NCBI GenBank assembly: GCA_021159365.1
Contig: JAGGRY010000011.1
Location: 1-53,407, forward strand
Reading direction: 5' to 3'
From: Nitrososphaerota archaeon
GTDB lineage: Archaea; Thermoproteota; Nitrososphaeria_A; Caldarchaeales; Wolframiiraptoraceae
DNA length: 53,407 bases
Shown here: in pieces, positions 1-53,407 of the stretch
Layout of the letters: the number at the start of each line of letters is the position of its first letter
How positions within the stretch are numbered: the stretch's first letter is position 1
Notes under the pieces: generated by a model
The model's input: only the letters and a program-made list of their open reading frames with translations
What the model was told of the DNA's origin: nothing
The model's database searches: none
Translations under genes and position numbers: made by a program

Positions 1-93
1 TGTAATTCGCGTGAAGTTGTTTTAGCAGAGCTCTATGTCGTACATTAGAGTTCAATAGAGCGAGCCAGGGATCTCTCGCTAAAGAAAGAAGAT

Positions 94-1071
94 TTGAAAA
101 TGATGTTAAGGAAGATGCTTGAGGCTAGGAGATTTGAGGAGATGGTTGAGAGATTATTCTTGGTGGAGGGAAAGCTCATAGGTCCAGCGCATCTCTATCT
201 CGGTGAGGAAGCGGTTGCGGCTGGAGTTATAGGAGCTCTTAGAGAAGATGATGTTATAGTCTCGACCTATAGAGGACATGGTCACGCGATCGCCAGAGGA
301 GTCTCAATGAAGGCATTGATGGCTGAGCTTTTCGGGAAGATCACTGGAACATGCAAGGGATTGAGTGGAAGCATGCATTCGGCTCTAAGCGTTGAGCATA
401 ATATTCCGATGGCCACGGCGATTGTTGGAAGCGGTATACCCATAGCATGTGGAGTGGGGTTGGCCTTGAAGTATAGGAAGGAAGACAGGATAGCGGCCGT
501 GTTCTTTGGAGATGGAGCGGTGAATACTGGAGCATTCAATGAGGGAGTGAACTTAGCTGCGGTTTGGAAGCTCCCAATATTATTTGTATGCGAGAATAAT
601 CTATATGCATTATCAGTTCCACATAAGAAGTCCTTTGCCGGTGAGAGTATAGCTGCTAGAGGAGCATGCTATGGAATAAAGTCATTTCTTGTTGAGGATG
701 GAAATGACGTAATTGCGGTCTATTATGCCGCCAGCAAAGCTGCTGAATATATTCGATCCGGTAATGGGCCAGCATTCATCGAATGCAGGACCTATAGAAA
801 GAAGGGACACGGAGTCTATGATACTGCTTGGTATAGGCCAAAGGATGAAGTTGAGTTCTGGATGAAGAAAGATCCGATAGATAGATTCTTCAAGAAACTC
901 AAGAGCTTGGGAATAATCACAGAGGATGAGTTTAAGAGATGGGATGAGGAGATAGCTTCAATTCTAGAGGAAGCCGTTAAGGAAGCTGAGGAAGCTCCGA
1001 TCATGCCATTCGACGAGATGTGGGATTATCTCTATGTTAGTGGGGGTGCGAGGTATGGCGAGTGGCGTTAG
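94..1071 (+). CDS. 2-oxoacid (pyruvate/acetoin-type) dehydrogenase complex E1 component, alpha subunit (TPP-dependent)
   Basis: 325-aa ORF. It has the YRGHGH motif and the TPP-binding signature GDGAVNTGAFNEGVNLA...LFVCENN. E1-beta and E2 ORFs follow directly. Confidence 0.85.
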   Translation: MKMMLRKMLEARRFEEMVERLFLVEGKLIGPAHLYLGEEAVAAGVIGALREDDVIVSTYRGHGHAIARGVSMKALMAELFGKITGTCKGLSGSMHSALSVEHNIPMATAIVGSGIPIACGVGLALKYRKEDRIAAVFFGDGAVNTGAFNEGVNLAAVWKLPILFVCENNLYALSVPHKKSFAGESIAARGACYGIKSFLVEDGNDVIAVYYAASKAAEYIRSGNGPAFIECRTYRKKGHGVYDTAWYRPKDEVEFWMKKDPIDRFFKKLKSLGIITEDEFKRWDEEIASILEEAVKEAEEAPIMPFDEMWDYLYVSGGARYGEWR

Positions 1072-2041
1072 AGAGATAAGTTATGCTGAGGCTTTAAACG
1101 AGGCTTTGATAGAAGAGATGAGAAGAGACGATAGAGTGATAGTTTTCGGGGAAGACGTCGGAGTATTCGGAGGAGTCTATAAAGTGACTAAGGGATTATT
1201 GGAAGAATTTGGGCCGGAGAGAGTCTTGGATACACCGATCTCAGAAGCGGCCATAGCTGGAACAGCGATCGGAGCCGCTTTGATGGGACTTAGACCTGTG
1301 GCCGAGATAATGTATGTAGATTTCTTGACTCTCGCCACTGACATGCTCATAACCCATGCGGCGAAATTGAGATTTATGAGTGGAGGTCAAGTGAAGCTTC
1401 CAATGGTTATTAGAACTCAATATAGTTTGGGGAGAGCTCATGGATGTCAACACAGTCAATTTCTAGCTGCATGCTTCCTCCAATCACCTGGGATAAAAGT
1501 CGTCTTGCCTGGAACCCCGAAAGATGCCAAGGGCTTATTGAAGTCCGCTATAAGGGATGATGATCCCGTGCTCTTCATAGAATCAGGAGTTCTCTATAGG
1601 TTGAAGGGACCTGTTCCTGAAGATGAGTATTTGATACCTTTGGGTAAGTGTGATGTTAAGCGTGAGGGTGAGGACGTTACGATAGTCGCTGTGGCTAGAA
1701 CCGTCACCGAGGCTTTGAAGGCAGCCGATAAGCTCGCAGAAGAAGGAATAAGCGCGGAGGTAATAGACTTGATGACTATTCAGCCGATGGATTATGACAC
1801 GATAGTTAAATCAGTTATGAAGACGAATAGACTCGTCATAGCTGATGACAGCGTTAAGACATGCGGTATATCGGCCGAGGTCTCAGCATACATCAGCGAG
1901 TTCGCCTTCGACTATCTAGATGCCCCGATAATTAGGGTGAACTCTCCGCCGCTACCGATACCATTCTCACCGCAGCTTGAGAAGCAGTATATGATTGATT
2001 CTGATAAGATCGTTGACGCCGTTAAAAGGTTGGTGAAGTGA
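1055..2041 (+). CDS. 2-oxoacid dehydrogenase complex E1 component, beta subunit
   Basis: The N-terminus SYAEALNEALIEEMRRDDRVIVFGEDVG is typical of E1-beta/transketolase-like C-terminal subunits. The start is ambiguous: ATG 1034 or ATG 1055, both overlapping the E1-alpha 3' end. Confidence 0.85.
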   Translation: MASGVREISYAEALNEALIEEMRRDDRVIVFGEDVGVFGGVYKVTKGLLEEFGPERVLDTPISEAAIAGTAIGAALMGLRPVAEIMYVDFLTLATDMLITHAAKLRFMSGGQVKLPMVIRTQYSLGRAHGCQHSQFLAACFLQSPGIKVVLPGTPKDAKGLLKSAIRDDDPVLFIESGVLYRLKGPVPEDEYLIPLGKCDVKREGEDVTIVAVARTVTEALKAADKLAEEGISAEVIDLMTIQPMDYDTIVKSVMKTNRLVIADDSVKTCGISAEVSAYISEFAFDYLDAPIIRVNSPPLPIPFSPQLEKQYMIDSDKIVDAVKRLVK

Positions 2042-3159
2042 AGATGGCGGAACTCAAGATGCCTAGACTTGATCCAGTGATGGAAGAAGGGAGGATCGTG
2101 GAGTGGTTGAAGAAGGAGGGCGATGACGTAAGCAAGGGAGAAACCGTGTTGGTCGTTGAAGGTGAAAAGACCACCTTCGAGGTGGAATCGCCATATACGG
2201 GCAAGCTCGTCAAGATCTTGAAGAGATCCGGTGAAGTTGTCAAGGTTGGAGAAGCTATAGCTGTAATAGAGGAAGTCGAGGCTCCATCTCCTCCATCTAA
2301 GGTTAAGCCTAGGATTAGGATAAAGGCGAGTCCTGTCGCGAAAAAGCTTGCAAAAGAATTGGGGATATCCTTAGAAGAGGTTGAGGGAACTGGTCCAGGC
2401 GGTAGGATAACAAAAGAAGATGTCCTCAAATACGCAAAGGAACGTGGGATCGCGATTCCAGCAATCGCTCCTAAAGCCGAGGTCATCGAGGAGAAGGTTA
2501 AGAGGGTTCCATTTGCCGGAGTTAGAAGAGCTATAGCTAGAAGACTTAGCCCAGGGTTCCATGAAGCTTTACCAGTCGCCTTAACCATGGAGTTCGACGC
2601 TGATAAACTTCTTGAGCATAGAAAGGTTAAGGGTAAGCCATCATTCACGGCATACGCTGTTAAGGCCGTGGCTTTAGCCTTGAAGAAGCATCCGGAGATA
2701 AATCTAACTCTCGAAGGAGATGAGTTAATCTATCATGAATCCGTGAACATAGCTGTTGGAGTCGATACTCCTAAGGGCTTGATGGCTCCAGTCGTTAAAG
2801 ATGCCGATAAGAAGACATTAAAGGAATTGACCGAGATAATCGACGACTTCGCCGAGAGAGGTAGAAGAGGAGAGATAACGGTCGCCGAGCAATCCGGCCA
2901 CAGCTTCACCGTCACAAACCTCGGAGCACTTGGAGTAATTTATTTCACTCCAATAATCAATCCACCTGACGCGGCGATTCTCGCCCTCGGAACCGTTAAG
3001 CCCCAACCATATCTCACTGAAGAAGGTGAAGTAAAGTTGAAGCACGTCGGCTATCTAACTTTAGTCTTCGATCATAGACTGGTAGATGGGGCGCCGGCCG
3101 CCAGATTCCTCCAAACCATAAAGAGCCTCCTCGAGAACCCGGAGGCACTCGAACCTTGA
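2038..3159 (+). CDS. Dihydrolipoamide acyltransferase (E2) with lipoyl, subunit-binding and catalytic domains
   Basis: Lipoyl domain with candidate lipoyl-Lys in VVEGEKTTFEVESP. Peripheral subunit-binding domain ASPVAKKLAKELGISLEEVEGTGPGGRITKEDV. Catalytic motif DHRLVDGA. GTG 2038 overlaps the E1-beta stop (GTGA); the alternative start is ATG 2044. Confidence 0.85.
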   Translation: MKMAELKMPRLDPVMEEGRIVEWLKKEGDDVSKGETVLVVEGEKTTFEVESPYTGKLVKILKRSGEVVKVGEAIAVIEEVEAPSPPSKVKPRIRIKASPVAKKLAKELGISLEEVEGTGPGGRITKEDVLKYAKERGIAIPAIAPKAEVIEEKVKRVPFAGVRRAIARRLSPGFHEALPVALTMEFDADKLLEHRKVKGKPSFTAYAVKAVALALKKHPEINLTLEGDELIYHESVNIAVGVDTPKGLMAPVVKDADKKTLKELTEIIDDFAERGRRGEITVAEQSGHSFTVTNLGALGVIYFTPIINPPDAAILALGTVKPQPYLTEEGEVKLKHVGYLTLVFDHRLVDGAPAARFLQTIKSLLENPEALEP

Positions 3160-4178
3160 AAGCTGCTTACTCAGTTCCAGGTAGTGGAGTTGTTAAGCTT
3201 AGAGAGGTTGAAGTTCCCAAAATTGATGATGGCGAATTATTGGTGAAAATGAGGGCTGTTGGAATCTGTGGAACTGATCTGGAAAAGGTATACGGTAAAC
3301 CTATAACTCCCCCGATGCTGGGCCATGAAGTTGTCGGAGACATAGTTGATTCTAGGGCTGAGGGCTATGTAGTTGGAGAGAGGGTATTCGCTCATCATCA
3401 TGTCTCTTGTGGAAAATGCTACTACTGTTATCATGGAGATTATACCATGTGCCCGCTCTTCCTGAAGACGACGATAATTCCATGCGGATTCGCAGAATAC
3501 TTCAAGGTTCCTAGAATAAATGTCGAGCGGGGAGCAGTTCTCAAGATCCCGGATCACGTCAGCGACGAAGAAGCTATTTTCATCGAACCGGTTGGATGCG
3601 CGTTAAAGGGAGTCAAGAGAAGTGGATTTAAGCCTGGGATGAGCGTCTCGATAACCGGGGTTGGCCCCATGGGAGCGATCTTCATAAAACTCTTCAAGGC
3701 TTTCGGAGCATCCTTCATAGCGGCCGCAGATCTGGTCCCTTTCAGGATAGACTTAGCTAAGAGAATCGGAGCTAACGTTGCCTTAAATCCGAGGGAGGAA
3801 GACTTCGCCGAAGCATGTAAAAGAGAGACTGATGGGAGGGGGGTGGATATAGCTGTATTGGCGACTCCTTCCGTTAAAGCCCTGCCCACGGCCTTAAGCA
3901 CTCTGAGGAAGGGGGGAGTGCTCTTGATATTTGGAGCTCCAGAGAAGGGTGAGAAAAGTTTGCTTGACTTCTCATACATCTTCTTAAGAGAGATAAGCAT
4001 AATCACCAGCTATTCAACCTCAGAACTTGAAACAAACCTAGCCCTACGGTTAATATCAAGTGGAGTTATCAGATTCAGCGATCTAATAACTCACAAGTTT
4101 AAGCTAAGCGAGATCGACGAAGCATTCAAGGTTGCCCACGATCCCCATAAGAGCATGAAGGTAATGATAGTCGCCTAA
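3156..4178 (+). CDS. Zn-dependent medium-chain dehydrogenase/reductase (alcohol/polyol/threonine dehydrogenase-like)
   Basis: GHEVVGDIV catalytic-Zn motif, structural-Zn Cys cluster CGKCYYCYHGDYTMC and Rossmann GVGPMG. The TTG start overlaps the E2 stop, so it is probably co-transcribed. Confidence 0.75.
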   Translation: MKAAYSVPGSGVVKLREVEVPKIDDGELLVKMRAVGICGTDLEKVYGKPITPPMLGHEVVGDIVDSRAEGYVVGERVFAHHHVSCGKCYYCYHGDYTMCPLFLKTTIIPCGFAEYFKVPRINVERGAVLKIPDHVSDEEAIFIEPVGCALKGVKRSGFKPGMSVSITGVGPMGAIFIKLFKAFGASFIAAADLVPFRIDLAKRIGANVALNPREEDFAEACKRETDGRGVDIAVLATPSVKALPTALSTLRKGGVLLIFGAPEKGEKSLLDFSYIFLREISIITSYSTSELETNLALRLISSGVIRFSDLITHKFKLSEIDEAFKVAHDPHKSMKVMIVA

Positions 4179-4289
4179 TTTCATCGACAAAATATCACGT
4201 GACCCTAGATTTACTCTAAAGAAGTGTCTCCATCTTCGTGAAGACCGACATGGTGGTGTTCTAGCGATTCTCAAAACTCTTTAGAGAAC

Positions 4290-5327
4290 TTAGAATCTTA
4301 TCGCTACCTTCAGTTCTTTTCCTTGCCTTATCCTGTTAAACATCTCGACTATCTCATCGAGCCTCGCTTCCCTAGTTATCAATCTCTTTAACGGGAGCTT
4401 CTTAGACTCTATTATCCTCATGGCTCTTAGAACGTCTTGCGGAGTTAGGTGGAATGATCCTTGAATAGTTAATTCTCCATAATGGATCATGTAAGTGTCG
4501 AAGGATGCCTTAGTTCCAGATGGGCATCCGCCGAATAGGAGGACCTTTCCACCCTTCCTAGCTAGACTTAGACTTTGTTCCCATGTCTCGACCCTTCCAA
4601 CAGCCTCTATCACCACATCCGCTCCAAGTCCATTAGTCTCTTCCTTAACTCTTTCGACCGCGTTCTCATCCCTGTTATTTATCGTGACATCTGCTCCAAG
4701 TTCTTCCGCAAACCTCAATCTATCGGGACTTATATCGATGACTATAGTCTTCTTAGATCCAGAGATCTGCGCCAAGAGCAAATGCATTAATCCTATTGGG
4801 CCTGCTCCGATTATCGCTACAGTGTCTCCAAGGTCTATGCGTATGAGCCTTTGGCCTCTAACGACGCATGAAAACGGTTCAAGTAGCGCTGCCTCAACAG
4901 GCTCAACATCTTCAGTCACATGATACAGATTAAATCTAGCTACCCTTGGAGGAACTTTGACATATTCAGCATAAGCTCCATTGACCGTGAAGCCTATTAT
5001 CTGATCCATTAAGCTCTCGCATAGATTTGGTTTGCCGAGCTTGCAATAGATGCAGTGACCGCATGGAGCAGAGTTAACGGTGACTATCCTGTCTCCAGGT
5101 TTAACCCAATCCACTCCCTCGCCAACTTCCTCAACTATTCCAGTGTATTCATGGCCCATTATCAGCGGAGGCTTCGTAAACGGATATCCCCTTAGATACG
5201 TCTTTAGATCTGTTCCACATGTTAAGGCCACTGAGGTCTTGACAAGAATCTCTCCAGGTCCAGGTTCCGGCTTCTCAACATCCTCAACTCTCAAATCTCC
5301 AGGACCGTAGAAGACCGCCGCTCTCAA
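4290..5327 (-). CDS. Zn-dependent medium-chain dehydrogenase/reductase (sorbitol/threonine dehydrogenase-like)
   Basis: GHEYTGIVEEVG, CGHCIYCKLGKPNLC and GAGPIGL motifs; 345 aa. Confidence 0.75.
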   Translation of the reverse strand: MRAAVFYGPGDLRVEDVEKPEPGPGEILVKTSVALTCGTDLKTYLRGYPFTKPPLIMGHEYTGIVEEVGEGVDWVKPGDRIVTVNSAPCGHCIYCKLGKPNLCESLMDQIIGFTVNGAYAEYVKVPPRVARFNLYHVTEDVEPVEAALLEPFSCVVRGQRLIRIDLGDTVAIIGAGPIGLMHLLLAQISGSKKTIVIDISPDRLRFAEELGADVTINNRDENAVERVKEETNGLGADVVIEAVGRVETWEQSLSLARKGGKVLLFGGCPSGTKASFDTYMIHYGELTIQGSFHLTPQDVLRAMRIIESKKLPLKRLITREARLDEIVEMFNRIRQGKELKVAIRF

Positions 5328-5434
5328 TTAAATTGCACCTCGATTATAGCGTTTAATGGGTTAAGATAAGTTTTCGGTCTCCCATTTCTTCGGCGAAACA
5401 GCTCATTCGCCAGTCCACGTAGGATTCTTTCTTA

Positions 5435-6118
5435 TCATTCGAGGTCTAGAACGATTTTTCCCTTTTGTCCATAATCCTTCTTGAAGAACTTTCTCATCTT
5501 TTCAACGAGCTCTGTTGGTATTCTACCTATCTCACTCTTTCCGAGGAGCATTATCCAGAAATACGTCCTAGCTTCTTCTTCGACTAGGATCGCTACATTA
5601 TATGCTTCCTCTAAGCTCTCACCAACCGCCACAACTCCATGATTCCTTATCAAAGCCGCTACTCCATCCTCTCCGAGAGCTTTCACCACTTCATCCGCTA
5701 AGTCCTTGGTTCCAGGTAAGACGAAGCCTGTCACGGGAACTTCATGCCCCACCGCCGAGGCGAACTCAACCGTTAAGACCGGTATCGGCTCATTTATGAC
5801 AGATAGCGTCATAGCGTATGGCGAATGCGTGTGAATCACCGCGTTCACATCATCTCTAGCTTTATAGATCCCGAGATGCATGCTCGTCTCAATGGTGGGC
5901 TTTAGATCTCCTCTCAAAACATTTCCCTCAAGATCCATGAGGAGGAGATTTTCGGGCTTGAGAGCCGTCTTTTCGAATCCACTCGGAGTTATCAGCACTT
6001 TTTCACGGTCAAATCTTACGCTTAGATTTCCCCAAGTCCCAGCCATAAGCCTATACTGGAAGCACTTCCTCGCAACTTTTATCAGCTTTTCCCTTAGTTC
6101 ATATTCGGACAACTTCAT
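5435..6118 (-). CDS. Class II aldolase/adducin family protein (fuculose-1-P aldolase / ribulose-5-P 4-epimerase / MtnB-like)
   Basis: GNLSVR, metal-ligand region VIHTHSPYAMTLS and NHGVVAVGESLEEA are typical of the family. Confidence 0.75.
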   Translation of the reverse strand: MKLSEYELREKLIKVARKCFQYRLMAGTWGNLSVRFDREKVLITPSGFEKTALKPENLLLMDLEGNVLRGDLKPTIETSMHLGIYKARDDVNAVIHTHSPYAMTLSVINEPIPVLTVEFASAVGHEVPVTGFVLPGTKDLADEVVKALGEDGVAALIRNHGVVAVGESLEEAYNVAILVEEEARTYFWIMLLGKSEIGRIPTELVEKMRKFFKKDYGQKGKIVLDLE

Positions 6119-6187
6119 CTAACTTGATGAATTAAGCCATGTAATTAACCTTACCAGTTGAGAGTTAATGATCTAGTATCGATCTGC

Positions 6188-6637
6188 TCATTCCTTACGC
6201 TCTCGATAAATTTCTGGAGCCCCTTTAATGCATAAGAAGATCAGCGGCTCATCATGATCGTTGAAGAACTGATGTATCTCATTCGATTCTATGAATATGG
6301 CATCCCCCTCTCCTATTTCCACTTCTCTCCGATCACCATCTTTGATCGTCAAAAGTCTTCCTCTACCCTTTAGGACAAGTATCTCATGCTCATAGATGTG
6401 TTGATCCGGCGGGGTGGATTCATGCGGCTCAATCGTGAAGATTCTCATATGGAATTTCTTGGCGCCCTGTTTATCGGTTATCAAGTATTGAGCCCATATC
6501 CTCTTCCCCTTATAGGTATCCTTTGCAACTGGAACCCTCTCAACATCTCTAACATTCACCATATACATGACGTGAATAACTTGGATTCGGTTTCTTATCT
6601 CTTTTACTCTATAAGCCGCTAGCGCTTTCCTTATCAA
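6188..6637 (-). CDS. Cupin domain protein
   Basis: Cupin motifs around PPDQHIYEHEILVLKGRG and GDAIFIESNEIHQF. The true start may be an internal Met (about 6568 or 6562). Confidence 0.6.
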   Translation of the reverse strand: MIRKALAAYRVKEIRNRIQVIHVMYMVNVRDVERVPVAKDTYKGKRIWAQYLITDKQGAKKFHMRIFTIEPHESTPPDQHIYEHEILVLKGRGRLLTIKDGDRREVEIGEGDAIFIESNEIHQFFNDHDEPLIFLCIKGAPEIYRERKE

Positions 6638-6741
6638 TGTATTTTGATTTAAGGCTTCAGTTAAATATAGTATCAGTGCGAGGCCTTTTCCATTGCTTTG
6701 AGTTTCAAGAAATAAGGGTGTTCAGGCTTTGATATGCATCT

Positions 6742-7374
6742 TTAGATTACGTTGTCCCTACTTACTTGGCTTCTTTCATCGGTCTTTAAGGGTTCTGGGA
6801 GTTCTGGGAATTGATTACTCATCCTTTGGGCGGCTATCTCCGAGGCTTCTTCGAGAATTCTTCTTGCCTCGCTGTCCGCGACCATCACGGAGACCGTTGC
6901 GCCGGTCACATTTCCTGCCTCGACCATGATTCCCTCAAGCATTTCATCCACCATTCTCAAGTTATGCGCGACTTCTGGAACTAGTCCGCTTAGATCTGAT
7001 TGAATTCTCCTAATTATCTTGGTGGCCGGTGCGAGGACGTTCATGACATCTCCGAAGTCTCTTATCGTCTCCAGCCTCAAGATCACTTTCTCAAGCGATA
7101 TCTGGCTCTTCAAGATCGTTCTAGACATCTTTCTTAATTGAGCTATCTCATTTGCGTAGATCGTCGCCCTGTCTCTATCTAGTTCCTGCTCAGCTCTAAC
7201 GCATGCTTCAAAGAGTTCTTTATCCCTCGCTAGGAGTCTATGATAAGTCCTCTTTAGCTTCTCCGCTTGAACCTTTAGATGGGTTAAGATATCCATGATC
7301 CTTGGGCTTATAACCCTGAATTCCCTCGGCCTTTCCTCAACCCTCCTTTCCTGCTTAAAGAATGGAAACCTCAT
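6742..7374 (-). CDS. ESCRT-III / Snf7 (CdvB-like) family coiled-coil protein
   Basis: 210 aa, predicted all-helical. The core IYANEIAQLRKMSRTILKSQISLEKVILRLETIRDFGDVMNVLAPATKIIRRIQ...VDEMLEGI resembles the alpha1-alpha4 Snf7 core, with an acidic/Pro-rich tail. This is recognition by pattern only. Confidence 0.5.
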   Translation of the reverse strand: MRFPFFKQERRVEERPREFRVISPRIMDILTHLKVQAEKLKRTYHRLLARDKELFEACVRAEQELDRDRATIYANEIAQLRKMSRTILKSQISLEKVILRLETIRDFGDVMNVLAPATKIIRRIQSDLSGLVPEVAHNLRMVDEMLEGIMVEAGNVTGATVSVMVADSEARRILEEASEIAAQRMSNQFPELPEPLKTDERSQVSRDNVI

Positions 7375-7668
7375 CTCTTACTCAAACGCTCACTCACGGA
7401 CCTGTATTTATCGCTTCAAAGAATTTTGATGTCAAGTAAGACTTCTAGAATATTATGGGATGACTGCGGGATTTCAAGCTCTTCGAAGAGAAAGAAACTC
7501 TTCGGTTCATATGAGATCTAGATCCATGGAAAGAAATGCGATCTCTAAGCCTCTCCACTATAGCCATGGACAAGCTTTAGGTACGCTGTAGACGTGGCCT
7601 CTTGACTTGGTTATGCCTCGAAGAAGTTAAATCGCTGTCTTAACTTATTCCTTTGAGGCTGCTGGGCT

Positions 7669-8286
7669 TTGATGGAACCTTCGGCGATAGTCTTCGCGAA
7701 TATGGGGAAGTTTAGGGGGGTCTCGAAAGGGCTTTTCCCGATAGCCGGAAAACCTATGATAGAGTATGTTCTCGACTCGATACCAGATGAGGTCTCGGAT
7801 ATCTTGATCGCCGTCGAAGATGAAGAGAATGTCTCAGAGTATCAAGACTTGGCCGATCAATACTTAGCTAAAGTCGTCGTCTCCGGATCAAGGATCGGAA
7901 ACTTTAGGAAGGATCTAGAGTTCGCCGTAAACTCGATCAAGGGAGATAGATTTCTAGTTCTTCCATGCGATGCTCCACTGATAACCATGGAGTTCACGAA
8001 ATTTTTGGTCGATGCCTCTCAAAAGTTTCCAGCAGTTCTCCCAAGAACTCCATCTAGGAGAGTATCCTATCTAACGGCATCCTACCAGAAGAAACCTTTA
8101 GAGGAGGTCTTTAAATCGAGTCCAGATCTCGGAATGGAAGAAGTCATAAGAAAGCTCAAAGGCGCTGTATATCTCTCAAGCAATAGCTTAAAGATATTCG
8201 ATGAAAAATTGAACATGTTCTTCAGGGTGAGTTGTAAGGCTGATGTGGATAAGGCTGAAAGATTCTTGAGGAAGATGCTACGCTGA
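7669..8286 (+). CDS. MobA-like nucleotidyltransferase (NTP_transf_3-like), divergent
   Basis: The N-terminus AIVFANMGKFRGVSKGLFPIAGKPMIEYVLDSI resembles the MobA/GlmU-type NTP-binding loop but is degenerate, and LVLPCDAPLIT is present. Start is TTG 7669 or ATG 7672. Confidence 0.45.
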   Translation: MMEPSAIVFANMGKFRGVSKGLFPIAGKPMIEYVLDSIPDEVSDILIAVEDEENVSEYQDLADQYLAKVVVSGSRIGNFRKDLEFAVNSIKGDRFLVLPCDAPLITMEFTKFLVDASQKFPAVLPRTPSRRVSYLTASYQKKPLEEVFKSSPDLGMEEVIRKLKGAVYLSSNSLKIFDEKLNMFFRVSCKADVDKAERFLRKMLR

Positions 8287-8300
8287 ATGTTGAGAGCTGG

Positions 8301-9311
8301 ATGAGATTAAAGCTTGGAAAGCTTGAAAGAAAGCTGCTCGAAGAGATAATCTTCAAGAAGTTGGGCGAGAAGAGGAGAGATGTCATAGTTAAGCCGAGAT
8401 TTGGAGAAGATGCTTCAGTGATCAAGACTTGGTCTGGAGACATGGTCGTCGCCGCCATGGATCCGATAACAGGTTCAGGATCTATGCTTGGATGGCTTGC
8501 CGTGAATGTGAATGCCAATGATGTCGCGGTTATGGGAGGTGAGCCTAGATGGTTTTCGACGACCCTTTTACTTCCCGAAAACGCGGAGGTTGAGGAGATT
8601 AAGAGGATCACGTCGGAGATTCATCTCGCCGCCAAGAAGCTCGGAGTCGCGGTCATCACGGGCCACAGCGAGATAACTCCTGGGATAATGAATCCGATAA
8701 TTGTTGGCCATATGCTTGGTAAACTCGTCTCGAAGAAGCCTATAAGATCCTCTGATGCGAGGGCTGGAGATTTGATAATTATGGTGAAGACTGCTGGAAT
8801 TGAGGGAACCGCGATCCTCTCAACAGACTTCGCCGAAATTCTCAAGGATAAGGTTTCGGAAAAAATCCTAGAAAGAGCTAAGAGATTCTATCGAAGGATA
8901 AGCGTCGTTGAGGATGCTCTAAAACTCGCTAAAAGAAATATCTGTAGATCTATGCATGATCCTACTGAGGGAGGCGTTCTCGGAGGAGTATATGAGGTCG
9001 CGGAAGCGAGTAAGCTCTCCTTCATACTTTATGAGAATAAGATTCCAATCGCAGCTGAGACCAGGATCATTTGTAATGCATTAAATTGTGATCCACTGAG
9101 GTTGATAGCTTCTGGAGCCTTAATAGCCTCTATTCCCGAAGAGAATCTCAAGAAAGCGAAGAGAATCATTCCGAGCTTGAGAGTTATCGGTAGGTTTAGG
9201 CATAGAAGGATGGGAAATGTCTTGGTCAGAAGCGATGGATCCGAGGAGAAGATTAAAGATGAGATTAGGGATGAACTTTGGAGGCTCATAGAAGAGTTTA
9301 AGCTAAGGTAG
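8301..9311 (+). CDS. AIR synthase-related (PurM superfamily; HypE/ThiL/SelD-related) protein
   Basis: GEDASVI, AAMDPITG, NANDVAVMGGEP and GHSEITPG motifs are typical of PurM-fold ATP-utilising enzymes. There is no HypE C-terminal Cys motif. Confidence 0.65.
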   Translation: MRLKLGKLERKLLEEIIFKKLGEKRRDVIVKPRFGEDASVIKTWSGDMVVAAMDPITGSGSMLGWLAVNVNANDVAVMGGEPRWFSTTLLLPENAEVEEIKRITSEIHLAAKKLGVAVITGHSEITPGIMNPIIVGHMLGKLVSKKPIRSSDARAGDLIIMVKTAGIEGTAILSTDFAEILKDKVSEKILERAKRFYRRISVVEDALKLAKRNICRSMHDPTEGGVLGGVYEVAEASKLSFILYENKIPIAAETRIICNALNCDPLRLIASGALIASIPEENLKKAKRIIPSLRVIGRFRHRRMGNVLVRSDGSEEKIKDEIRDELWRLIEEFKLR

Positions 9312-9323
9312 TCGGCAACATCG

Positions 9324-9332
9324 TTATATATT
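9324..9332 (+). promoter_or_regulatory. TATA-like box upstream of guaB
   Basis: TTATATATT lies 28-36 nt upstream of the GTG start at 9360. Confidence 0.4.
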
Positions 9333-9359
9333 GGGAAAACTGCTCCATGAAGGGATTTC

Positions 9360-10817
9360 GTGGCGAAAATCTTGGATCAGATCGGGCTTTCCTTCGATGA
9401 TGCCCTTCTGATTCCGAGGAGATCTTCCATAAGATCTAGGAAAGAGGTTATAACTAGGAGTAGATTTACGAGAAGAATTTGGCTAAGCATCCCGATAGTC
9501 TCAGCCGCTATGGATACGGTCACGGAGTCTAGAATGGCCATAGCTATGGCGAGGGAAGGAGGAATAGGGGTGATCCATAGATTTATGCCGGCTGAGAGGC
9601 AGGCTGAAGAGGTTCTAAAGGTTAAGCGCGCTGAAAACATAGTGATCGAGGATCCTTACACGGTTAATCCAGAGATGAGGATTAAAGACGCTAGGAGGCT
9701 TATGGAGAAGTTTAGAGTTAGCGGACTGATCGTGGTCGACGAGGAGAGGAGGGTTCTCGGAATTCTAACGAGGAGAGATGTGGTCTTTGAAGACGATAAT
9801 AGATTGGTTAAGGATGCGATGACTCCCAGAAATGACATGATCGTCGCGAAGCCTGGGATAAGCATGGAGGAGGCCGAGGAGATCTTTAGAAAGTATAAGG
9901 TCGAGAAGCTTCCGATAGTCGATGAAGATAACAAGCTTAAGGGATTGATAACGAGCGTGGATTTAGTTAAACGCAAGATGTATCCAAATGCTTCAAGAGA
10001 CTCTAGGGGAAGGCTTTTAGCGGCAGCCGCGATAGGCGTCAGAGAGGAATCCATTCGAAGGTCAGAGCTCTTGGTTAAGGCTGGAGTGGATGTGATCGTG
10101 ATAGATGTCGCCCATGGCCACACCGAGATGGTGATAAACATGGTTAAGAGGCTTAGAAGAACTTATGGAGACGAATTGGAGATAGTTGCTGGAAACGTTG
10201 CGACCCCAGAAGGTGTGGAAGACCTCGTATCCGCCGGAGTCGACGCCGTTAAGGTTGGAATAGGCCCCGGATCCGTCTGCACCACCAGGATCGTCGCCGG
10301 TGTAGGTGTCCCCCAGCTCACGGCGATAATGATCTGCTCCGAGAAGGCTAGAGAACTCGATATACCGATAATCGCTGACGGTGGAATCAGGTATAGTGGC
10401 GATATAGTTAAGGCTTTGGCCGCTGGTGCTTCAACCGTCATGATAGGTAGGCTTCTAGCTGGAACCGATGAGAGTCCAGGAGCTATCGTCGTGAGAAATG
10501 GTAGAAAGTATAAGATTTATCGTGGAATGGCCTCGCTTTACGCCATGCTTGGAAGAGAAGTTAGGGAGACTGGAAATGAGGCTGAAGCTCTTCTAGACGC
10601 CTCAGAATACTCCTATTATGCTGAAGGCGTTGAGGCCTATGTTCCCTACACTGGTTCGGTTTCAGAAGTGATTAAACAACTTGTAGCTGGATTGAGATCT
10701 GGGATGAGCTATCTCGGAGCAAGAGATATCGATGAATTGAAGAGAAACGCTGTTTTCATAAGAATAACTGAGAGCGGGTTCAAGGAAAGCTTACCACATG
10801 ACGTTGAGAAGGTGTGA
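9360..10817 (+). CDS. guaB: Inosine-5'-monophosphate dehydrogenase with CBS pair
   Basis: Active-site loop [11 protein letters not shown], an internal CBS pair, GGIRYSGD; 485 aa. Confidence 0.9.
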
Positions 10818-10823
10818 AGAGAT

Positions 10824-12068
10824 ATGCCCGCGAAGGTGATTATAGGTCTTCAATGGGGAGATGAGGGTAAGGGAAAGATCTCATATCTCCTATCCCGCAA
10901 CGCCGACTGCGTAGTAAGATTTCAGGGAGGAGCAAACGCGGGCCACACCGTAGTTCTTCCAGACAGAAAATTGAAGTTCAATATGCTTCCAGCCGGATCA
11001 GCCGCCGGAGCGAAGCCATGTATAGCTTCAGGAGTTGTTCTGGATCCAGCTGAGGTAATTGAAGAGGTAGATCTACTTCGCTCAATAGGGATCGAGCCTG
11101 AATTGATGATTAGTGGCGCTGCTAATGTGGTCTTGAAGTTGCATAAGAGGCTTGATGGAATGATCGAAGAGCTTAGAGGAGGTAAGGCGGTTGGCACGAC
11201 TAGGAGAGGAATCGGGCCGACTTATTCCGATAAAGCGCTGAGAACTGGGATCAGGGTTGAAGATCTCCTAGACAAGAAAGCACTCCGAGAAAAACTTGAG
11301 ATCCTTGAAAGAGTTCATGGAATAAAGGTCGAGGAACTCGACGAACTCGTTAAGGTTGGAAGACTTATTGCAAAATATGTTGGAGACGTCGAGATCTATC
11401 TGAATGATCTCCTAGATTCTGGAGCCGAGGTGATCTTTGAGGGAGCTCAAGGAACCCTTCTAGACATAGATCACGGAACCTACCCCTATGTTACCTCATC
11501 GAATACTATTGCTGGAGCAGCATGCACGGGATGCGGAGTAGGACCTACTAGGATAGATGAAGTTATTGGCGTCATGAAGGCGTATTCAACGAGGGTTGGA
11601 GCAGGAGTGTTCCCAACGGAACTTCATGGAGAACTCGCCGATAGGATTAGGGAAATTGGAGGAGAGTATGGGACGACGACGGGTAGACCTAGGAGGGTTG
11701 GATGGCTGGATATACCATTATTGAGATACGCCGTTAAGATCAGCAATGTCTCGTGGATAGCGATGACCAAGCTCGACGTCTTAACGGGATTAAAGAAGCT
11801 TAAGATCTGTAAAGAATATGTTGTAGATGATGAAGTGGTTAAGATTGTTCATCCAAGCGTTAAAAAGCTTGAAAAAGTTAAGCCTAACTACGTCGAGGTC
11901 GATGGATGGGACATAGATCAAGGAGATTGGAGAAAGCTCGCTGAAAGGGGTTGGGAGTCATTTCCACCGGAAGCGAAGAACTATGTTGAATTGGTCGAGA
12001 GATTGCTCGGAGTCCCCGTCAAGCTCGTCTCAGTCGGACCTGAAGCTGGAATGGAGGTCTGGAGATGA
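10824..12068 (+). CDS. purA: Adenylosuccinate synthetase
   Basis: P-loop-like QWGDEGKGK, GTTRRGIGPTY and GTTTGRPRR motifs. Confidence 0.9.
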   Translation: MPAKVIIGLQWGDEGKGKISYLLSRNADCVVRFQGGANAGHTVVLPDRKLKFNMLPAGSAAGAKPCIASGVVLDPAEVIEEVDLLRSIGIEPELMISGAANVVLKLHKRLDGMIEELRGGKAVGTTRRGIGPTYSDKALRTGIRVEDLLDKKALREKLEILERVHGIKVEELDELVKVGRLIAKYVGDVEIYLNDLLDSGAEVIFEGAQGTLLDIDHGTYPYVTSSNTIAGAACTGCGVGPTRIDEVIGVMKAYSTRVGAGVFPTELHGELADRIREIGGEYGTTTGRPRRVGWLDIPLLRYAVKISNVSWIAMTKLDVLTGLKKLKICKEYVVDDEVVKIVHPSVKKLEKVKPNYVEVDGWDIDQGDWRKLAERGWESFPPEAKNYVELVERLLGVPVKLVSVGPEAGMEVWR

Positions 12069-13459
12069 ACTTCAATTCTCTAGAGGCCATAATCCCAATA
12101 GATGGCAGATATCGTGGAAGAATCGGCGAGACATCGAGATACTTCTCCGAATATGCTTTGATCAAGGAGAGGCTGAGGGTGGAGATAGAGTTCTTAATCA
12201 AAGTCATCGAGACTTGCAGCGAGGAGATCAGGTTTAAGCTTCCACATGATTGGAAGGATAGATTGTTGAGAATTGTTGAAGACTTTAAGCTAGAAGATGC
12301 TGAGAGAATTAAGGAGCTTGAGAAGATTTTAGGCCACGACGTCAAGGCCCTCATGAACTATCTCAGAGAGAGGCTTCATCAAATCGGATTAGAGCCGCTG
12401 TCATCATATATTCATCTTGGATTAACTTCAGATGACGTAAATAACTTGGCATATTCGCTCCTCCTCTCACGTTTTAGAGATGAAGTCCTCATACCGAATC
12501 TAATCGAGGTGATCAAGACAGTATCGGGGAAGGCTAGGGAAAATCTTGAAACGATCATGCTTGGTAGAACTCATGGAGTTCCAGCTGTTCCGACGACATT
12601 TGGAAGATTTCTCTCAAACTACGCATATAGGTTGGCTAGAATCGCTTATGAGCTGGCGTCGTTCAAGTTTCCTGGAAAGCTCGGCGGAGCCATTGGAGAT
12701 CACTCCGCCTTGAAGTTCACTTATCCTAAAGTTGATTGGATAGAGTTTAGCAAGGGTTTCGTAGAATCTCTTGGACTCGAATATACTCCAGCTTCAACCC
12801 AGATACTTCCACATGATAAGATCTCTGAATTCTTAGGCAAGATCTCGATCCTAGACGCTATCATATCGAATCTCTGTAGAGATCTCTGGCTCTTATCATC
12901 TCTCGGACTACTGGTCTTCGGGAGAAGAGTAGGCGAGGCGCATTCATCCACAATGCCTCACAAATCTAATCCACTACATCTCGAAAACGCTGAGGGAGCA
13001 TGCGACCTGGCTTCAAGCATAGCTTCATTCATGGCCCGTAGACTCATCTCAAGCAGACTTCATAGAGATCTCTCAGACTCCATTATCAAGAGATTCTATG
13101 GGCTTCCGTTGACCCTAACCATAATCGGGTTCAAGAGCTTGATGGAAGCTTTCAAGAGAATGAACGTTTTGAAGGATAAGATGAGGCTTGAAGTCGAGAG
13201 CCATCCCGAATCCTTGGCCGAAGCCTATCAAGTATATCTCAGAGCGCATGGAGTTGAAGATGCGTATGAACTCGTTCAGGGAGCTCTCGATAAAGGTTGG
13301 AGCGAGGTCTTAAAGGAGATCAAGGATAGGGGTCTTCCAGATGAGATCGTTAAGAGACTTAAAGAAGTCGAGCCTACTAAATATGTTGGAGAGGCTGTTA
13401 GAATCGGATCCATGCTTTTAGATGAGGTTGAGAAGATCTTAAGGAAGATCGGGAAATGA
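12065..13459 (+). CDS. purB: Adenylosuccinate lyase
   Basis: Fumarate-lyase signature SSTMPHKSNP; 464 aa; 4-nt overlap with purA. Confidence 0.9.
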   Translation: MNFNSLEAIIPIDGRYRGRIGETSRYFSEYALIKERLRVEIEFLIKVIETCSEEIRFKLPHDWKDRLLRIVEDFKLEDAERIKELEKILGHDVKALMNYLRERLHQIGLEPLSSYIHLGLTSDDVNNLAYSLLLSRFRDEVLIPNLIEVIKTVSGKARENLETIMLGRTHGVPAVPTTFGRFLSNYAYRLARIAYELASFKFPGKLGGAIGDHSALKFTYPKVDWIEFSKGFVESLGLEYTPASTQILPHDKISEFLGKISILDAIISNLCRDLWLLSSLGLLVFGRRVGEAHSSTMPHKSNPLHLENAEGACDLASSIASFMARRLISSRLHRDLSDSIIKRFYGLPLTLTIIGFKSLMEAFKRMNVLKDKMRLEVESHPESLAEAYQVYLRAHGVEDAYELVQGALDKGWSEVLKEIKDRGLPDEIVKRLKEVEPTKYVGEAVRIGSMLLDEVEKILRKIGK

Positions 13460-14353
13460 GTCTTCTCTCACACCTTTAGCCATAAGCTCACATCTCATGA
13501 CCTCAAACGATTTACCTAAATTCTCCATCAGTAGATTGATTTTCCCTTCTTCAGCAACGGCTATGACGCATCCACCTCCACCGGCTCCAGTGAGCTTCGC
13601 TCCAAAAGCCCCAGACTTCATACATAATTCGATCACATCTTCTATCTCCTTCGAAGATACCCCGACCCTTCTCAGAAGCTCCTGATTTCTCAGCATAAGT
13701 TTTCCGATAGATTCCACGTCTCTAGCTCTCAGCGCATCCACCGCTTCCCAGATTATCTGCTCAGCGTCTTCCAAGATCTTCTCGAACTCTTCCCCATGAG
13801 CATCCTTGAATTCCTTAACCTTCTTGACCAAATCTCCAGTTCTCCTAGCCTTTCCGGTATTGATTATTAAGATCTCATCTAGATTGAAATCCATGCTTCT
13901 AAATCCCTTGGAACGCGTATAGATTCCCCCGCCGCCATAGGTCGCGATCGTGGTATCGATTCCAGAGGGTCTATAATGAACTAAGCTTTCACCTATGTGA
14001 GCCGCCCTCATGATCAATTCTAGATCAAGTTCTCCCTTCAGCAGCAGAGATGTGGCCGCCGCGGACGCCACCGAGACGGAAGCCGATGAACCAAGACCTA
14101 CACTTTGAGGTATAGATGACCAGATCCTGAGATTTATTCCACCAGAGTATTCGAGTTCCTCGGCTATGTAGGCTGAAGCCCTAATGGCAGGATTCTCCCC
14201 AGTCCAGCCGTCGAGAATTATTCCCCGATCTGATCTCTCTACTTCTGCATAAGCTCTCAAACCGATGGCTGAGACGATGGCGGGCTTATCATAGACGACG
14301 AAATGCTCTCCAAATAAGATGACTTTACCTGGCGCAGAGGCGCATGCCTTCAT
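13439..14353 (-). CDS. mvk: Mevalonate kinase (GHMP kinase)
   Basis: PGKVILFGEHFVVY N-terminus, GHMP motif GLGSSASVSVA and C-terminal KLTGAGGGGC. Start taken at ATG 14353 (MKACASAPGK); the longer ORF begins at 14377. The 3' end overlaps purB convergently. Confidence 0.8.
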   Translation of the reverse strand: MKACASAPGKVILFGEHFVVYDKPAIVSAIGLRAYAEVERSDRGIILDGWTGENPAIRASAYIAEELEYSGGINLRIWSSIPQSVGLGSSASVSVASAAATSLLLKGELDLELIMRAAHIGESLVHYRPSGIDTTIATYGGGGIYTRSKGFRSMDFNLDEILIINTGKARRTGDLVKKVKEFKDAHGEEFEKILEDAEQIIWEAVDALRARDVESIGKLMLRNQELLRRVGVSSKEIEDVIELCMKSGAFGAKLTGAGGGGCVIAVAEEGKINLLMENLGKSFEVMRCELMAKGVREDSFPDLP

Positions 14354-14437
14354 CGTTAACCTTTTATGACCTAACATTTATTTATCTTAATCTCGATTCA
14401 TGGCCGCTCGCTAAGTCATCAAGATGTCAAATACTCT

Positions 14438-15046
14438 CTACTCAACTCTCTTTAAGCCTGAGAGTCTCAATAATCCTTCATGCAGCTCAAACCATATGTT
14501 ATGATATGATTGAACATCGACGCCGGATAGGTATTCGATTTCTCCACGCATCACGAGATTCAGCGCCCTATTAAGCCTCGTAATATACGTCTTCAATATT
14601 GGAAGCACTTTAGAGAGTTTTTCAAGAACATCTACTGTTTTCCTGTGAAGTTCGCCTAACTCTCTGATTATCGCTAAATCGTATTCTGGATCACTGTGAT
14701 CATTTGGAACGAGCATTCCTCCCTCATTCTTCACCTGCCATCTCGTGACGAGATCCTTGAACCACGTATTCAGCTCCTCAAACTCCTTACAATATGAAAG
14801 AACTTCCTCTCTTCTACCTGAACTCTCCAACACTTCTCGTCTAAGCCTCTTCATCTCCTCTCGTCCAGCATGCTCTATCTGCCATTGATCATCAACTCTT
14901 CTCACAAATCCCTTTCTCAGCAAATCATTTAAAACTTCACGAATTTTCTCTTTATCGATCTCTATGTTATTTTCGATATCTTTCTGGAGAGAGGATCTAA
15001 ATATATCGAGATAATTTAGGATGAGAAATTCATCCCAATTAACCAC
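14438..15046 (-). CDS. Putative winged-helix transcriptional regulator with helical C-terminal domain
   Basis: The N-terminal segment IREVLNDLLRKGFVRRVDDQWQI looks like a wHTH recognition helix plus wing. The gene is divergent from the PTS EI-like gene. No family was identified with confidence. Confidence 0.4.
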   Translation of the reverse strand: MVNWDEFLILNYLDIFRSSLQKDIENNIEIDKEKIREVLNDLLRKGFVRRVDDQWQIEHAGREEMKRLRREVLESSGRREEVLSYCKEFEELNTWFKDLVTRWQVKNEGGMLVPNDHSDPEYDLAIIRELGELHRKTVDVLEKLSKVLPILKTYITRLNRALNLVMRGEIEYLSGVDVQSYHNIWFELHEGLLRLSGLKRVE

Positions 15047-15150
15047 ATCGTTGACCTCCGACCTGGCATCTTGCTCAGCTTAATTTAAACCTTCAACAAA
15101 ATGCGAAAACTATTCTTCCAAGGAACAAAAATTCATATACATGTCGACTT

Positions 15151-15897
15151 ATGGTTGATGGTGGAATGCTGAAGCTAAAGGGTTTACCGGCTTCTCCTGG
15201 AATAGCTATAGGGAAAGCATTTGTATATGGTGGTCATGAAGAGTTTGACGTCGCGAATTTTTCAGGAGACGCGGATGCGGAAGTTTCCAAGTTCAAAAAG
15301 GCGTTAGAGGAGACTAAGTCGCAGGTGGCGAAGCTTAGGGATAAGGTTGAGAGGGAGATCGGGAAGGATGAAGCGGCGATCTTTGAGGCCCATCTAATGA
15401 TCTTAGAGGATCCTACATTCACCGATAAGGTCGTGAAATATATCAAGGAAGATCGCTTATCGGCTGAGAAGGCGGTTGAGAAGGCTTCAGAAGAACTCAT
15501 AGAGATGTTCAAGGCCATGGAGAGCGAATACTTTAGATCGAGGGCGGATGATATCAAAGATCTTCGGAATAGGATCATTAACAATCTCAGAGGAAGAAAG
15601 CAGTCGCTAAGCTTAGATCTCAAGGAGCCTTCAATAGTTTTCGCCAAAGAACTTCTCCCTTCAGATACTGCTAGGATGGATAAGAAGAAGGTGCTCGCCT
15701 TTGTGACCGAGATCGGGGGAATCACCTCGCATGCGGCGATAGTGGCAAGAGCTCTAAGGGTTCCAGCGGTAGTGAGCGTGAGCGGCTTGATGAAAAACGT
15801 GAGAGATGGTGTTACGGCGATCGTGGATGGATATAAGGGCTTGGTTATAATAGATCCTGTTGAAGAAGTTCTACGAGAATATTCGCAGAGAAAATAG
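15151..15897 (+). CDS. PTS Enzyme I N-terminal half only (HPr-binding domain plus phosphohistidine swivel domain); lacks the PEP-binding domain
   Basis: LKGLPASPGIAIGKAFVY, EAAIFEAHLMILEDP and the swivel-His motif GGITSHAAIVARALRVPAVV match roughly residues 1-250 of bacterial PtsI. The ORF stops at 248 aa. An alternative start is ATG 15166. Confidence 0.8.
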   Translation: MVDGGMLKLKGLPASPGIAIGKAFVYGGHEEFDVANFSGDADAEVSKFKKALEETKSQVAKLRDKVEREIGKDEAAIFEAHLMILEDPTFTDKVVKYIKEDRLSAEKAVEKASEELIEMFKAMESEYFRSRADDIKDLRNRIINNLRGRKQSLSLDLKEPSIVFAKELLPSDTARMDKKKVLAFVTEIGGITSHAAIVARALRVPAVVSVSGLMKNVRDGVTAIVDGYKGLVIIDPVEEVLREYSQRK

Positions 15898-15905
15898 TTC
15901 CAAAA

Positions 15906-16181
15906 CTATTCCTTCTCTCCAAATTTATTCTTGATGAGAGTCAGTAGGGTGTTTAAGGCTTCCTCGGCATCCTCGCCTTCTGCGATTATCGTTATCTCGT
16001 CACCGCATTCTGCTCCAAGCGATAAAACTCCAAGAATGCTCTTGGCATCCGCGATCTTATCGTCTTTCTTAACCTTGAGTTTAGCTTTAAACTTCTTAGC
16101 TGTCTGAACGAATACCGCCGCTGGCCTGGCATGTAAACCAACCTTGTTCGTTAATACGGCGCTTGCTTGTAGAATCTTCAT
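15906..16181 (-). CDS. ptsH: Phosphocarrier protein HPr
   Basis: 91 aa. Active-site His in NKVGLHARPA and a Ser46-like region DAKSILGVLSLG. Confidence 0.85.
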   Translation of the reverse strand: MKILQASAVLTNKVGLHARPAAVFVQTAKKFKAKLKVKKDDKIADAKSILGVLSLGAECGDEITIIAEGEDAEEALNTLLTLIKNKFGEKE

Positions 16182-16380
16182 CGTCGTTCACTCTTCGATT
16201 TCCCGTATTTAGATTTTTTTACCTTTTTACTTTTCGACGCATCCACGATTAATTTACTAAAGTTTAGGAGCCGGCCTCAATTCCATCGATGGAGATCCTC
16301 AGATTCAAAGTGAGTGGTAAGCAAATTATTCTGTTTTACCACCTTTTATCGAGATTTCACACATGTTTAAAGTTTGGCGT

Positions 16381-16401
16381 TTTAAAAACAACGTTTTTAA
16401 A
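16381..16401. promoter_or_regulatory. Perfect 9-bp inverted repeat (TTTAAAAAC-N3-GTTTTTAAA) in the divergent HPr/EIIC intergenic region
   Basis: Read directly from the sequence. It lies about 63-83 nt upstream of the EIIC ATG (16464), which is preceded by AGGAGGAGGA. It may be an operator or paired TATA-like elements. Confidence 0.4.
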
Positions 16402-16463
16402 GAAAGACTTATCTATGCGCACGATGTAATAAGTTACGTCAATTTGAGATAGGAGGAGGAAAA

Positions 16464-17849
16464 ATGGGTTGGATTGAAGTTTTATCGGCAGCTGTTCAGG
16501 GATTCTTGAATCTCGGAGCTTCTGTCGCCATCCCGATAATCTTGTTCTTCATAGCTCTTGGATTTAGAGTTAAGCCTGGTAGAGCTGCTAGATCAGCTAT
16601 AACGATCGCCGTGGGTTTCGTCGGCATCTTCCTATTGATAGGATTCTTCATGGATACGATAGCTCCCGTTGCCAAGATGCTCGTTGAGAGAACTGGAATC
16701 CAGCTAGTGGCGATAGACGTTGGGTGGCCTTCAGCCGCCGCGATCGCCTTCGGCTCGGTCTTGGGAACTTTGATAATCCCTGTAACCGTTGTCGTGAATC
16801 TAATCTTACTAGCCGCCAGGGTGACTAGAACCTTAGACATTGATGTCTGGAATTACTGGCACTTCGCATTCGTCGCGAGCCTGACATACATAGCGACTGG
16901 AGACTTCTGGCTTGGATTATTAGCCGGGATAGCGATGTTCGTAATCATTTTGCCGATCGCCGACTGGTCCGCTCCAAAGGTCCAAGAGATGCTCGAAACT
17001 CCTGCCATCTCTCTACCGCACGGATTCTCGGCTGTATATTTCGCGTTAGCGTATCCGGTGATGAAGCTGTTTCAGAAGATCCCCGGGCTCTGGAACATCA
17101 AGGCTGATCCGGAGACTATTAGGAAGAAATTTGGATTAATCGGTGAAAGCCCGGTTCTTGGAGCGATAATAGGGTTCGCCCTATCTGTTGCCGCTGGGGC
17201 CGACTATGTCACGGTCGCTAAGACCACGGTTGGCATGGCTGCTGTAATGGTGATCCTACCTAGAATGGTCAGGATCCTAATGGAGGGATTAGTTCCCTTA
17301 GCAGACGCAATTAGAGAGACGTTCGTCAAGAGATATGCCGGAAAGAGGGAACTATACATTGGATTGGATTCCGCGATCGCCATAGGACATCCCGTAGCCA
17401 TAGCAGCTTCCTTGATCCTCATACCGATATTCATCGTAGAATCCCTAATACCTGGAAACAAGATATTGCTTCTTGCAGACCTCCCAGTCATACCATTCAT
17501 GGTATGTATGACCGTTCCGTTATTCAATTACGACACCGTTAAGGTCATAATAAACATGGCTATCTGGAATATCGTCGGCCTACTCTTGGGAAGCATGATC
17601 ATAGACGTCTACACGGCCACCGCGAAATCCGTCGGATTCCCATTACCGAAAGGAGCCGTCTTCATCTCAAGCATATGCGATGGAACTAATCCGTTGACTT
17701 GGTTGCTCATCCAGCTCGGCAGGATAGGTTGGAGACCACTCGCCTATGGAGCCCTAATAGTGGTGATCATAGTATTCATAGTAATAGGTTACATTGCCGA
17801 GAAAAGGAGAGCGGAGAGAGCAGCTGAGGCCGCCGCTTCAACCGGTTAA
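16464..17849 (+). CDS. PTS EIIC permease, galactitol (Gat) family
   Basis: 461-aa polytopic membrane protein. The N-terminal region and motifs (VAIDVGWPSAAAIAFGS, LDIDVWNYWHF, ISLPHGFSA, GESPVLG, MVILPRMVRILMEGLVPLA, LIGLDSAIAIGHP) parallel E. coli GatC as I recall it. Confidence 0.8.
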   Translation: MGWIEVLSAAVQGFLNLGASVAIPIILFFIALGFRVKPGRAARSAITIAVGFVGIFLLIGFFMDTIAPVAKMLVERTGIQLVAIDVGWPSAAAIAFGSVLGTLIIPVTVVVNLILLAARVTRTLDIDVWNYWHFAFVASLTYIATGDFWLGLLAGIAMFVIILPIADWSAPKVQEMLETPAISLPHGFSAVYFALAYPVMKLFQKIPGLWNIKADPETIRKKFGLIGESPVLGAIIGFALSVAAGADYVTVAKTTVGMAAVMVILPRMVRILMEGLVPLADAIRETFVKRYAGKRELYIGLDSAIAIGHPVAIAASLILIPIFIVESLIPGNKILLLADLPVIPFMVCMTVPLFNYDTVKVIINMAIWNIVGLLLGSMIIDVYTATAKSVGFPLPKGAVFISSICDGTNPLTWLLIQLGRIGWRPLAYGALIVVIIVFIVIGYIAEKRRAERAAEAAASTG

Positions 17850-17886
17850 AAGTTAAAGCTTCCCAAAACCCTCTTTATTTTCAGAG

Positions 17887-18195
17887 GTGATAGATTTGGG
17901 AAATGATATTAAGAAGGTCATCGTGAGCTGTGGAACGGCTATAGCTACCGCGACGTATGTCGCCAGTAAGGTAAAGGAGATCGCCGAGGAGAATGGGATT
18001 AAGGTTGAGATAACTCAATGTAAAGCGGCTGAAGTTAATTACTACATATCTATGTTGGGGAAAGTCGATCTAATAGTCACGACCACTCCTGTAAACGTTC
18101 AGGGAATACCCGTGGTCAATGGTGTGCCATTTCTAAGCGGAGTCGGAGTGGAGCAAGTTAAGAAGAAGATAGTCGACATTTTGAAGAAGAGCTGA
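17887..18195 (+). CDS. PTS EIIB component (Gat/lactose-type, Cys phosphorylation site)
   Basis: 102 aa. KKVIVSCGTAIATATYVA carries the N-terminal active-site Cys, as in GatB. Start is GTG 17887 or TTG 17896. Confidence 0.75.
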   Translation: MIDLGNDIKKVIVSCGTAIATATYVASKVKEIAEENGIKVEITQCKAAEVNYYISMLGKVDLIVTTTPVNVQGIPVVNGVPFLSGVGVEQVKKKIVDILKKS

Positions 18196-18196
18196 G

Positions 18197-18688
18197 GTGA
18201 AGGCTACGAAGGTCTATTACACCTTCATCGACTGCGATGATAGCATAGAGACCCTTAAAAGAGTAAGTGAATATCTTTACAATAAAGGCCTTGTAAAGGA
18301 GACATACGTTGAATCTCTGTTAAAGAGGGAGAAAGAATTTCCAACAGGTCTTCAAAGCGAGAAAGGAGTCGGAGTCGCAATACCTCACGCCGACATTGAG
18401 CACGTCTTAGAGGAGGCTTTCGTCGCGATATTTCCAACAAAGACCTTACATTTCCATAAGATGGATGAACCTGATAAGGAGATCCCCGTCGATCTGGTTC
18501 TCTTATTAGTCGTTAAATCTACTCAAGGCTATATGAAATTCCTATCAGATCTGGCCTCAACTATAAATGATGAAAAATTCGCCGAGCTTGTGGAGAGCAG
18601 AAAGACGGAAGAGATAATAGATTTCCTAGTCAAGAACATTCTAGAGAAACATTTCAAGGTGGAGCAAGTCGAGAGAGTAAAACTCTGA
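18197..18688 (+). CDS. PTS EIIA component (PTS_EIIA_2, mannitol/fructose/galactitol type)
   Basis: 163 aa. Phosphorylatable His in GVGVAIPHADIEH. The GTG start is 1 nt after the EIIB stop. Confidence 0.75.
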   Translation: MKATKVYYTFIDCDDSIETLKRVSEYLYNKGLVKETYVESLLKREKEFPTGLQSEKGVGVAIPHADIEHVLEEAFVAIFPTKTLHFHKMDEPDKEIPVDLVLLLVVKSTQGYMKFLSDLASTINDEKFAELVESRKTEEIIDFLVKNILEKHFKVEQVERVKL

Positions 18689-18768
18689 GAGAAATGAAAC
18701 ATAACTCGGATTTGGATGTCAATTCGTGATTAGCTTAGAGATCATTCCGTGAATCTAGGGCCGCGGTT

Positions 18769-19494
18769 TTATGGTCTCTCATGCCTCTTTTTGCTCTCAA
18801 GAATTAATGGATGAACTATTTGATGGATGTATTCGACAAACTCAGATTCAGGCATCTTTGTGAATGCAGTTACGACGCAGTTTCTAGTTAATCCCATGAC
18901 CTTATTCGTTCCAGTGACCGTGAACACGATATACCATATGTTTCCATGGCTTAGATACTCCTCATACAGTCCGGAATCCTTTAGAGATTCTCCATAGAGG
19001 GCTAATTTATCAACAGCTGGAAAATCTAGGTTGTCGAAGTATATCACCTTCGTCGCCTCGGGATTTCTTTCATGAAATTCCCTCATGACTTCTGGAGATA
19101 TTCTAGCCTCGGTTAAAGCCTTGTATGAGAGATAGAGGTGATGGGAGAGAATCGATGCGACGGCGTTTGCGAAATGCTTTTCTTGCACGACCGTTAGTAG
19201 GATCAGGTCTTCGAGTTTCCTGAAGATTATTCTAGCCTCAGTTGTCTTCAGGATTGGAACCTTTCTCCCTCTCTGGTTTATCAGAATTATCTTATCCTTG
19301 CTGAAGGTTCCCTCAAGCATGTCATCCTTCAGATCCAAGTCTTTCACCTCGGTCATGAGCTCAAAGTCCATCCCTTCCTCGCTCCGCTCGTCAACGACCC
19401 TATAGCCTCTAAGCTTATCCGCTATCTCTTCTAAGCTTGTATCGACCCTTATCTCGAAGATCTTCGCCGCGAGGGGCATCTCGATCCCTTTCAC
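18769..19494 (-). CDS. Hypothetical protein (no family recognised)
   Basis: 241-aa ORF with balanced composition, lying 27 nt downstream of the GNAT gene on the same strand. Confidence 0.5.
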   Translation of the reverse strand: MKGIEMPLAAKIFEIRVDTSLEEIADKLRGYRVVDERSEEGMDFELMTEVKDLDLKDDMLEGTFSKDKIILINQRGRKVPILKTTEARIIFRKLEDLILLTVVQEKHFANAVASILSHHLYLSYKALTEARISPEVMREFHERNPEATKVIYFDNLDFPAVDKLALYGESLKDSGLYEEYLSHGNIWYIVFTVTGTNKVMGLTRNCVVTAFTKMPESEFVEYIHQIVHPLILESKKRHERP

Positions 19495-19521
19495 CAGAAT
19501 GGATCACGGAAGATATATAGG

Positions 19522-20034
19522 TTAGGATCTCTGGCTGAGCTTCTTCACAGCTCTATAGGCATCTCTTCCAGCTCCATAATAGTTCTCCAGTTTTTCGATG
19601 AATTCATAGCCCATGTTTCTATAGAGGTTTATTGCCGGCTGATTATCCACCGCGACTTCAAGGATTATCTCTTCACATCCCTCTCTCTTGAAGGAGTCTT
19701 CGATGACGTTCATCAAGAGCCTTCCAATGCCTCTTCCCCTAAGCTCAGGTCTAACGTTTATCGTATAGATCCTTCCAACTCTTCTCTTCCCAGATCTCTC
19801 AACTCTTCCCACGACGAATCCTAGAATGACATGATCTCTAACCGCTTTGAGGAAGATCGTCCTCTCATCTTTAAGCAGCCACCTATAGATCCACTTACTA
19901 TACGATTCTCTTCCAAAGCATTTGACCTCAATCTCATAGATCTCATCCAAGTCCTCCATCGCCGCCTTCTCGATCCTCACCTTAGCCTCCATATGCTTCC
20001 AAAGAGAGTATCTATCGGCTATCCTTATATTCAT
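19522..20034 (-). CDS. GNAT family N-acetyltransferase (RimI/Ard1-like)
   Basis: Acetyl-CoA binding motif RGRGIGRLLM, EIILEVAVDNQPAINLYRNMGY and YYGAGRDAY. An alternative start is ATG 19992 (MEAKVRIEKA). Confidence 0.75.
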   Translation of the reverse strand: MNIRIADRYSLWKHMEAKVRIEKAAMEDLDEIYEIEVKCFGRESYSKWIYRWLLKDERTIFLKAVRDHVILGFVVGRVERSGKRRVGRIYTINVRPELRGRGIGRLLMNVIEDSFKREGCEEIILEVAVDNQPAINLYRNMGYEFIEKLENYYGAGRDAYRAVKKLSQRS

Positions 20035-20064
20035 GGCCTAGAATCTCCTCTCGGTGCGAGTCAT

Positions 20065-20838
20065 TTGAAGGAACTCGCAGTCGTTAAGCTCGGAGGCTCT
20101 ATCATAACCGTTAAGGATAAGCCGTTTACTCTTAGGGGAAAGGTTCTCGAGAGGATTGGATCCGAGCTTTCAGGTCTGGAAGAGTCTTTGATCCTCGTTC
20201 ATGGGGGTGGATCATACGCTCATCCAGTTGCGAAGAAGTATTCAGTCTCGGAGGGTTATAGAGATGAAGAGCACTTGAGGGGGTTTATGGAGACCTCGAT
20301 CGCGGTTCGGAGATTAAACCTCGAAGTCGTTGAGAAACTTATTGAAGGCGGATTAAGATGTATAGGCATACCATCCTCAACAATATTCTCCACAAGTTCT
20401 GGAAGAATCCTCACATGCAGTCTTGAGCCCATATTCTTATCCCATAGAGTTAAGATTGCTCCAGTCACATGTGGAGATGTTGTATTCGACCGCGAGCTAG
20501 GTTTCACCGTTTTGTCGGGAGATGCTATTGCATCATATCTTGCGGTCAGGCTCAGGGCTAAGAGATTGATTTATGCAATAGATCTAGATGGAATCTATGT
20601 TAAAGATAGGGTTACAGGAGAGGTGAAGGTCGCTGAAGAGCTTAAACCTGGTATGAGGCTTGAACCTCTCGGAAAGATCAAGGAAGATGTCACCGGAGGA
20701 GTTATGGGAAAACTTGAAGAAGGATTTAGGGCGGCTGAGAACGGCGTCGAGGTCATGATAGTCAATGGATTAGCTGAAGGTAGGATAAGGGATGCTGTTT
20801 TAGGTAAGAGCGTTCTTGGAACAATTCTTAAAGTTTAG
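20065..20838 (+). CDS. Isopentenyl phosphate kinase (amino-acid kinase family)
   Basis: VVKLGGSIITVKDKPF and LVHGGGSYAHP motifs. The track ORF begins at 19831 but its first 78 codons run antisense through the GNAT gene; TTG 20065 is the first plausible start after it. Confidence 0.75.
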   Translation: MKELAVVKLGGSIITVKDKPFTLRGKVLERIGSELSGLEESLILVHGGGSYAHPVAKKYSVSEGYRDEEHLRGFMETSIAVRRLNLEVVEKLIEGGLRCIGIPSSTIFSTSSGRILTCSLEPIFLSHRVKIAPVTCGDVVFDRELGFTVLSGDAIASYLAVRLRAKRLIYAIDLDGIYVKDRVTGEVKVAEELKPGMRLEPLGKIKEDVTGGVMGKLEEGFRAAENGVEVMIVNGLAEGRIRDAVLGKSVLGTILKV

Positions 20839-21451
20839 GCTCTTGTTGAATCGCTAGAAAGTCATCCGGCTTAATGTTCTCGGCGAGCTCAGGAGTTAGG
20901 ACCCCTCTCTCTATCAATACTCTTCTAGCTAGATACCAAAATGCATATGGTAGAGCTAATCTTCCTCTATTGTTCATGGGGATCACTAGGTCGACGTCGG
21001 TGATCGTGTTGTCCGTGCTACACATGGCTATCACGGGTATCTGAGCTATTCTCGCCTCTATGACCGCCTGTCTATCATATCTTGGATCTGAGACCAGTAT
21101 CAGCTCCGGCTCGATATATGTTTCGAGGATTGGATTCGTGAATGATCCTGGCTCAAATCTCTCGGTTATCGGTATACATCCAGTTAATTCGCAGAATTTT
21201 TGAACGGGTTTTGTTCCATAAATATGGGTTGAGATCACCGCGACCTTCTCTGGGGAATAGTATGAGATGAATTTAGCGGCTATATTCAATCTCTCGATAG
21301 TCTTGTTTATGTCTATCAGGTATACTCCATCTGGTCTTTGCTTGAAGATGAACTGCTCCATATGCTTAACCTTTATCCTCGATCCTATGTGTAGTCCATG
21401 TCTCACGAGAATCTCTTGGATATCCACTTGTATCTCCTTCTCCTCACTCAT
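20828..21451 (-). CDS. rps2: 30S ribosomal protein uS2
   Basis: HIGSRIKVKHMEQFIFKQRPDGVYLIDINKT is typical of archaeal S2; 207 aa. Confidence 0.9.
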   Translation of the reverse strand: MSEEKEIQVDIQEILVRHGLHIGSRIKVKHMEQFIFKQRPDGVYLIDINKTIERLNIAAKFISYYSPEKVAVISTHIYGTKPVQKFCELTGCIPITERFEPGSFTNPILETYIEPELILVSDPRYDRQAVIEARIAQIPVIAMCSTDNTITDVDLVIPMNNRGRLALPYAFWYLARRVLIERGVLTPELAENIKPDDFLAIQQEPKL

Positions 21452-22698
21452 ATCTTAAACACCGCCATCTTATCTTCTCCAATAATTTCTCCTATTCTTA
21501 GAAGTTCATTCGCCTTCGCAACCCTCTCTCCGCCCACGACTCCCGCCTTCAAGAGCTTTCCACCCCAAGCGACCGCTAGTTGGGCCAAGGTTCCTTCGGG
21601 AGGTTCTCCAGATCTATGGGATACGGTTGGGACGATGCCTTTTTCATGAGCTATCCTTATCGTCTTCATGGCCGTTGTCAACAATCCAACTTGATTCGGC
21701 TTAATTATCACGGCTCTAACGGCTTTCTTCTCCGCCGCTTCTTCAAGTATCTCAGGTCTAGTGACTATCAGATCATCTCCACATATCAAGGTCTTGGATC
21801 CAATTTGTTTCGAGAGCTCGACGAATCCATCCATATCGTTTTCATCAAGCGGATCCTCGACATAGAATAAGTTGAACTTGTCCGTCCACTCGGCGACTCT
21901 ATTCATGTGATCTTCTCTGCTGAGCTCTATTCCTTCGGTCGGATAGACGTATTTCTCTTTCTTCGGATCCCATAGGCTTGAGGCAGCTATATCCACTCCG
22001 ATCCTGATCTCGAATCCAAGCTCATCAGATACCTCATCCGCTGCTTGCTTCAATATCTCCAATCCTTTCTCTGTGTTTACGGGTGGCGCATAGGCTCCTT
22101 CGTCACCTCTTCCAAGAGTGAATCCCCCGAGGTATTTGTCCAATAGTTCTCCGGCTCTTCGATGAACCATGAAGTTCGCCTTAACAGCTGAATAAACATC
22201 TCCTGCTCCTATCGGGCTCACCAAGAGCTCTTGCCAATCTGGAGCACCTTTTCCAGCATGTTTTCCCCCGCCGATGACGTTTCCAAGCGGATATGGTAGC
22301 CTAAATTCGTCGACCATTCTAAGATGTTCGAATAGGGATTTTCCTAGAGCTTTGGCCGCGGCTAAGGCTATTGCTAATGAGGTGGCGAAAGCGGCATTCC
22401 CACCGAGCTTCCTGAAGTCCTCGGTTCCATCAAATTCTCTTAGCAGATCATCAACGGCTTCCTGATTCGATGCATCAAATCCGATAAGCTTCTTGGATAG
22501 CTCATTATTTATCAGCTTTATCGATTCATCCACTCCTCCAATCGGATAATATGCAACCTCTTTCCCTCCCTTACTCTTTCCAGCCGGAGCCGCGGCTCTC
22601 CCATATCCTTCTCCAGCCCATACCTCGACCTCGACCGTCTCCTCTCCTCTACTGTTGTAAACTTTACGCGCTTTAACTTTCTTGATCTCGATCGCCAA
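21448..22698 (-). CDS. eno: Enolase
   Basis: IKARKVYNSRGEETVEVEV N-terminus, SHRSGE and KPNQVG motifs; 4-nt overlap with rps2. Confidence 0.9.
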   Translation of the reverse strand: MAIEIKKVKARKVYNSRGEETVEVEVWAGEGYGRAAAPAGKSKGGKEVAYYPIGGVDESIKLINNELSKKLIGFDASNQEAVDDLLREFDGTEDFRKLGGNAAFATSLAIALAAAKALGKSLFEHLRMVDEFRLPYPLGNVIGGGKHAGKGAPDWQELLVSPIGAGDVYSAVKANFMVHRRAGELLDKYLGGFTLGRGDEGAYAPPVNTEKGLEILKQAADEVSDELGFEIRIGVDIAASSLWDPKKEKYVYPTEGIELSREDHMNRVAEWTDKFNLFYVEDPLDENDMDGFVELSKQIGSKTLICGDDLIVTRPEILEEAAEKKAVRAVIIKPNQVGLLTTAMKTIRIAHEKGIVPTVSHRSGEPPEGTLAQLAVAWGGKLLKAGVVGGERVAKANELLRIGEIIGEDKMAVFKI

Positions 22699-22705
22699 TC
22701 ATCAT

Positions 22706-22933
22706 TCACCTCCCGGAATACTTCTTATGTTGGCTGAATAGGGTGTGGAGTCTTATCACTTCATCGAAGTATTCGTAGTGGCTTAGGAACATCCGCCTAC
22801 AGCAATATCTCTTTATTCCGAGATCATCTAAGACCTTTCCAGGCTCTTCTCCAGCCTCAACCCTCCGCTCATACTCTTCCCATTTATCCCCTATCAAGGC
22901 TCCGCATGTGAAACATCTGATCGGGAACATCAT
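22706..22933 (-). CDS. rpoN: DNA-directed RNA polymerase subunit Rpo10 (N)
   Basis: [10 protein letters not shown]...RYCCRRM zinc-binding signature. The start is at one of the tandem Met codons at 22933/22930, not at 22963. A TATA-like TTAAATATAG lies about 30-40 nt upstream on the minus strand. Confidence 0.85.
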
Positions 22934-23175
22934 GCCTATTTCCAAGCCAAACACGGGAGACAACTATATTTAAGGTATGCTCACTTGGATCTTCGCCTAT
23001 CAGCTGTCTAGCTTTATTAGCGTCCCCTCAAACCGAGACTTCGAGAATTCCTTAAGGTTATCTGAATATCTCCAATTTAAGCTGATGTTTCTTAAGCTAC
23101 TTCCTCATATATTCACCAATCCTTCTATATTCCCTTTAACTCATCGCTAAACTATCGTCTCAGAAGATGCTCGTT

Positions 23176-23192
23176 TCAAAAAGAGATCTCTT
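23176..23192 (-). terminator. Possible terminator after uS9: 12-bp palindrome AAGAGATCTCTT running into a T5 tract on the minus strand
   Basis: The minus strand reads AAGAGATCTCTTTTTG starting 11 nt after the rps9 stop. Archaeal termination at oligo-T is established, but the hairpin itself would be weak. Confidence 0.3.
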
Positions 23193-23202
23193 AAAGAGGA
23201 GA

Positions 23203-23610
23203 TTATCTATATGACTTCTGCTTGAATCTTCTCGCAGAGTATCTGTTAGGTTTCTTAGGCTCAGCCTGTCTGGGATCGCCTGCCAGCAATACTCTACTGT
23301 ATTCTTTTATCAGCTTTTTTGCGGACTCGCTCTTCGAGGCTAATGCCCTCGCTATCGCGAATGAGACTGCGTCGGCGATCGCTATGATGCCCCCGCCCCT
23401 GACCTTTACGTCGAAGTCGTGGCTTTTCCAGAACTTCTCGTTGAAGTAGAGTGGGGTTAAGATTTTGGCTCTGACGATCTCGTTTCCAAAGTATTCGAGG
23501 GGCTGATTGTTGATGAATATTCTTCCAGTCCCCGGTCTAACTACGAGCCTGGCCACAGCGGTCTTCCTCTTCCCGACGAAAGGACCTAAGACCTTCGTCA
23601 ATTCTGCCAC
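23203..23610 (-). CDS. rps9: 30S ribosomal protein uS9
   Basis: 135 aa, ending in ...RFKQKSYR, with GGGIIAIADAV in the body. Confidence 0.9.
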   Translation of the reverse strand: MAELTKVLGPFVGKRKTAVARLVVRPGTGRIFINNQPLEYFGNEIVRAKILTPLYFNEKFWKSHDFDVKVRGGGIIAIADAVSFAIARALASKSESAKKLIKEYSRVLLAGDPRQAEPKKPNRYSARRFKQKSYR

Positions 23611-23694
23611 CTATTCCGATCCATCTCTTGCCTAGCCATATTTTATACCTTTAAACTTTCAAACTTTTGAGAGAACGCTTCATGGATTAAGATC

Positions 23695-24180
23695 TTAACT
23701 CTTGGCTGCATACCTTCCTCCTGAGATGAGCTTGCTTAACTCGGCTATCGTCATATATCTTATGAGTTTTCCGGATCTGCTCCTCGCCTCCGTTAAGGCT
23801 GCTTCTGAAAAGCTCAGCTTCTCAACGTTTTCGTATTCTTTTGGAACTCCAGCATAGACCTTAAGCCTCTTTAGAGCTTCTCTACCTTTCGGCTTCTTTC
23901 TCGGAAGCATTCTCGCGATCGTATACCAGACCAGTCTGTCGGGTTTTCTTGGATACCAGACGTTTATCTTCTTATGAGATGAAAACTGTCTTCTCGCCAA
24001 GAGTTTTAGATATCTGTCTAGAATTGCTTGTTTCTTTCCGGTTATTATCGCTTTTTCGGCATTCACCACGATTACATTCATTCCCAAGAGGAGCATCTTG
24101 GCTATCTTGGAAGCCATCCTCCCAAGTCTCTGATTCGATGCATCCACGACTACCGTTCTTTTCGTCTCCGCTACCTCCAT
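23695..24180 (-). CDS. rpl13: 50S ribosomal protein uL13
   Basis: VVVDASNQRLGRMASKIAKMLL N-terminus; 161 aa. Confidence 0.9.
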   Translation of the reverse strand: MEVAETKRTVVVDASNQRLGRMASKIAKMLLLGMNVIVVNAEKAIITGKKQAILDRYLKLLARRQFSSHKKINVWYPRKPDRLVWYTIARMLPRKKPKGREALKRLKVYAGVPKEYENVEKLSFSEAALTEARSRSGKLIRYMTIAELSKLISGGRYAAKS

Positions 24181-24245
24181 CTCCAGAACCCGGAGACGAT
24201 CTGACTATATAAGCCTAAGCTTTTAGATCTCGTGATAACCTTCTG

Positions 24246-25214
24246 TTAGAGCTCTGAGACTATTCCAGGTATTCTCGGGAATGGTTGGACTTCGGCTACA
24301 TGTCTTACTCCGCAGACATATCCCACAAATCTCTCGACTCCGAGCCCTGCTCCGGCTGAGGGCTTGAGTAAGCCACGTTTAGCGAGGTTTAAGATGGACT
24401 CATAGTTCTCTCTTCTTAATCCATCTCTCTCGATCTTCCTGAGCATCTTCTCATACTCGTATTCCCTTTCTCCTCCTGAGATCACCTCGCCATATCCCTC
24501 TGGTAAGATTAGGTCGAAGTTTCTCCACATTCCAGTCTCCTCATCTTCATAGTCGTAAAATTCTCTTGGGATGTCTATGACCCATGCCGGATCATTTAGG
24601 TCTCTGGACAATTTTAGCTCCCAATCCTCTCCATATTCTTCTTCAAGTTCTCTTCGCTTAAAGACCTTGAATGGTGTTTTTGGAATTCTTAGCTCGCCTC
24701 TTCCAAGAATCTTCAACTCTTCTCCACACTTTTCCTTAACCGCCTTTATCGATTCGATTATCAGATCTTCATATACCTTAAAGACGTCGTCCATCTTCGC
24801 ATAAGCGATCTCGACTTCGAGTTGAGTGAACTCATAGAGATGTCTTCCAGTAAAAGCTCTATCCCTTCGCTCAATCCTGATGTTCGGTGAAAATATGAAG
24901 AACTTCTCCGGCCCTAAAGATACTAAAACCCTCTTTTGGAAGATCATGCTCTGCGTGGCCTTCACCCTGACTCCGTAGACCTCGATCTCAACCCTCTTCT
25001 CTATGCTCGCTCCAGGATCTGGCCATAGAGGATCCGTCGCCTTCGCTAGCATTATTGGCAGGATCCAGTAAAAACCTCTTTCAAGAAGCCTATTCGTCAT
25101 CGTTTTTAGGATCTCTGTCTTAATCCTTAGGATCGGCAGCTTCCTTCTATCCAATAACCCCTCGATAGACGCTAACTTCATGAGATCCGCTCGCTGTATT
25201 AGCTTCGACCTCAT
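24246..25214 (-). CDS. AsnRS/AspRS-like class II synthetase catalytic core without anticodon-binding domain (archaeal asparagine synthetase A-like)
   Basis: Class II motif 2 (FTGRHLYEFTQLEVE) and motif 3 (GAGLGVERFV) are present, but there is no N-terminal OB-fold. The start is uncertain (ATG 25214, 25244 or 25295). Confidence 0.7.
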   Translation of the reverse strand: MRSKLIQRADLMKLASIEGLLDRRKLPILRIKTEILKTMTNRLLERGFYWILPIMLAKATDPLWPDPGASIEKRVEIEVYGVRVKATQSMIFQKRVLVSLGPEKFFIFSPNIRIERRDRAFTGRHLYEFTQLEVEIAYAKMDDVFKVYEDLIIESIKAVKEKCGEELKILGRGELRIPKTPFKVFKRRELEEEYGEDWELKLSRDLNDPAWVIDIPREFYDYEDEETGMWRNFDLILPEGYGEVISGGEREYEYEKMLRKIERDGLRRENYESILNLAKRGLLKPSAGAGLGVERFVGYVCGVRHVAEVQPFPRIPGIVSEL

Positions 25215-25400
25215 CTCTCTCACGAGGACTTGAGTTAGGCACATATTTGTCTTTTTTATTGGAAATAGATCATTTTGACGGTAAAATAATGTCATACCAT
25301 TGAGTTTATCGTCTAATTGACGAGCTGAGAGAGGGTACGAGGCTCCTCGGCTCCGGATCTGAGGGCATGTTTTATTAAGGTGAAGTGATCTAAATATACC

Positions 25401-25970
25401 ATGTCTGAAAAGGTGGAGTGGGCTTCTCCAGGAGCATTGGGTCTCGCCGGATTCGGGCTCACCACCGTTCTCTTAAACCTCCATAATGCGGGGCTGATCG
25501 AGGTGCCGTTGATCACCTTTTGCTATGGATTCTTCTATGGTGGAGTGGCTCAAGTGATAGCTGGAATAATCGATGGGAGGCGTGGAGATATCTTCGGCTT
25601 AACGGCCTTCACTTCCTACGGCCTCTTCTGGATAGGATTGGCGCTGGCGACGCTTCTAGACTGGCTTAAGATAGTGACTTTAACTCCAGTTGAGGCTGGA
25701 TATGTGATGTTGATGTGGGGGATCTTCACCGCCTACCTGACCCCCGGCTCCTTTAAGATAACTAGATTCGCTCTGCCGACGGTCTTCGTCTCCTTGACGA
25801 TCCTCTTCTTCCTCCTCTCGGCGGCTTTCTTCGTAATCGCTTCAGGTGGATCCGTTCTACTCCTTAGGATCGCTGGAATCGAGGGAATATTCTGCGGATT
25901 GAGCGCGATGTACACTTCAGCTGGAATCGTCTTGAATACGCATCTCGGTAGAGAGGTTCTCCCACTCTAA
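25401..25970 (+). CDS. GPR1/FUN34/YaaH (SatP/AceTr) family acetate-succinate channel
   Basis: The N-terminal signature SPGALGLAGFGLTTVLLNLHNAG matches NPAPLGL..FG.TT..LNLHN. There are six predicted TM segments. The 3' end overlaps the eL18 gene convergently by 4 nt. Confidence 0.75.
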   Translation: MSEKVEWASPGALGLAGFGLTTVLLNLHNAGLIEVPLITFCYGFFYGGVAQVIAGIIDGRRGDIFGLTAFTSYGLFWIGLALATLLDWLKIVTLTPVEAGYVMLMWGIFTAYLTPGSFKITRFALPTVFVSLTILFFLLSAAFFVIASGGSVLLLRIAGIEGIFCGLSAMYTSAGIVLNTHLGREVLPL

Positions 25971-26329
25971 CCTATCAGCTTGACGCCGCTGCCACTCGGA
26001 TATCTTTCAGCAAATTCCTTGGTCGTTAGAATCGTCCCACCGGCTTCCAAAATTTTTTCATATGCTTTCTTCGAGAACCCGAAGGCTCCTATCGTTATTG
26101 GATGATCTATGTCTCCAGCTCCTAAGACTTTTCCGACGACGTAGACCACGTCTCCGCTCTTCGTAAGCCTGTTGAGCTTGTAGAGGTTTACGACTCTCCT
26201 ATTTCTCCTAGATCTCTCAGCTTCTTCGAGAATCCTTCTCCAAAATCTACTCTTCGCCGCAGGCTTCGGAATAGCCTTGAGTATGCTTAGCTTAAGCCCT
26301 GGTCTAACGGTTTTCCTCCTACTCACCAT
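25967..26329 (-). CDS. rpl18e: 50S ribosomal protein eL18 (L18e)
   Basis: 120 aa and basic, with VVNLYKLNRLTKSGDVVYVVGKVLG typical of L18e. It sits downstream of rpoD, as in other archaea. Confidence 0.8.
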   Translation of the reverse strand: MVSRRKTVRPGLKLSILKAIPKPAAKSRFWRRILEEAERSRRNRRVVNLYKLNRLTKSGDVVYVVGKVLGAGDIDHPITIGAFGFSKKAYEKILEAGGTILTTKEFAERYPSGSGVKLIG

Positions 26330-26370
26330 CCCCGATTCTTCTAAGGATTAGCTTGGGTTAATCATAAAGA

Positions 26371-27033
26371 TTAATTCGCCTTCAATTCCTCTAGGAGCTT
26401 ACTGAACTTCTCCTCAAATTCTGAAGTCTTCTTCTCTAAGGCTTTCGCGGCCTCGATTAGGATCCGCTTCGGGGGCAGAAATCCTATCGACTCGACATAG
26501 AGTATCCTCTTATTTGGATCTCCATTCTTAGACTCATAGAGGGATGAGATGGCTGCTTGCCACTTCGCATTCTTTCTCCCTCTTCCAACCCTGACATATA
26601 GCTCCATCTCTATTCTTTGGCCTGGCGCGAGCTTCACTATCGGGATCTTTGGGCTAACGGGCTTCGCGGTGGTTGTGGGATCTTCTGGAATCATATCTCC
26701 AGAATAGACTGTTATCGGCTCATCCTTCGCCTCAGCCCTCAAAATATATCTCACGGCGCATTTATCGCATCCAAGTCTGCTTCCACAATTACATTCCTCT
26801 GGTGGAACATATCTATCTATGTCGGATTTGAATGGTATTAGGGAGATTCTATGGGCCAAGACATCATTCGGCATGGCCGACGTATTCTCTATTAGTAGAA
26901 TCTCTTCAACGGCCATGGTTGGAACCTCGTTTATCGTGAATCTCCTTATTGCGTTCGCGATCGAGAGTGGAACTCCTTCAAGCTCAACCTTAACAGTCTT
27001 ATCATCTGCTTCGAGAAGCTTAACCGAGATCAT
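26371..27033 (-). CDS. rpoD: DNA-directed RNA polymerase subunit Rpo3 (D)
   Basis: LSIANAIRRFTINEVPTMAVEEI dimerisation motif and an internal Cys cluster CNCGSRLGCDKC. ATG 27033 is preferred over the GTG at 27051. Confidence 0.85.
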   Translation of the reverse strand: MISVKLLEADDKTVKVELEGVPLSIANAIRRFTINEVPTMAVEEILLIENTSAMPNDVLAHRISLIPFKSDIDRYVPPEECNCGSRLGCDKCAVRYILRAEAKDEPITVYSGDMIPEDPTTTAKPVSPKIPIVKLAPGQRIEMELYVRVGRGRKNAKWQAAISSLYESKNGDPNKRILYVESIGFLPPKRILIEAAKALEKKTSEFEEKFSKLLEELKAN

Positions 27034-27144
27034 CCAGCCGAGACTTATCACTTGAAGCCATCTTAAAAGTATTTGCGGCCATGATCGAAAACGTGATCTA
27101 TGAAGTTAAATCCTTATCAGCCGGATCAGTTTATCCTAATCTTG

Positions 27145-27678
27145 ATGATGTTGAGGGTTGGTAGATCTATAGTTGAGCTCGTTAAGGGAGATATAACGGA
27201 GCTTGAAGTGGATGCGATAGTCAACGCCGCGAACTCTAGGCTTAAGATGGGCGGTGGAGTTGCTGGAGCTATCTTAAGGAAAGGGGGCTGGAGCATTCAA
27301 GAAGAATGCGATAAGATTGGATACTGTCCGGTTGGTGGAGCGGTGATAACTGGAGCGGGAAAATTGAAGGCGAAATACGTTATCCACGCGGTTGGCCCTA
27401 GGATGGGTGAAGGCGATGAGGATAGAAAGCTTAGAAACGCCACCCTAAACTCCCTTAAGCTCGCGGAGAAGCATGGGATTAAAAGCATGGCCTTCCCAGC
27501 GATCTCGACCGGGATCTTCGGATTCCCAAAGGATAGATGTGCGAAGATAATGTTGAGAACCACAGTTGATTATCTTAAGGCTGGAAGCAGCATCGAGAGA
27601 GTCATCTTCTGCCTTTACGACGATGAAACTTATCAGATATTCGCCGAGGAACTTAACAGGATCAAGAATGAGGTTTAG
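27145..27678 (+). CDS. Macro domain protein (ADP-ribose / O-acetyl-ADP-ribose binding or hydrolysing, Af1521-like)
   Basis: VKGDITELEVDAIVNAANSRLKMGGGVAGAI and AFPAISTGIFGFP motifs. The start is probably one of the tandem ATGs at 27145/27148 rather than 27100. Confidence 0.8.
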   Translation: MMLRVGRSIVELVKGDITELEVDAIVNAANSRLKMGGGVAGAILRKGGWSIQEECDKIGYCPVGGAVITGAGKLKAKYVIHAVGPRMGEGDEDRKLRNATLNSLKLAEKHGIKSMAFPAISTGIFGFPKDRCAKIMLRTTVDYLKAGSSIERVIFCLYDDETYQIFAEELNRIKNEV

Positions 27679-28547
27679 GCGATATATGGTGGGGCTCCAA
27701 GCTCTTCATCATATTTTCTCTCAAGCTCTCTAACGAGTCTTTGAAGCTCTAAGCTCCTCTCAACGGCCTCATTCAATTCTCGCTCAAACTCCCTCACCCT
27801 CTTCTCAAGATCTCCTAGATCTAGCTTTATGTCAAGCATCATCGACAGCTTCCTTAAGACGTGGAGAGCTGTCTTAGGATTTGGAATCGTTACATAGCTT
27901 GGGCTATGGCCCCAGATTCCGATCGCCTCTATTCCCCGCTTCGAGGCCATGGTCATGATATAGCTATGGATACTTGCAGGTCCATCATATTCTATCGGCT
28001 TTAATCCATATGCCTCTATTTCCTGCTTTAGATTCTCCATGTTCACGACCGCCCTAACCCTCGGCTCCCTCGTATGCGGAATGAAGTCTAAGACCCCGCC
28101 TATCAGATAGATTCTCCTTATAATGCATTTATCGCATATCGATAGGATTTGATCCGTATATTCTTCCCAATTTATGTTCGGCTCGGATCCCATCAAGATC
28201 AGGACTGCTTTCCCATGATCTCCGCTAGTCCATAGATATAATTCGTTTGATGGAAATCTAAGATCTCTTAACACTCCTCCGCTCACGGTCACCAAAGGCC
28301 TAGTCGAGGTGAGATCATAATATCCGGAGGCTTTCAGATTTCCCACCTTTTCAGCCTTCAAAGAACTTACCAGATACTCTATCGAGATGGATGAGACTCT
28401 CCCCGCGTCTGGCCACCCGGAGAACCCCATTATCATCAACCTAGTCTTAAAGTCTTTAATGCGATCTAATTTCTTCAAAAGCTCTTCATCCATGAGCCTA
28501 TTCACGCGGTCAAATTCCTCTAAGATTGATATGAAGTTTTCCAGCAA
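27675..28547 (-). CDS. PAC2-family (proteasome assembly chaperone-like) protein with C-terminal coiled coil
   Basis: The IMGFSGWPDAGRVS N-terminal core and overall layout resemble archaeal PAC2/COG family proteins. This is pattern-level recognition only. Confidence 0.5.
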   Translation of the reverse strand: MLENFISILEEFDRVNRLMDEELLKKLDRIKDFKTRLMIMGFSGWPDAGRVSSISIEYLVSSLKAEKVGNLKASGYYDLTSTRPLVTVSGGVLRDLRFPSNELYLWTSGDHGKAVLILMGSEPNINWEEYTDQILSICDKCIIRRIYLIGGVLDFIPHTREPRVRAVVNMENLKQEIEAYGLKPIEYDGPASIHSYIMTMASKRGIEAIGIWGHSPSYVTIPNPKTALHVLRKLSMMLDIKLDLGDLEKRVREFERELNEAVERSLELQRLVRELERKYDEELGAPPYIA

Positions 28548-28576
28548 AGTTTAAACCATGAATCAAAACGGTTTCA

Positions 28577-28634
28577 GGTGAATGATGTGGGCTTGACGTC
28601 TGAGACGTGATGAAGGCTGCAGTATCTGACAAAC
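28577..28634 (+). ncRNA. C/D box sRNA candidate (2'-O-methylation guide)
   Basis: Box order and spacing are canonical. C box AUGAUGU is at 28582-28588, followed by an 11-nt guide. D' CUGA is at 28600-28603, followed by a 3-nt linker. C' GUGAUGA is at 28607-28613, followed by a 12-nt guide. D CUGA is at 28626-28629. The candidate lies in a 260-bp non-coding gap. Confidence 0.6.
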
Positions 28635-28807
28635 AAAAATGCTTCATGCCAAAAATATAATATTGTTTGTCCATCGACTCACCAAATGTTTTTACCTTGC
28701 GGAACTAGCATCTCACTTCGCTGTTATAGCTTCTGCCTTAAAGCACCTTTACTGTGAACAGTTTCTACATGTGTAGCGCCCGATCCGCCATCAATTTTGT
28801 TTACATT

Positions 28808-29197
28808 TCACCTATAGATTCTCAGAAGTTCTCCATCAACCTCCACTAAGTCTCCATTTCTTATCCTCGATATGTCTATTCTGTCGATGGTTGGGATCTC
28901 AGCGATTATCGCTCCAACCGCGATTATCGGTTCACATCTAATATTCACCATCGCTTTTGGAGCTATCCCTCTCTTCTTCAATCTCAGGATAATATATGAT
29001 CCGACGGTCGATCCCTTACCGTAGGGAAATACAAGTATCTTTCCGGCAATAGATTTGCCCTCAAGCTCGTGGCCTCTCTCGACGATCTCTCCGGTCATCG
29101 GATCGATTCCTCCATAGAAGCTTATAGGTTGATTTGAGACTAGGGCTTCACCCTTTGCCCATCCACTCCATATTATCCTACCCTTGAGCGCGATCAT
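28808..29197 (-). CDS. Aconitase X swivel-domain protein (DUF126); phosphomevalonate dehydratase small subunit-like
   Basis: 129 aa. ISFYGGIDPMTGEI and ILVFPYGKGSTVGSY are typical of DUF126/AcnXS. It overlaps the upstream DUF521 gene by 4 nt. Confidence 0.75.
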   Translation of the reverse strand: MIALKGRIIWSGWAKGEALVSNQPISFYGGIDPMTGEIVERGHELEGKSIAGKILVFPYGKGSTVGSYIILRLKKRGIAPKAMVNIRCEPIIAVGAIIAEIPTIDRIDISRIRNGDLVEVDGELLRIYR

Positions 29198-30381
29198 TTC
29201 ACGGCCAGCTCCACGAGTCCTTCAATAGACATGAACCTAACCTTTAAGCCATTTAAGTTTCTTGAAAACCATGCTCCCTTAGCGGAGTTTGTAGCTATGG
29301 ATCTTATTCCGAGATCTTTTATCGGAGCGACTATTGGACATGTATCGCATATCACTTTAACCCCAAGTCTTTCCAATTTCTCGATTATGCCGAGCTTCTC
29401 TCCAAGATTCTTCGCGGCCCTTGAAGTGAATATCCAAGTCTTCTTCTTAACGGCTCTACCGTTAAGCAGTTCTAAGAATATTATCAGCTCTCTTATGGAT
29501 GAGTGCGGGCATCCGATGAAGATGAGATCTGGTTCAACATCATCGTCATTTAGCTCATCATAGACTTCTCTAACCTCATCAAGTCCTACCTCATATTTTT
29601 CAGAAGCACTCATCTTCGGGTTTAGCTTGGCTTCAGGAGTTATCCCCTCGATGTGGAAGAGGGGTATTCCGCCTGAGCATGCGAGCGCTGCCCCTAAGAG
29701 CTTTAGTTCTTCATCCGAGATTAACTTGATTCCCTTGAATAGTGGTATCTTGTCTCCCGCTAATCTTCCAACAAGAAATCCGAGTGCTGCATATTCATAT
29801 CCACTTAAGGGTTTAGGAATCTTCACCTCGATCTCAGGACGCCTATTTTCATCTAGGTGTAGTCCATAGAGCGGGGTTCTTCCAGCTATCGCCGCGGCCA
29901 GGGCGCTTGGCCCACCTTCCCTATTTGTCCTCGCCCCTAGAACTGAGTTTGCGTAGATTATTGCTGAGCTCTCACTCCAAGCTATGTGATCCCCGAATCT
30001 CGGCCTATTTCCAGACAAGTAAGGCGTGCAAGTCAGAGTTTGCCTTATCCCAAGCTTTAGGTAGGCTTTGATCACCTTGAGCTGCTTTTCGGCGAAATCT
30101 TCTGGAAATCCGAGTTCTCTCCACCTTTCCAAATCTATTCCGCATGGGTTTAGGGTTGTTGGAACCCTGACTTTTCCATCTTCAGCTAGCTTCTCGATGA
30201 ACTCTAATCCCTCATCTCCCAAACTTTTGTAAGATACTCCAGAGATCTGAGCGCTCCTTATTTCTATCATTTTCTCGGCGTCGTAGATCTTTCCAAGGGC
30301 CACGAGGATCTCCATAGATTTCTGCGCTGCATATCCATATTCTCCCTTCAACATCTCCTCTTCTTCTTTAGTTAGATACAT
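29194..30381 (-). CDS. Aconitase X catalytic-domain protein (DUF521); phosphomevalonate dehydratase large subunit-like
   Basis: 395 aa. MYLTKEEEEMLKGEYG...IRSAQISGVSY N-terminus typical of DUF521/AcnXL, with conserved Cys residues for an Fe-S cluster. Confidence 0.75.
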   Translation of the reverse strand: MYLTKEEEEMLKGEYGYAAQKSMEILVALGKIYDAEKMIEIRSAQISGVSYKSLGDEGLEFIEKLAEDGKVRVPTTLNPCGIDLERWRELGFPEDFAEKQLKVIKAYLKLGIRQTLTCTPYLSGNRPRFGDHIAWSESSAIIYANSVLGARTNREGGPSALAAAIAGRTPLYGLHLDENRRPEIEVKIPKPLSGYEYAALGFLVGRLAGDKIPLFKGIKLISDEELKLLGAALACSGGIPLFHIEGITPEAKLNPKMSASEKYEVGLDEVREVYDELNDDDVEPDLIFIGCPHSSIRELIIFLELLNGRAVKKKTWIFTSRAAKNLGEKLGIIEKLERLGVKVICDTCPIVAPIKDLGIRSIATNSAKGAWFSRNLNGLKVRFMSIEGLVELAVK

Positions 30382-30394
30382 GTCGCCACCTCAA

Positions 30395-31708
30395 TTACTG
30401 AATGTAGTCTTCAAGCTTCAACTCATCTTCTCCAGGTATCCTCGCCTTGATAAACTTCTCCCTCTCCTCGCCAAGAGGTATCGTAGCATCTACTCCAGCC
30501 TTACAAGTGATTCTATTTACTTGATCCGCCGATGGATCCAGCGATGATCCAAGTTCACCCGGTTTCAGGATCAAGTCCTTGTCGAGCTGAGTTCTCGTCG
30601 CTAAAGCCCATTCAACCTCATTTGGATCCGAGATATCTATATCTTCGTCGACCACGATCACGTGTTTTAGACTCTTATGGGCCTTGAACGCCGCCTCGAT
30701 CGCCCTTCTCCCATCATCTTCATTCTTCTTCCTTATCTTTATCACGCAGTGTAGCCAGTTGCATCCTCCACCGGTTAATCTCACATCCAATACATCACAG
30801 ACCTTTGAGACTTCCCTGAATATTGTGGCCTCTCTTGGAGTTCCCATTAGGAATCTATGTTCTGGGCCTCCTGGTAGGATCTGCTGGAAGATCGTATCTC
30901 TTCTCATAGTTATGCACTTTATCTCTATGACTCTCTGCTTCCTAACGATGTCATAGGTTCCAGTTATATCTATGAATGGCCCCTCATCAGTCCATTCATC
31001 CGTCACCCTTCCTTCCAAGACCACTTCGCAATCCGCTGGAACAAGTAGATTGTTTGTTATTGTCCAAGTATATTTCATGGGCTTTAATGCATTCGCTATA
31101 TCTAATTCGCTTATTCCAAGTTTCCATGAGACCGCTGAGGCGAGCATGAATGCTGGATGATTTCCAATCGTTATCGCGACATCCCTATTCCCCCTCTCAA
31201 TATACGCGTTTAGATGTCTTGGAAGTATTCTCGCTACAAGCTTATTCTTCCCGATAAGCATCAATCTATGATAGCTTGCGTTAAACCCATATTCTGGATC
31301 ATATGCTATCACTATTCCCGCGGTTAAGTATGGTCCTCCATCCCTCTCACCGAAGATTAGGAATGGAAGCTTTCTTAGATCTGGATCCCGTATGACTATT
31401 TCTTGGCAGGGCGCATCTTCCACAACTTCACCTTTACTAGGATTCTCAATAGCGTAGATCAATCTGCTGAGTAGCTCTCCCTCACTTATATTCAGACTTC
31501 TCGCAACGAGTCTTCTATTGGCCGCTATATTCGCCGCCAATTTGAAGTCCTTGTGGCCCTCGATGTTGGTGAAGATTACGGGCCTTGAATTTAGCTTCTT
31601 AATCACAGCTGCGATCTCAAATCTTGTGGAAACCCTCTTATCGATCCTCGCTAAGAGGCCAAGCTCCTCAAGCTCGGAGAGAAAGTCTCTAAACCCCACC
31701 ATCCCCAA
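30395..31708 (-). CDS. UbiD-family (prFMN-dependent) decarboxylase; anhydromevalonate phosphate decarboxylase-like
   Basis: 437 aa. FRDFLSELEELGLLARIDKRV N-terminus and overall UbiD layout. It lies 13 nt upstream of the AcnX pair. Confidence 0.8.
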   Translation of the reverse strand: MGMVGFRDFLSELEELGLLARIDKRVSTRFEIAAVIKKLNSRPVIFTNIEGHKDFKLAANIAANRRLVARSLNISEGELLSRLIYAIENPSKGEVVEDAPCQEIVIRDPDLRKLPFLIFGERDGGPYLTAGIVIAYDPEYGFNASYHRLMLIGKNKLVARILPRHLNAYIERGNRDVAITIGNHPAFMLASAVSWKLGISELDIANALKPMKYTWTITNNLLVPADCEVVLEGRVTDEWTDEGPFIDITGTYDIVRKQRVIEIKCITMRRDTIFQQILPGGPEHRFLMGTPREATIFREVSKVCDVLDVRLTGGGCNWLHCVIKIRKKNEDDGRRAIEAAFKAHKSLKHVIVVDEDIDISDPNEVEWALATRTQLDKDLILKPGELGSSLDPSADQVNRITCKAGVDATIPLGEEREKFIKARIPGEDELKLEDYIQ

Positions 31709-31928
31709 ACTAATTCGATTAACTTGGATTTAATTCCATAACCTTGGCCAATTCCCTTAATAGATCCATAAATCTCATAATTCCTCTAACGCCGCTATTT
31801 GAGCACAGATTTGAGGAAGGCTCCGTTAAGTATATCTAGCGATACTCTTATCTCTCTATTGCGGAGGCCGTTTCTTCGATCTTAGAAGGTAATACCTTTA
31901 AGGGGTGCTGTAGAGGGGTGAAGGAAGA

Positions 31929-33689
31929 ATGGAGATTCTGAAGATCTCAGTGAAGCCTAGGCTTCCAAGATACGCTAGGAAGTGGATTCTTCTAGATATA
32001 TTGGGTTGTGTTGTGGGGATCCTCGGAGGATTGGGGGCGGTCTTCTTCAGGCTCATGATCTCCGTGAACCGCATATTCTTCTTCGATGTAGTTCTCCGCT
32101 CTCTCCCACTACATTTGGATGGAGTTAATCTCGGAGTGATTCTATTACCGGCTCTTGGAGGCTTGATAATAGGGCCTATAATCATGAAGCTCGCCCCGGA
32201 GACTAAGGGCCATGGGGTTCCAGAAGTTATGGAAGCTGCAACTCTTAGAGGCGGTAGGATTAGGAAGCGAGTCGCATTCCTTAAGGTGATAGTCTCCTCG
32301 ATAACCATAGGCTCTGGGGGAAGTGCCGGAAGAGAAGGGCCCATAGCTCAGATAGGGGCCACGCTTGGATCAGCCATCGGTCAATTGTTTAAGCTTGATG
32401 CGCAGAGTATGAAGCTCTTGGTTGTCTGCGGATTGGCCGCGGGCATAGCTGGAACCTTTAACGCCCCTCTAGGCGGAGCACTCTTCGGGATGGAGATCCT
32501 GTATAGAGGCATTGGATTATTCAATGCTATGCCCGTTATCCTCTCCTCGGTTATAGGCGCGACCGTGGCTTCCGTATTCTTGGGGCGTAAACCTGCCTTT
32601 AATCCTGAGGGATTGACTACGTGGACGCCTCAGGAGCTTCCACTTTATCTCCTCCTCGGAGTCATATTCGGGATAATTTCAATCCTTTGGGTTAAGGTCT
32701 TCTATGCCGTCGAGGATTTCTTCGAGAGACTCAATATATCTCCTCATCTAAAACCAGCTATAGGAGGATTAATAGTGGGGTTGATAGGCGTATTCTATGC
32801 TGGTTATGGAATTATGGGAGTTGGATATGAGGGAATAAACCTATTGTTGGCTGGAAAACTCACGCTAACCCTCCTCATACTCTTGGGAATTTTAAAGATC
32901 TTGGCCACATCCTTCACGATAGGATCTGGGGGTAGTGGAGGAATCTTCGCCCCAAGCCTCTACATAGGATCGATGTTTGGGGGAGCATTAGGGATCTTGT
33001 TCAACACGCTATTTCCATCGATAGTTACTCAGCCCACAACCTATGCCTTGGCCGGGATGGCCGCTCTATTCGCTGGAGCCGCTCAAGCTCCTATAAACGT
33101 CATAATAATGATACCTGAGATGTCTGGAACATTCACTCTCATACCTCCGATAATGGCTTCTTCGACCATGAGCTTCTTCATAGCTTGGCTCATTCTTAGA
33201 GGATCATCGATTTACACGATAAAGCTTGAGAGGAGGGGGATAAAGCTTAGAATGGGTAGATCATTCATCCTAGACTCTATTAGGGTTGAAGAGGTGATGA
33301 ATAGGAATATAATCACGCTTTCACCTGATATGCCTGTTCCAGCTCTTGAGACGCTTTTTGAAGAATACCATCACACGGGTTACCCTGTGGTCGAGGACGG
33401 TAAGCTCATCGGAATAGTGACCATCAGCGACGTTCAGAAGGTTCCGCCTGAAAAGAGGAAGGATCTCAAGATTAGGGATATAGCTTCAAGGAAGCTCATA
33501 GTGACTTATCCGGATGAAACTGTGCATCAAGCTCTCGATAAGATGTATATCAAGGATGTTGGAAGACTCCCAGTAGTTGATAGAAGCGATCCAACGAAGA
33601 TGATTGGAATAATCTCGAAACACGACATACTCAAGGCGTTTGAACTGGCTGCAAGAAAAGAGATTGAAGAAGCCGCTGAGGGTGTTTGA
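31929..33689 (+). CDS. ClC-type chloride channel/antiporter with C-terminal CBS pair
   Basis: Selectivity-filter motifs GSGGSAGREGP and GSGGSGGIFAPSLYIG, multiple TM helices, and two C-terminal CBS motifs. Confidence 0.85.
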   Translation: MEILKISVKPRLPRYARKWILLDILGCVVGILGGLGAVFFRLMISVNRIFFFDVVLRSLPLHLDGVNLGVILLPALGGLIIGPIIMKLAPETKGHGVPEVMEAATLRGGRIRKRVAFLKVIVSSITIGSGGSAGREGPIAQIGATLGSAIGQLFKLDAQSMKLLVVCGLAAGIAGTFNAPLGGALFGMEILYRGIGLFNAMPVILSSVIGATVASVFLGRKPAFNPEGLTTWTPQELPLYLLLGVIFGIISILWVKVFYAVEDFFERLNISPHLKPAIGGLIVGLIGVFYAGYGIMGVGYEGINLLLAGKLTLTLLILLGILKILATSFTIGSGGSGGIFAPSLYIGSMFGGALGILFNTLFPSIVTQPTTYALAGMAALFAGAAQAPINVIIMIPEMSGTFTLIPPIMASSTMSFFIAWLILRGSSIYTIKLERRGIKLRMGRSFILDSIRVEEVMNRNIITLSPDMPVPALETLFEEYHHTGYPVVEDGKLIGIVTISDVQKVPPEKRKDLKIRDIASRKLIVTYPDETVHQALDKMYIKDVGRLPVVDRSDPTKMIGIISKHDILKAFELAARKEIEEAAEGV

Positions 33690-34048
33690 GATTGCCGATC
33701 TTCGTGATCCATGAACATCACGCCAAGAGAGCTGGCCTACACTATGATCTCAGATTGGAGCTTGACGGAGTCTTGAAGTCGTGGGCATTTAGGAAGGAGC
33801 CTCCGACGATTAAGGGCGTCAAGAGACTTGGAATACCTCAGCCTGATCACGACCTATCCTACGCCGATTTCGAGGGAGTTATCGAGGAGGGATATGGGGC
33901 TGGATTGGTTAAGATCTGGGATAGAGGAGAGTTTAAGCTCTTAAAGAGGGATGAGAAGAAGATCGTCTTCTACGCCTCTGGATCGAAGCTTAAGGGGAGA
34001 TATATTTTGATAGATATTGGGAGGGGATGGCTTCTCTTCAAGGCCTAG
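33686..34048 (+). CDS. Stand-alone LigD-type 3'-phosphoesterase (PE) domain protein
   Basis: FVIHEHHAKRAGLHYDLRLELDGVLKSWAFRKEPP matches the FV.Q.H.A..LHYD.RLE..GVL.SWAVPKGP signature of LigD PE domains. 120 aa. The TTG start overlaps the ClC stop. Confidence 0.75.
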   Translation: MRLPIFVIHEHHAKRAGLHYDLRLELDGVLKSWAFRKEPPTIKGVKRLGIPQPDHDLSYADFEGVIEEGYGAGLVKIWDRGEFKLLKRDEKKIVFYASGSKLKGRYILIDIGRGWLLFKA

Positions 34049-34099
34049 AATGAACGCGATTAAACCCTAAAATAATTGAGGCCATGAACTGATCATGGC

Positions 34100-34834
34100 T
34101 TGCTTAGGATAGAGAATTTACATGTCTCGATTGATGGTAGGCTCGTCCTCCGAGGAGTGGATCTAGAGATAGGTGATGGAGAGACTCACGTCCTCTTCGG
34201 CCCCAATGGATCTGGAAAGACCTCTCTCGTCATGAGTATACTCGGTTATCCGGGTTACAGGGTTCTTTCGGGCAGGATAAGCTTCGATGGAGTCGATATC
34301 ACAGATAAGCCTATGGATGAAAGAGTTAGAATGGGGATAGGGGTCGTGTTCCAAAATCCTCCAAAGATCTATGGGATTAGGCTTAAGGATTTGATCAAGA
34401 TCATCTCGAAGTCTAAGATGAGTGGCGCGGAGATCTCAGGACTAATGGATAGATTGAACATAAACTCAAGTCTTCTAAATAGATATCTCAACGTCGGATT
34501 TTCTGGAGGAGAGATCAAGAGATCTGAGATAGCTCAAGTCTTAACGATGAAGCCGAAGTTCGTGATCTTAGATGAGCCCGACTCTGGAGTAGATTTGGAT
34601 AATCTTCAACTTATCGGAAGAGAGCTCGCCGAGAATCTTAAGGATAGATCAGGGTTGATAATAACCCATCATGGATACATCTTGAATTATGTTAAACCTG
34701 TTAAAGCTCATGTCATGGTAAACGGCGTTATAGTGTGTAATGGAGAACCTGAAACGATCCTGAATAGAATTAAGGAAAGCGGTTATAGGTGGTGTGAAAG
34801 ATGTTACGAGATGAGGAGATCAGAAAGGCTTTAG
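34100..34834 (+). CDS. sufC: Fe-S cluster assembly ATPase SufC
   Basis: Walker A GPNGSGKTSL, ABC signature FSGGEIKRSEIAQ, Walker B ILDEPDSGVD, H-loop ITHH. Confidence 0.85.
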   Translation: MLRIENLHVSIDGRLVLRGVDLEIGDGETHVLFGPNGSGKTSLVMSILGYPGYRVLSGRISFDGVDITDKPMDERVRMGIGVVFQNPPKIYGIRLKDLIKIISKSKMSGAEISGLMDRLNINSSLLNRYLNVGFSGGEIKRSEIAQVLTMKPKFVILDEPDSGVDLDNLQLIGRELAENLKDRSGLIITHHGYILNYVKPVKAHVMVNGVIVCNGEPETILNRIKESGYRWCERCYEMRRSERL

Positions 34835-36006
34835 AAAAACCCGCGAAGTATGGGGTGGATCTGGACCTATCGAGATACGAGTTCGGAGAAGCTGAAGAAT
34901 TCACGGAGATAGATAGAGATGTGAGTAAGAGGGGGATGGAGGTCGGGGTAGATCTCGACAAGAAGGAATCTCTCAGCACTTTCCTCCACGTCGATTATTC
35001 AACGGTTTACAAATCAGTTCAAAGACAGTTTAAGGGAGATTTAGAGTTGATGACTATCGATGAGGCGTTGAAGAAATATGATTGGGTTCGTGACCTCTTC
35101 TGGAAGCTTAGGGATCCATGTGAGGATAAGTATACGGCGTTCACGGCTCTAAACGCTAAGGGAGGATATTTTATGAGAATTCTCGAGAATAGAAAGATCT
35201 TGATCCCGATCCAAGCATGCTTCCTACTGTTCACTCAGGGAATAATTCAACCTGTTCACAATCTAATAATAGCTGAACCTGGATCTGAGGTCCACATCTT
35301 AACGGGTTGCACAATACATCCTAGGGTTACGAGGGGATTACATCTAGGCGTTACGGAGATCTATGTTAGAAGAGGGGCGAAGCTGACTTATACCATGGTT
35401 CATAGATGGGGGCCTGAATTCGACGTTAGGTCGAGGACTGGAATATTGGTTGAAGATAGGGGCATATTCATAAGCAATTACGTGATGCTCGGAGAGCTTC
35501 GGACATTTCAATCTCAGCCATCTGCAAGATTGATCGGATCATATTCGAGGACGAGCATGAATAACGTTGTTTATCTCAAGGGAAACTCGGAGATGGATTT
35601 AGGAGGAGAAGTTTTACTTGAGGGAGATGGATCAAGAGCTGAGATAATCTTAAACTCCGTCGCCGAGGATGATGCGAAGATAACTACTCGTGGTAGAATT
35701 CTTGGATTGGCGAATGATGTCAAGGGGCATTTAAGCTGCAGAGGGTTAATGTTATCGGATAGAGCTGAGATAACGACGATTCCTATTCTCGAATCGAAGA
35801 ACATGAACTCCGAGCTAAGCCATGAAGCTGCAATAGGTAAGATCGCTGAAGATCAGTTGAATTACTTGGTAGCCCGTGGACTATCTAGAGATGAAGCTGA
35901 ATCATTAATAGTTAGAGGTTTCTTGGATGTGAGCAAGATGCAGCTGCCTAAACCGGTTGAGGAAGGAGTTAGGAGAACTATAGAACTCGCCTTGAAGGGA
36001 TTTTGA
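34801..36006 (+). CDS. Fe-S cluster assembly scaffold protein, SufB/SufD family
   Basis: 401 aa with a beta-helix-type repeat region and the C-terminal motif SHEAAIGKIAEDQLNYLVARGLSRDEAESLIVRGF. It overlaps sufC by 34 nt. Confidence 0.8.
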   Translation: MLRDEEIRKALEKPAKYGVDLDLSRYEFGEAEEFTEIDRDVSKRGMEVGVDLDKKESLSTFLHVDYSTVYKSVQRQFKGDLELMTIDEALKKYDWVRDLFWKLRDPCEDKYTAFTALNAKGGYFMRILENRKILIPIQACFLLFTQGIIQPVHNLIIAEPGSEVHILTGCTIHPRVTRGLHLGVTEIYVRRGAKLTYTMVHRWGPEFDVRSRTGILVEDRGIFISNYVMLGELRTFQSQPSARLIGSYSRTSMNNVVYLKGNSEMDLGGEVLLEGDGSRAEIILNSVAEDDAKITTRGRILGLANDVKGHLSCRGLMLSDRAEITTIPILESKNMNSELSHEAAIGKIAEDQLNYLVARGLSRDEAESLIVRGFLDVSKMQLPKPVEEGVRRTIELALKGF

Positions 36007-36055
36007 GATGGTAAGGCTTATCAAGTTGATTTTCCTCTCTCATGGTTGGGTGTAG

Positions 36056-36640
36056 TTGATGAAGGCCAAGGAACTCATAGTCTTGGTGGTCTTGATGATG
36101 ATCGTTGCGATCGCCGTGTTCTTCATAGTCTATCCCACAGGCTTAAAGCCGATCGAAGCCACGCCCACGAAACCTCTCTCAAGATTCATCCTCACAAGTT
36201 CCGCCTTCAAGAGCGGTGAAGATATACCGGAAAAATACACCTGTGATGGAATGGATGTCTCTCCGCCTTTGAGCTGGAGCGGTTTCCCAGCTGAAACGAA
36301 GAGCTTCATTCTGATAGTCGAGGATCCAGATGCTCCAGGAGGGATATTCACTCACTGGATAGTGTATAACATCTCTTCTAAGATCACAAGTCTTTCAGAA
36401 GGTATCGAGAAGGTTGGAAAACTGGATAATGGGATTCTTCAAGGGATGAATAGCTTTGGAAGAATAGGCTATAATGGACCATGTCCACCGCATGGCTCAA
36501 AACATAGATATTATTTCAGAATCTACGCTCTCGACTGCTATATCGACCTACCTCCTGGCGCAACTAGAGAAGAGGTTTTGAAGATGATTAAGGAGCATGT
36601 GATAGGCGAAGCTGAGCTACTCGGATACTATGAAAGATGA
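36056..36640 (+). CDS. PEBP (YbhB/YbcL, Raf-kinase-inhibitor-like) family protein with N-terminal membrane anchor/signal
   Basis: DVSPPLSW, EDPDAPGGIFTHW and GPCPPHGSKHRYYFRIYALD motifs, plus a hydrophobic N-terminus. Confidence 0.8.
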   Translation: MMKAKELIVLVVLMMIVAIAVFFIVYPTGLKPIEATPTKPLSRFILTSSAFKSGEDIPEKYTCDGMDVSPPLSWSGFPAETKSFILIVEDPDAPGGIFTHWIVYNISSKITSLSEGIEKVGKLDNGILQGMNSFGRIGYNGPCPPHGSKHRYYFRIYALDCYIDLPPGATREEVLKMIKEHVIGEAELLGYYER

Positions 36641-36788
36641 TTTTATGGATCAAGGAAAATTAATTATTACATATAATGGATGAAGTTAGGATTTATCTCA
36701 GCAGCATTTTTACAAAATCCCCTAAGATTATTTATCAAAAAGGCGATTATCTGCCGGCTTTTCGCTTGGAAAGGCGAGAAGGTTTTTA

Positions 36789-36810
36789 GATAATGATTGT
36801 TATCATTATC
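36789..36810. promoter_or_regulatory. Perfect 9-bp inverted repeat GATAATGAT-N4-ATCATTATC upstream of the ORF at 36826
   Basis: Read directly. It ends 16 nt before the ATG and overlaps an AT-rich TATA-like stretch (TTTTTAGATAAT). Confidence 0.35.
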
Positions 36811-36825
36811 CAATAAGATGATGGG

Positions 36826-37323
36826 ATGATGGCTCAGCAAGGTGTTATAAAATTACTTGAGGTGATTGAGGCGCTTAGAAACGAAGTCATTAAGAGGCTT
36901 GATGAGATGGAGAGAAAACTTGGGGAGAGAATTAGCAAAAAGGAGCTCGCGAAATTCTTGGAGCTACACTATAATTTGATAACTGCCGTGGCCCTAGGAT
37001 ACTATCTCCAAATCTTGGCGAAGAGTCCTAACCCAACATTATACGAGTTTGAAGAAGGATTGATGAAGCTCCTCAGGATTTGGAAGAAGGTTATAGATCA
37101 GAATAGGGAATTATTTGGAGTTGTTGATTGGTCGATAATCCAAGATGGATCTTCAATAATCCTGAACGCTGCGAGAAGCATCGGCTTACCGTTCGGAACG
37201 GTAGCGGGACTCGTGGTGGAAGTGATGGGATCTGACGCGGAAAAATTCTTGTCCGAGGCATCGATAACAGAGATCTATGGAACGATAAACTTAACTCGAT
37301 GGAGGAGACTGATAAATAAGTAG
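36826..37323 (+). CDS. Hypothetical protein (no family recognised)
   Basis: 165-aa ORF with a helical N-terminus and normal composition. Confidence 0.45.
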   Translation: MMAQQGVIKLLEVIEALRNEVIKRLDEMERKLGERISKKELAKFLELHYNLITAVALGYYLQILAKSPNPTLYEFEEGLMKLLRIWKKVIDQNRELFGVVDWSIIQDGSSIILNAARSIGLPFGTVAGLVVEVMGSDAEKFLSEASITEIYGTINLTRWRRLINK

Positions 37324-37329
37324 ATCTCC

Positions 37330-37617
37330 TCAAAATCCAACGTAGTGACATTTCAAGTGGATCCAATATTCCTCTTCGTTCGTCGTCACGAATCCGCAAT
37401 GAGGGCATGTGAATATAGTTTTAGGTTCGATCACCATCTTCTTCGAGGATTCTTCATCATCGATTATCAATTCAACTTCTCTCACCAAGATTCTATTATA
37501 TGATATGCCCGCTTTGGTTAACGAGTCTCTGATGATAGATAGAATATCGTGAATGGATGGCTTATGCTTCGCTAATTCGTCATCCAATATTATCACATTA
37601 TCTTTTATCACGGGCAT
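37330..37617 (-). CDS. Small protein with C-terminal classical C2H2 zinc-finger pattern
   Basis: 95 aa. FTCPHCGFVTTNEEEYWIHLKCH fits F-x-C-x2-C-x12-H-x3-H. It lies 43 nt downstream of priL on the same strand. Confidence 0.5.
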   Translation of the reverse strand: MPVIKDNVIILDDELAKHKPSIHDILSIIRDSLTKAGISYNRILVREVELIIDDEESSKKMVIEPKTIFTCPHCGFVTTNEEEYWIHLKCHYVGF

Positions 37618-37660
37618 TATGGATTCTTCTATAAGCTCCTCACATAGAGCTGCAGCGAGC

Positions 37661-38743
37661 TTAACTGCGTTCTCCTTCCACTTCAGCCTTATCCTTATCA
37701 GCTTTTCTCAACCTCCTTAAACTCCTCCTAAAGTATGCTAAAGGATTCTTGACTCCGCCGCAGAGTTTTCCATCCTCGACGCAGAGGCCATTCGTTTTCA
37801 TGGTGTCACAGCTTGGAGTCGTGTATTTTGTCCTGCTCCCTCTTAATCCAGCTATATGTTCTATTTGATATCTCGCGATCCTTTGATCAAAGTCAGGTCT
37901 ATGAGCAAATATCTTCAAGATATCATCTAAATTCATCCCTATGTTTATCAGGAACGATGCTAAAGCGAAGTTTGCGAAGTGGCTGACATTCTCCCCTTTC
38001 ATCACGTTTTGATAGATCAGTTTCATGCATGGAGGCCAAGCCTCAGGAGAAGACTCGCCGGAAATGATCTCTTCCTCATATCTCTTTGATGGTAAAGTCG
38101 ACTTTATCTCATCGATTATTTTTTGAAGGTTTTGAGGAAGTTTTGGAGGTCTGCTCATGGCCTTCTCGATGTTCTCTAAAACATATTCCATTACCTTATC
38201 CTTCATAAGTCTGATTAACTCGTTTATGGTTATCATGACTCTTCCGCGGATGACGATTCTATTGACGAGTTTCCAGCTCGGCGCATTAAACGTCATGGAT
38301 CCCTTGAGGTAATCTCTTAATCCCATCGAATATTCATGGGCCATGGCTTGAGCTTCTTCGGCTTTCACATCCATCCCGAATACTTCTCTGGCAATCCTCA
38401 AAATCGTTTTCGAATCATCATCCAATAATAGCTTAGTTGCCAGGGAAGCTTCAGTTAGTGCGAATCTCCTAGCGAGAAACCTATCCTTGATCGCCGCTAT
38501 CAGGATTATGGCTAGGGGGAATGACGCGAGCTCGACGACTTCATCTTCACTCATATTCGATGGATCTACTCCCTCTCCAAGTCTAATGGCGTCCACGATT
38601 CTCTGCTTAGCTCTCTCAACTATCTTCGAGTATGCTGGATCGCTGAAGCTCTCCAAGGTCAGCCCATATTCTGAGATATATCTTCTAGCCTCTGGGAGAA
38701 ATGGATACTTTGCGAGGATGGAGAGCCTCGAAGTTGACGGCAT
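37661..38743 (-). CDS. priL: DNA primase large subunit PriL
   Basis: N-terminus LAKYPFLPEARRY. The Fe-S domain has PPCM...HFANFALASFLINIGM...YTTPSCDTMKTNGLCV. Confidence 0.85.
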   Translation of the reverse strand: MPSTSRLSILAKYPFLPEARRYISEYGLTLESFSDPAYSKIVERAKQRIVDAIRLGEGVDPSNMSEDEVVELASFPLAIILIAAIKDRFLARRFALTEASLATKLLLDDDSKTILRIAREVFGMDVKAEEAQAMAHEYSMGLRDYLKGSMTFNAPSWKLVNRIVIRGRVMITINELIRLMKDKVMEYVLENIEKAMSRPPKLPQNLQKIIDEIKSTLPSKRYEEEIISGESSPEAWPPCMKLIYQNVMKGENVSHFANFALASFLINIGMNLDDILKIFAHRPDFDQRIARYQIEHIAGLRGSRTKYTTPSCDTMKTNGLCVEDGKLCGGVKNPLAYFRRSLRRLRKADKDKAEVEGERS

Positions 38744-38775
38744 CCAAATATATCGTGGATTAATCTGCTTTTAAG

Positions 38776-39309
38776 TTAAATCTTCTTTAAGGCATCTCCT
38801 AATACCTTTTTAAGCTCCGAGTCTTTGAGCTCATCTAGGGCGGACTCATAGATCTCTCTAACCTCAGCGTATCCCTTCCTGAGATACTTTATCGCTTGAA
38901 GCCCTCTCTCAAGTTTATCCACCTCTCTCACGAGCCTTGAGACTTCGTCTTCACCCTTTGAAAATCTTCTCCAAGCATCTAGATAGGTTTCAGCGAGTTC
39001 CTTTGGCATGGACTTCACTAAATCTTCAAAGAACTTTCTCTCCCTTTCTTCGAGATCTTTTAGCTCCGCCTTCATCTTTGGGGTTAGATCTCCTATAGTT
39101 GATTCGGCTAGATCGTGGATCAAGGCCATTCTAACGGCGTCCAAGACGTCCAAGCCTCTGAGATCCGCGATTATCATGGTGAGTAGGGCGACCGCGTATG
39201 AGTGCGACGCAACCGTCTCCGGATCCTTCACGCCTCTTTGAATCCATCCCGTTCTCCTAAGTTCCTTGAGTTTTGAGATGTGTTCATGGAGTTTTATGAT
39301 CAGATTCAT
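38776..39309 (-). CDS. HD-domain phosphohydrolase (YfbR-like 5'-deoxynucleotidase family)
   Basis: RTGWIQRGV..PETVASHSY and LIHDLAESTIGDLTP motifs. ATG 39309 overlaps the upstream stop codon (TGATG); the track start is TTG 39312. Confidence 0.75.
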   Translation of the reverse strand: MNLIIKLHEHISKLKELRRTGWIQRGVKDPETVASHSYAVALLTMIIADLRGLDVLDAVRMALIHDLAESTIGDLTPKMKAELKDLEERERKFFEDLVKSMPKELAETYLDAWRRFSKGEDEVSRLVREVDKLERGLQAIKYLRKGYAEVREIYESALDELKDSELKKVLGDALKKI

Positions 39310-40601
39310 CAATGATGACTTGATCGCTCAGTTAATAATCCTTCCTCAAAGAGCTTCTTAACGATCTTGAATACCCCAGACCCATATTGAGCCGCCTTCT
39401 TAGGTCTAAGCCTAAGTCTCTCTGGAACTCCGAGGGCTTCAGCGGCTTTCCTCAGAATCCATTTCCGAACTATCTCTCCATCGACTTCCCTTAACTTCAT
39501 CTTTAATTCAATTGATTTTGAGAGTTCATAGATTCTCCTCGTTAGGTATGGTGTCGTTAGGGTTGACTTCGCTGAGGCCACGGCCAATTCATCCCTCTCC
39601 AAGTTGGTGATGTAGAGGTTCTCCAAATCCCTTAGGATATGTTCATTCACCTTCTCTCCGATCCTCCTGAACATCTCGACATATTTCCAATATCCTCCGA
39701 ATAATTCATCTGCTCCCTGCCCTGCAACGATATTTTTCGTCGCTGAGTTCCTCGAGACTATGTGGAAAATTGAGGCTAAGGATAAATCCATCAAAGATCT
39801 TTGAGGAAGTATCTCGATGAGGCTTTGAACGGTTTCGAGGATGTTATCCTTGTGAACAGGGATCTTCTTGAGATTTGTTCCCAAGATATCGGCGGCTTCC
39901 AACGCTTGCTCAAAGTCTATGCACCCCTCAACCCCAACAACTATAAGCTCGATCTTCTTCCCTAATTGAAGGGCCAGGTGAGCTATTATCGAGCTATCCA
40001 ATCCGCCTGAGAATGCAATTGAGCATCTTTCCGGCACATAGTTTTTGATTGAATTCTTGATCTGCTCGGCGAGATAGTTTACTGGATCTCTGACCGAGAC
40101 ATGTATAGGTTCATACCATTTCATAGTCTTTAAGCCCTTTTCACTGAATATCGAAATAGTTCCAGGTCTTATGGGCTTCGCGTCGGCTCCCAGCGGAATC
40201 CTCTCCGAGGCCGCGGATAATTCTCTATTCACGATCTTCAGGTTTAACGGTATGAGTCCTACATGATCTCGGAAGAAGATTATCATGTTATTTGTGATCT
40301 TTACTCCAGAATAGAATCCATCAACTCTTCCAAGGATAAGGCTGAGATCTTTAATCGAATTTGTTTCCCAAATCATTTGAGGGAAGTCCTCGACCTCAGG
40401 AGTGCTGTGATCGATCCAGAGTAGTCTTCTCTCATCCGCTAGGACCGATTCTTTCTCGGCTATCAGGTGAATATAGCCTAAATTAGTCTTCAGCGAATAT
40501 TCTTCCAACCCCTTCTTAACTCTATGACTCTGCCTATCCTTGAGGTATTGAGCCTTCCTTCTGGCCTCGGGTTCAGATGATCCTAGGACGAGGGCTATCA
40601 T
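39309..40601 (-). CDS. Asparagine synthetase B-like PP-loop ATP pyrophosphatase lacking the N-terminal catalytic Cys
   Basis: PP-loop AFSGGLDSSIIAHLA, AsnB-like FRDHVGLIPL and GQGADELFGGY. The N-terminus is MIALV rather than MCG, so the Ntn glutaminase nucleophile is absent. Confidence 0.7.
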   Translation of the reverse strand: MIALVLGSSEPEARRKAQYLKDRQSHRVKKGLEEYSLKTNLGYIHLIAEKESVLADERRLLWIDHSTPEVEDFPQMIWETNSIKDLSLILGRVDGFYSGVKITNNMIIFFRDHVGLIPLNLKIVNRELSAASERIPLGADAKPIRPGTISIFSEKGLKTMKWYEPIHVSVRDPVNYLAEQIKNSIKNYVPERCSIAFSGGLDSSIIAHLALQLGKKIELIVVGVEGCIDFEQALEAADILGTNLKKIPVHKDNILETVQSLIEILPQRSLMDLSLASIFHIVSRNSATKNIVAGQGADELFGGYWKYVEMFRRIGEKVNEHILRDLENLYITNLERDELAVASAKSTLTTPYLTRRIYELSKSIELKMKLREVDGEIVRKWILRKAAEALGVPERLRLRPKKAAQYGSGVFKIVKKLFEEGLLTERSSHH

Positions 40602-41090
40602 CTAGACTCCTAGGAGTAGGTCGTCGGTTATTCCAACTGCGTGGAAGATCTCTTCCTCGATCTTCATGGGCTTAACCTTCTCCATCGCCTTAAGCTCCCT
40701 ATACTTCTTATAGAATGCGGCTCTAACGATCTCGACCTGCTTAAAGAGATGTTCTCCATTCCTATAATTTGCCTTTCTCCTCTTCTTGATCCTGAAACCG
40801 TCTTCAGCCCGCTCAGATAATTGATAAACTACTGTTCCACCGAGCTTCATGAAGGACTTGATCCTCCTCTTCGTGGGCTTCGCGGAGACCTCGACGAGAA
40901 CTGAGTAGAGCTTCTTCTCTCCATCTTCATTTGCGAGTATATCTATCGCGAACCCGCATCTCCCATGCTTTAGGTAGATCGCCCGTTCATGGGGTAGATG
41001 TCTATGAGTCGCCAACCCCACTACTTCAGGTCTTGAGATCAGATTCACTATCTCCCTGGTTATGCTGGAGATCTTCACGACCATACCCAT
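40602..41090 (-). CDS. Hypothetical protein, possibly PD-(D/E)xK nuclease-like
   Basis: 162 aa. HERAIYL...FAIDILA...VLVEVSAK is loosely reminiscent of E / D / E-x-K restriction-endonuclease-fold motifs. Its stop abuts the AsnB-like start with no spacer. Confidence 0.4.
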   Translation of the reverse strand: MGMVVKISSITREIVNLISRPEVVGLATHRHLPHERAIYLKHGRCGFAIDILANEDGEKKLYSVLVEVSAKPTKRRIKSFMKLGGTVVYQLSERAEDGFRIKKRRKANYRNGEHLFKQVEIVRAAFYKKYRELKAMEKVKPMKIEEEIFHAVGITDDLLLGV

Positions 41091-41146
41091 AATTCATGAG
41101 ACTCGGATATAAGAGGTTAATCCACCTCACGGTATCTCGCTTAAAA

Positions 41147-41405
41147 TCAGAGTAGGGTTACCCGCTTTCCCAAATGTTTCGCCTCTCCAGCCTGCTTTGC
41201 ATCCACGGTGATCAAGGTATCCGAGCCAACGATGTATAGGGAGTCGTAGATCGCCAATTTTTCTCCAGGGCGATTTCGAAGGCTTGCTCCAAGAACTCTT
41301 TGAAGCTTAGAACCTTTAGGGTCTTGGATAATTCTTGGAGTTCCCTGAACCTCTCCCGCGCTTCTTGGAGGCGACTCGATGGACTTCAAAAACTAGATTG
41401 ATCAT
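41147..41405 (-). pseudogene. Frameshifted PIN-domain (VapC-like) gene remnant
   Basis: The track ORF frame gives a PIN C-terminus (LAIYDSLYIVGSDTLITVDAKQAGEAKHLG). An adjacent frame gives the PIN middle (RLQEARERFRELQELSKTLKVLSFKEFLEQAFEIALEKN). The two frames join at an A5 run (plus-strand T5 at 41258-41262). The N-terminus MINLVFEV lies in a third frame. Confidence 0.5.
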
Positions 41406-41463
41406 CGGAAGCGATTTAGATAGATATTTATCCTCGACCATTCAGCTTGATTAAGGACGAGAA

Positions 41464-42447
41464 TTGGTCAAGTACTCGAGGCCTAGACACGGTTCATTGG
41501 CTTATCTTCCCAGAAGCAGGGCTAGCAGAATCCTTCCACGAGTTAAGTTTTGGCCCAAATACGATGGCGAGCCGAAGCCTCTTGGATTCATAGGTTATAA
41601 GGCTGGCCACCTCACCAGCTTCTACATCGACACCACCCCTAATTCTCCGACTCAAGGGCTTGAGATAGCTAAGGTTGGGACGGTTATCGCTACTCCTCCT
41701 ATGATCGTGGCCGGAGTGGTTGGATATGGCGAGGAAGATGGCGGTCTAAGGGAGCTTACCAGGGTTTGGAGCAAGAAGCTTCCAGACATAATCAAGAGGA
41801 AGATCTCGACCTGGAGACCCAATGAGGATGAGGGAATCGAGAAGCTGAAGTCTCTAAAGGATCAATTAGTAGAGGTCAGGATTATTGGGATGGCCAGACC
41901 CGCCTTGGCAGGTCTCCCGAAGAAGACTCCAGACCTACTCGAGATAAAGGTTGGAGGAGCGCTCGATAAAGCCCTAGAATATGCTTTATCTAAGCTCGGC
42001 GAGGAGATCAGGATCAAGGAGATCTTCAAGCCCGGAGACTTCATAGACGTGATCGGGGTGACGAAGGGTAAGGGTTTCGCGGGAGTAGTTAAGCGATGGG
42101 GAGTGAAGATCTTGCCGAGGAAGAAGCGTAAGGGTAGGAGGGTTGTAGGAGCGATTGGGCCGTGGAAGCCGCCCTACGTCATGTACACCGTTCCGAGGCC
42201 AGGTCAATTAGGCTATCATAGGAGAACCGAGTTCAATAAGCGGATTCTCTTAATCGAGGATGATGGATTGAAGCTTACGCCTAAGGGAGGGTTCCCGCAT
42301 TTCGGAGTAGTCAAGACTGAATGCATAGTGTTGGAAGGAACTGTTCCAGGACCACCTAAGAGGCCGATAGTCTTGAGATATCCTGCGAAGCCTCCGAAGA
42401 TCGTGCCTGAACCCCCTGAAGTAACCTATGTTGGACTTGTGAAATGA
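41464..42447 (+). CDS. rpl3: 50S ribosomal protein uL3
   Basis: RPRHGSLAYLPRSRA N-terminus, FKPGDFIDVIGVTKGKGFAGVVKRWG; TTG start. Confidence 0.9.
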   Translation: MVKYSRPRHGSLAYLPRSRASRILPRVKFWPKYDGEPKPLGFIGYKAGHLTSFYIDTTPNSPTQGLEIAKVGTVIATPPMIVAGVVGYGEEDGGLRELTRVWSKKLPDIIKRKISTWRPNEDEGIEKLKSLKDQLVEVRIIGMARPALAGLPKKTPDLLEIKVGGALDKALEYALSKLGEEIRIKEIFKPGDFIDVIGVTKGKGFAGVVKRWGVKILPRKKRKGRRVVGAIGPWKPPYVMYTVPRPGQLGYHRRTEFNKRILLIEDDGLKLTPKGGFPHFGVVKTECIVLEGTVPGPPKRPIVLRYPAKPPKIVPEPPEVTYVGLVK

Positions 42448-42574
42448 AAATTACATTAATGGAGTGCTTACTTCTGGTTGATGATACACCATTTCAATTA
42501 GGCTCATATTCCCATTCAATTCTCTCATGATTGTGTAATTCTCTTCTCTATTGACTGCTCCTTAATCTCTCATG

Positions 42575-42590
42575 TTTTTAGTTAAATAAT
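42575..42590 (+). promoter_or_regulatory. TATA-like box upstream of rpl4
   Basis: TTTTTAGTTAAATAAT lies 27-42 nt upstream of ATG 42617, within a 169-bp spacer separating rpl3 from rpl4. Confidence 0.35.
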
Positions 42591-42616
42591 GGCTTTACAC
42601 GGATTCTTGGGGTTGG

Positions 42617-43453
42617 ATGAGCATCTTAGTCGAGCTTTTGATGAATGCTTCTAGGGCTGGAGAGAGGCGGGCTGGAGTTCTGGGATTAGATGGGAGTAGG
42701 GTCGATGAGATTAAGGTTCCCAAGACCTTTTACGCTCCTAGAAGGGAAGACCTGGTTTGGAGGGCCTTCATCCATCTTCAAACTCATACTCTTCAGCCTA
42801 AAGGAGCTTTCAAGGGATCTGGTCACAAGTATTCAGCCGAGTCTCTTGGAGTAGGTCTTGGGATGGCGAGGATCGCTAGGATTAAGGCGAGTGGAACCGG
42901 TAAAGCTCAGGCGGGTGGAATGGTTCCCTCAGCGGTCGGCGGCAGACCCACTCATCCACCTGTTCCTGAGAAGAAGATTCACAAGGATCTTAATGAGAAG
43001 GAGAAGAAGATGGCCTTACTCGTGGCGATAGCATATACCGCGGATAGAGAGGCCGTTGTTAGGAGAGGCCATAGAGTTCCAGAGGATCTAGAGCTTCCAA
43101 TAGTGGTCGATGATAGAATCGAGTCGATCGCGAAGACCAGGGAGCTTGAGGAATTCTTGAAGAAGCTTGGACTCGGCGAGGAGCTTGAGAGATGTAAGTT
43201 GAAGAAGATTAGGGCTGGGAAGGGTAAGCGGAGAGGTAGGAGATATAAGCGAAGAGTCGGACCATTGATAGTCGTCTTAGAGGATAAAGGGATCTTCGAT
43301 GCTGCGGATAACTTGCCTGGAGTAGATGTCGTTAGATTGAAGGATCTAAGCGTCCTCCATCTAGCGCCTGGAGCTAAGCCCGGTAGATTGACTATTTGGA
43401 GTAAATCCGCCTTCGAGAATTTGGATGAGATTGTTTTGGGTGGTGTTGGATGA
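42617..43453 (+). CDS. rpl4: 50S ribosomal protein uL4
   Basis: [28 protein letters not shown] and [13 protein letters not shown] motifs. An alternative start is ATG 42641. Confidence 0.85.
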
Positions 43454-43710
43454 GGAGCTCTGAGATCATTAAGAGGGTTGTGATAACTCAGGACGCCGTG
43501 TCCCTCATCGAGAAGGAGAATAAGTTGACCTTCATCGTGGACATTAGAGCGACTAAGAGGGATATCAAGCGCGCAGTCGAGGAATTATATGGAGTGAAGG
43601 TTGAGAAGGTGAACACCATGATAACCCCGCGTGGAGAGAAGAAGGCATACGTCAAGCTAAAGAAGGAATATCCAGCGTCAGAACTCGCAGTAGAACTCGG
43701 AATCTTCTAA
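43450..43710 (+). CDS. rpl23: 50S ribosomal protein uL23
   Basis: 86 aa with [30 protein letters not shown]; 4-nt overlap with rpl4. Confidence 0.85.
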
Positions 43711-43715
43711 TCAAC

Positions 43716-44621
43716 TTACCCTTCAGATAGCAGGCTTCTCCTAGACCTTAATGAGATCATCTTCAAAATCGCTTTATCTAATTCTATTGGTTCACCCTTT
43801 CTCAATTTATCGAGTAAATGGAATGTTTCGAGACCTATCTTGATCATGTCTTTCTCAAGCTTCGATACATCGACTTCTCCAATCTTTATCCTATCCTCAC
43901 TCTCTTCAAAATTGTTCACGATTGCTAGGATGCATCCGGTTAAGATCCTCTTATCGATCTTTCCCTCATAATAGTCTCTTAGAATGCAGTAGGCCGAGAA
44001 CTCCATCTCACTCGACAATGCTCCCATCTCCCTAAAGGATGAAAGCCTCTGTTTCAGAAACTCTCTTCTAGGCGAGAAGTGCGGAGTCTCCTTAAAGTAT
44101 AGATTATCTTTCGTGTGAACTGGTCCTATCCAGAGATTCTCTCCAAGCCTATATCCATGCATTTCGGAGGCCAGGATCATTATTGGGATTAACTCTGGAC
44201 TCGCCGTCGCCGGAAACTCTAAGCCTATCACCGCTTGACTTGAACTCTCATCTCTTATCGATGAGATCGGTATATGGAGGTGGCCTCCCCTAACATAGGG
44301 TTGAAGAGATCCGGCTGTCCCAAGTCTGAGAATAGTCAATAATTCTCCCTCGGCGGCCTCGATTATCTCCGGCAAGATTATCATGGCGCTGGCGGGACCC
44401 ATTCCGGTTGAGATAGCTGAGATCTTTAATCCCTTATAAGCTCCATTAACGATTATGTGGCCTCTTCCACCCTCGAAGACCTCGGCACATTCTAGAAATT
44501 CTGCAACCATTTTCATTCGTTTGGGAGATCCAGCCGTTAAGATGTTTGGGTTAAGCCTCTCGATCTCTAGATGGGCCATCTTACCGGTCTTAGTTGAGAA
44601 GGTTATTCCATCAAACTTCAT
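43716..44621 (-). CDS. Nucleoside phosphorylase family protein (PNP_UDP_1; uridine/purine nucleoside phosphorylase-like)
   Basis: GSPKRMKMVAEFL, ISTGMGPASAMI and LRLGTAGSLQP motifs, with a C-terminal extension. Confidence 0.65.
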   Translation of the reverse strand: MKFDGITFSTKTGKMAHLEIERLNPNILTAGSPKRMKMVAEFLECAEVFEGGRGHIIVNGAYKGLKISAISTGMGPASAMIILPEIIEAAEGELLTILRLGTAGSLQPYVRGGHLHIPISSIRDESSSQAVIGLEFPATASPELIPIMILASEMHGYRLGENLWIGPVHTKDNLYFKETPHFSPRREFLKQRLSSFREMGALSSEMEFSAYCILRDYYEGKIDKRILTGCILAIVNNFEESEDRIKIGEVDVSKLEKDMIKIGLETFHLLDKLRKGEPIELDKAILKMISLRSRRSLLSEG

Positions 44622-44651
44622 GACCTGTTAAAGGAGGTTTTCTGGATTTTT

Positions 44652-44700
44652 AAGACTTTCAAGGCTTCCTCAACCACTCACGAGAACCGGTGAAAGTCTT
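44652..44700 (+). other. 10-bp-stem hairpin (AAGACTTTCA ... TGAAAGTCTT, 29-nt loop) in the rpl2 upstream region
   Basis: Read directly. It ends 56 nt before the rpl2 ATG at 44757. Confidence 0.3.
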
Positions 44701-44756
44701 GATAAGGTGGGGGAAAGCCTAAAAGCTCGGCTTATCCTGTGAGGCTTGAGGATTAG

Positions 44757-45476
44757 ATGGGTAGGAGGATTAGAGCTCAAAGGCTTGGCAGAGGCTCGTC
44801 GACTTTCAAGGCATCCCTTAGACGGAAGTATAAGGTTGGTTATCCAAGCCAGCTCATAATGGGTAAGAAGCTTCTCATGGGAGTCGTTAAGAGCTTGAAT
44901 CATGATCCTGGAAGAGGCACTCCTGTGGCCGAGATAGCTTTAGAGGATGGAACAACCTTCCCAGTAGTAGCCGTTCAGGGAATGTATGTGGGTCAGCTTA
45001 TCCAGATGGGCGAGTACGCTGAGATAAAGCCTGGGAACATCCTACCGCTCTACAAGATCCCTGAGGGAACGAATGTCTCCATGATCGAGCTTAAGCCATC
45101 TGATGGAGGAAAACTCGTTAGATCTCCTGGAACCTATGCGACGGTGATGTCTCAGCTTGGAGATAGGACTGTCTTGGCCCTACCTTCGAAGAAGATGATA
45201 GACTTGAGCTCAAAATGCTTGGCGATGATCGGAATAGTAGCAGGCGGAGGGATGAGGGATAAACCGTTTCTGAAAGCAGGTAAGAAATATCATTGGATGA
45301 CCGCTAAACATAGACCATATCCGAGGACTAGAGGAGTTGCGATGGTCGCAGCCCTACATCCATTTGGAGGAACTAGAAAGAAGATCGGAAAGCCTGAGAC
45401 CGTTTCAAGGAATGCTCCGCCTGGAAGGAAGGTTGGATTAATAGCGGCGAGAAGGACAGGTAAAAAGAAGAAGTAG
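44757..45476 (+). CDS. rpl2: 50S ribosomal protein uL2
   Basis: MGRRIRAQRLGRGSSTF N-terminus and the HPFGGTRKKIGKP motif. Confidence 0.9.
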   Translation: MGRRIRAQRLGRGSSTFKASLRRKYKVGYPSQLIMGKKLLMGVVKSLNHDPGRGTPVAEIALEDGTTFPVVAVQGMYVGQLIQMGEYAEIKPGNILPLYKIPEGTNVSMIELKPSDGGKLVRSPGTYATVMSQLGDRTVLALPSKKMIDLSSKCLAMIGIVAGGGMRDKPFLKAGKKYHWMTAKHRPYPRTRGVAMVAALHPFGGTRKKIGKPETVSRNAPPGRKVGLIAARRTGKKKK

Positions 45477-45542
45477 AATCCATCAGAACTTCTTTGTATG
45501 TCGAAGATCATAGTTTTAGATAAAAGCCGACATTTTTGAAAT

Positions 45543-46709
45543 GTGGTTTTCATGAACTCTCATGAACGAATCCTCGGATACATCCCGTTTCTGCTAACTG
45601 TCTCCTTTCAACTGATCGTACCTATTCTACCCGTATACCTCTATTCCGTTTTAGGTGCTTCCAAACAGGAGGTCGGCGTGATAATTGCCTTGGCGGCGAT
45701 AGCTTCTGCGCTCACGAGGATTCCTTCATCGATCTTTGTTATGAGGGGGAATGCCCTGAAGGTCTTCGTCTTCGGCATAGGACTGAACACGGTCGCCCTT
45801 CTAGGCTATGCTTTGAGCGTGAGCCCTTGGATGCTCGCCTTCTTCAGAATCCTCCACGGCGCATCCTTCGCATTGAACTACACGTTGATGCTATCTTTCG
45901 CGAGCTTATTCGTTCGACCTGATAGGGCGTATAAATCGATCACGAACTATACGGCTTCCCTCGCCATGGGTCTATGGGTCGGTCCGGCGATCGGAGTATT
46001 CTTGAGCTCATTCCTAGACCTTAGGATGCTCATGCTTTCCGCGACCCTGATAAGTTTGGCTCCCGTGTTTCTTGGAAGCGTATTCCTGAAGAGCCGGCCG
46101 AGTTTTTGGGAAGACATATACTATTCGAAGATGCAGGTTGACGTCTTCAAGGCTCTTTTGAAGAAGCCCCTGCTCCTTCCAACGGCTCTTTACCTCTTTT
46201 ACTCGATAGTCGTGGGCGCGTTGCTGGCCTATGCCCCGCTCAAGGCGAAGATCAGCTTCGGGATCTCCGATCAGTTGATAATCTTCATATTCACGGGATA
46301 TTATTTCATAACGTTCCTCCTGAGAACCATCCTATCGAGGGCAACGTTACAGATGGGAAACACCAAGTTACTCCGCCTCGCCATGGCCTCATGCGCGCTC
46401 GGCGTTTTCGTCGCGGGACTCGCCCCGACCCTCTGGTTATTCGTCATGGGTACCTACCTAGTGGCAATAGCGCATGGATTGACTTTCCCCTTAACCGCGA
46501 TGATAACGGCTCACGTGGTTCCGCCGAACTTCAGGATAATCGGGAACTCGATCTACCTAACCTCTTGGGATATCGGGAGCATCTTCGGCCCAATCGTAGT
46601 CGCTTCAATCCTCTATGTCGCCCCCCTCCCAATAGCGCTCGCATTCACCTCGGTCTTCGCCGGGATAGCCCTGCTCTTAACCGGGAAAATAGCCCAAGTG
46701 ATAGGATGA
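45543..46709 (+). CDS. Major facilitator superfamily transporter
   Basis: About 12 predicted TM helices and an MFS-like loop (ALTRIPSSIFVMRG). Start is GTG 45543 or ATG 45552. Confidence 0.65.
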   Translation: MVFMNSHERILGYIPFLLTVSFQLIVPILPVYLYSVLGASKQEVGVIIALAAIASALTRIPSSIFVMRGNALKVFVFGIGLNTVALLGYALSVSPWMLAFFRILHGASFALNYTLMLSFASLFVRPDRAYKSITNYTASLAMGLWVGPAIGVFLSSFLDLRMLMLSATLISLAPVFLGSVFLKSRPSFWEDIYYSKMQVDVFKALLKKPLLLPTALYLFYSIVVGALLAYAPLKAKISFGISDQLIIFIFTGYYFITFLLRTILSRATLQMGNTKLLRLAMASCALGVFVAGLAPTLWLFVMGTYLVAIAHGLTFPLTAMITAHVVPPNFRIIGNSIYLTSWDIGSIFGPIVVASILYVAPLPIALAFTSVFAGIALLLTGKIAQVIG

Positions 46710-46814
46710 ATTTCTGGAGCTTGGATCGCGAGGGATTTGAGGCTCTTGACGGCGTGGAGGGAGGTCTGCTAGAAAGAAGAGGTAAATCCTTTAGATATTC
46801 TTCTCGACATCTTC

Positions 46815-47297
46815 TTGTTGGAGATGGAGTCGATAAACGAGAGATATATGATGCTTGCCGACAAACTAGTTAAACACTTACTCAAATTCTTTGGAGATAG
46901 GCTCGTCTCAGTCATCGTATATGGATCTGTCGGCAGGGGCGAAGCATCCGAAGAATCGGATATAGATTTGCTTGTAGTGGTTAGAGATCTCCCCAAGAGT
47001 AGGTTCGAAAGGCAGAGGATTTTCTCAAGGATCGAGGAAGAGATTGGGAGAGATTCTGCTAAGTTCTCCCCGATTCTGAAAACTCCTGAAGAAGCTTCGC
47101 GAATAACCCCATTATATCTCGATCTCGTAGAAGATTCCATAATCCTTTACGATAGAGATGATTTCATGAAGAAAGTTCTGGATAGGTTGAGGAGGAGGCT
47201 TGAAGAGCTCGGAGCGAGGAGGATTTGGAGAGGGAAATCATGGTATTGGATACTTAAACCTGATCTAAAGTTTGGGGAGGTGTTCGAGATTGAATAA
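46815..47297 (+). CDS. Nucleotidyltransferase-domain protein (MNT-type, paired with HEPN)
   Basis: YGSVGRGEASEESDIDLLVV (GS-x9-13-DxD pol-beta NTase motif). Confidence 0.7.
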   Translation: MLEMESINERYMMLADKLVKHLLKFFGDRLVSVIVYGSVGRGEASEESDIDLLVVVRDLPKSRFERQRIFSRIEEEIGRDSAKFSPILKTPEEASRITPLYLDLVEDSIILYDRDDFMKKVLDRLRRRLEELGARRIWRGKSWYWILKPDLKFGEVFEIE

Positions 47298-47733
47298 CCT
47301 AGAACTCGCCGAGCAATATATTAGACAGGCTCAAGTGAGGATAAAGTACTCATCTAAAGCCCTCGAGGATGGAGAATATCCTTATGTGATTAGACAAGCT
47401 CAAGAATCTGTTGAATTAGCATTAAAGGGAGTTTTGAGGCTGATAGGGGCCGAGCCTCCGAAATGGCATGACGTTGGCCCAATTCTAAAGGATCTCAAGG
47501 AAAAGTTTCCAGAGTGGTTTAGATCGATGATAGACGATTTCGCGAGCATCTCAAGAGAACTTAGGAGGGAACGGGAGCCGGCGATGTATGGCGATGAAGA
47601 AACCGCAACTCCTCCATACAAGCTATATTCGAGAAGTGATGCTGAACGAGCTGTGAGAAACGCGAAACGAGTTGTTGAAGGCTGCAGGAAGCTTCTAGAG
47701 GAGTGGAAGAAAGCTGGCAACGACGAGAGTTAA
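47272..47733 (+). CDS. HEPN domain protein
   Basis: YIRQAQVRIKYSSKALEDGEYPYVIRQAQESVELALKGVL...PPKWHDVG is typical of the HEPN helical bundle. Start is TTG 47272 or TTG 47290, overlapping the NTase 3' end. Confidence 0.6.
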   Translation: MGRCSRLNNLELAEQYIRQAQVRIKYSSKALEDGEYPYVIRQAQESVELALKGVLRLIGAEPPKWHDVGPILKDLKEKFPEWFRSMIDDFASISRELRREREPAMYGDEETATPPYKLYSRSDAERAVRNAKRVVEGCRKLLEEWKKAGNDES

Positions 47734-47777
47734 TAGGTTAAATCTTTAGAGATCGAGTAATCTTTAGGTGGCCTGGA

Positions 47778-48740
47778 TTGAGGAGGATCGCGATAGTTAC
47801 GAGCGGTGGGGATGCTCCTGGAATGAACGCCGCGATAAGAGCTTTGACCAGACTCGCAATCTCAAATGGACTGAAAGTTTTAGGATTCATTAGGGGTTGG
47901 GAGGGAATTCTCGAAAATAATTACGTGGAGCTTGATTCGAGGACTGTCGGCGGAATCCTACATCTCGGTGGAACGATCTTGAAGACCACTAGATGTAAGG
48001 AGTTTAGGACTGAAGATGGATTGAGGAAGGCTGCTGAGAACTTGATGGAAGACGATGTTGATGGATTGATCGTTATCGGCGGAGACGGATCCGCGAGAGG
48101 TGCGAGAGAATTATCCAAATACACGGACTCGAAGATAATCGTTCTACCCGCCTCGATAGATAATGACCTCTATGGAACTGATGAGAGCATAGGCTTCGAC
48201 ACGGCGGTGAACACGGCCTTAGCCGAGATCAATAAGATAAGGGATACCGCGATCTCCTATGAGAGAACATTTCTCGTCGAGGTCATGGGCAGGAGGCGGG
48301 GATTCCTCGCTCTTGAAGTCGGGTTAACCGCCGGAGCCGAGATAATACTAGTCCCAGAAGTTGAATATGATAAGGAGAAGATCTACGAGATCCTGGAGAG
48401 GAACGCCGCTAAGGGTAAGAGATCGAGCATAATAGTCGTGGCCGAGGGAGTTGGCGATACTTGGAAGCTTGCTGAAGATATTAGGAAGAATGTTGAGACT
48501 GAGGTTAGGGTCAGTGTTCTCGGATATGTTCAGAGAGGTGGAAGCCCGACTGCGAGAAGCAGATTACTAGCAGCCCTATTCTCCCAAAAGGCCATAGAAC
48601 TACTCTTAGATGGGGTTGGAGGTAGAGTCGTTGGAATACAGGGTAATGAGATAACTTCCATAAGCCTCGATGAAGCCTGTGAAAGGGTTAAGCCGTTAAA
48701 CATCAATCTCCTTAAGTTAGCTGAAAAGCTAGCGATCTGA
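47778..48740 (+). CDS. pfkA: 6-phosphofructokinase, PFK-A family
   Basis: IAIVTSGGDAPGMNAAIRA, VIGGDGSARGA, PASIDNDLYGTDESIGFDTA and MGRRRG motifs; TTG start. Confidence 0.85.
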   Translation: MRRIAIVTSGGDAPGMNAAIRALTRLAISNGLKVLGFIRGWEGILENNYVELDSRTVGGILHLGGTILKTTRCKEFRTEDGLRKAAENLMEDDVDGLIVIGGDGSARGARELSKYTDSKIIVLPASIDNDLYGTDESIGFDTAVNTALAEINKIRDTAISYERTFLVEVMGRRRGFLALEVGLTAGAEIILVPEVEYDKEKIYEILERNAAKGKRSSIIVVAEGVGDTWKLAEDIRKNVETEVRVSVLGYVQRGGSPTARSRLLAALFSQKAIELLLDGVGGRVVGIQGNEITSISLDEACERVKPLNINLLKLAEKLAI

Positions 48741-48830
48741 AAATCGGGGCTAGTAAACGCCATTTTGCGCACAGATATGGGATGGGCTTCAGCGAGTTAC
48801 GACCTTCGAGTAGATATTAGGCGGGTAACC

Positions 48831-48839
48831 CTTATAAAT
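48831..48839 (+). promoter_or_regulatory. TATA-like box upstream of rps19
   Basis: CTTATAAAT lies 22-30 nt upstream of GTG 48861, suggesting a very short leader or none. Confidence 0.4.
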
Positions 48840-48860
48840 TGAGGAGATTAAGCATCTTCC

Positions 48861-49271
48861 GTGCCAAGGGAATTCACCTACAGGGGATACACGCTCGACC
48901 AACTCCTAGAGATGAGTATGGACCAGTTCATCAAGTTACTTCCAAGTAGGCAGAGGAGAAGTCTTGAAAGAGGATTGAATCACGTCCAGCTGAGATTGCT
49001 GGAGAAGGTTAGGGAGGCCAGAGAATTGCTTAAGCGTGGTGAGAAGCCTAAGAAGCCGATAAAGACCCATGCCAGAGACATGGTCATCTTACCTGAGATG
49101 GTTGGATTGACGATTCACGTCTATAATGGCAAGGAATTCGTTCCAGTGGAGATCAAGCCTGAGATGATAGGACATAGGCTCGGAGAATTCGCTATAACGA
49201 ATAAGCCTGTGAAACATGGAAGAGCGGGAGTCGGGGCCACCCGCAGCTCAATGTATGTTCCTCTCAAGTAA
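48861..49271 (+). CDS. rps19: 30S ribosomal protein uS19
   Basis: [41 protein letters not shown] is typical of S19; GTG start. Confidence 0.9.
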
Positions 49272-49324
49272 ATTCTTCCCTCCTTACAGTTATTTTCATT
49301 TTCTAGGAGCGTAGCCGTAAATCT

Positions 49325-49347
49325 TAAAATATTACAGTAATATTTTA
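49325..49347. promoter_or_regulatory. Perfect 10-bp inverted repeat TAAAATATTA-N3-TAATATTTTA immediately upstream of the RHH gene
   Basis: Read directly. It ends 7 nt before ATG 49355. It is AT-rich, so it may double as a TATA box. Confidence 0.4.
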
Positions 49348-49354
49348 CTATCGT

Positions 49355-49765
49355 ATGAAGGTAAGAAAGAGCTTCACGATCGACGAGGGGCTCCTTAAGG
49401 AGCTTTCAGAGTTCAGGTGGAGAAATAGGATTAATAGTTTGAGTGAAGCGCTTGAGCAGGTCTTGAGGCTCGGCTTAAACTCTCTTAAGACTATGCAGGA
49501 GGTCGAGGAGGACGAAGAAGTCTTGGAGCAGAGGAGAATCAATAACGAGACTTATGTTAGAATCGAGAGAGAGTTGAACCAATACAGAGGGAAATACATC
49601 ATAATAGCCCTCGGCAAGCTGATCGGGATTGCAGATAACTTCGAGGAGGCGGTGGAAATCTTGAGAAGAGAGGCGCCGGAAGCTAAACATGCTATAATTA
49701 AGAAGGTTGGCAGAGAAGAGGTGATTGAAAGGGAATGGCCGGGATTGTTAGAAAGGTTAAAGTAA
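49355..49765 (+). CDS. Ribbon-helix-helix-like N-terminal domain protein with uncharacterised C-terminal domain
   Basis: KSFTIDEGLLKELSEFRWRNRINSLSEALEQVLRLGL fits a beta-strand/helix/helix RHH pattern. The C-terminal part (YRGKYIIIALGKLIGIADNFEEAVEILRREAP) resembles small archaeal domains seen next to retropepsin-like genes; that is recollection, not verified. Confidence 0.5.
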   Translation: MKVRKSFTIDEGLLKELSEFRWRNRINSLSEALEQVLRLGLNSLKTMQEVEEDEEVLEQRRINNETYVRIERELNQYRGKYIIIALGKLIGIADNFEEAVEILRREAPEAKHAIIKKVGREEVIEREWPGLLERLK

Positions 49766-50166
49766 TCAATTGTTGGAGATACCTAGAAGATAAGCCGCCG
49801 ATCCCATCAATCAGAATTAAGGTGCATGGAGTTAAAGGGAGTCTGGAATCAATCTTCAGATTAGATACGGGTTACCCTGGGCAGCTTCTCATCTCAACAG
49901 ATCTCTACGAAAGATTGGAGCTTTACTTAGCAGAGCTACCCGAGAAAGAGTTTGGAGTATATAGGACGGCTTCGGGATTAGTTGAAATGAAGAGAAGCCG
50001 AGCATTAATCACAATCCCCGGCCTAGGGATCGATATGGAGGCAATAGTAGAAACTCCCCGACGTATTCTCTTCAAAAGAAACCTAGTTGGTAGAGAATTA
50101 ATCAATAAGCTCAAACTACTGCTGGATGGCGCAAAAGGAGAGGACTGCGTCATCGAGTATGAATAA
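49735..50166 (+). CDS. Retropepsin-like (clan AA) aspartic protease domain protein
   Basis: Catalytic D-T-G in IFRLDTGYPGQLLIS; 143 aa. It overlaps the upstream RHH gene by 31 nt. Confidence 0.55.
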   Translation: MAGIVRKVKVINCWRYLEDKPPIPSIRIKVHGVKGSLESIFRLDTGYPGQLLISTDLYERLELYLAELPEKEFGVYRTASGLVEMKRSRALITIPGLGIDMEAIVETPRRILFKRNLVGRELINKLKLLLDGAKGEDCVIEYE

Positions 50167-50319
50167 TAATGGATATCACATCCACCTTTTCATAATTCTA
50201 AGATTCCTATAAGAAATGTGTTGAAATGGGGTTTTGTGTGAGTTTTGATTTGAAACCACTTCAGAAAAAGGGCTTTAGCGAAGGCGGCCGTTGTGTAGCT
50301 TGAACTTGCTTATCATATT

Positions 50320-51006
50320 TCAAAATTCTCTCTTTAAAAGTGTGATGAGTTCTCGGATGTCCTCGATTACGAATCCTCTTTCATGAAGTATTTCTGGCTT
50401 GCTTCTTCGACTTATCAAGACTGCGTGTAGACCTGCATTTAGAGCTCCTTGAAAATCTTCAAAAAATGAGTCCCCGACGTGAACCGCTTCACTGGGATTC
50501 ATTCCAAACTCTGAGAGAGGTTTTAGGAAGATCTCCTTCATCGGCTTATACGCTTCAACCTCATCTGAATAATATTGCCTACCGATGTATTCGGCTAATC
50601 CAAATCTCTCTAGAATGAGCCTCGTATAGGATGATGGCCAGAACATTACGTTTCCAATTATTATCGACTTCAATCCATTCTCCTCGACGAACCTCAAGAC
50701 CTGATCCGCACCCCCTATAACTATCGATTCATCTATCTTCAATGTGGCCTTTGCAGCCGCTCTCTTAATCACATCGATCTCCGTGTTAAGTTTCTCGGCT
50801 AAAAGTTCTTGACTCGACTCAAAGTCTTTTCCAGGCTTTAGCTCGAATTTCCTTCTAAGCTCTTTTATGCGTTCCCTCACTTCCATGACGCCTATTGATG
50901 CATCCTCTCCAATAAGCTCGTTTAAAGAATTGATGAACGATGTTATCATGAGATCTAGATTGAGGAGCGTTCCCCACACGTCGAATGAGATCAACTTGAT
51001 CTTCAA
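50320..51006 (-). CDS. HAD superfamily hydrolase
   Basis: Motif I ISFDVWGTLL (variant DxD), VHVGDSFFEDFQGALNAG (motif IV region). Confidence 0.75.
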   Translation of the reverse strand: MKIKLISFDVWGTLLNLDLMITSFINSLNELIGEDASIGVMEVRERIKELRRKFELKPGKDFESSQELLAEKLNTEIDVIKRAAAKATLKIDESIVIGGADQVLRFVEENGLKSIIIGNVMFWPSSYTRLILERFGLAEYIGRQYYSDEVEAYKPMKEIFLKPLSEFGMNPSEAVHVGDSFFEDFQGALNAGLHAVLISRRSKPEILHERGFVIEDIRELITLLKREF

Positions 51007-51038
51007 GGCTCATCGCCTCCACATATTCAGAATGTTGA

Positions 51039-51866
51039 TCAAAGATGATAATATGATCTAGGTATAAGCTTCTTCCAAATCTCCTTTAAGGCCTCAACTT
51101 CTTCAGCGATCTTCGGATCCTTGATCTCCTCCGATCTCAACTCATTTGATTTCAGGATAAATGAGAGTAGATCTGAGTCCACGATCTCCGCTAAAATTCT
51201 CGTATTTGGGATTAGGCAATGACCTCCGATAACATCTGGATAATAGAGAGGTCTATCTCCTAGAACTTCATGAACTTCTTGAATGAACTCTGCGATGACC
51301 TTGATATCCGCGCCGAGATCTTTAGAGATTCTATGGATCTCCTGCCAACAAGCTATCATGGCGGCTCTATAAATCGTCTCCCACAGCTTCGCAAGCTCAA
51401 GAGATTCCGGATCTTTCGCCACCTTAACCTTGAATCCAGCTTCCTCTAAGTGCCTCTTCGCGAGCTCTGTTCCGGCTTGATTAACCGCCGATATCCATTT
51501 CGTCCAGAATCTTAGATGTTCCTTGAGATTCGGATGTTTTCCTCTCACGGGAGAGTATGCGATCATTGAATTGGTCTTTGATTGGATTAGCCGAGTCGTT
51601 CTAGGTGGAATCGAGGAATGAATTATCACAAGTCTTGGATTAAATGATCTGATGTAATTGATCGTTGAGTCGATGAATTCTCCACCGGTATATGGGTAGG
51701 CTATATGCATGATCTCGATAGGCTTGGGAATCGCTTTAAGCTCATGGATCGTCTTAGACCTATCTGAATCATATCCATACACGTCTGTGAATTTTTCCGA
51801 AAGGATCTCATAAAGCGGTCTCCCAACTTCTCCTAATCCGATTATGAGAATTCTCTCAGAGATCAA
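51039..51866 (-). CDS. NAD(P)-binding Rossmann-fold dehydrogenase, distantly UDP-glucose/GDP-mannose dehydrogenase-like
   Basis: The N-terminal ILIIGLGEVGRPL dinucleotide fold and GGHCLIPN resemble the GG.C..KD active-site Cys region. This is a low-certainty family call. Confidence 0.45.
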   Translation of the reverse strand: MISERILIIGLGEVGRPLYEILSEKFTDVYGYDSDRSKTIHELKAIPKPIEIMHIAYPYTGGEFIDSTINYIRSFNPRLVIIHSSIPPRTTRLIQSKTNSMIAYSPVRGKHPNLKEHLRFWTKWISAVNQAGTELAKRHLEEAGFKVKVAKDPESLELAKLWETIYRAAMIACWQEIHRISKDLGADIKVIAEFIQEVHEVLGDRPLYYPDVIGGHCLIPNTRILAEIVDSDLLSFILKSNELRSEEIKDPKIAEEVEALKEIWKKLIPRSYYHL

Positions 51867-51921
51867 TTCAACGACCTTTAATGAGTTTCATATTTAAATT
51901 TTAATAGGTTACTTGAGGATC

Positions 51922-52350
51922 TCAGATTTTAAAATTCTTGAGATGTTTCGTTATTTTCAAGTCTTGTGTTTTTGTCAGTAATTTTTCATCAGCTGTGTAT
52001 AGATCCACCCCCTCGATCAGCGCTAAGGCTACATAAGATGCATCGTAGATCGTTATACCCTTCCTCATCGCTATCTCGACCGCTTTCTCGGCGTAAGCGC
52101 CTTCTAGTTCATAGAGGGTGAATTGATAATCTTCGAGTATGCGGGCTACTTTCTTTAATTCATCTTCTCCGAATGCTCCCGAATACTTTAAGGCGTTAAG
52201 CACCTCGAAGTATAGGAGCGAGGGCACGACTATGTCTACTAGTCCCTCGATGAAGGAATCTCTTATTATCAACGCCTCTTTGCTATACTTCTCCTCAACG
52301 AACCACTTAACGACCACTGAGGCGTCGACTGCTATCTTGCCTCTCTCCAA
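51922..52350 (-). CDS. vapC: PIN-domain ribonuclease toxin VapC
   Basis: IAVDASVVVKWF, LLYFEVLNAL, IYDASYVALA and LYTADEKL carry the four acidic PIN positions. Confidence 0.8.
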   Translation of the reverse strand: MERGKIAVDASVVVKWFVEEKYSKEALIIRDSFIEGLVDIVVPSLLYFEVLNALKYSGAFGEDELKKVARILEDYQFTLYELEGAYAEKAVEIAMRKGITIYDASYVALALIEGVDLYTADEKLLTKTQDLKITKHLKNFKI

Positions 52351-52580
52351 CGCCGTATCTCCTCCACGCTACTCCAGCCGGGAACTTCTCTACGTAGCTG
52401 ATCTGTACGTAGTGCGGCGGCCTTCATCCTAACCCGATCCTTATTCCTAAGCTTAGACTCTTCACGCCTGATTGTGTCTTCTATCGCCTTCCTAACGACT
52501 TCACTCCAGTTAATGTGCCGAAGCTTTTCCATCTTCTCTTTGAGTTCTCTCCTCACTCGGAAGCTGATCACCTCGCTCAT
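52332..52580 (-). CDS. vapB: VapB-type antitoxin (RHH-like)
   Basis: MSEVISFRVRRELKEKMEKLRHINWSEVVRKAIEDTI is an RHH-like pattern. It overlaps vapC by 19 nt. The start is taken at ATG 52580. Confidence 0.6.
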   Translation of the reverse strand: MSEVISFRVRRELKEKMEKLRHINWSEVVRKAIEDTIRREESKLRNKDRVRMKAAALRTDQLRREVPGWSSVEEIRRWREAR

Positions 52581-52584
52581 CTCG

Positions 52585-52622
52585 GTAATAAATGTAAACA
52601 ATTATCGTAATAAATGTTTACA
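52585..52622. promoter_or_regulatory. Tandem 16-bp units GTAATAAATGTAAACA / GTAATAAATGTTTACA between the divergent antitoxin genes
   Basis: An 11-bp direct repeat GTAATAAATGT is found at 52585 and 52607, a 22-bp period. The unit tails TGTAAACA and TGTTTACA are reverse complements of each other. Confidence 0.4.
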
Positions 52623-52657
52623 ACTCCTACCGCCAATCCTAAATCAAAGCAATAATC

Positions 52658-52942
52658 GTGCGAGCCTTTGAAGATCATCCTCAGCGTTTTTCAAGGCTGT
52701 TAAGGAGGACTTGCAAGAGATTGTGGAGAAGCATCTCCGTCGACAAGAAGCTTTGGGAGAGGTTTAGATCCAAGATCGGAGATGAGAGAGGCTTGAAAAA
52801 GCTTAGCGAGAATCTGATTATCGAGGCTCTCGAAAGGCTGTTAAGTCCCGAGAAGCTTCCCCTAACTATAACTCCCGTCGAGCCTAAAGCCAGGACAAAT
52901 GCTGGAAAGACTGTTAGAGAACTAAGGGAGAGGATGCTATAG
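52658..52942 (+). CDS. Putative RHH-type antitoxin of the second VapBC pair
   Basis: ISVDKKLWERFRSKI...LSENLIIEALERLL is an RHH pattern. Start is uncertain (GTG 52658 or TTG 52721). The gene ends 2 nt before the PIN gene. Confidence 0.5.
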   Translation: MRAFEDHPQRFSRLLRRTCKRLWRSISVDKKLWERFRSKIGDERGLKKLSENLIIEALERLLSPEKLPLTITPVEPKARTNAGKTVRELRERML

Positions 52943-52944
52943 TT

Positions 52945-53391
52945 ATGTTGCTCTACTTAGATACAAGCGCGATCGTAAAGCGATATGTGAAAGAGTCCGG
53001 AAGTGATTTAATCAGCGAAATATATGAGAAGGCGCTCAACGGTGACGCACTGCTATCGTTCTCCGCGTGGAATATCGGTGAAGTACTTGGAGTGCTTGAT
53101 AAGTATCGTAGGAGGGGTTGGCTAAGCGATGACAATTATCTAAAGGCTAGGCTTCAATTCTTGGGCGAGACCCTCCGGTTCCTGAGGCTGAAACTTCTGA
53201 AAATAATTCCCACCAAGACAAGTATACTGATACAAACATGGAGCCTAATAGAAAGATATCACATATATGAAGCGGATGCGCTGCAGATACTCTCCGCTAA
53301 ACGGATAGGTGCTGAGAAACTATACACGGGAGACGAGGTTCTCCATAAGGTGGCGCTGGAAGAAGGTATGGAGAGCGAATATGTGGGCTAA
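52945..53391 (+). CDS. vapC: PIN-domain ribonuclease toxin VapC
   Basis: LLYLDTSAIVKRY, IGEVLGVL, IYEADALQILSA and LYTGDEVL are PIN acidic motifs. Confidence 0.8.
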   Translation: MLLYLDTSAIVKRYVKESGSDLISEIYEKALNGDALLSFSAWNIGEVLGVLDKYRRRGWLSDDNYLKARLQFLGETLRFLRLKLLKIIPTKTSILIQTWSLIERYHIYEADALQILSAKRIGAEKLYTGDEVLHKVALEEGMESEYVG

Positions 53392-53407
53392 TCTAATGCT
53401 ATCTGAA

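Follow-up and report, generated by a model that had tools for sequence, protein, structure and literature searches.

In Escherichia coli, the Gat (GatA/GatB/GatC) and uncharacterised Sgc (SgcA/B/C) systems are charged by full-length Enzyme I (EI) with PEP. The E. coli EIN laboratory fragment corresponds to residues 1-249/259 of EI. DhaM, the phosphoryl donor subunit of the E. coli dihydroxyacetone kinase, contains an EIN-like module that is purely a phospho-carrier, and DhaM is charged by the full-length EI and HPr of the cell. In the archaea, the EI of the haloarchaeal PTS is also full-length. Haloarcula marismortui pNG700 carries a fructose-class PTS cluster encoding EI and HPr, and the haloarchaeal clusters have been read as being of bacterial origin (PMC2405797). 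The roles of the individual EI domains have been described (PMC13598208). In Mycobacterium tuberculosis, a truncated PPDK, VadK (Rv1127c), uses ATP and Mg to autophosphorylate its catalytic His, and its operonic partner co-purifies with it (PMC13400623).

This work describes PTS1, a six-gene accessory island at positions 14438-18688 of the window (the whole 53,407-nucleotide stretch of DNA that was analysed), from a hydrothermal-vent archaeon of the Wolframiiraptoraceae, Caldarchaeales. Like the haloarchaeal clusters it is an archaeal PTS gene cluster, but it is of the GAT class rather than the fructose class, encodes only the EIN part of EI and belongs to a thermophilic lineage. The island consists of the genes for p202, EIN, HPr, IIC, IIB and IIA (Table 1). 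The original prediction extended the block to 19494; all of the PTS genes that it named are present, with scores well beyond chance, but the stretch beyond the end of the EIIA gene at 18688 contains p241, a core gene. Conversely, the 202-amino-acid ORF at the other end had been left out of the PTS gene list and is a member of the island. The block is flanked by mevalonate kinase (MVK) and isopentenyl phosphate kinase (IPK), as had been proposed. The EIN and HPr genes converge, with 8 bp between their stop codons, and neither of the two divergent intergenic regions gave an Rfam match. Promoters or an operator are presumed to lie in the one between p202 and EIN; the one between HPr and EIIC is AT-rich with repeated TTTAAAG-type motifs, and position 16215 carries a 9-bp indel in some strains.

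Table 1. Features of the PTS1 island and its core neighbours in the window.
Feature	Coordinates	Strand	Basis
MVK, flank	13439-14377		
p202, candidate regulator, first island gene	14438..15046	-	weak TrmB/MarR matches; profile vs PDB
p202-EIN divergent intergenic region	15047..15150	.	sequence inspection
EIN-only Enzyme I	15151..15897	+	PF05524 and PF00391 only
HPr phosphocarrier	15906..16181	-	PF00381, TIGR01003
HPr-EIIC divergent intergenic region	16182..16463	.	sequence inspection
EIIC permease, GAT (galactitol/Sgc) family	16464..17849	+	PF03611
EIIB	17887..18195	+	PF02302
EIIA (EIIA_2 / mannitol-fructose-galactitol type), last island gene	18197..18688	+	PF00359
p241, 241-aa ORF, conserved core gene outside the PTS	18769-19494		
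RimI, conserved core gene outside the PTS	19522-20034		
IPK, flank	about 20080-20838		

The EI-like protein has 248 amino acids and is composed of the HPr-binding alpha subdomain, matched by PF05524 over residues 10-131 (E=1.3e-35), and the phospho-His swivel subdomain, matched by PF00391 (E=9.8e-24). His194 in its TSH motif is invariant in 19 homologues and aligns with the catalytic His of solved EI structures. The GGITSHAAIV motif listed for the EI-like protein is thus correctly placed, but the protein is only the N-terminal half of EI. It covers positions 1-241 of the 565 of TIGR01417 (PtsI), scores 224.9 bits where the cut-off is 341.7, and has no match to PF02896, the PEP-binding and dimerisation TIM barrel (EIC). 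A tblastn search with the EIC part of a full-length EI gave no matches, either in the window or across 20 archaeal loci. The 19 homologues, of 241-250 amino acids, likewise contain PF05524 and PF00391 only, share a common end point and all keep the catalytic His; within this small archaeal EIN-only family the members are 47-98% identical. The truncation is a conserved archaeal feature rather than damage, and the island EIN would be unable to charge itself from PEP. Because the island's EI has no PEP-binding domain, the relay lacks its canonical entry point, and the complete bacterial-style phosphorelay that had been proposed is not supported, although its phosphorylation sites are all intact.

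A protein of the same domain content and almost the same end point has been made in the laboratory: residues 9-248 of the window EIN align with residues 2-243 of the 248-residue chain of the EIN fragment 5WOY (E=9e-58). However, such fragments are engineered pieces of the 575-residue E. coli enzyme, whereas the island EIN is a natural, conserved product. DhaM is a natural parallel, in that its EIN-like module also has no domain for binding PEP; its model is matched by the window EIN in the C-terminal region (positions 256-470 of 473, 138 bits). In DhaM this module forms part of a fusion with IIA-Man-like and HPr-like domains, whereas the island EIN is a separate protein and there is no sign of a full-length EI to serve it.

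HPr matches PF00381 (E=1.2e-31) and exceeds the TIGR01003 cut-off of 47.9 with 96.2 bits, contains the His15-type motif GLHARPA and a Ser46-type KSILGV motif, and is 98% identical in amino acid sequence to the HPr of the related locus L012. EIIC (PF03611 EIIC-GAT, 230 bits, E=6.7e-68), EIIB (PF02302, 38.1 bits, E=2.5e-9) and EIIA (PF00359, 86.6 bits, E=2.1e-24) all exceed the Pfam cut-offs and form an Enzyme II of the GAT family (TC 4.A.5). The active-site Cys of EIIB (VSCGTAIAT) aligns with that of E. coli GatB (IVACGGAV, PDB 1TVM), and the His of EIIA (AIPHAD) aligns with the GVAIPH His of the IIA structure 1XIZ and its derived scaffolds. Thus, the four phosphorylation motifs listed in the original prediction are all present in the translations, and those of EIIB, EIIA and EIN kept their assignment after alignment with solved structures. 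The island shares with the E. coli Gat and Sgc systems the Enzyme II family, the split into separate IIC, IIB and IIA proteins and the conserved IIB Cys and IIA His, but its EII proteins are only 29-41% identical to theirs. The "Gat-family" label holds at the level of the family; it does not extend to the galactitol equivalogs, since EIIC scored 394 bits with TIGR00827 (cut-off 542), EIIB 85.5 bits with the GatB model NF007643 (cut-off 95) and EIIA 85 bits with the galactitol equivalog (cut-off 139), and EIIC is equidistant from E. coli SgcC (35%) and GatC (34%). A galactitol-specific PTS is not supported by these scores, and no gatD, gatY or gatZ is adjacent. Nor does the window have an operon of the E. 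coli sgcXBCQAER type, since the companions SgcE, SgcQ and SgcX are absent from it. As originally noted, PTS1 has no sugar-phosphate catabolic gene alongside it.

Two species of one Wolframiiraptoraceae genus have the island between p241 and MVK: the six-gene block of the window recurs at this site in L012/L033, which are about 83% identical to the window in nucleotide sequence. The block is precisely absent from L013, a strain with 95% identity to L012, and from eight more distant relatives in the family. In six of these (L014, L016, L018, L019, L022, and L027) p241 and MVK are both on the contig, and in L020 and L021 the contigs read on past p241. The junctions are intergenic, the flanks are conserved, and neither an integrase nor repeats were seen at the junctions. 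This pattern supports insertion of the island between p241 and MVK in the ancestor of the genus, followed by loss in one sister strain, and agrees with the earlier suggestion of an insertion or rearrangement. The remark that MVK and IPK are usually adjacent in archaea holds approximately: they are directly so in L014 and L027, while RimI and p241 intervene in the other relatives. The comparison of composition that had been proposed showed no difference between the island (GC 0.456, GC3 0.503) and the background (0.461 and 0.503), and its codon-usage distance was within that of the background.

These results also bear on the first reading of the block as an ordinary, complete bacterial-type PEP:sugar PTS recently acquired from bacteria. 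The EII proteins are indeed of a bacterial family and the phospho-sites of the carriers are all intact, but the architecture of EIN contradicts this reading. Furthermore, EIN, HPr, and p202 have their nearest relatives in other archaeal cassettes (47-98% identity), while bacterial EI does not exceed about 48%; the composition is native, and the divergence of the island from L012 equals that of the flanks. We therefore consider recent bacterial acquisition of a complete system to be extremely improbable.

All six island genes are under purifying selection similar to that of the flanking genes. Between the two species, for which dS was 0.6-1.0, dN/dS ranged from 0.017 to 0.125 (p202, 0.11; EIN, 0.125; HPr, 0.017; EIIC, 0.053; EIIB, 0.064; EIIA, 0.055). 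The genes contain no frameshifts or internal stops, metatranscriptome contigs of 95-99% identity touch each of the six, and the architecture is identical across independent assemblies. In four vent metagenomes the depth over the island equals that over the flanks; within its species it has full population frequency. PTS1 differs from its sister cassettes in lacking a short PPDK, a second IIA and sgc-type enzymes, as would a functionless, decaying remnant of a larger PTS island. Nevertheless, the intact reading frames, the constraint on every gene, the constant architecture and the transcripts leave such decay hardly credible.

The sister cassettes suggest where the phosphate might come from. 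In five other lineages, EIN-only cassettes adjoin a truncated PPDK with an ATP-binding and a His domain (L003-L007, L008, L009, L011, and L034), and one of these is a second island (PTS2, L034) in the genus of the window, whose flanks are 95% identical to L012. Every other EIN-only cassette inspected has a short PPDK adjacent to EIN, HPr, and a p202 paralogue. Speaking against a tie between the two, L031 has a short PPDK with no PTS at all. The short PPDK consists of the ATP-grasp nucleotide domain and the swivel His and has no PEP/pyruvate domain: it aligns with residues 5-530 of Clostridium symbiosum PPDK, keeps GGMTSHAAVVAR and has no C-terminal domain, and the archaeal form passes the truncated-PPDK model NF004531 (about 534 positions). 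The short PPDKs (529-552 amino acids) form their own clade, nearest to archaeal full-length PPDK; the full-length enzymes of Caldarchaeales and Nitrososphaerota (887-897 amino acids) are 56-63% identical to the short form. The architecture is the same as that of VadK, with an ATP-binding and a catalytic-His domain and no PEP/pyruvate domain, and the autophosphorylation of VadK is a biochemical precedent for charging of the catalytic His from ATP. However, because its nearest relative is the archaeal full-length PPDK, at 63% identity, the archaeal short form appears to have arisen independently. Moreover, VadK is tied to the methylcitrate cycle and the archaeal protein to PTS cassettes, and the window itself has no short PPDK. 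A search of the window for a donor of the PF01326 plus PF00391 type returned only the swivel domain of EIN itself, and there was no short PPDK in the 35.8-kb contig of L012 or next to PTS1 in any assembly. As a result, the donor is unobserved in the organism of the window.

Alternatively, the relay may still be PEP-dependent and charged in trans, if the EIN swivel docks on the PEP/pyruvate-binding barrel of a full-length housekeeping enzyme (PPDK or PEP synthase) or on a stand-alone, unlinked EIC-like protein, and if this partner takes over the role of the missing EIC. Full-length PPDKs exist in these lineages, as described above, and PTS1 in the window and L012 has no adjoining short PPDK. 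In addition, the archaeal EINs continue after the catalytic His as HAAI[IV]ARA, which resembles the HAAVVAR[GA] of PPDK; this favours the short PPDK as donor and would also suit docking on either PPDK catalytic domain; Ala at +1 of the catalytic His occurs in just 2 of 70 bacterial EI sequences. This likeness concerns three positions in one clade and could be lineage drift, and when the swivel domain is compared over its full length, identity to PPDK is no higher for archaeal EIN (0.29) than for bacterial EI (0.28). Against charging in trans, neither the window nor any of the related cassettes showed a PF02896-type sequence, the consistent partner of EIN-only cassettes is the form of PPDK that lost its PEP domain, and we know of no case in which the C-terminal domain of PPDK or PpsA complements EIN in trans. 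Such docking thus seems unlikely, although it deserves some weight.

The p202 protein is a candidate regulator. Its 202 residues give weak TrmB/MarR profile matches, and its profile matched MarR regulators in the PDB over positions 6-104 (E=1.6e-4), which points to a MarR/TrmB-type N-terminal winged helix. This is followed by a C-terminal helical domain with invariant NDHxDPxYD and SYHxxWFExHE motifs, which had no match in the PDB at E<=0.001; the AF2 model has a pLDDT of 92.4. Since p202 combines a wHTH with a domain that has His, Asp, and Glu among its invariant residues, the island might serve chiefly as a phosphorelay for regulation or sensing, or as a facilitator, and not for energised uptake. 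In this reading EIN, HPr, and IIA/IIB would exchange phosphate with p202 or other targets, and IIC would be a sensor or uniporter. In the relatives p202 constantly accompanies EIN or the short PPDK, even where Enzyme II is missing, as in L031, and the lack of a catabolic gene in PTS1 would fit such a role. Furthermore, VadK, the only truncated PPDK studied, has been described as a regulatory histidine kinase (PMC13400623). On the other hand, the complete IIC-IIB-IIA set, its conserved transfer Cys and His and the low dN/dS of IIC give it the look of a working transporter, and the sister cassettes L003-L011 hold sgc-type sugar-phosphate enzymes: an M42 protein (39% identical to SgcX), a BtpA protein (40% to SgcQ) and an RPE-like epimerase (25% to SgcE, a weaker likeness). 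A mainly regulatory role is accordingly improbable in our view.

Because the first enzyme of the relay lacks the PEP-binding half, the phosphate probably comes from a source other than PEP. We consider it an even proposition that PTS1, with its EIN-only EI, is charged by a separate phospho-histidine donor for which the short PPDK would be the best candidate; the support for such ATP-driven charging is comparative throughout. No PPDK-type enzyme is known to pass phosphate to EIN or HPr, and we know of no precedent for a transfer from one swivel domain to another or for the nucleotide domain of PPDK acting on a foreign swivel domain. In the organism of the window, the donor gene would be elsewhere in the genome, or another enzyme would take its place. 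The fuller, sgc-like relatives hint, by analogy, at a substrate of the pentose or ketose type. In the proposed ATP-driven, PEP-independent route, phosphate would pass from ATP (with Pi) to the short PPDK, then to His194 of EIN, the His of HPr, the His of IIA and the Cys of IIB, and finally to a sugar or polyol entering via IIC, with p202 regulating the divergent promoters.

The island between mevalonate kinase (MVK) and a 241-aa gene, p241, referred to here as PTS1, is by its sequence a selected archaeal GAT-family phosphotransferase system (PTS) whose Enzyme I naturally consists of EIN only, the half that binds HPr and carries the phospho-His swivel. ORF listing and profile searches, which provided the gene calls at this locus, confirmed all of the PTS genes that the original prediction had named. 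The phospho-site motifs that it had quoted are present and fall on the correct residues once aligned to solved structures, and therefore that observation stands: the EIIB Cys matches the corresponding Cys in the GatB structure 1TVM, the EIIA His matches the GVAIPH His of IIA structures, and the EI-like His falls within the TSH motif of EI structures. The genes rps2, enolase, rpoN, rps9 and rpl13 are located downstream of the isopentenyl phosphate kinase (IPK) gene. A scan of the 13-21 kb region with Rfam for a riboswitch or leader gave zero matches, and a 9-bp deletion polymorphism was found at position 16215, in the divergent intergenic region between HPr and EIIC, in two of four vent metagenomes.

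Features at the PTS1 locus and the second island of the genus, with dN/dS between the window and the sister species L012
Feature	Coordinates	Strand	Basis	dN/dS
Mevalonate kinase	13439-14377	-	ORF + profile	
p202, 202-aa ORF	14438-15046	-	ORF + profile	0.11
Enzyme I-like ORF (EIN)	15151-15897	+	ORF + profile	0.125
HPr	15906-16181	-	ORF + profile	0.017
EIIC, GAT family	16464-17849	+	ORF + profile	0.053
EIIB	17887-18195	+	ORF + profile	0.064
EIIA	18197-18688	+	ORF + profile	0.055
p241, 241 aa, no Pfam or NCBIfam match	18769-19494	-	ORF + profile	
RimI-type acetyltransferase	19522-20034	-	ORF + profile	
Isopentenyl phosphate kinase	~20080-20838	+	ORF + profile	
PTS2, second PTS island, same genus	L034 1460-12603			

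Use of PEP via Enzyme I is what defines a PTS. The relay had been described as complete and bacterial in style, which is not supported, for its Enzyme I lacks the PEP-binding half. The EI-like protein has 248 residues and contains only PF05524 (HPr-binding) and PF00391 (swivel phospho-His); its match to the PtsI model spans positions 1-241 of 565 and, at 224.9 bits, stays below the cut-off of 341.7, the PEP-binding domain that defines PtsI membership being absent. A tblastn search of the 53-kb window with EIC, the PEP-binding and dimerisation half of a full-length EI, gave no match, and the EIN stop codon lies 8 bp from that of the convergent HPr gene. Its nearest match by sequence among structures is 5WOY (a chain of 248 aa, matched over residues 2-243), and the natural archaeal protein has the same end point as laboratory EIN constructs (248-259 aa); it also resembles the EIN-like carrier module of DhaM. 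It has been reported that the catalytic His of EIN receives phosphate only upon docking to PEP-bound EIC (PMC13598208). Since EIC is missing, the relay is without its canonical entry point.

Searching 5.8 billion proteins yielded 19 EIN homologues of 241-250 aa (48-98% identity) with the same two domains only, and all EIN-only homologues keep the catalytic His and share an end point within a few residues. When the EIN-family profile was compared with 1.84 billion cluster representatives, the best-ranked entries were two truncated clusters and one fragment; next came a 574-aa full-length EI (51% identity), which is accompanied by a Lac-family PTS. A metagenome scan with the EIN alignment, whose patterns were general and which served as a length control, yielded 78 full-length EI loci from bacteria and only two archaeal loci. 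In the great majority of these 78 loci the reading frame extends approximately 330 residues past the EIN match, the exceptions being 11 in which the contig end comes first and two with an earlier stop. Judged by these comparisons, the EIN-only truncation is a conserved feature of the family.

Purifying selection acts on all six PTS1 genes between the window and L012. Their dN/dS values are within those seen for the housekeeping genes on either side (0.013-0.16), and dS is similar too. On these values and on repeated independent assemblies, the reading of the island as a pseudogene or remnant was rejected. Each of the six genes was also touched by marine-sediment metatranscriptome contigs at 95-99% identity and low depth, which is weak evidence of expression, as the depth of a contig reflects it poorly and DNA carry-over is possible.

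The original prediction also held that the island arrived by insertion, and the comparison with relatives supports this. An rps2 scan with one genome per species assigned the window to Wolframiiraptoraceae, a family of the Caldarchaeales: its rps2 is 97% identical to those of two MAGs of the same genus, L012 and L013, and 75-81% identical to those of Candidatus Wolframiiraptor sp., Candidatus Benthortus lauensis, and MAGs labelled Aigarchaeota or Nitrososphaeria. Runs that contain the window sequence are hydrothermal-vent and marine-sediment metagenomes. When window proteins were mapped onto the relatives' loci and the DNA was compared, the six-gene block from p202 to IIA was found between p241 and MVK in the window, L012 and L033 (same genus). 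In L013, which is 95% identical to L012 while either one is approximately 83-84% identical to the window, p241 and MVK are joined directly by a spacer of approximately 65 bp. The block is also absent from six other relatives whose contigs carry both p241 and MVK (L014, L016, L018, L019, L022 and L027), and in L020 and L021 no PTS gene occurs in contigs extending 5-6 kb beyond p241. Because p241 is 71-94% identical across the Wolframiiraptoraceae relatives that have it, with or without the block, it is a core gene outside the island; this conserved gene of unknown function lies beside or near MVK (2-3 kb off in L027), in a mevalonate-pathway neighbourhood. The simplest history would be that the ancestor of the genus gained the block once and that the L013 lineage then lost it cleanly. 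Both junctions fall between genes, and aligning them revealed no direct repeats or element scars. The compositional check proposed for the acquisition was uninformative, as the GC, GC3 and codon usage of the island are all native and gave no signal of foreign origin. In four vent metagenomes, in which the window species reaches 30-87x, island depth equals flank depth and no empty-site contigs for PTS1 were seen. One contig of the metatranscriptome run X24 departs from the window at 14356, just upstream of the MVK start, and resembles the PTS-less junction of L013 beyond this point, which suggests that PTS1-less relatives co-occur in the X24 sediment.

The label "Gat-family" holds for family membership, but not for a galactitol assignment, because IIC, IIB and IIA all score below the galactitol equivalog cut-offs; IIC shares 35% identity with SgcC and 34% with GatC. 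Contigs encoding other EIN-only family members revealed sister cassettes in four further lineages (L003-L007, L008, L009 and L011), all of which combine EIN and HPr with GAT-family IIC and IIB. The first three also contain an RPE-like epimerase, an M42 peptidase, a BtpA/SgcQ protein and a second IIA, and L011 has the same companions as far as its contig reaches. With M42 39% identical to SgcX and BtpA 40% identical to SgcQ, these fuller cassettes are, by sequence resemblance, of the sgc type. A tblastn search of the window found none of the sgc-type enzymes or PEP-hydrolase-like barrels.

Having a conserved and selected EIN-only Enzyme I raises the question of where the phosphate for His194 comes from, and the relatives offer a concrete candidate encoded beside EIN, a truncated pyruvate phosphate dikinase (short PPDK). 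In all four sister lineages a p202 homologue precedes a protein of 536-538 aa that carries PF01326 and PF00391 (its gene call is split in L008), and in three of the four a further IIA comes next. This protein aligns to residues 5-530 of Clostridium symbiosum PPDK (E=1e-152) and keeps GGMTSHAAVVAR, without the PEP/pyruvate barrel. Its clade spans 529-552 aa, and the nearest full-length proteins are archaeal PPDKs (63% identity). The same architecture is found in VadK, a truncated PPDK of M. tuberculosis whose catalytic His is autophosphorylated with ATP and Mg and which co-purifies with its operonic partner (PMC13400623). A short PPDK also occurs within the genus of the window. The contig L034 (Ga0190367_1001500) matches L012 at 95% identity across rps9 and rpl13, beyond which an island of approximately 11.1 kb, PTS2, is inserted. 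This island encodes EIN (56% identical to that of the window), HPr, IIB, IIC and IIA, a short PPDK of 546 aa and a paralogue of p202, alongside two TrpA-like proteins, a protein with a weak PALP-domain match and a 351-aa product of no family. PTS2 is polymorphic in vent populations, where both filled and empty sites (joining 1451 to 12642) were found, the empty-site contig at a depth of 5-33 versus 2-12 for the island.

From the cassette linkage, PTS2, the chemistry of VadK and the motif flanking the catalytic His, we infer that the short PPDK is a candidate phospho-donor of EIN-only relays. With respect to the motif, the archaeal EIN reads HAAI[IV]ARA and PPDK reads HAAVVAR[GA], whereas bacterial EI mostly reads H[TS]AIMA[RK]S, with Ala at +1 in two of 70 sequences. 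This likeness is limited to three positions after the His; convergence of the whole swivel on PPDK was rejected, since the archaeal EIN is overall no nearer to PPDK (identity 0.29) than bacterial EI is (0.28), which speaks against the short PPDK as donor. So does the occurrence of a short PPDK and p202 paralogues without any PTS, in the 111-kb archaeal contig L031 (6777-15191). There, its neighbours are three PEP-hydrolase-like (PF09370) barrels, two p202 paralogues and a 608-aa Rph_4th and PEP-utilizers protein with an Rph-like swivel, and the cluster may be a different split phosphotransfer system. Alternatively, a housekeeping PPDK or PpsA may charge EIN from PEP by way of its PEP domain, or the role of the island may be mainly regulatory. 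No short PPDK was found in the 53-kb window (tblastn), the 35.8-kb contig of L012 or any PTS1 assembly; a MAG look-up for a link between a short PPDK and the window species placed P0005, the closest EIN, and P0089, a short PPDK, in different assemblies; and the vent metagenomes contained PTS2 only at 92-97% identity, that is, in the sister species. The relatives' neighbourhoods, which are strong evidence, point to a truncated PPDK as the candidate source of phosphate.

In a relay charged by the short PPDK, this protein, lacking a PEP/pyruvate domain, would autophosphorylate from ATP (+Pi), and would then either charge the stand-alone EIN directly or lend it a nucleotide-binding domain, after which phosphate would pass to HPr and the GAT-family Enzyme II. 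The matching phospho- or metal-sensing regulator would be p202, with its domain of invariant His, Asp and Glu residues. We propose this PEP-independent PTS as a whole only tentatively, giving it rather less than an even chance. The N-terminal 60-100 residues of p202 form a MarR/TrmB-type winged helix, and no solved structure matched its C-terminal helical domain, modelled at pLDDT 92.4, at E<=0.001. NDHxDPxYD and SYHxxWFExHE are invariant in this C-terminal domain among archaeal and actinobacterial members, and p202 is a putative regulator of the island, possibly responsive to metal or phosphate groups. Bacterial p202 homologues beside VadK-like genes were sought and rejected; dapA and rnj adjoin the three that were inspected.

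Elsewhere in the window, the region 94-6118 begins with genes for 2-oxoacid dehydrogenase E1-alpha and E2, with an intervening ORF presumed to be E1-beta. Next come two Zn-dependent dehydrogenases of the polyol/threonine type, which score below all equivalog cut-offs, and a class II aldolase/epimerase (L-ribulose-5-P 4-epimerase/fuculose-P aldolase family). The dehydrogenases and aldolase may serve in sugar or polyol catabolism and lie 8-10 kb from the PTS. A PfkA-type ATP-dependent 6-phosphofructokinase, of a family uncommon in archaea, is encoded at 47778-48740 (+) (NF002872, 382 bits versus a cut-off of 253). Three consecutive genes at 28808-31708 (-), 8-15 kb from MVK and IPK, encode the swivel and large subunits of aconitase X and a UbiD-family protein, the archaeal modified mevalonate set of phosphomevalonate dehydratase and anhydromevalonate phosphate decarboxylase. 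At 51922-53391 there are two PIN-domain proteins with a small ORF ahead of each, probably toxin-antitoxin pairs of the VapBC type. A Snf7/ESCRT-III-like protein (6742-7374, -) and a PAC2-family proteasome assembly chaperone (27675-28547, -) are ordinary for this archaeal group.

The literature searched contained no paper on a PTS in Caldarchaeales or on an EIN-only Enzyme I in archaea, and at a minimum the island adds a PTS to this order and records its gain, duplication and loss there. If the proposed charging by the short PPDK is true, this would be the first ATP-energised PTS, and the swivel-His module would be exchangeable between the PPDK and EI families in nature. Group translocation would then be uncoupled from the PEP/pyruvate ratio, which is relevant to modified glycolysis, p202 would represent an added regulator family, and the recent finding that truncated PPDKs act as histidine kinases would extend to archaea and to transport.

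Follow-up and report, generated by a model that had tools for sequence, protein, structure and literature searches.

The short Enzyme I gene in the archaeal DNA stretch analysed here (53,407 nucleotides, henceforth the window) encodes a maintained, stand-alone phosphoryl-carrier half of Enzyme I, and the archaeal family to which it belongs has lost the PEP-binding barrel once. What remains is the part that binds HPr and carries the phosphorylated histidine (EIN). Our preferred reading, to which we give a probability of about 0.45, is that EIN loads HPr in a Gat-type phosphotransferase system (PTS), and that in most lineages of the family it is charged from ATP by a co-clustered, VadK-like pyruvate, phosphate dikinase (PPDK) that is itself devoid of a barrel (PPDK-N). 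The PTS is defined by PEP as its phosphoryl donor, and this is the basis of its role as a sensor of the glycolytic state. A selected, conserved PTS with a barrel-less Enzyme I would imply that some other source of energy can drive the HPr/EII relay.

Half an Enzyme I within a complete PTS

The features of the region are as follows, with the evidence for each.

14438..15046, minus strand: conserved winged-helix protein of about 200 residues (202 aa), divergent from EIN; orthologues and AF2 model
15151..15897, plus strand: stand-alone EIN (HPr-binding alpha subdomain and swivel phospho-His domain of Enzyme I); PF05524 and PF00391 only
15730..15732, plus strand: CAT codon of His194, the phospho-accepting histidine, within GGITSHAAIVARA; read from the sequence
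15898..15905, no strand: 8-nt spacer between the convergent EIN and HPr stop codons; coordinates
15906..16181, minus strand: HPr phosphocarrier, 91 aa, with His17 in GLHARPA and the Ser48 equivalent; PF00381, E=1.2e-31
16464..17849, plus strand: Gat-family PTS permease EIIC, 461 aa; PF03611, E=7e-68, and TIGR00827, 394 bits
17887..18195, plus strand: EIIB, 102 aa, with Cys15 in a VSCGTA motif; PF02302, E=2.5e-9, and NF007643 (GatB-like), 85.5 bits
18197..18688, plus strand: EIIA_2, 163 aa, with His64 in an AIPH motif; PF00359, E=2e-24, and NF007236 (GatA-like)

The EIN frame codes for 248 residues, or 243 if the NCBI start call, Met6, is adopted. A preliminary description had read it as an HPr-binding domain and a swivel-histidine domain with nothing else, and the domain scan bears this out: PF05524 (PEP-utilisers_N) spans residues 10-131 (E=1.3e-35) and PF00391 (PEP-utilizers mobile domain) residues 158-230 (E=9.8e-24), while PF02896, the PEP-binding TIM barrel, is absent from the Pfam scan of the frame. 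TIGR01417 (PTS_I) matches EIN at its profile positions 1-241 of 565 only, and alignment with full-length Enzyme I structures ends at about residue 243 of 573. The best match among solved structures is an engineered EIN construct of Thermoanaerobacter Enzyme I (5woy, 248 aa, E=9e-58). His194 pairs in the alignment with His189 of the solved structures, and it is kept in 15 of 15 aligned members of the family. The active-site loop of the family reads GG[IVM]TSHAAI[IV]AR, against GG[KR]TSH[ST]AIMARS in bacterial Enzyme I; it is nearer to the loop of PPDK, a resemblance that is suggestive only. Having no barrel, EIN alone is unable to take phosphate from PEP.

There is no space for a C-terminal domain after EIN, since its stop codon ends at 15897 and that of the convergent HPr frame begins at 15906; the 8-nt distance given in the preliminary description is exact. 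The same convergent layout recurs at seven related loci (L007-L012 and L017). The Gat-family set is complete, with HPr (96 bits against TIGR01003, over the cutoff of 47.9), EIIA_2, EIIB and EIIC-GAT, and the translations show His17, His64 and Cys15 intact. Each of the five PTS genes evolves under purifying selection, dN/dS being 0.126 for EIN (against an 85% relative), 0.028 for HPr, 0.064 for EIIC, 0.048 for EIIB and 0.049 for EIIA. The first impression that the rest of the relay looks functional is upheld by its catalytic residues and by ratios of 0.03-0.06. An enolase gene, that is, a supply of PEP, lies 3 kb from the cluster. Zn-dehydrogenases and a class II aldolase are also encoded nearby, and hint at a polyol or ketose phosphate route for the substrate. 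A palindrome, TTTAAAAACAACGTTTTTAAA (16381-16401), was considered as an operator and rejected, its conservation being absent in the 85% relatives.

A family that lost the barrel once

A gene that stops at a domain boundary may be a truncated pseudogene, a frameshift or a misassembly, and the whole-protein scores of EIN do fall under the NCBIfam cutoffs for PtsI (224.9 bits for TIGR01417, cutoff 341.7; 177 bits for NF008382, cutoff 824). Everything else makes such a non-functional remnant or artefact extremely improbable. The same 248-aa protein, in the same gene order, is found on five independent assemblies (ENA, JGI, Logan), which rules out an assembly or frameshift artefact. Simple decay, which had been judged unlikely from the window alone, is contradicted by the purifying selection on EIN, by the invariance of His194, by the HPr gene that abuts the stop codon, and by the conservation of length across the family. 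The latter comprises about 19 sequence clusters, with identities down to about 48%, all of 241-250 aa and all with PF05524 and PF00391 only; the 15 aligned members end within a few residues of one another.

The core of this barrel-less family is monophyletic, its sister being full-length archaeal Enzymes I (L019 and L020), and the window protein falls within the short clade. We found no description of a barrel-less Enzyme I architecture in the searchable literature, where archaeal truncated Enzyme I, a PEP-independent PTS and the PTS of Bathyarchaeota likewise yielded no relevant work. Laboratory constructs with nearly the same boundaries (PDB 5woy, 1zym and 3eza, 248-259 aa) are known to fold, to bind HPr and to exchange phosphate with it, and isolated EIN is charged only via the HPr~P made by full-length Enzyme I (PMC8295985). 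Unlike these, the truncation in the window is natural, conserved and under selection. Since isolated EIN is chargeable only in this way, some external donor is needed for it.

The search for a PEP-binding barrel

No barrel was detected in the 53 kb of the window, as the preliminary description had stated, by tblastn (no match at E<=0.01) with seven complete bacterial Enzyme I C-terminal domains (EI-C), two archaeal ones, two PPDK-C domains and one PEP_hydrolase barrel as queries, and none of PF02896, PF01326 and PF09370 turned up when 37 window frames, the largest and the adjacent ones, were scanned against Pfam. The same holds for the family: no homologue of EI-C (PF02896-like) or of PPDK-C occurs in 280 kb across 35 of its loci. 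In protein searches every PF02896-bearing match to the window frame also had the N-terminal domains, the EIN query placing barrel-only proteins beyond reach. A 241-aa frame (18769-19494), considered as a hidden donor, had no Pfam match and no match to PDB sequences, and its single-sequence AF2 model has a pLDDT of 36.

These results bear on the first of three options left by the preliminary description, a split Enzyme I, with the barrel encoded by a separate gene elsewhere and joining EIN in trans to give an ordinary PEP-dependent PTS. Split or frameshifted enzymes of this kind do exist: at a bacterial locus (L101), an EIN-only frame of similar length (267 aa) beside PTS genes is followed, 166 nt downstream, by a 250-aa PF02896 frame. 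In this one real case, however, the barrel is adjacent, whereas the archaeal loci have yielded none, and the family consistently has a different candidate donor instead. We hold the split enzyme to be unlikely.

A barrel-less dikinase next to EIN in sister lineages

The candidate donor is PPDK-N, made of the ATP-grasp and swivel-histidine domains of PPDK without the PEP/pyruvate barrel; five sister lineages have its gene adjacent to those of EIN and HPr. The linkage takes at least three gene orders (L001-5/L142, L006/L018/L104/L147/L148, L013, L144, L099/L100). PPDK-N matches residues 5-530 of Clostridium PPDK (E=1e-152), with GGMTSHAAVVAR intact; it retains its own swivel histidine, and terminates in the linker helix, just ahead of the first strand of the barrel. 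It forms a clade of its own, with about 19 clusters, and scores 545 bits against the NCBIfam short-PPDK model NF004531 (cutoff 456). The linkage is specific. As a control, a scan of a genome collection with the EIN alignment gave at least 78 bacterial and at least two archaeal full-length Enzymes I, the window genome not being among the matches listed; in none of these 80 loci, among the matches listed (1.29 Mb), was a PPDK ATP-grasp gene present. Because the family is monophyletic, the association of EIN with PPDK-N may in part reflect shared ancestry.

The short-PPDK model is that of VadK (Rv1127c) of Mycobacterium tuberculosis, which autophosphorylates on His422 in the presence of ATP/Mg2+ and has other proteins as its targets (PMC13400623). 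VadK shares with PPDK-N the ATP-grasp domain, the swivel histidine and the missing barrel. It differs in being actinobacterial and in having enzymes of the methylcitrate cycle as partners, with the PTS, HPr and archaea unmentioned (PMC13400623). The nearest relatives of PPDK-N are archaeal full-length PPDKs (63% identity, labelled Nitrososphaerota or Aigarchaeota), so that the archaeal protein is probably a truncation independent of VadK. PPDK-N is also found without PTS genes (L015/L016). At L015 it adjoins another protein whose sole domain recognized in the Pfam scan is a C-terminal swivel-histidine module; the precomputed Pfam list tags this protein as Rph-like (PF27448, Rph_4th). This pairing fits a role of PPDK-N as a charger of orphan swivel-histidine proteins. 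Among other barrel-less dikinases of the PEP synthase (PEPS) family, such as rifampicin phosphotransferase, the ATP-grasp and swivel-histidine domains can reportedly phosphorylate acceptors other than pyruvate (PMC4844700); there, by contrast, all modules belong to a single chain, which phosphorylates a small molecule rather than a PTS protein.

A possible route from ATP to sugar

Since the conserved partner PPDK is itself without the PEP/pyruvate barrel, it points to ATP rather than PEP as the donor. At the ATP-grasp site of PPDK-N, ATP, phosphate and the histidine would give AMP, PPi and phosphohistidine, the partial reaction of PPDK. The phosphate would then pass to the histidine of EIN, either from histidine to histidine or by the ATP-grasp domain acting in trans on the swivel domain of EIN. 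We know of no precedent for direct transfer from the histidine of one swivel domain to that of another. From phospho-His194 the phosphate would go to His17 of HPr, His64 of EIIA and Cys15 of EIIB, and thence to the incoming substrate via EIIC. The system would be ATP-driven and PEP-independent, with both homologous barrels deleted and the PEP intermediate thereby excised; the window lineage would then have its charger gene at another site or use a substitute. We put this route forward as a tentative one, with the odds somewhat against it.

The second option of the preliminary description, charging by an enzyme with a homologous swivel-histidine domain, is the direction in which the evidence points; its form has changed, the partner being a PPDK without a barrel, which implies ATP rather than PEP, and which is absent from the window. 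In its original form, the barrel of an ordinary, full-length PPDK or PEP synthase would use PEP to phosphorylate the swivel domain of EIN. This domain does have homologues in PPDK and PEPS, full-length PPDK is known from related archaea, and the nearby enolase might supply the PEP; this would account for a lineage without PPDK-N, such as that of the window. It would leave unexplained, however, why five lineages have retained a barrel-less PPDK beside EIN. The barrel of a full-length dikinase, moreover, works with the domain to which it is tethered in the same chain. We regard charging from PEP in trans as improbable.

The third option was a DhaM-like relay role. In a wider form, which includes PTS-Ntr-like regulation, EIN would receive its phosphate from HPr~P and hand it on or act as a buffer, with HPr charged otherwise, possibly by PPDK-N directly. 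In Escherichia coli DhaM an EIN-like domain takes its phosphate from HPr; this module has no barrel and functions solely in phospho-relay. The model for DhaM, NF008478, matches EIN at 1e-40 (residues 17-232), and the exchange of phosphate between isolated EIN and HPr is reversible (PMC8295985). The match, however, covers profile positions 256-470 of 473 only; DhaM is a three-domain fusion serving DhaK and DhaL, whereas the window protein has no fused HPr or EIIA-Man domain, no Dak1 or Dak2 domain is present among the 37 window frames scanned, and EIN scores far higher against PtsI (225 bits) than against DhaM (138 bits). A complete EIICBA transporter under purifying selection argues for transport and not for pure regulation. 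This option, too, seems to us doubtful. True PtsI, with the Thermoanaerobacter and E. coli enzymes (TIGR01417), shares the EIN architecture, the catalytic histidine in GGxTSH and the neighbouring HPr and EII genes, and over the EIN part full-length enzymes are about 45-50% identical to the window protein. The latter differs by lacking the PEP-binding, dimerizing TIM barrel of about 320 aa and by its score under the family cutoff.

Returning to charging by PPDK-N from ATP, the recurrent pairing of EIN with a barrel-less PPDK makes it a specific hypothesis, open to direct in vitro testing. If it were true, the newly described VadK-type histidine kinases would gain a defined protein substrate, as well as a second, independent evolutionary origin. 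Annotation is affected in any case: NCBI names EIN 'phosphoenolpyruvate--protein phosphotransferase' and PPDK-N 'pyruvate, phosphate dikinase', two activities that require the missing barrels.

The lineage of the window

Within the 53 kb of the window the regulator described below is present and PPDK-N is absent; such a donor would here be encoded outside this stretch. Beside the cluster, in the window as in L007-L012 and L017, the place of PPDK-N is held by a mevalonate kinase. With a probe specific to the tail of PPDK-N, 17 true copies were recovered from JGI metagenomes, and none of them could be assigned to the window lineage. Metagenome Ga0187538, which holds the exact window protein, gave no match to this probe; Ga0190367, which holds an 85% relative (L012), gave one, belonging to a different EIN lineage. 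A tie between a PPDK-N and this lineage through NCBI accessions or assemblies was also considered and rejected: P0086 (GCA_003660695.1) and P0005 (GCA_003660745.1) stem from different MAGs, and the accession blocks differ too.

A winged-helix companion

The protein of about 200 residues encoded divergently from EIN is likely to be a regulator of the PTS cluster. Its orthologues, 42-60% identical, adjoin EIN, PPDK-N or both in L001, L006, L013, L015 and L018, and further ones do so in L104, L115, L116, L124, L142, L144 and L147; the window copy itself shows 42-58% identity to such neighbours in other lineages. In the 80 full-length Enzyme I loci, among the matches listed (1.29 Mb), there is none. 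We had considered whether this neighbour might stand in for the barrel and rejected the idea on the AF2 model (pLDDT 92), which has an N-terminal MarR/GntR-like winged helix-turn-helix and a helical C-terminal domain, the latter without a PDB match. The family is without fusions, and a distant homologue is found in an unrelated dapA/RNase J context.

Enzyme I without its barrel

The window is a stretch of ordinary archaeal chromosome. It carries genes for enolase, the large subunit of primase and the Rpb3-like subunit of RNA polymerase, along with ESCRT-III/Snf7, ribosomal-protein and archaeal mevalonate-pathway genes. Within it lies a phosphotransferase system (PTS) cluster, around the N-terminal half of Enzyme I (EIN):

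14438-15046, minus strand: winged-helix companion, 202 aa, with a confident predicted structure
15151-15897, plus strand: EIN, 248 aa, PEP-utilisers_N and mobile swivel-His domain (Pfam)
15906-16181, convergent to EIN: HPr, its stop codon starting at 15906

The preliminary description had assigned to the EIN ORF only the HPr-binding and swivel-His domains, and had placed a convergent HPr gene 8 nt beyond it. Both points hold. In the 248 aa, Pfam has matches at residues 10-131 (PEP-utilisers_N, E=1.3e-35) and 158-230 (mobile swivel-His domain, E=9.8e-24) and to no further domain, and the EIN stop codon ends at 15897, which leaves a spacer of exactly 8 nt. The other neighbours are gat-type EIIC, EIIB, EIIA_2 and the divergent 202-aa protein, with its weak winged-helix signal. 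The best solved-structure match is 5woy, the EIN part of Thermoanaerobacter EI engineered as a 248-aa construct (E=9e-58), while alignments to full-length EI structures end at about residue 243 of 573. The protein is predicted to work as the EIN half of Enzyme I. Unlike PtsI, which has the PEP-binding barrel as its defining feature and scores above the family cutoff, it comprises the N-terminal half only and falls below that cutoff (positions 1-241 of 565 aligned to the NCBIfam model, 224.9 bits against 341.7). DhaM, a fusion protein that serves DhaKL, is rejected as an identity, for the window EIN is not fused and DhaKL is absent. The PEP-binding domain, said earlier to be missing, is indeed not found in the 53-kb window: tblastn searches with EI-C domains (seven bacterial, two archaeal), two PPDK-C domains and a PEP_hydrolase barrel gave nothing at E<=0.01, and in the 37 ORFs scanned, those largest or adjacent, Pfam detected no PF02896, PF01326 or PF09370.

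A maintained relay

An assembly artefact is ruled out by the identical protein and gene order in five independent assemblies (ENA, JGI, Logan). A misassembly or frameshift joining the ORF to a PEP-binding domain, or full-length orthologues in close relatives together with a silent copy here, had been named as evidence against a genuine half-enzyme; all five assemblies show the same ORF, and the relatives at 85% identity keep the window's short layout. In a protein search with EIN, about 19 clusters, 241-250 aa long and at 98% to about 48% identity, had only the two N-terminal domains. When 15 of these short EINs are aligned, their ends coincide within a few residues and every one has the catalytic His194 (GGxTSH). 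Simple decay, already considered unlikely, is ruled out by this conserved length, by His194 and by a dN/dS of 0.126 for EIN in the comparison with the window's 85% relative. The corresponding values are 0.028 for HPr, 0.064 for EIIC, 0.048 for EIIB and 0.049 for EIIA. Since HPr His17, EIIA His64 (AIPH) and EIIB Cys15 are all present in the window translations, the catalytic residues and the low dN/dS together indicate that the whole relay, from EIN to EIIC, EIIB and EIIA, is maintained.

A barrel-less PPDK beside EIN in relatives

Around the short EINs a cluster recurs that comprises an approximately 200-aa winged-helix protein, EIN, HPr, gat-type EIICBA and a pyruvate, phosphate dikinase without its own PEP/pyruvate barrel (PPDK-N); the accessory genes with EIICBA vary, being sgc-like (RPE, M42, BtpA) or TrpA/PALP-like. 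PPDK-N is a protein of about 536-552 aa with PPDK_N and mobile His domains. It keeps the GGMTSHAAVVAR motif and aligns at E=1e-152 to Clostridium symbiosum PPDK, over residues 5-530 of the latter. All members stop in the linker helix, where full-length PPDKs start the first barrel strand (…WADEIRRLGVRANADTPE…), and a short tail, …EWAxKxGKxVP, takes its place. They form a clade of their own, of about 19 clusters, and the closest full-length PPDKs are archaeal (63% identity). EI and PPDK, the two PEP-utilising enzymes, have thus each shed the homologous barrel in these lineages. The public names of these proteins at NCBI and JGI, 'phosphoenolpyruvate--protein phosphotransferase' and 'pyruvate, phosphate dikinase', denote activities neither of which is possible without the missing PEP/pyruvate domain. 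In one locus (L006:7757-9377) PPDK-N is called as two ORFs, of 296 aa and 166 aa, which may mean that the gene is frameshifted or a pseudogene, or that sequencing introduced an error.

EIN and PPDK-N are paired in five lineages (L001-5/L142; L006/L018/L104/L147/L148; L013; L144; L099/L100), in at least three gene orders, and a sixth pairing, of protein clusters P0007 and P0075, is suggested only by the equal length (4643 bp) of their NCBI contigs. Near full-length EI, none of the 80 loci listed (a 1.29 Mb control) has a PPDK ATP-grasp gene or the approximately 200-aa protein. No barrel homologue was found in 35 loci of the short EIN family (280 kb). A bacterial short EI (L101) has a PF02896 ORF 166 nt downstream and is a true split or a frameshifted EI; a split of this type is rejected for the window EIN, as the barrel adjoins in L101 whereas the archaeal family loci have none.

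The association with the PTS is not exclusive. At L015:10001-14238 (also in L016, L132 and L134) PPDK-N stands outside any PTS context, with no PTS genes within 10 kb in L015. The neighbours of PPDK-N there are a 200-aa and a 190-aa winged-helix paralogue, three TIM barrels of the PEP_hydrolase type (PF09370), and a 608-aa protein whose sole Pfam match in our scan is a C-terminal swivel-His module (a precomputed list adds Rph_4th). This proximity to a swivel-His-only protein suggests that PPDK-N may be a general charger for orphan swivel-His proteins.

Proposed charging by ATP

What defines the PTS is its dependence on PEP, and we classify the cluster as a PTS variant in which the energy-coupling front end differs. 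PPDK-N passes the NCBIfam short-PPDK model NF004531 (545 bits, cutoff 456). The type member of the NF004531 family is Mycobacterium tuberculosis Rv1127c, lately characterised as VadK, which has no pyruvate/PEP domain, is autophosphorylated at His422 with ATP and Mg2+, and works via protein partners (PMC13400623). VadK shows that the nucleotide partial reaction of PPDK can outlast loss of the barrel; the same source confines it to actinomycetes and mentions neither archaea nor HPr nor PTS. Thermoanaerobacter phospho-EIN was made with catalytic full-length EI, HPr and PEP (PMC8295985), so a stand-alone EIN swaps phosphate with HPr without charging itself. What the sequences show is architecture, conservation, selection, linkage and how specific that linkage is; the mechanism built on them is wholly inferred. 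In the proposed relay, ATP (with Pi) would form phospho-His on PPDK-N by the PPDK nucleotide partial reaction; the phosphate would then pass to EIN His194, HPr His17, EIIA His64, EIIB Cys15 and finally the substrate. Transfer to EIN could be His-to-His, or the ATP-grasp site could act in trans on the EIN swivel domain. The loop of short-family EINs, GG[IVM]TSHAAI[IV]AR, is nearer the PPDK loop than bacterial EI is, which we take only as a hint. ATP charging is directly testable with four soluble proteins. The searchable literature holds no description of an architecture combining barrel-less EI, barrel-less PPDK, HPr and EII. Its significance is tempered in that we infer the transfer steps and that the window lineage is missing the PPDK-N partner.

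In the window lineage the regulator, EIN, HPr and EIICBA are all kept, but mevalonate kinase stands where PPDK-N lies elsewhere; no PPDK-N was found in the 53-kb window. A degenerate probe directed at the tail that marks the PPDK-N clade, which found nine of ten test loci with a complete core-clade C-terminus, with no local false positives, recovered 17 real PPDK-Ns from JGI metagenomes. In Ga0190367, the sample with the 85% relative, the match belongs to a different EIN lineage (56% identity), and Ga0187538, with the exact window protein, gave no tail-probe match. The GC content is 45.7% in the window and 40-44%, 47% or 50-51% in PPDK-N loci. NCBI PPDK-N proteins could likewise not be traced to MAGs of this lineage. 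The donor in this genome may be a PPDK-N that is divergent or lies far off, a separate barrel, or PPDK or PEPS of full length working in trans.

Origin of the short family and its companion

Among the archaeal genome-scan matches listed, full-length EIs with contiguous EIN and EIC occur in a Thermoprotei MAG (L019) and a Nitrososphaerota MAG (L020), at 51% and 45% identity to the window EIN ORF. Neighbour-joining on the EIN region makes the core short family monophyletic and places it next to these two, within a larger group of bacterial full-length EIs; a more distant second short group (P0018/P0019) falls just outside the core. The simplest history would be a single barrel loss followed by long diversification. 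Sister MAGs are labelled Nitrososphaeria, Thaumarchaeota or Bathyarchaeota archaeon at NCBI. One MAG, DRN65, contains EINs from the window's 90% cluster as well as from the 85% cluster (RLG06108.1/DRN65_05890, RLG07547.1/DRN65_03295), which points to a mixed bin or to two strains binned together.

The 202-aa companion is predicted (pLDDT 92) to fold as a MarR/GntR-like winged helix with an all-helical C-terminal domain, for which no solved structural match was found; the family has no Pfam model. Invariant polar residues in the helical domain (N115, H117, D119, D123, R157, H182, E187, H189, E190) look like a site for a metal or a ligand. All homologues have a length of about 200-226 aa, with no fusions, and a distant bacterial one has an unrelated gene context. 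We read the protein as a ligand-responsive regulator of the cluster; a catalytic substitute for the barrel is rejected, given the winged-helix model and the lack of fusions.

Other genes of the window

Right after EIIA, and likewise in L008 and L012, lies a 241-aa ORF (18769-19494, minus strand) without match in Pfam, NCBIfam or PDB sequences (single-sequence AF2 pLDDT 36). A perfect palindrome, TTTAAAAACAACGTTTTTAAA (16381-16401; 9-bp arms, 3-nt loop), about 63 nt upstream of EIIC, is not kept in the 85% relatives L012 and L017 and is therefore probably no operator. Dispersed around the PTS cluster lie genes of the modified mevalonate pathway of archaea (13439-14377, 19831-20838, 29194-30381, 30395-31708: mevalonate kinase, an isopentenyl-phosphate-kinase-like AA_kinase, an AcnX-type dehydratase, a UbiD-like decarboxylase). 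At 47778-48740 (plus strand) is a PFK-A family 6-phosphofructokinase (PF00365; 382 bits, NCBIfam ATP-PFK subfamily cutoff 253), a type of glycolytic kinase that is, to our knowledge, uncommon in archaea. Upstream of the PTS, 94-6637 encodes 2-oxoacid dehydrogenase E1alpha/E1beta/E2, two Zn-dependent dehydrogenases, a class II (FucA/AraD-like) aldolase and a cupin. In L101 (3653-7900), Aldolase_II and E1alpha/E1beta/E2 directly precede the EIN/EIC pair; this common set may be a catabolic module for a transported polyol or ketose, or a coincidence.
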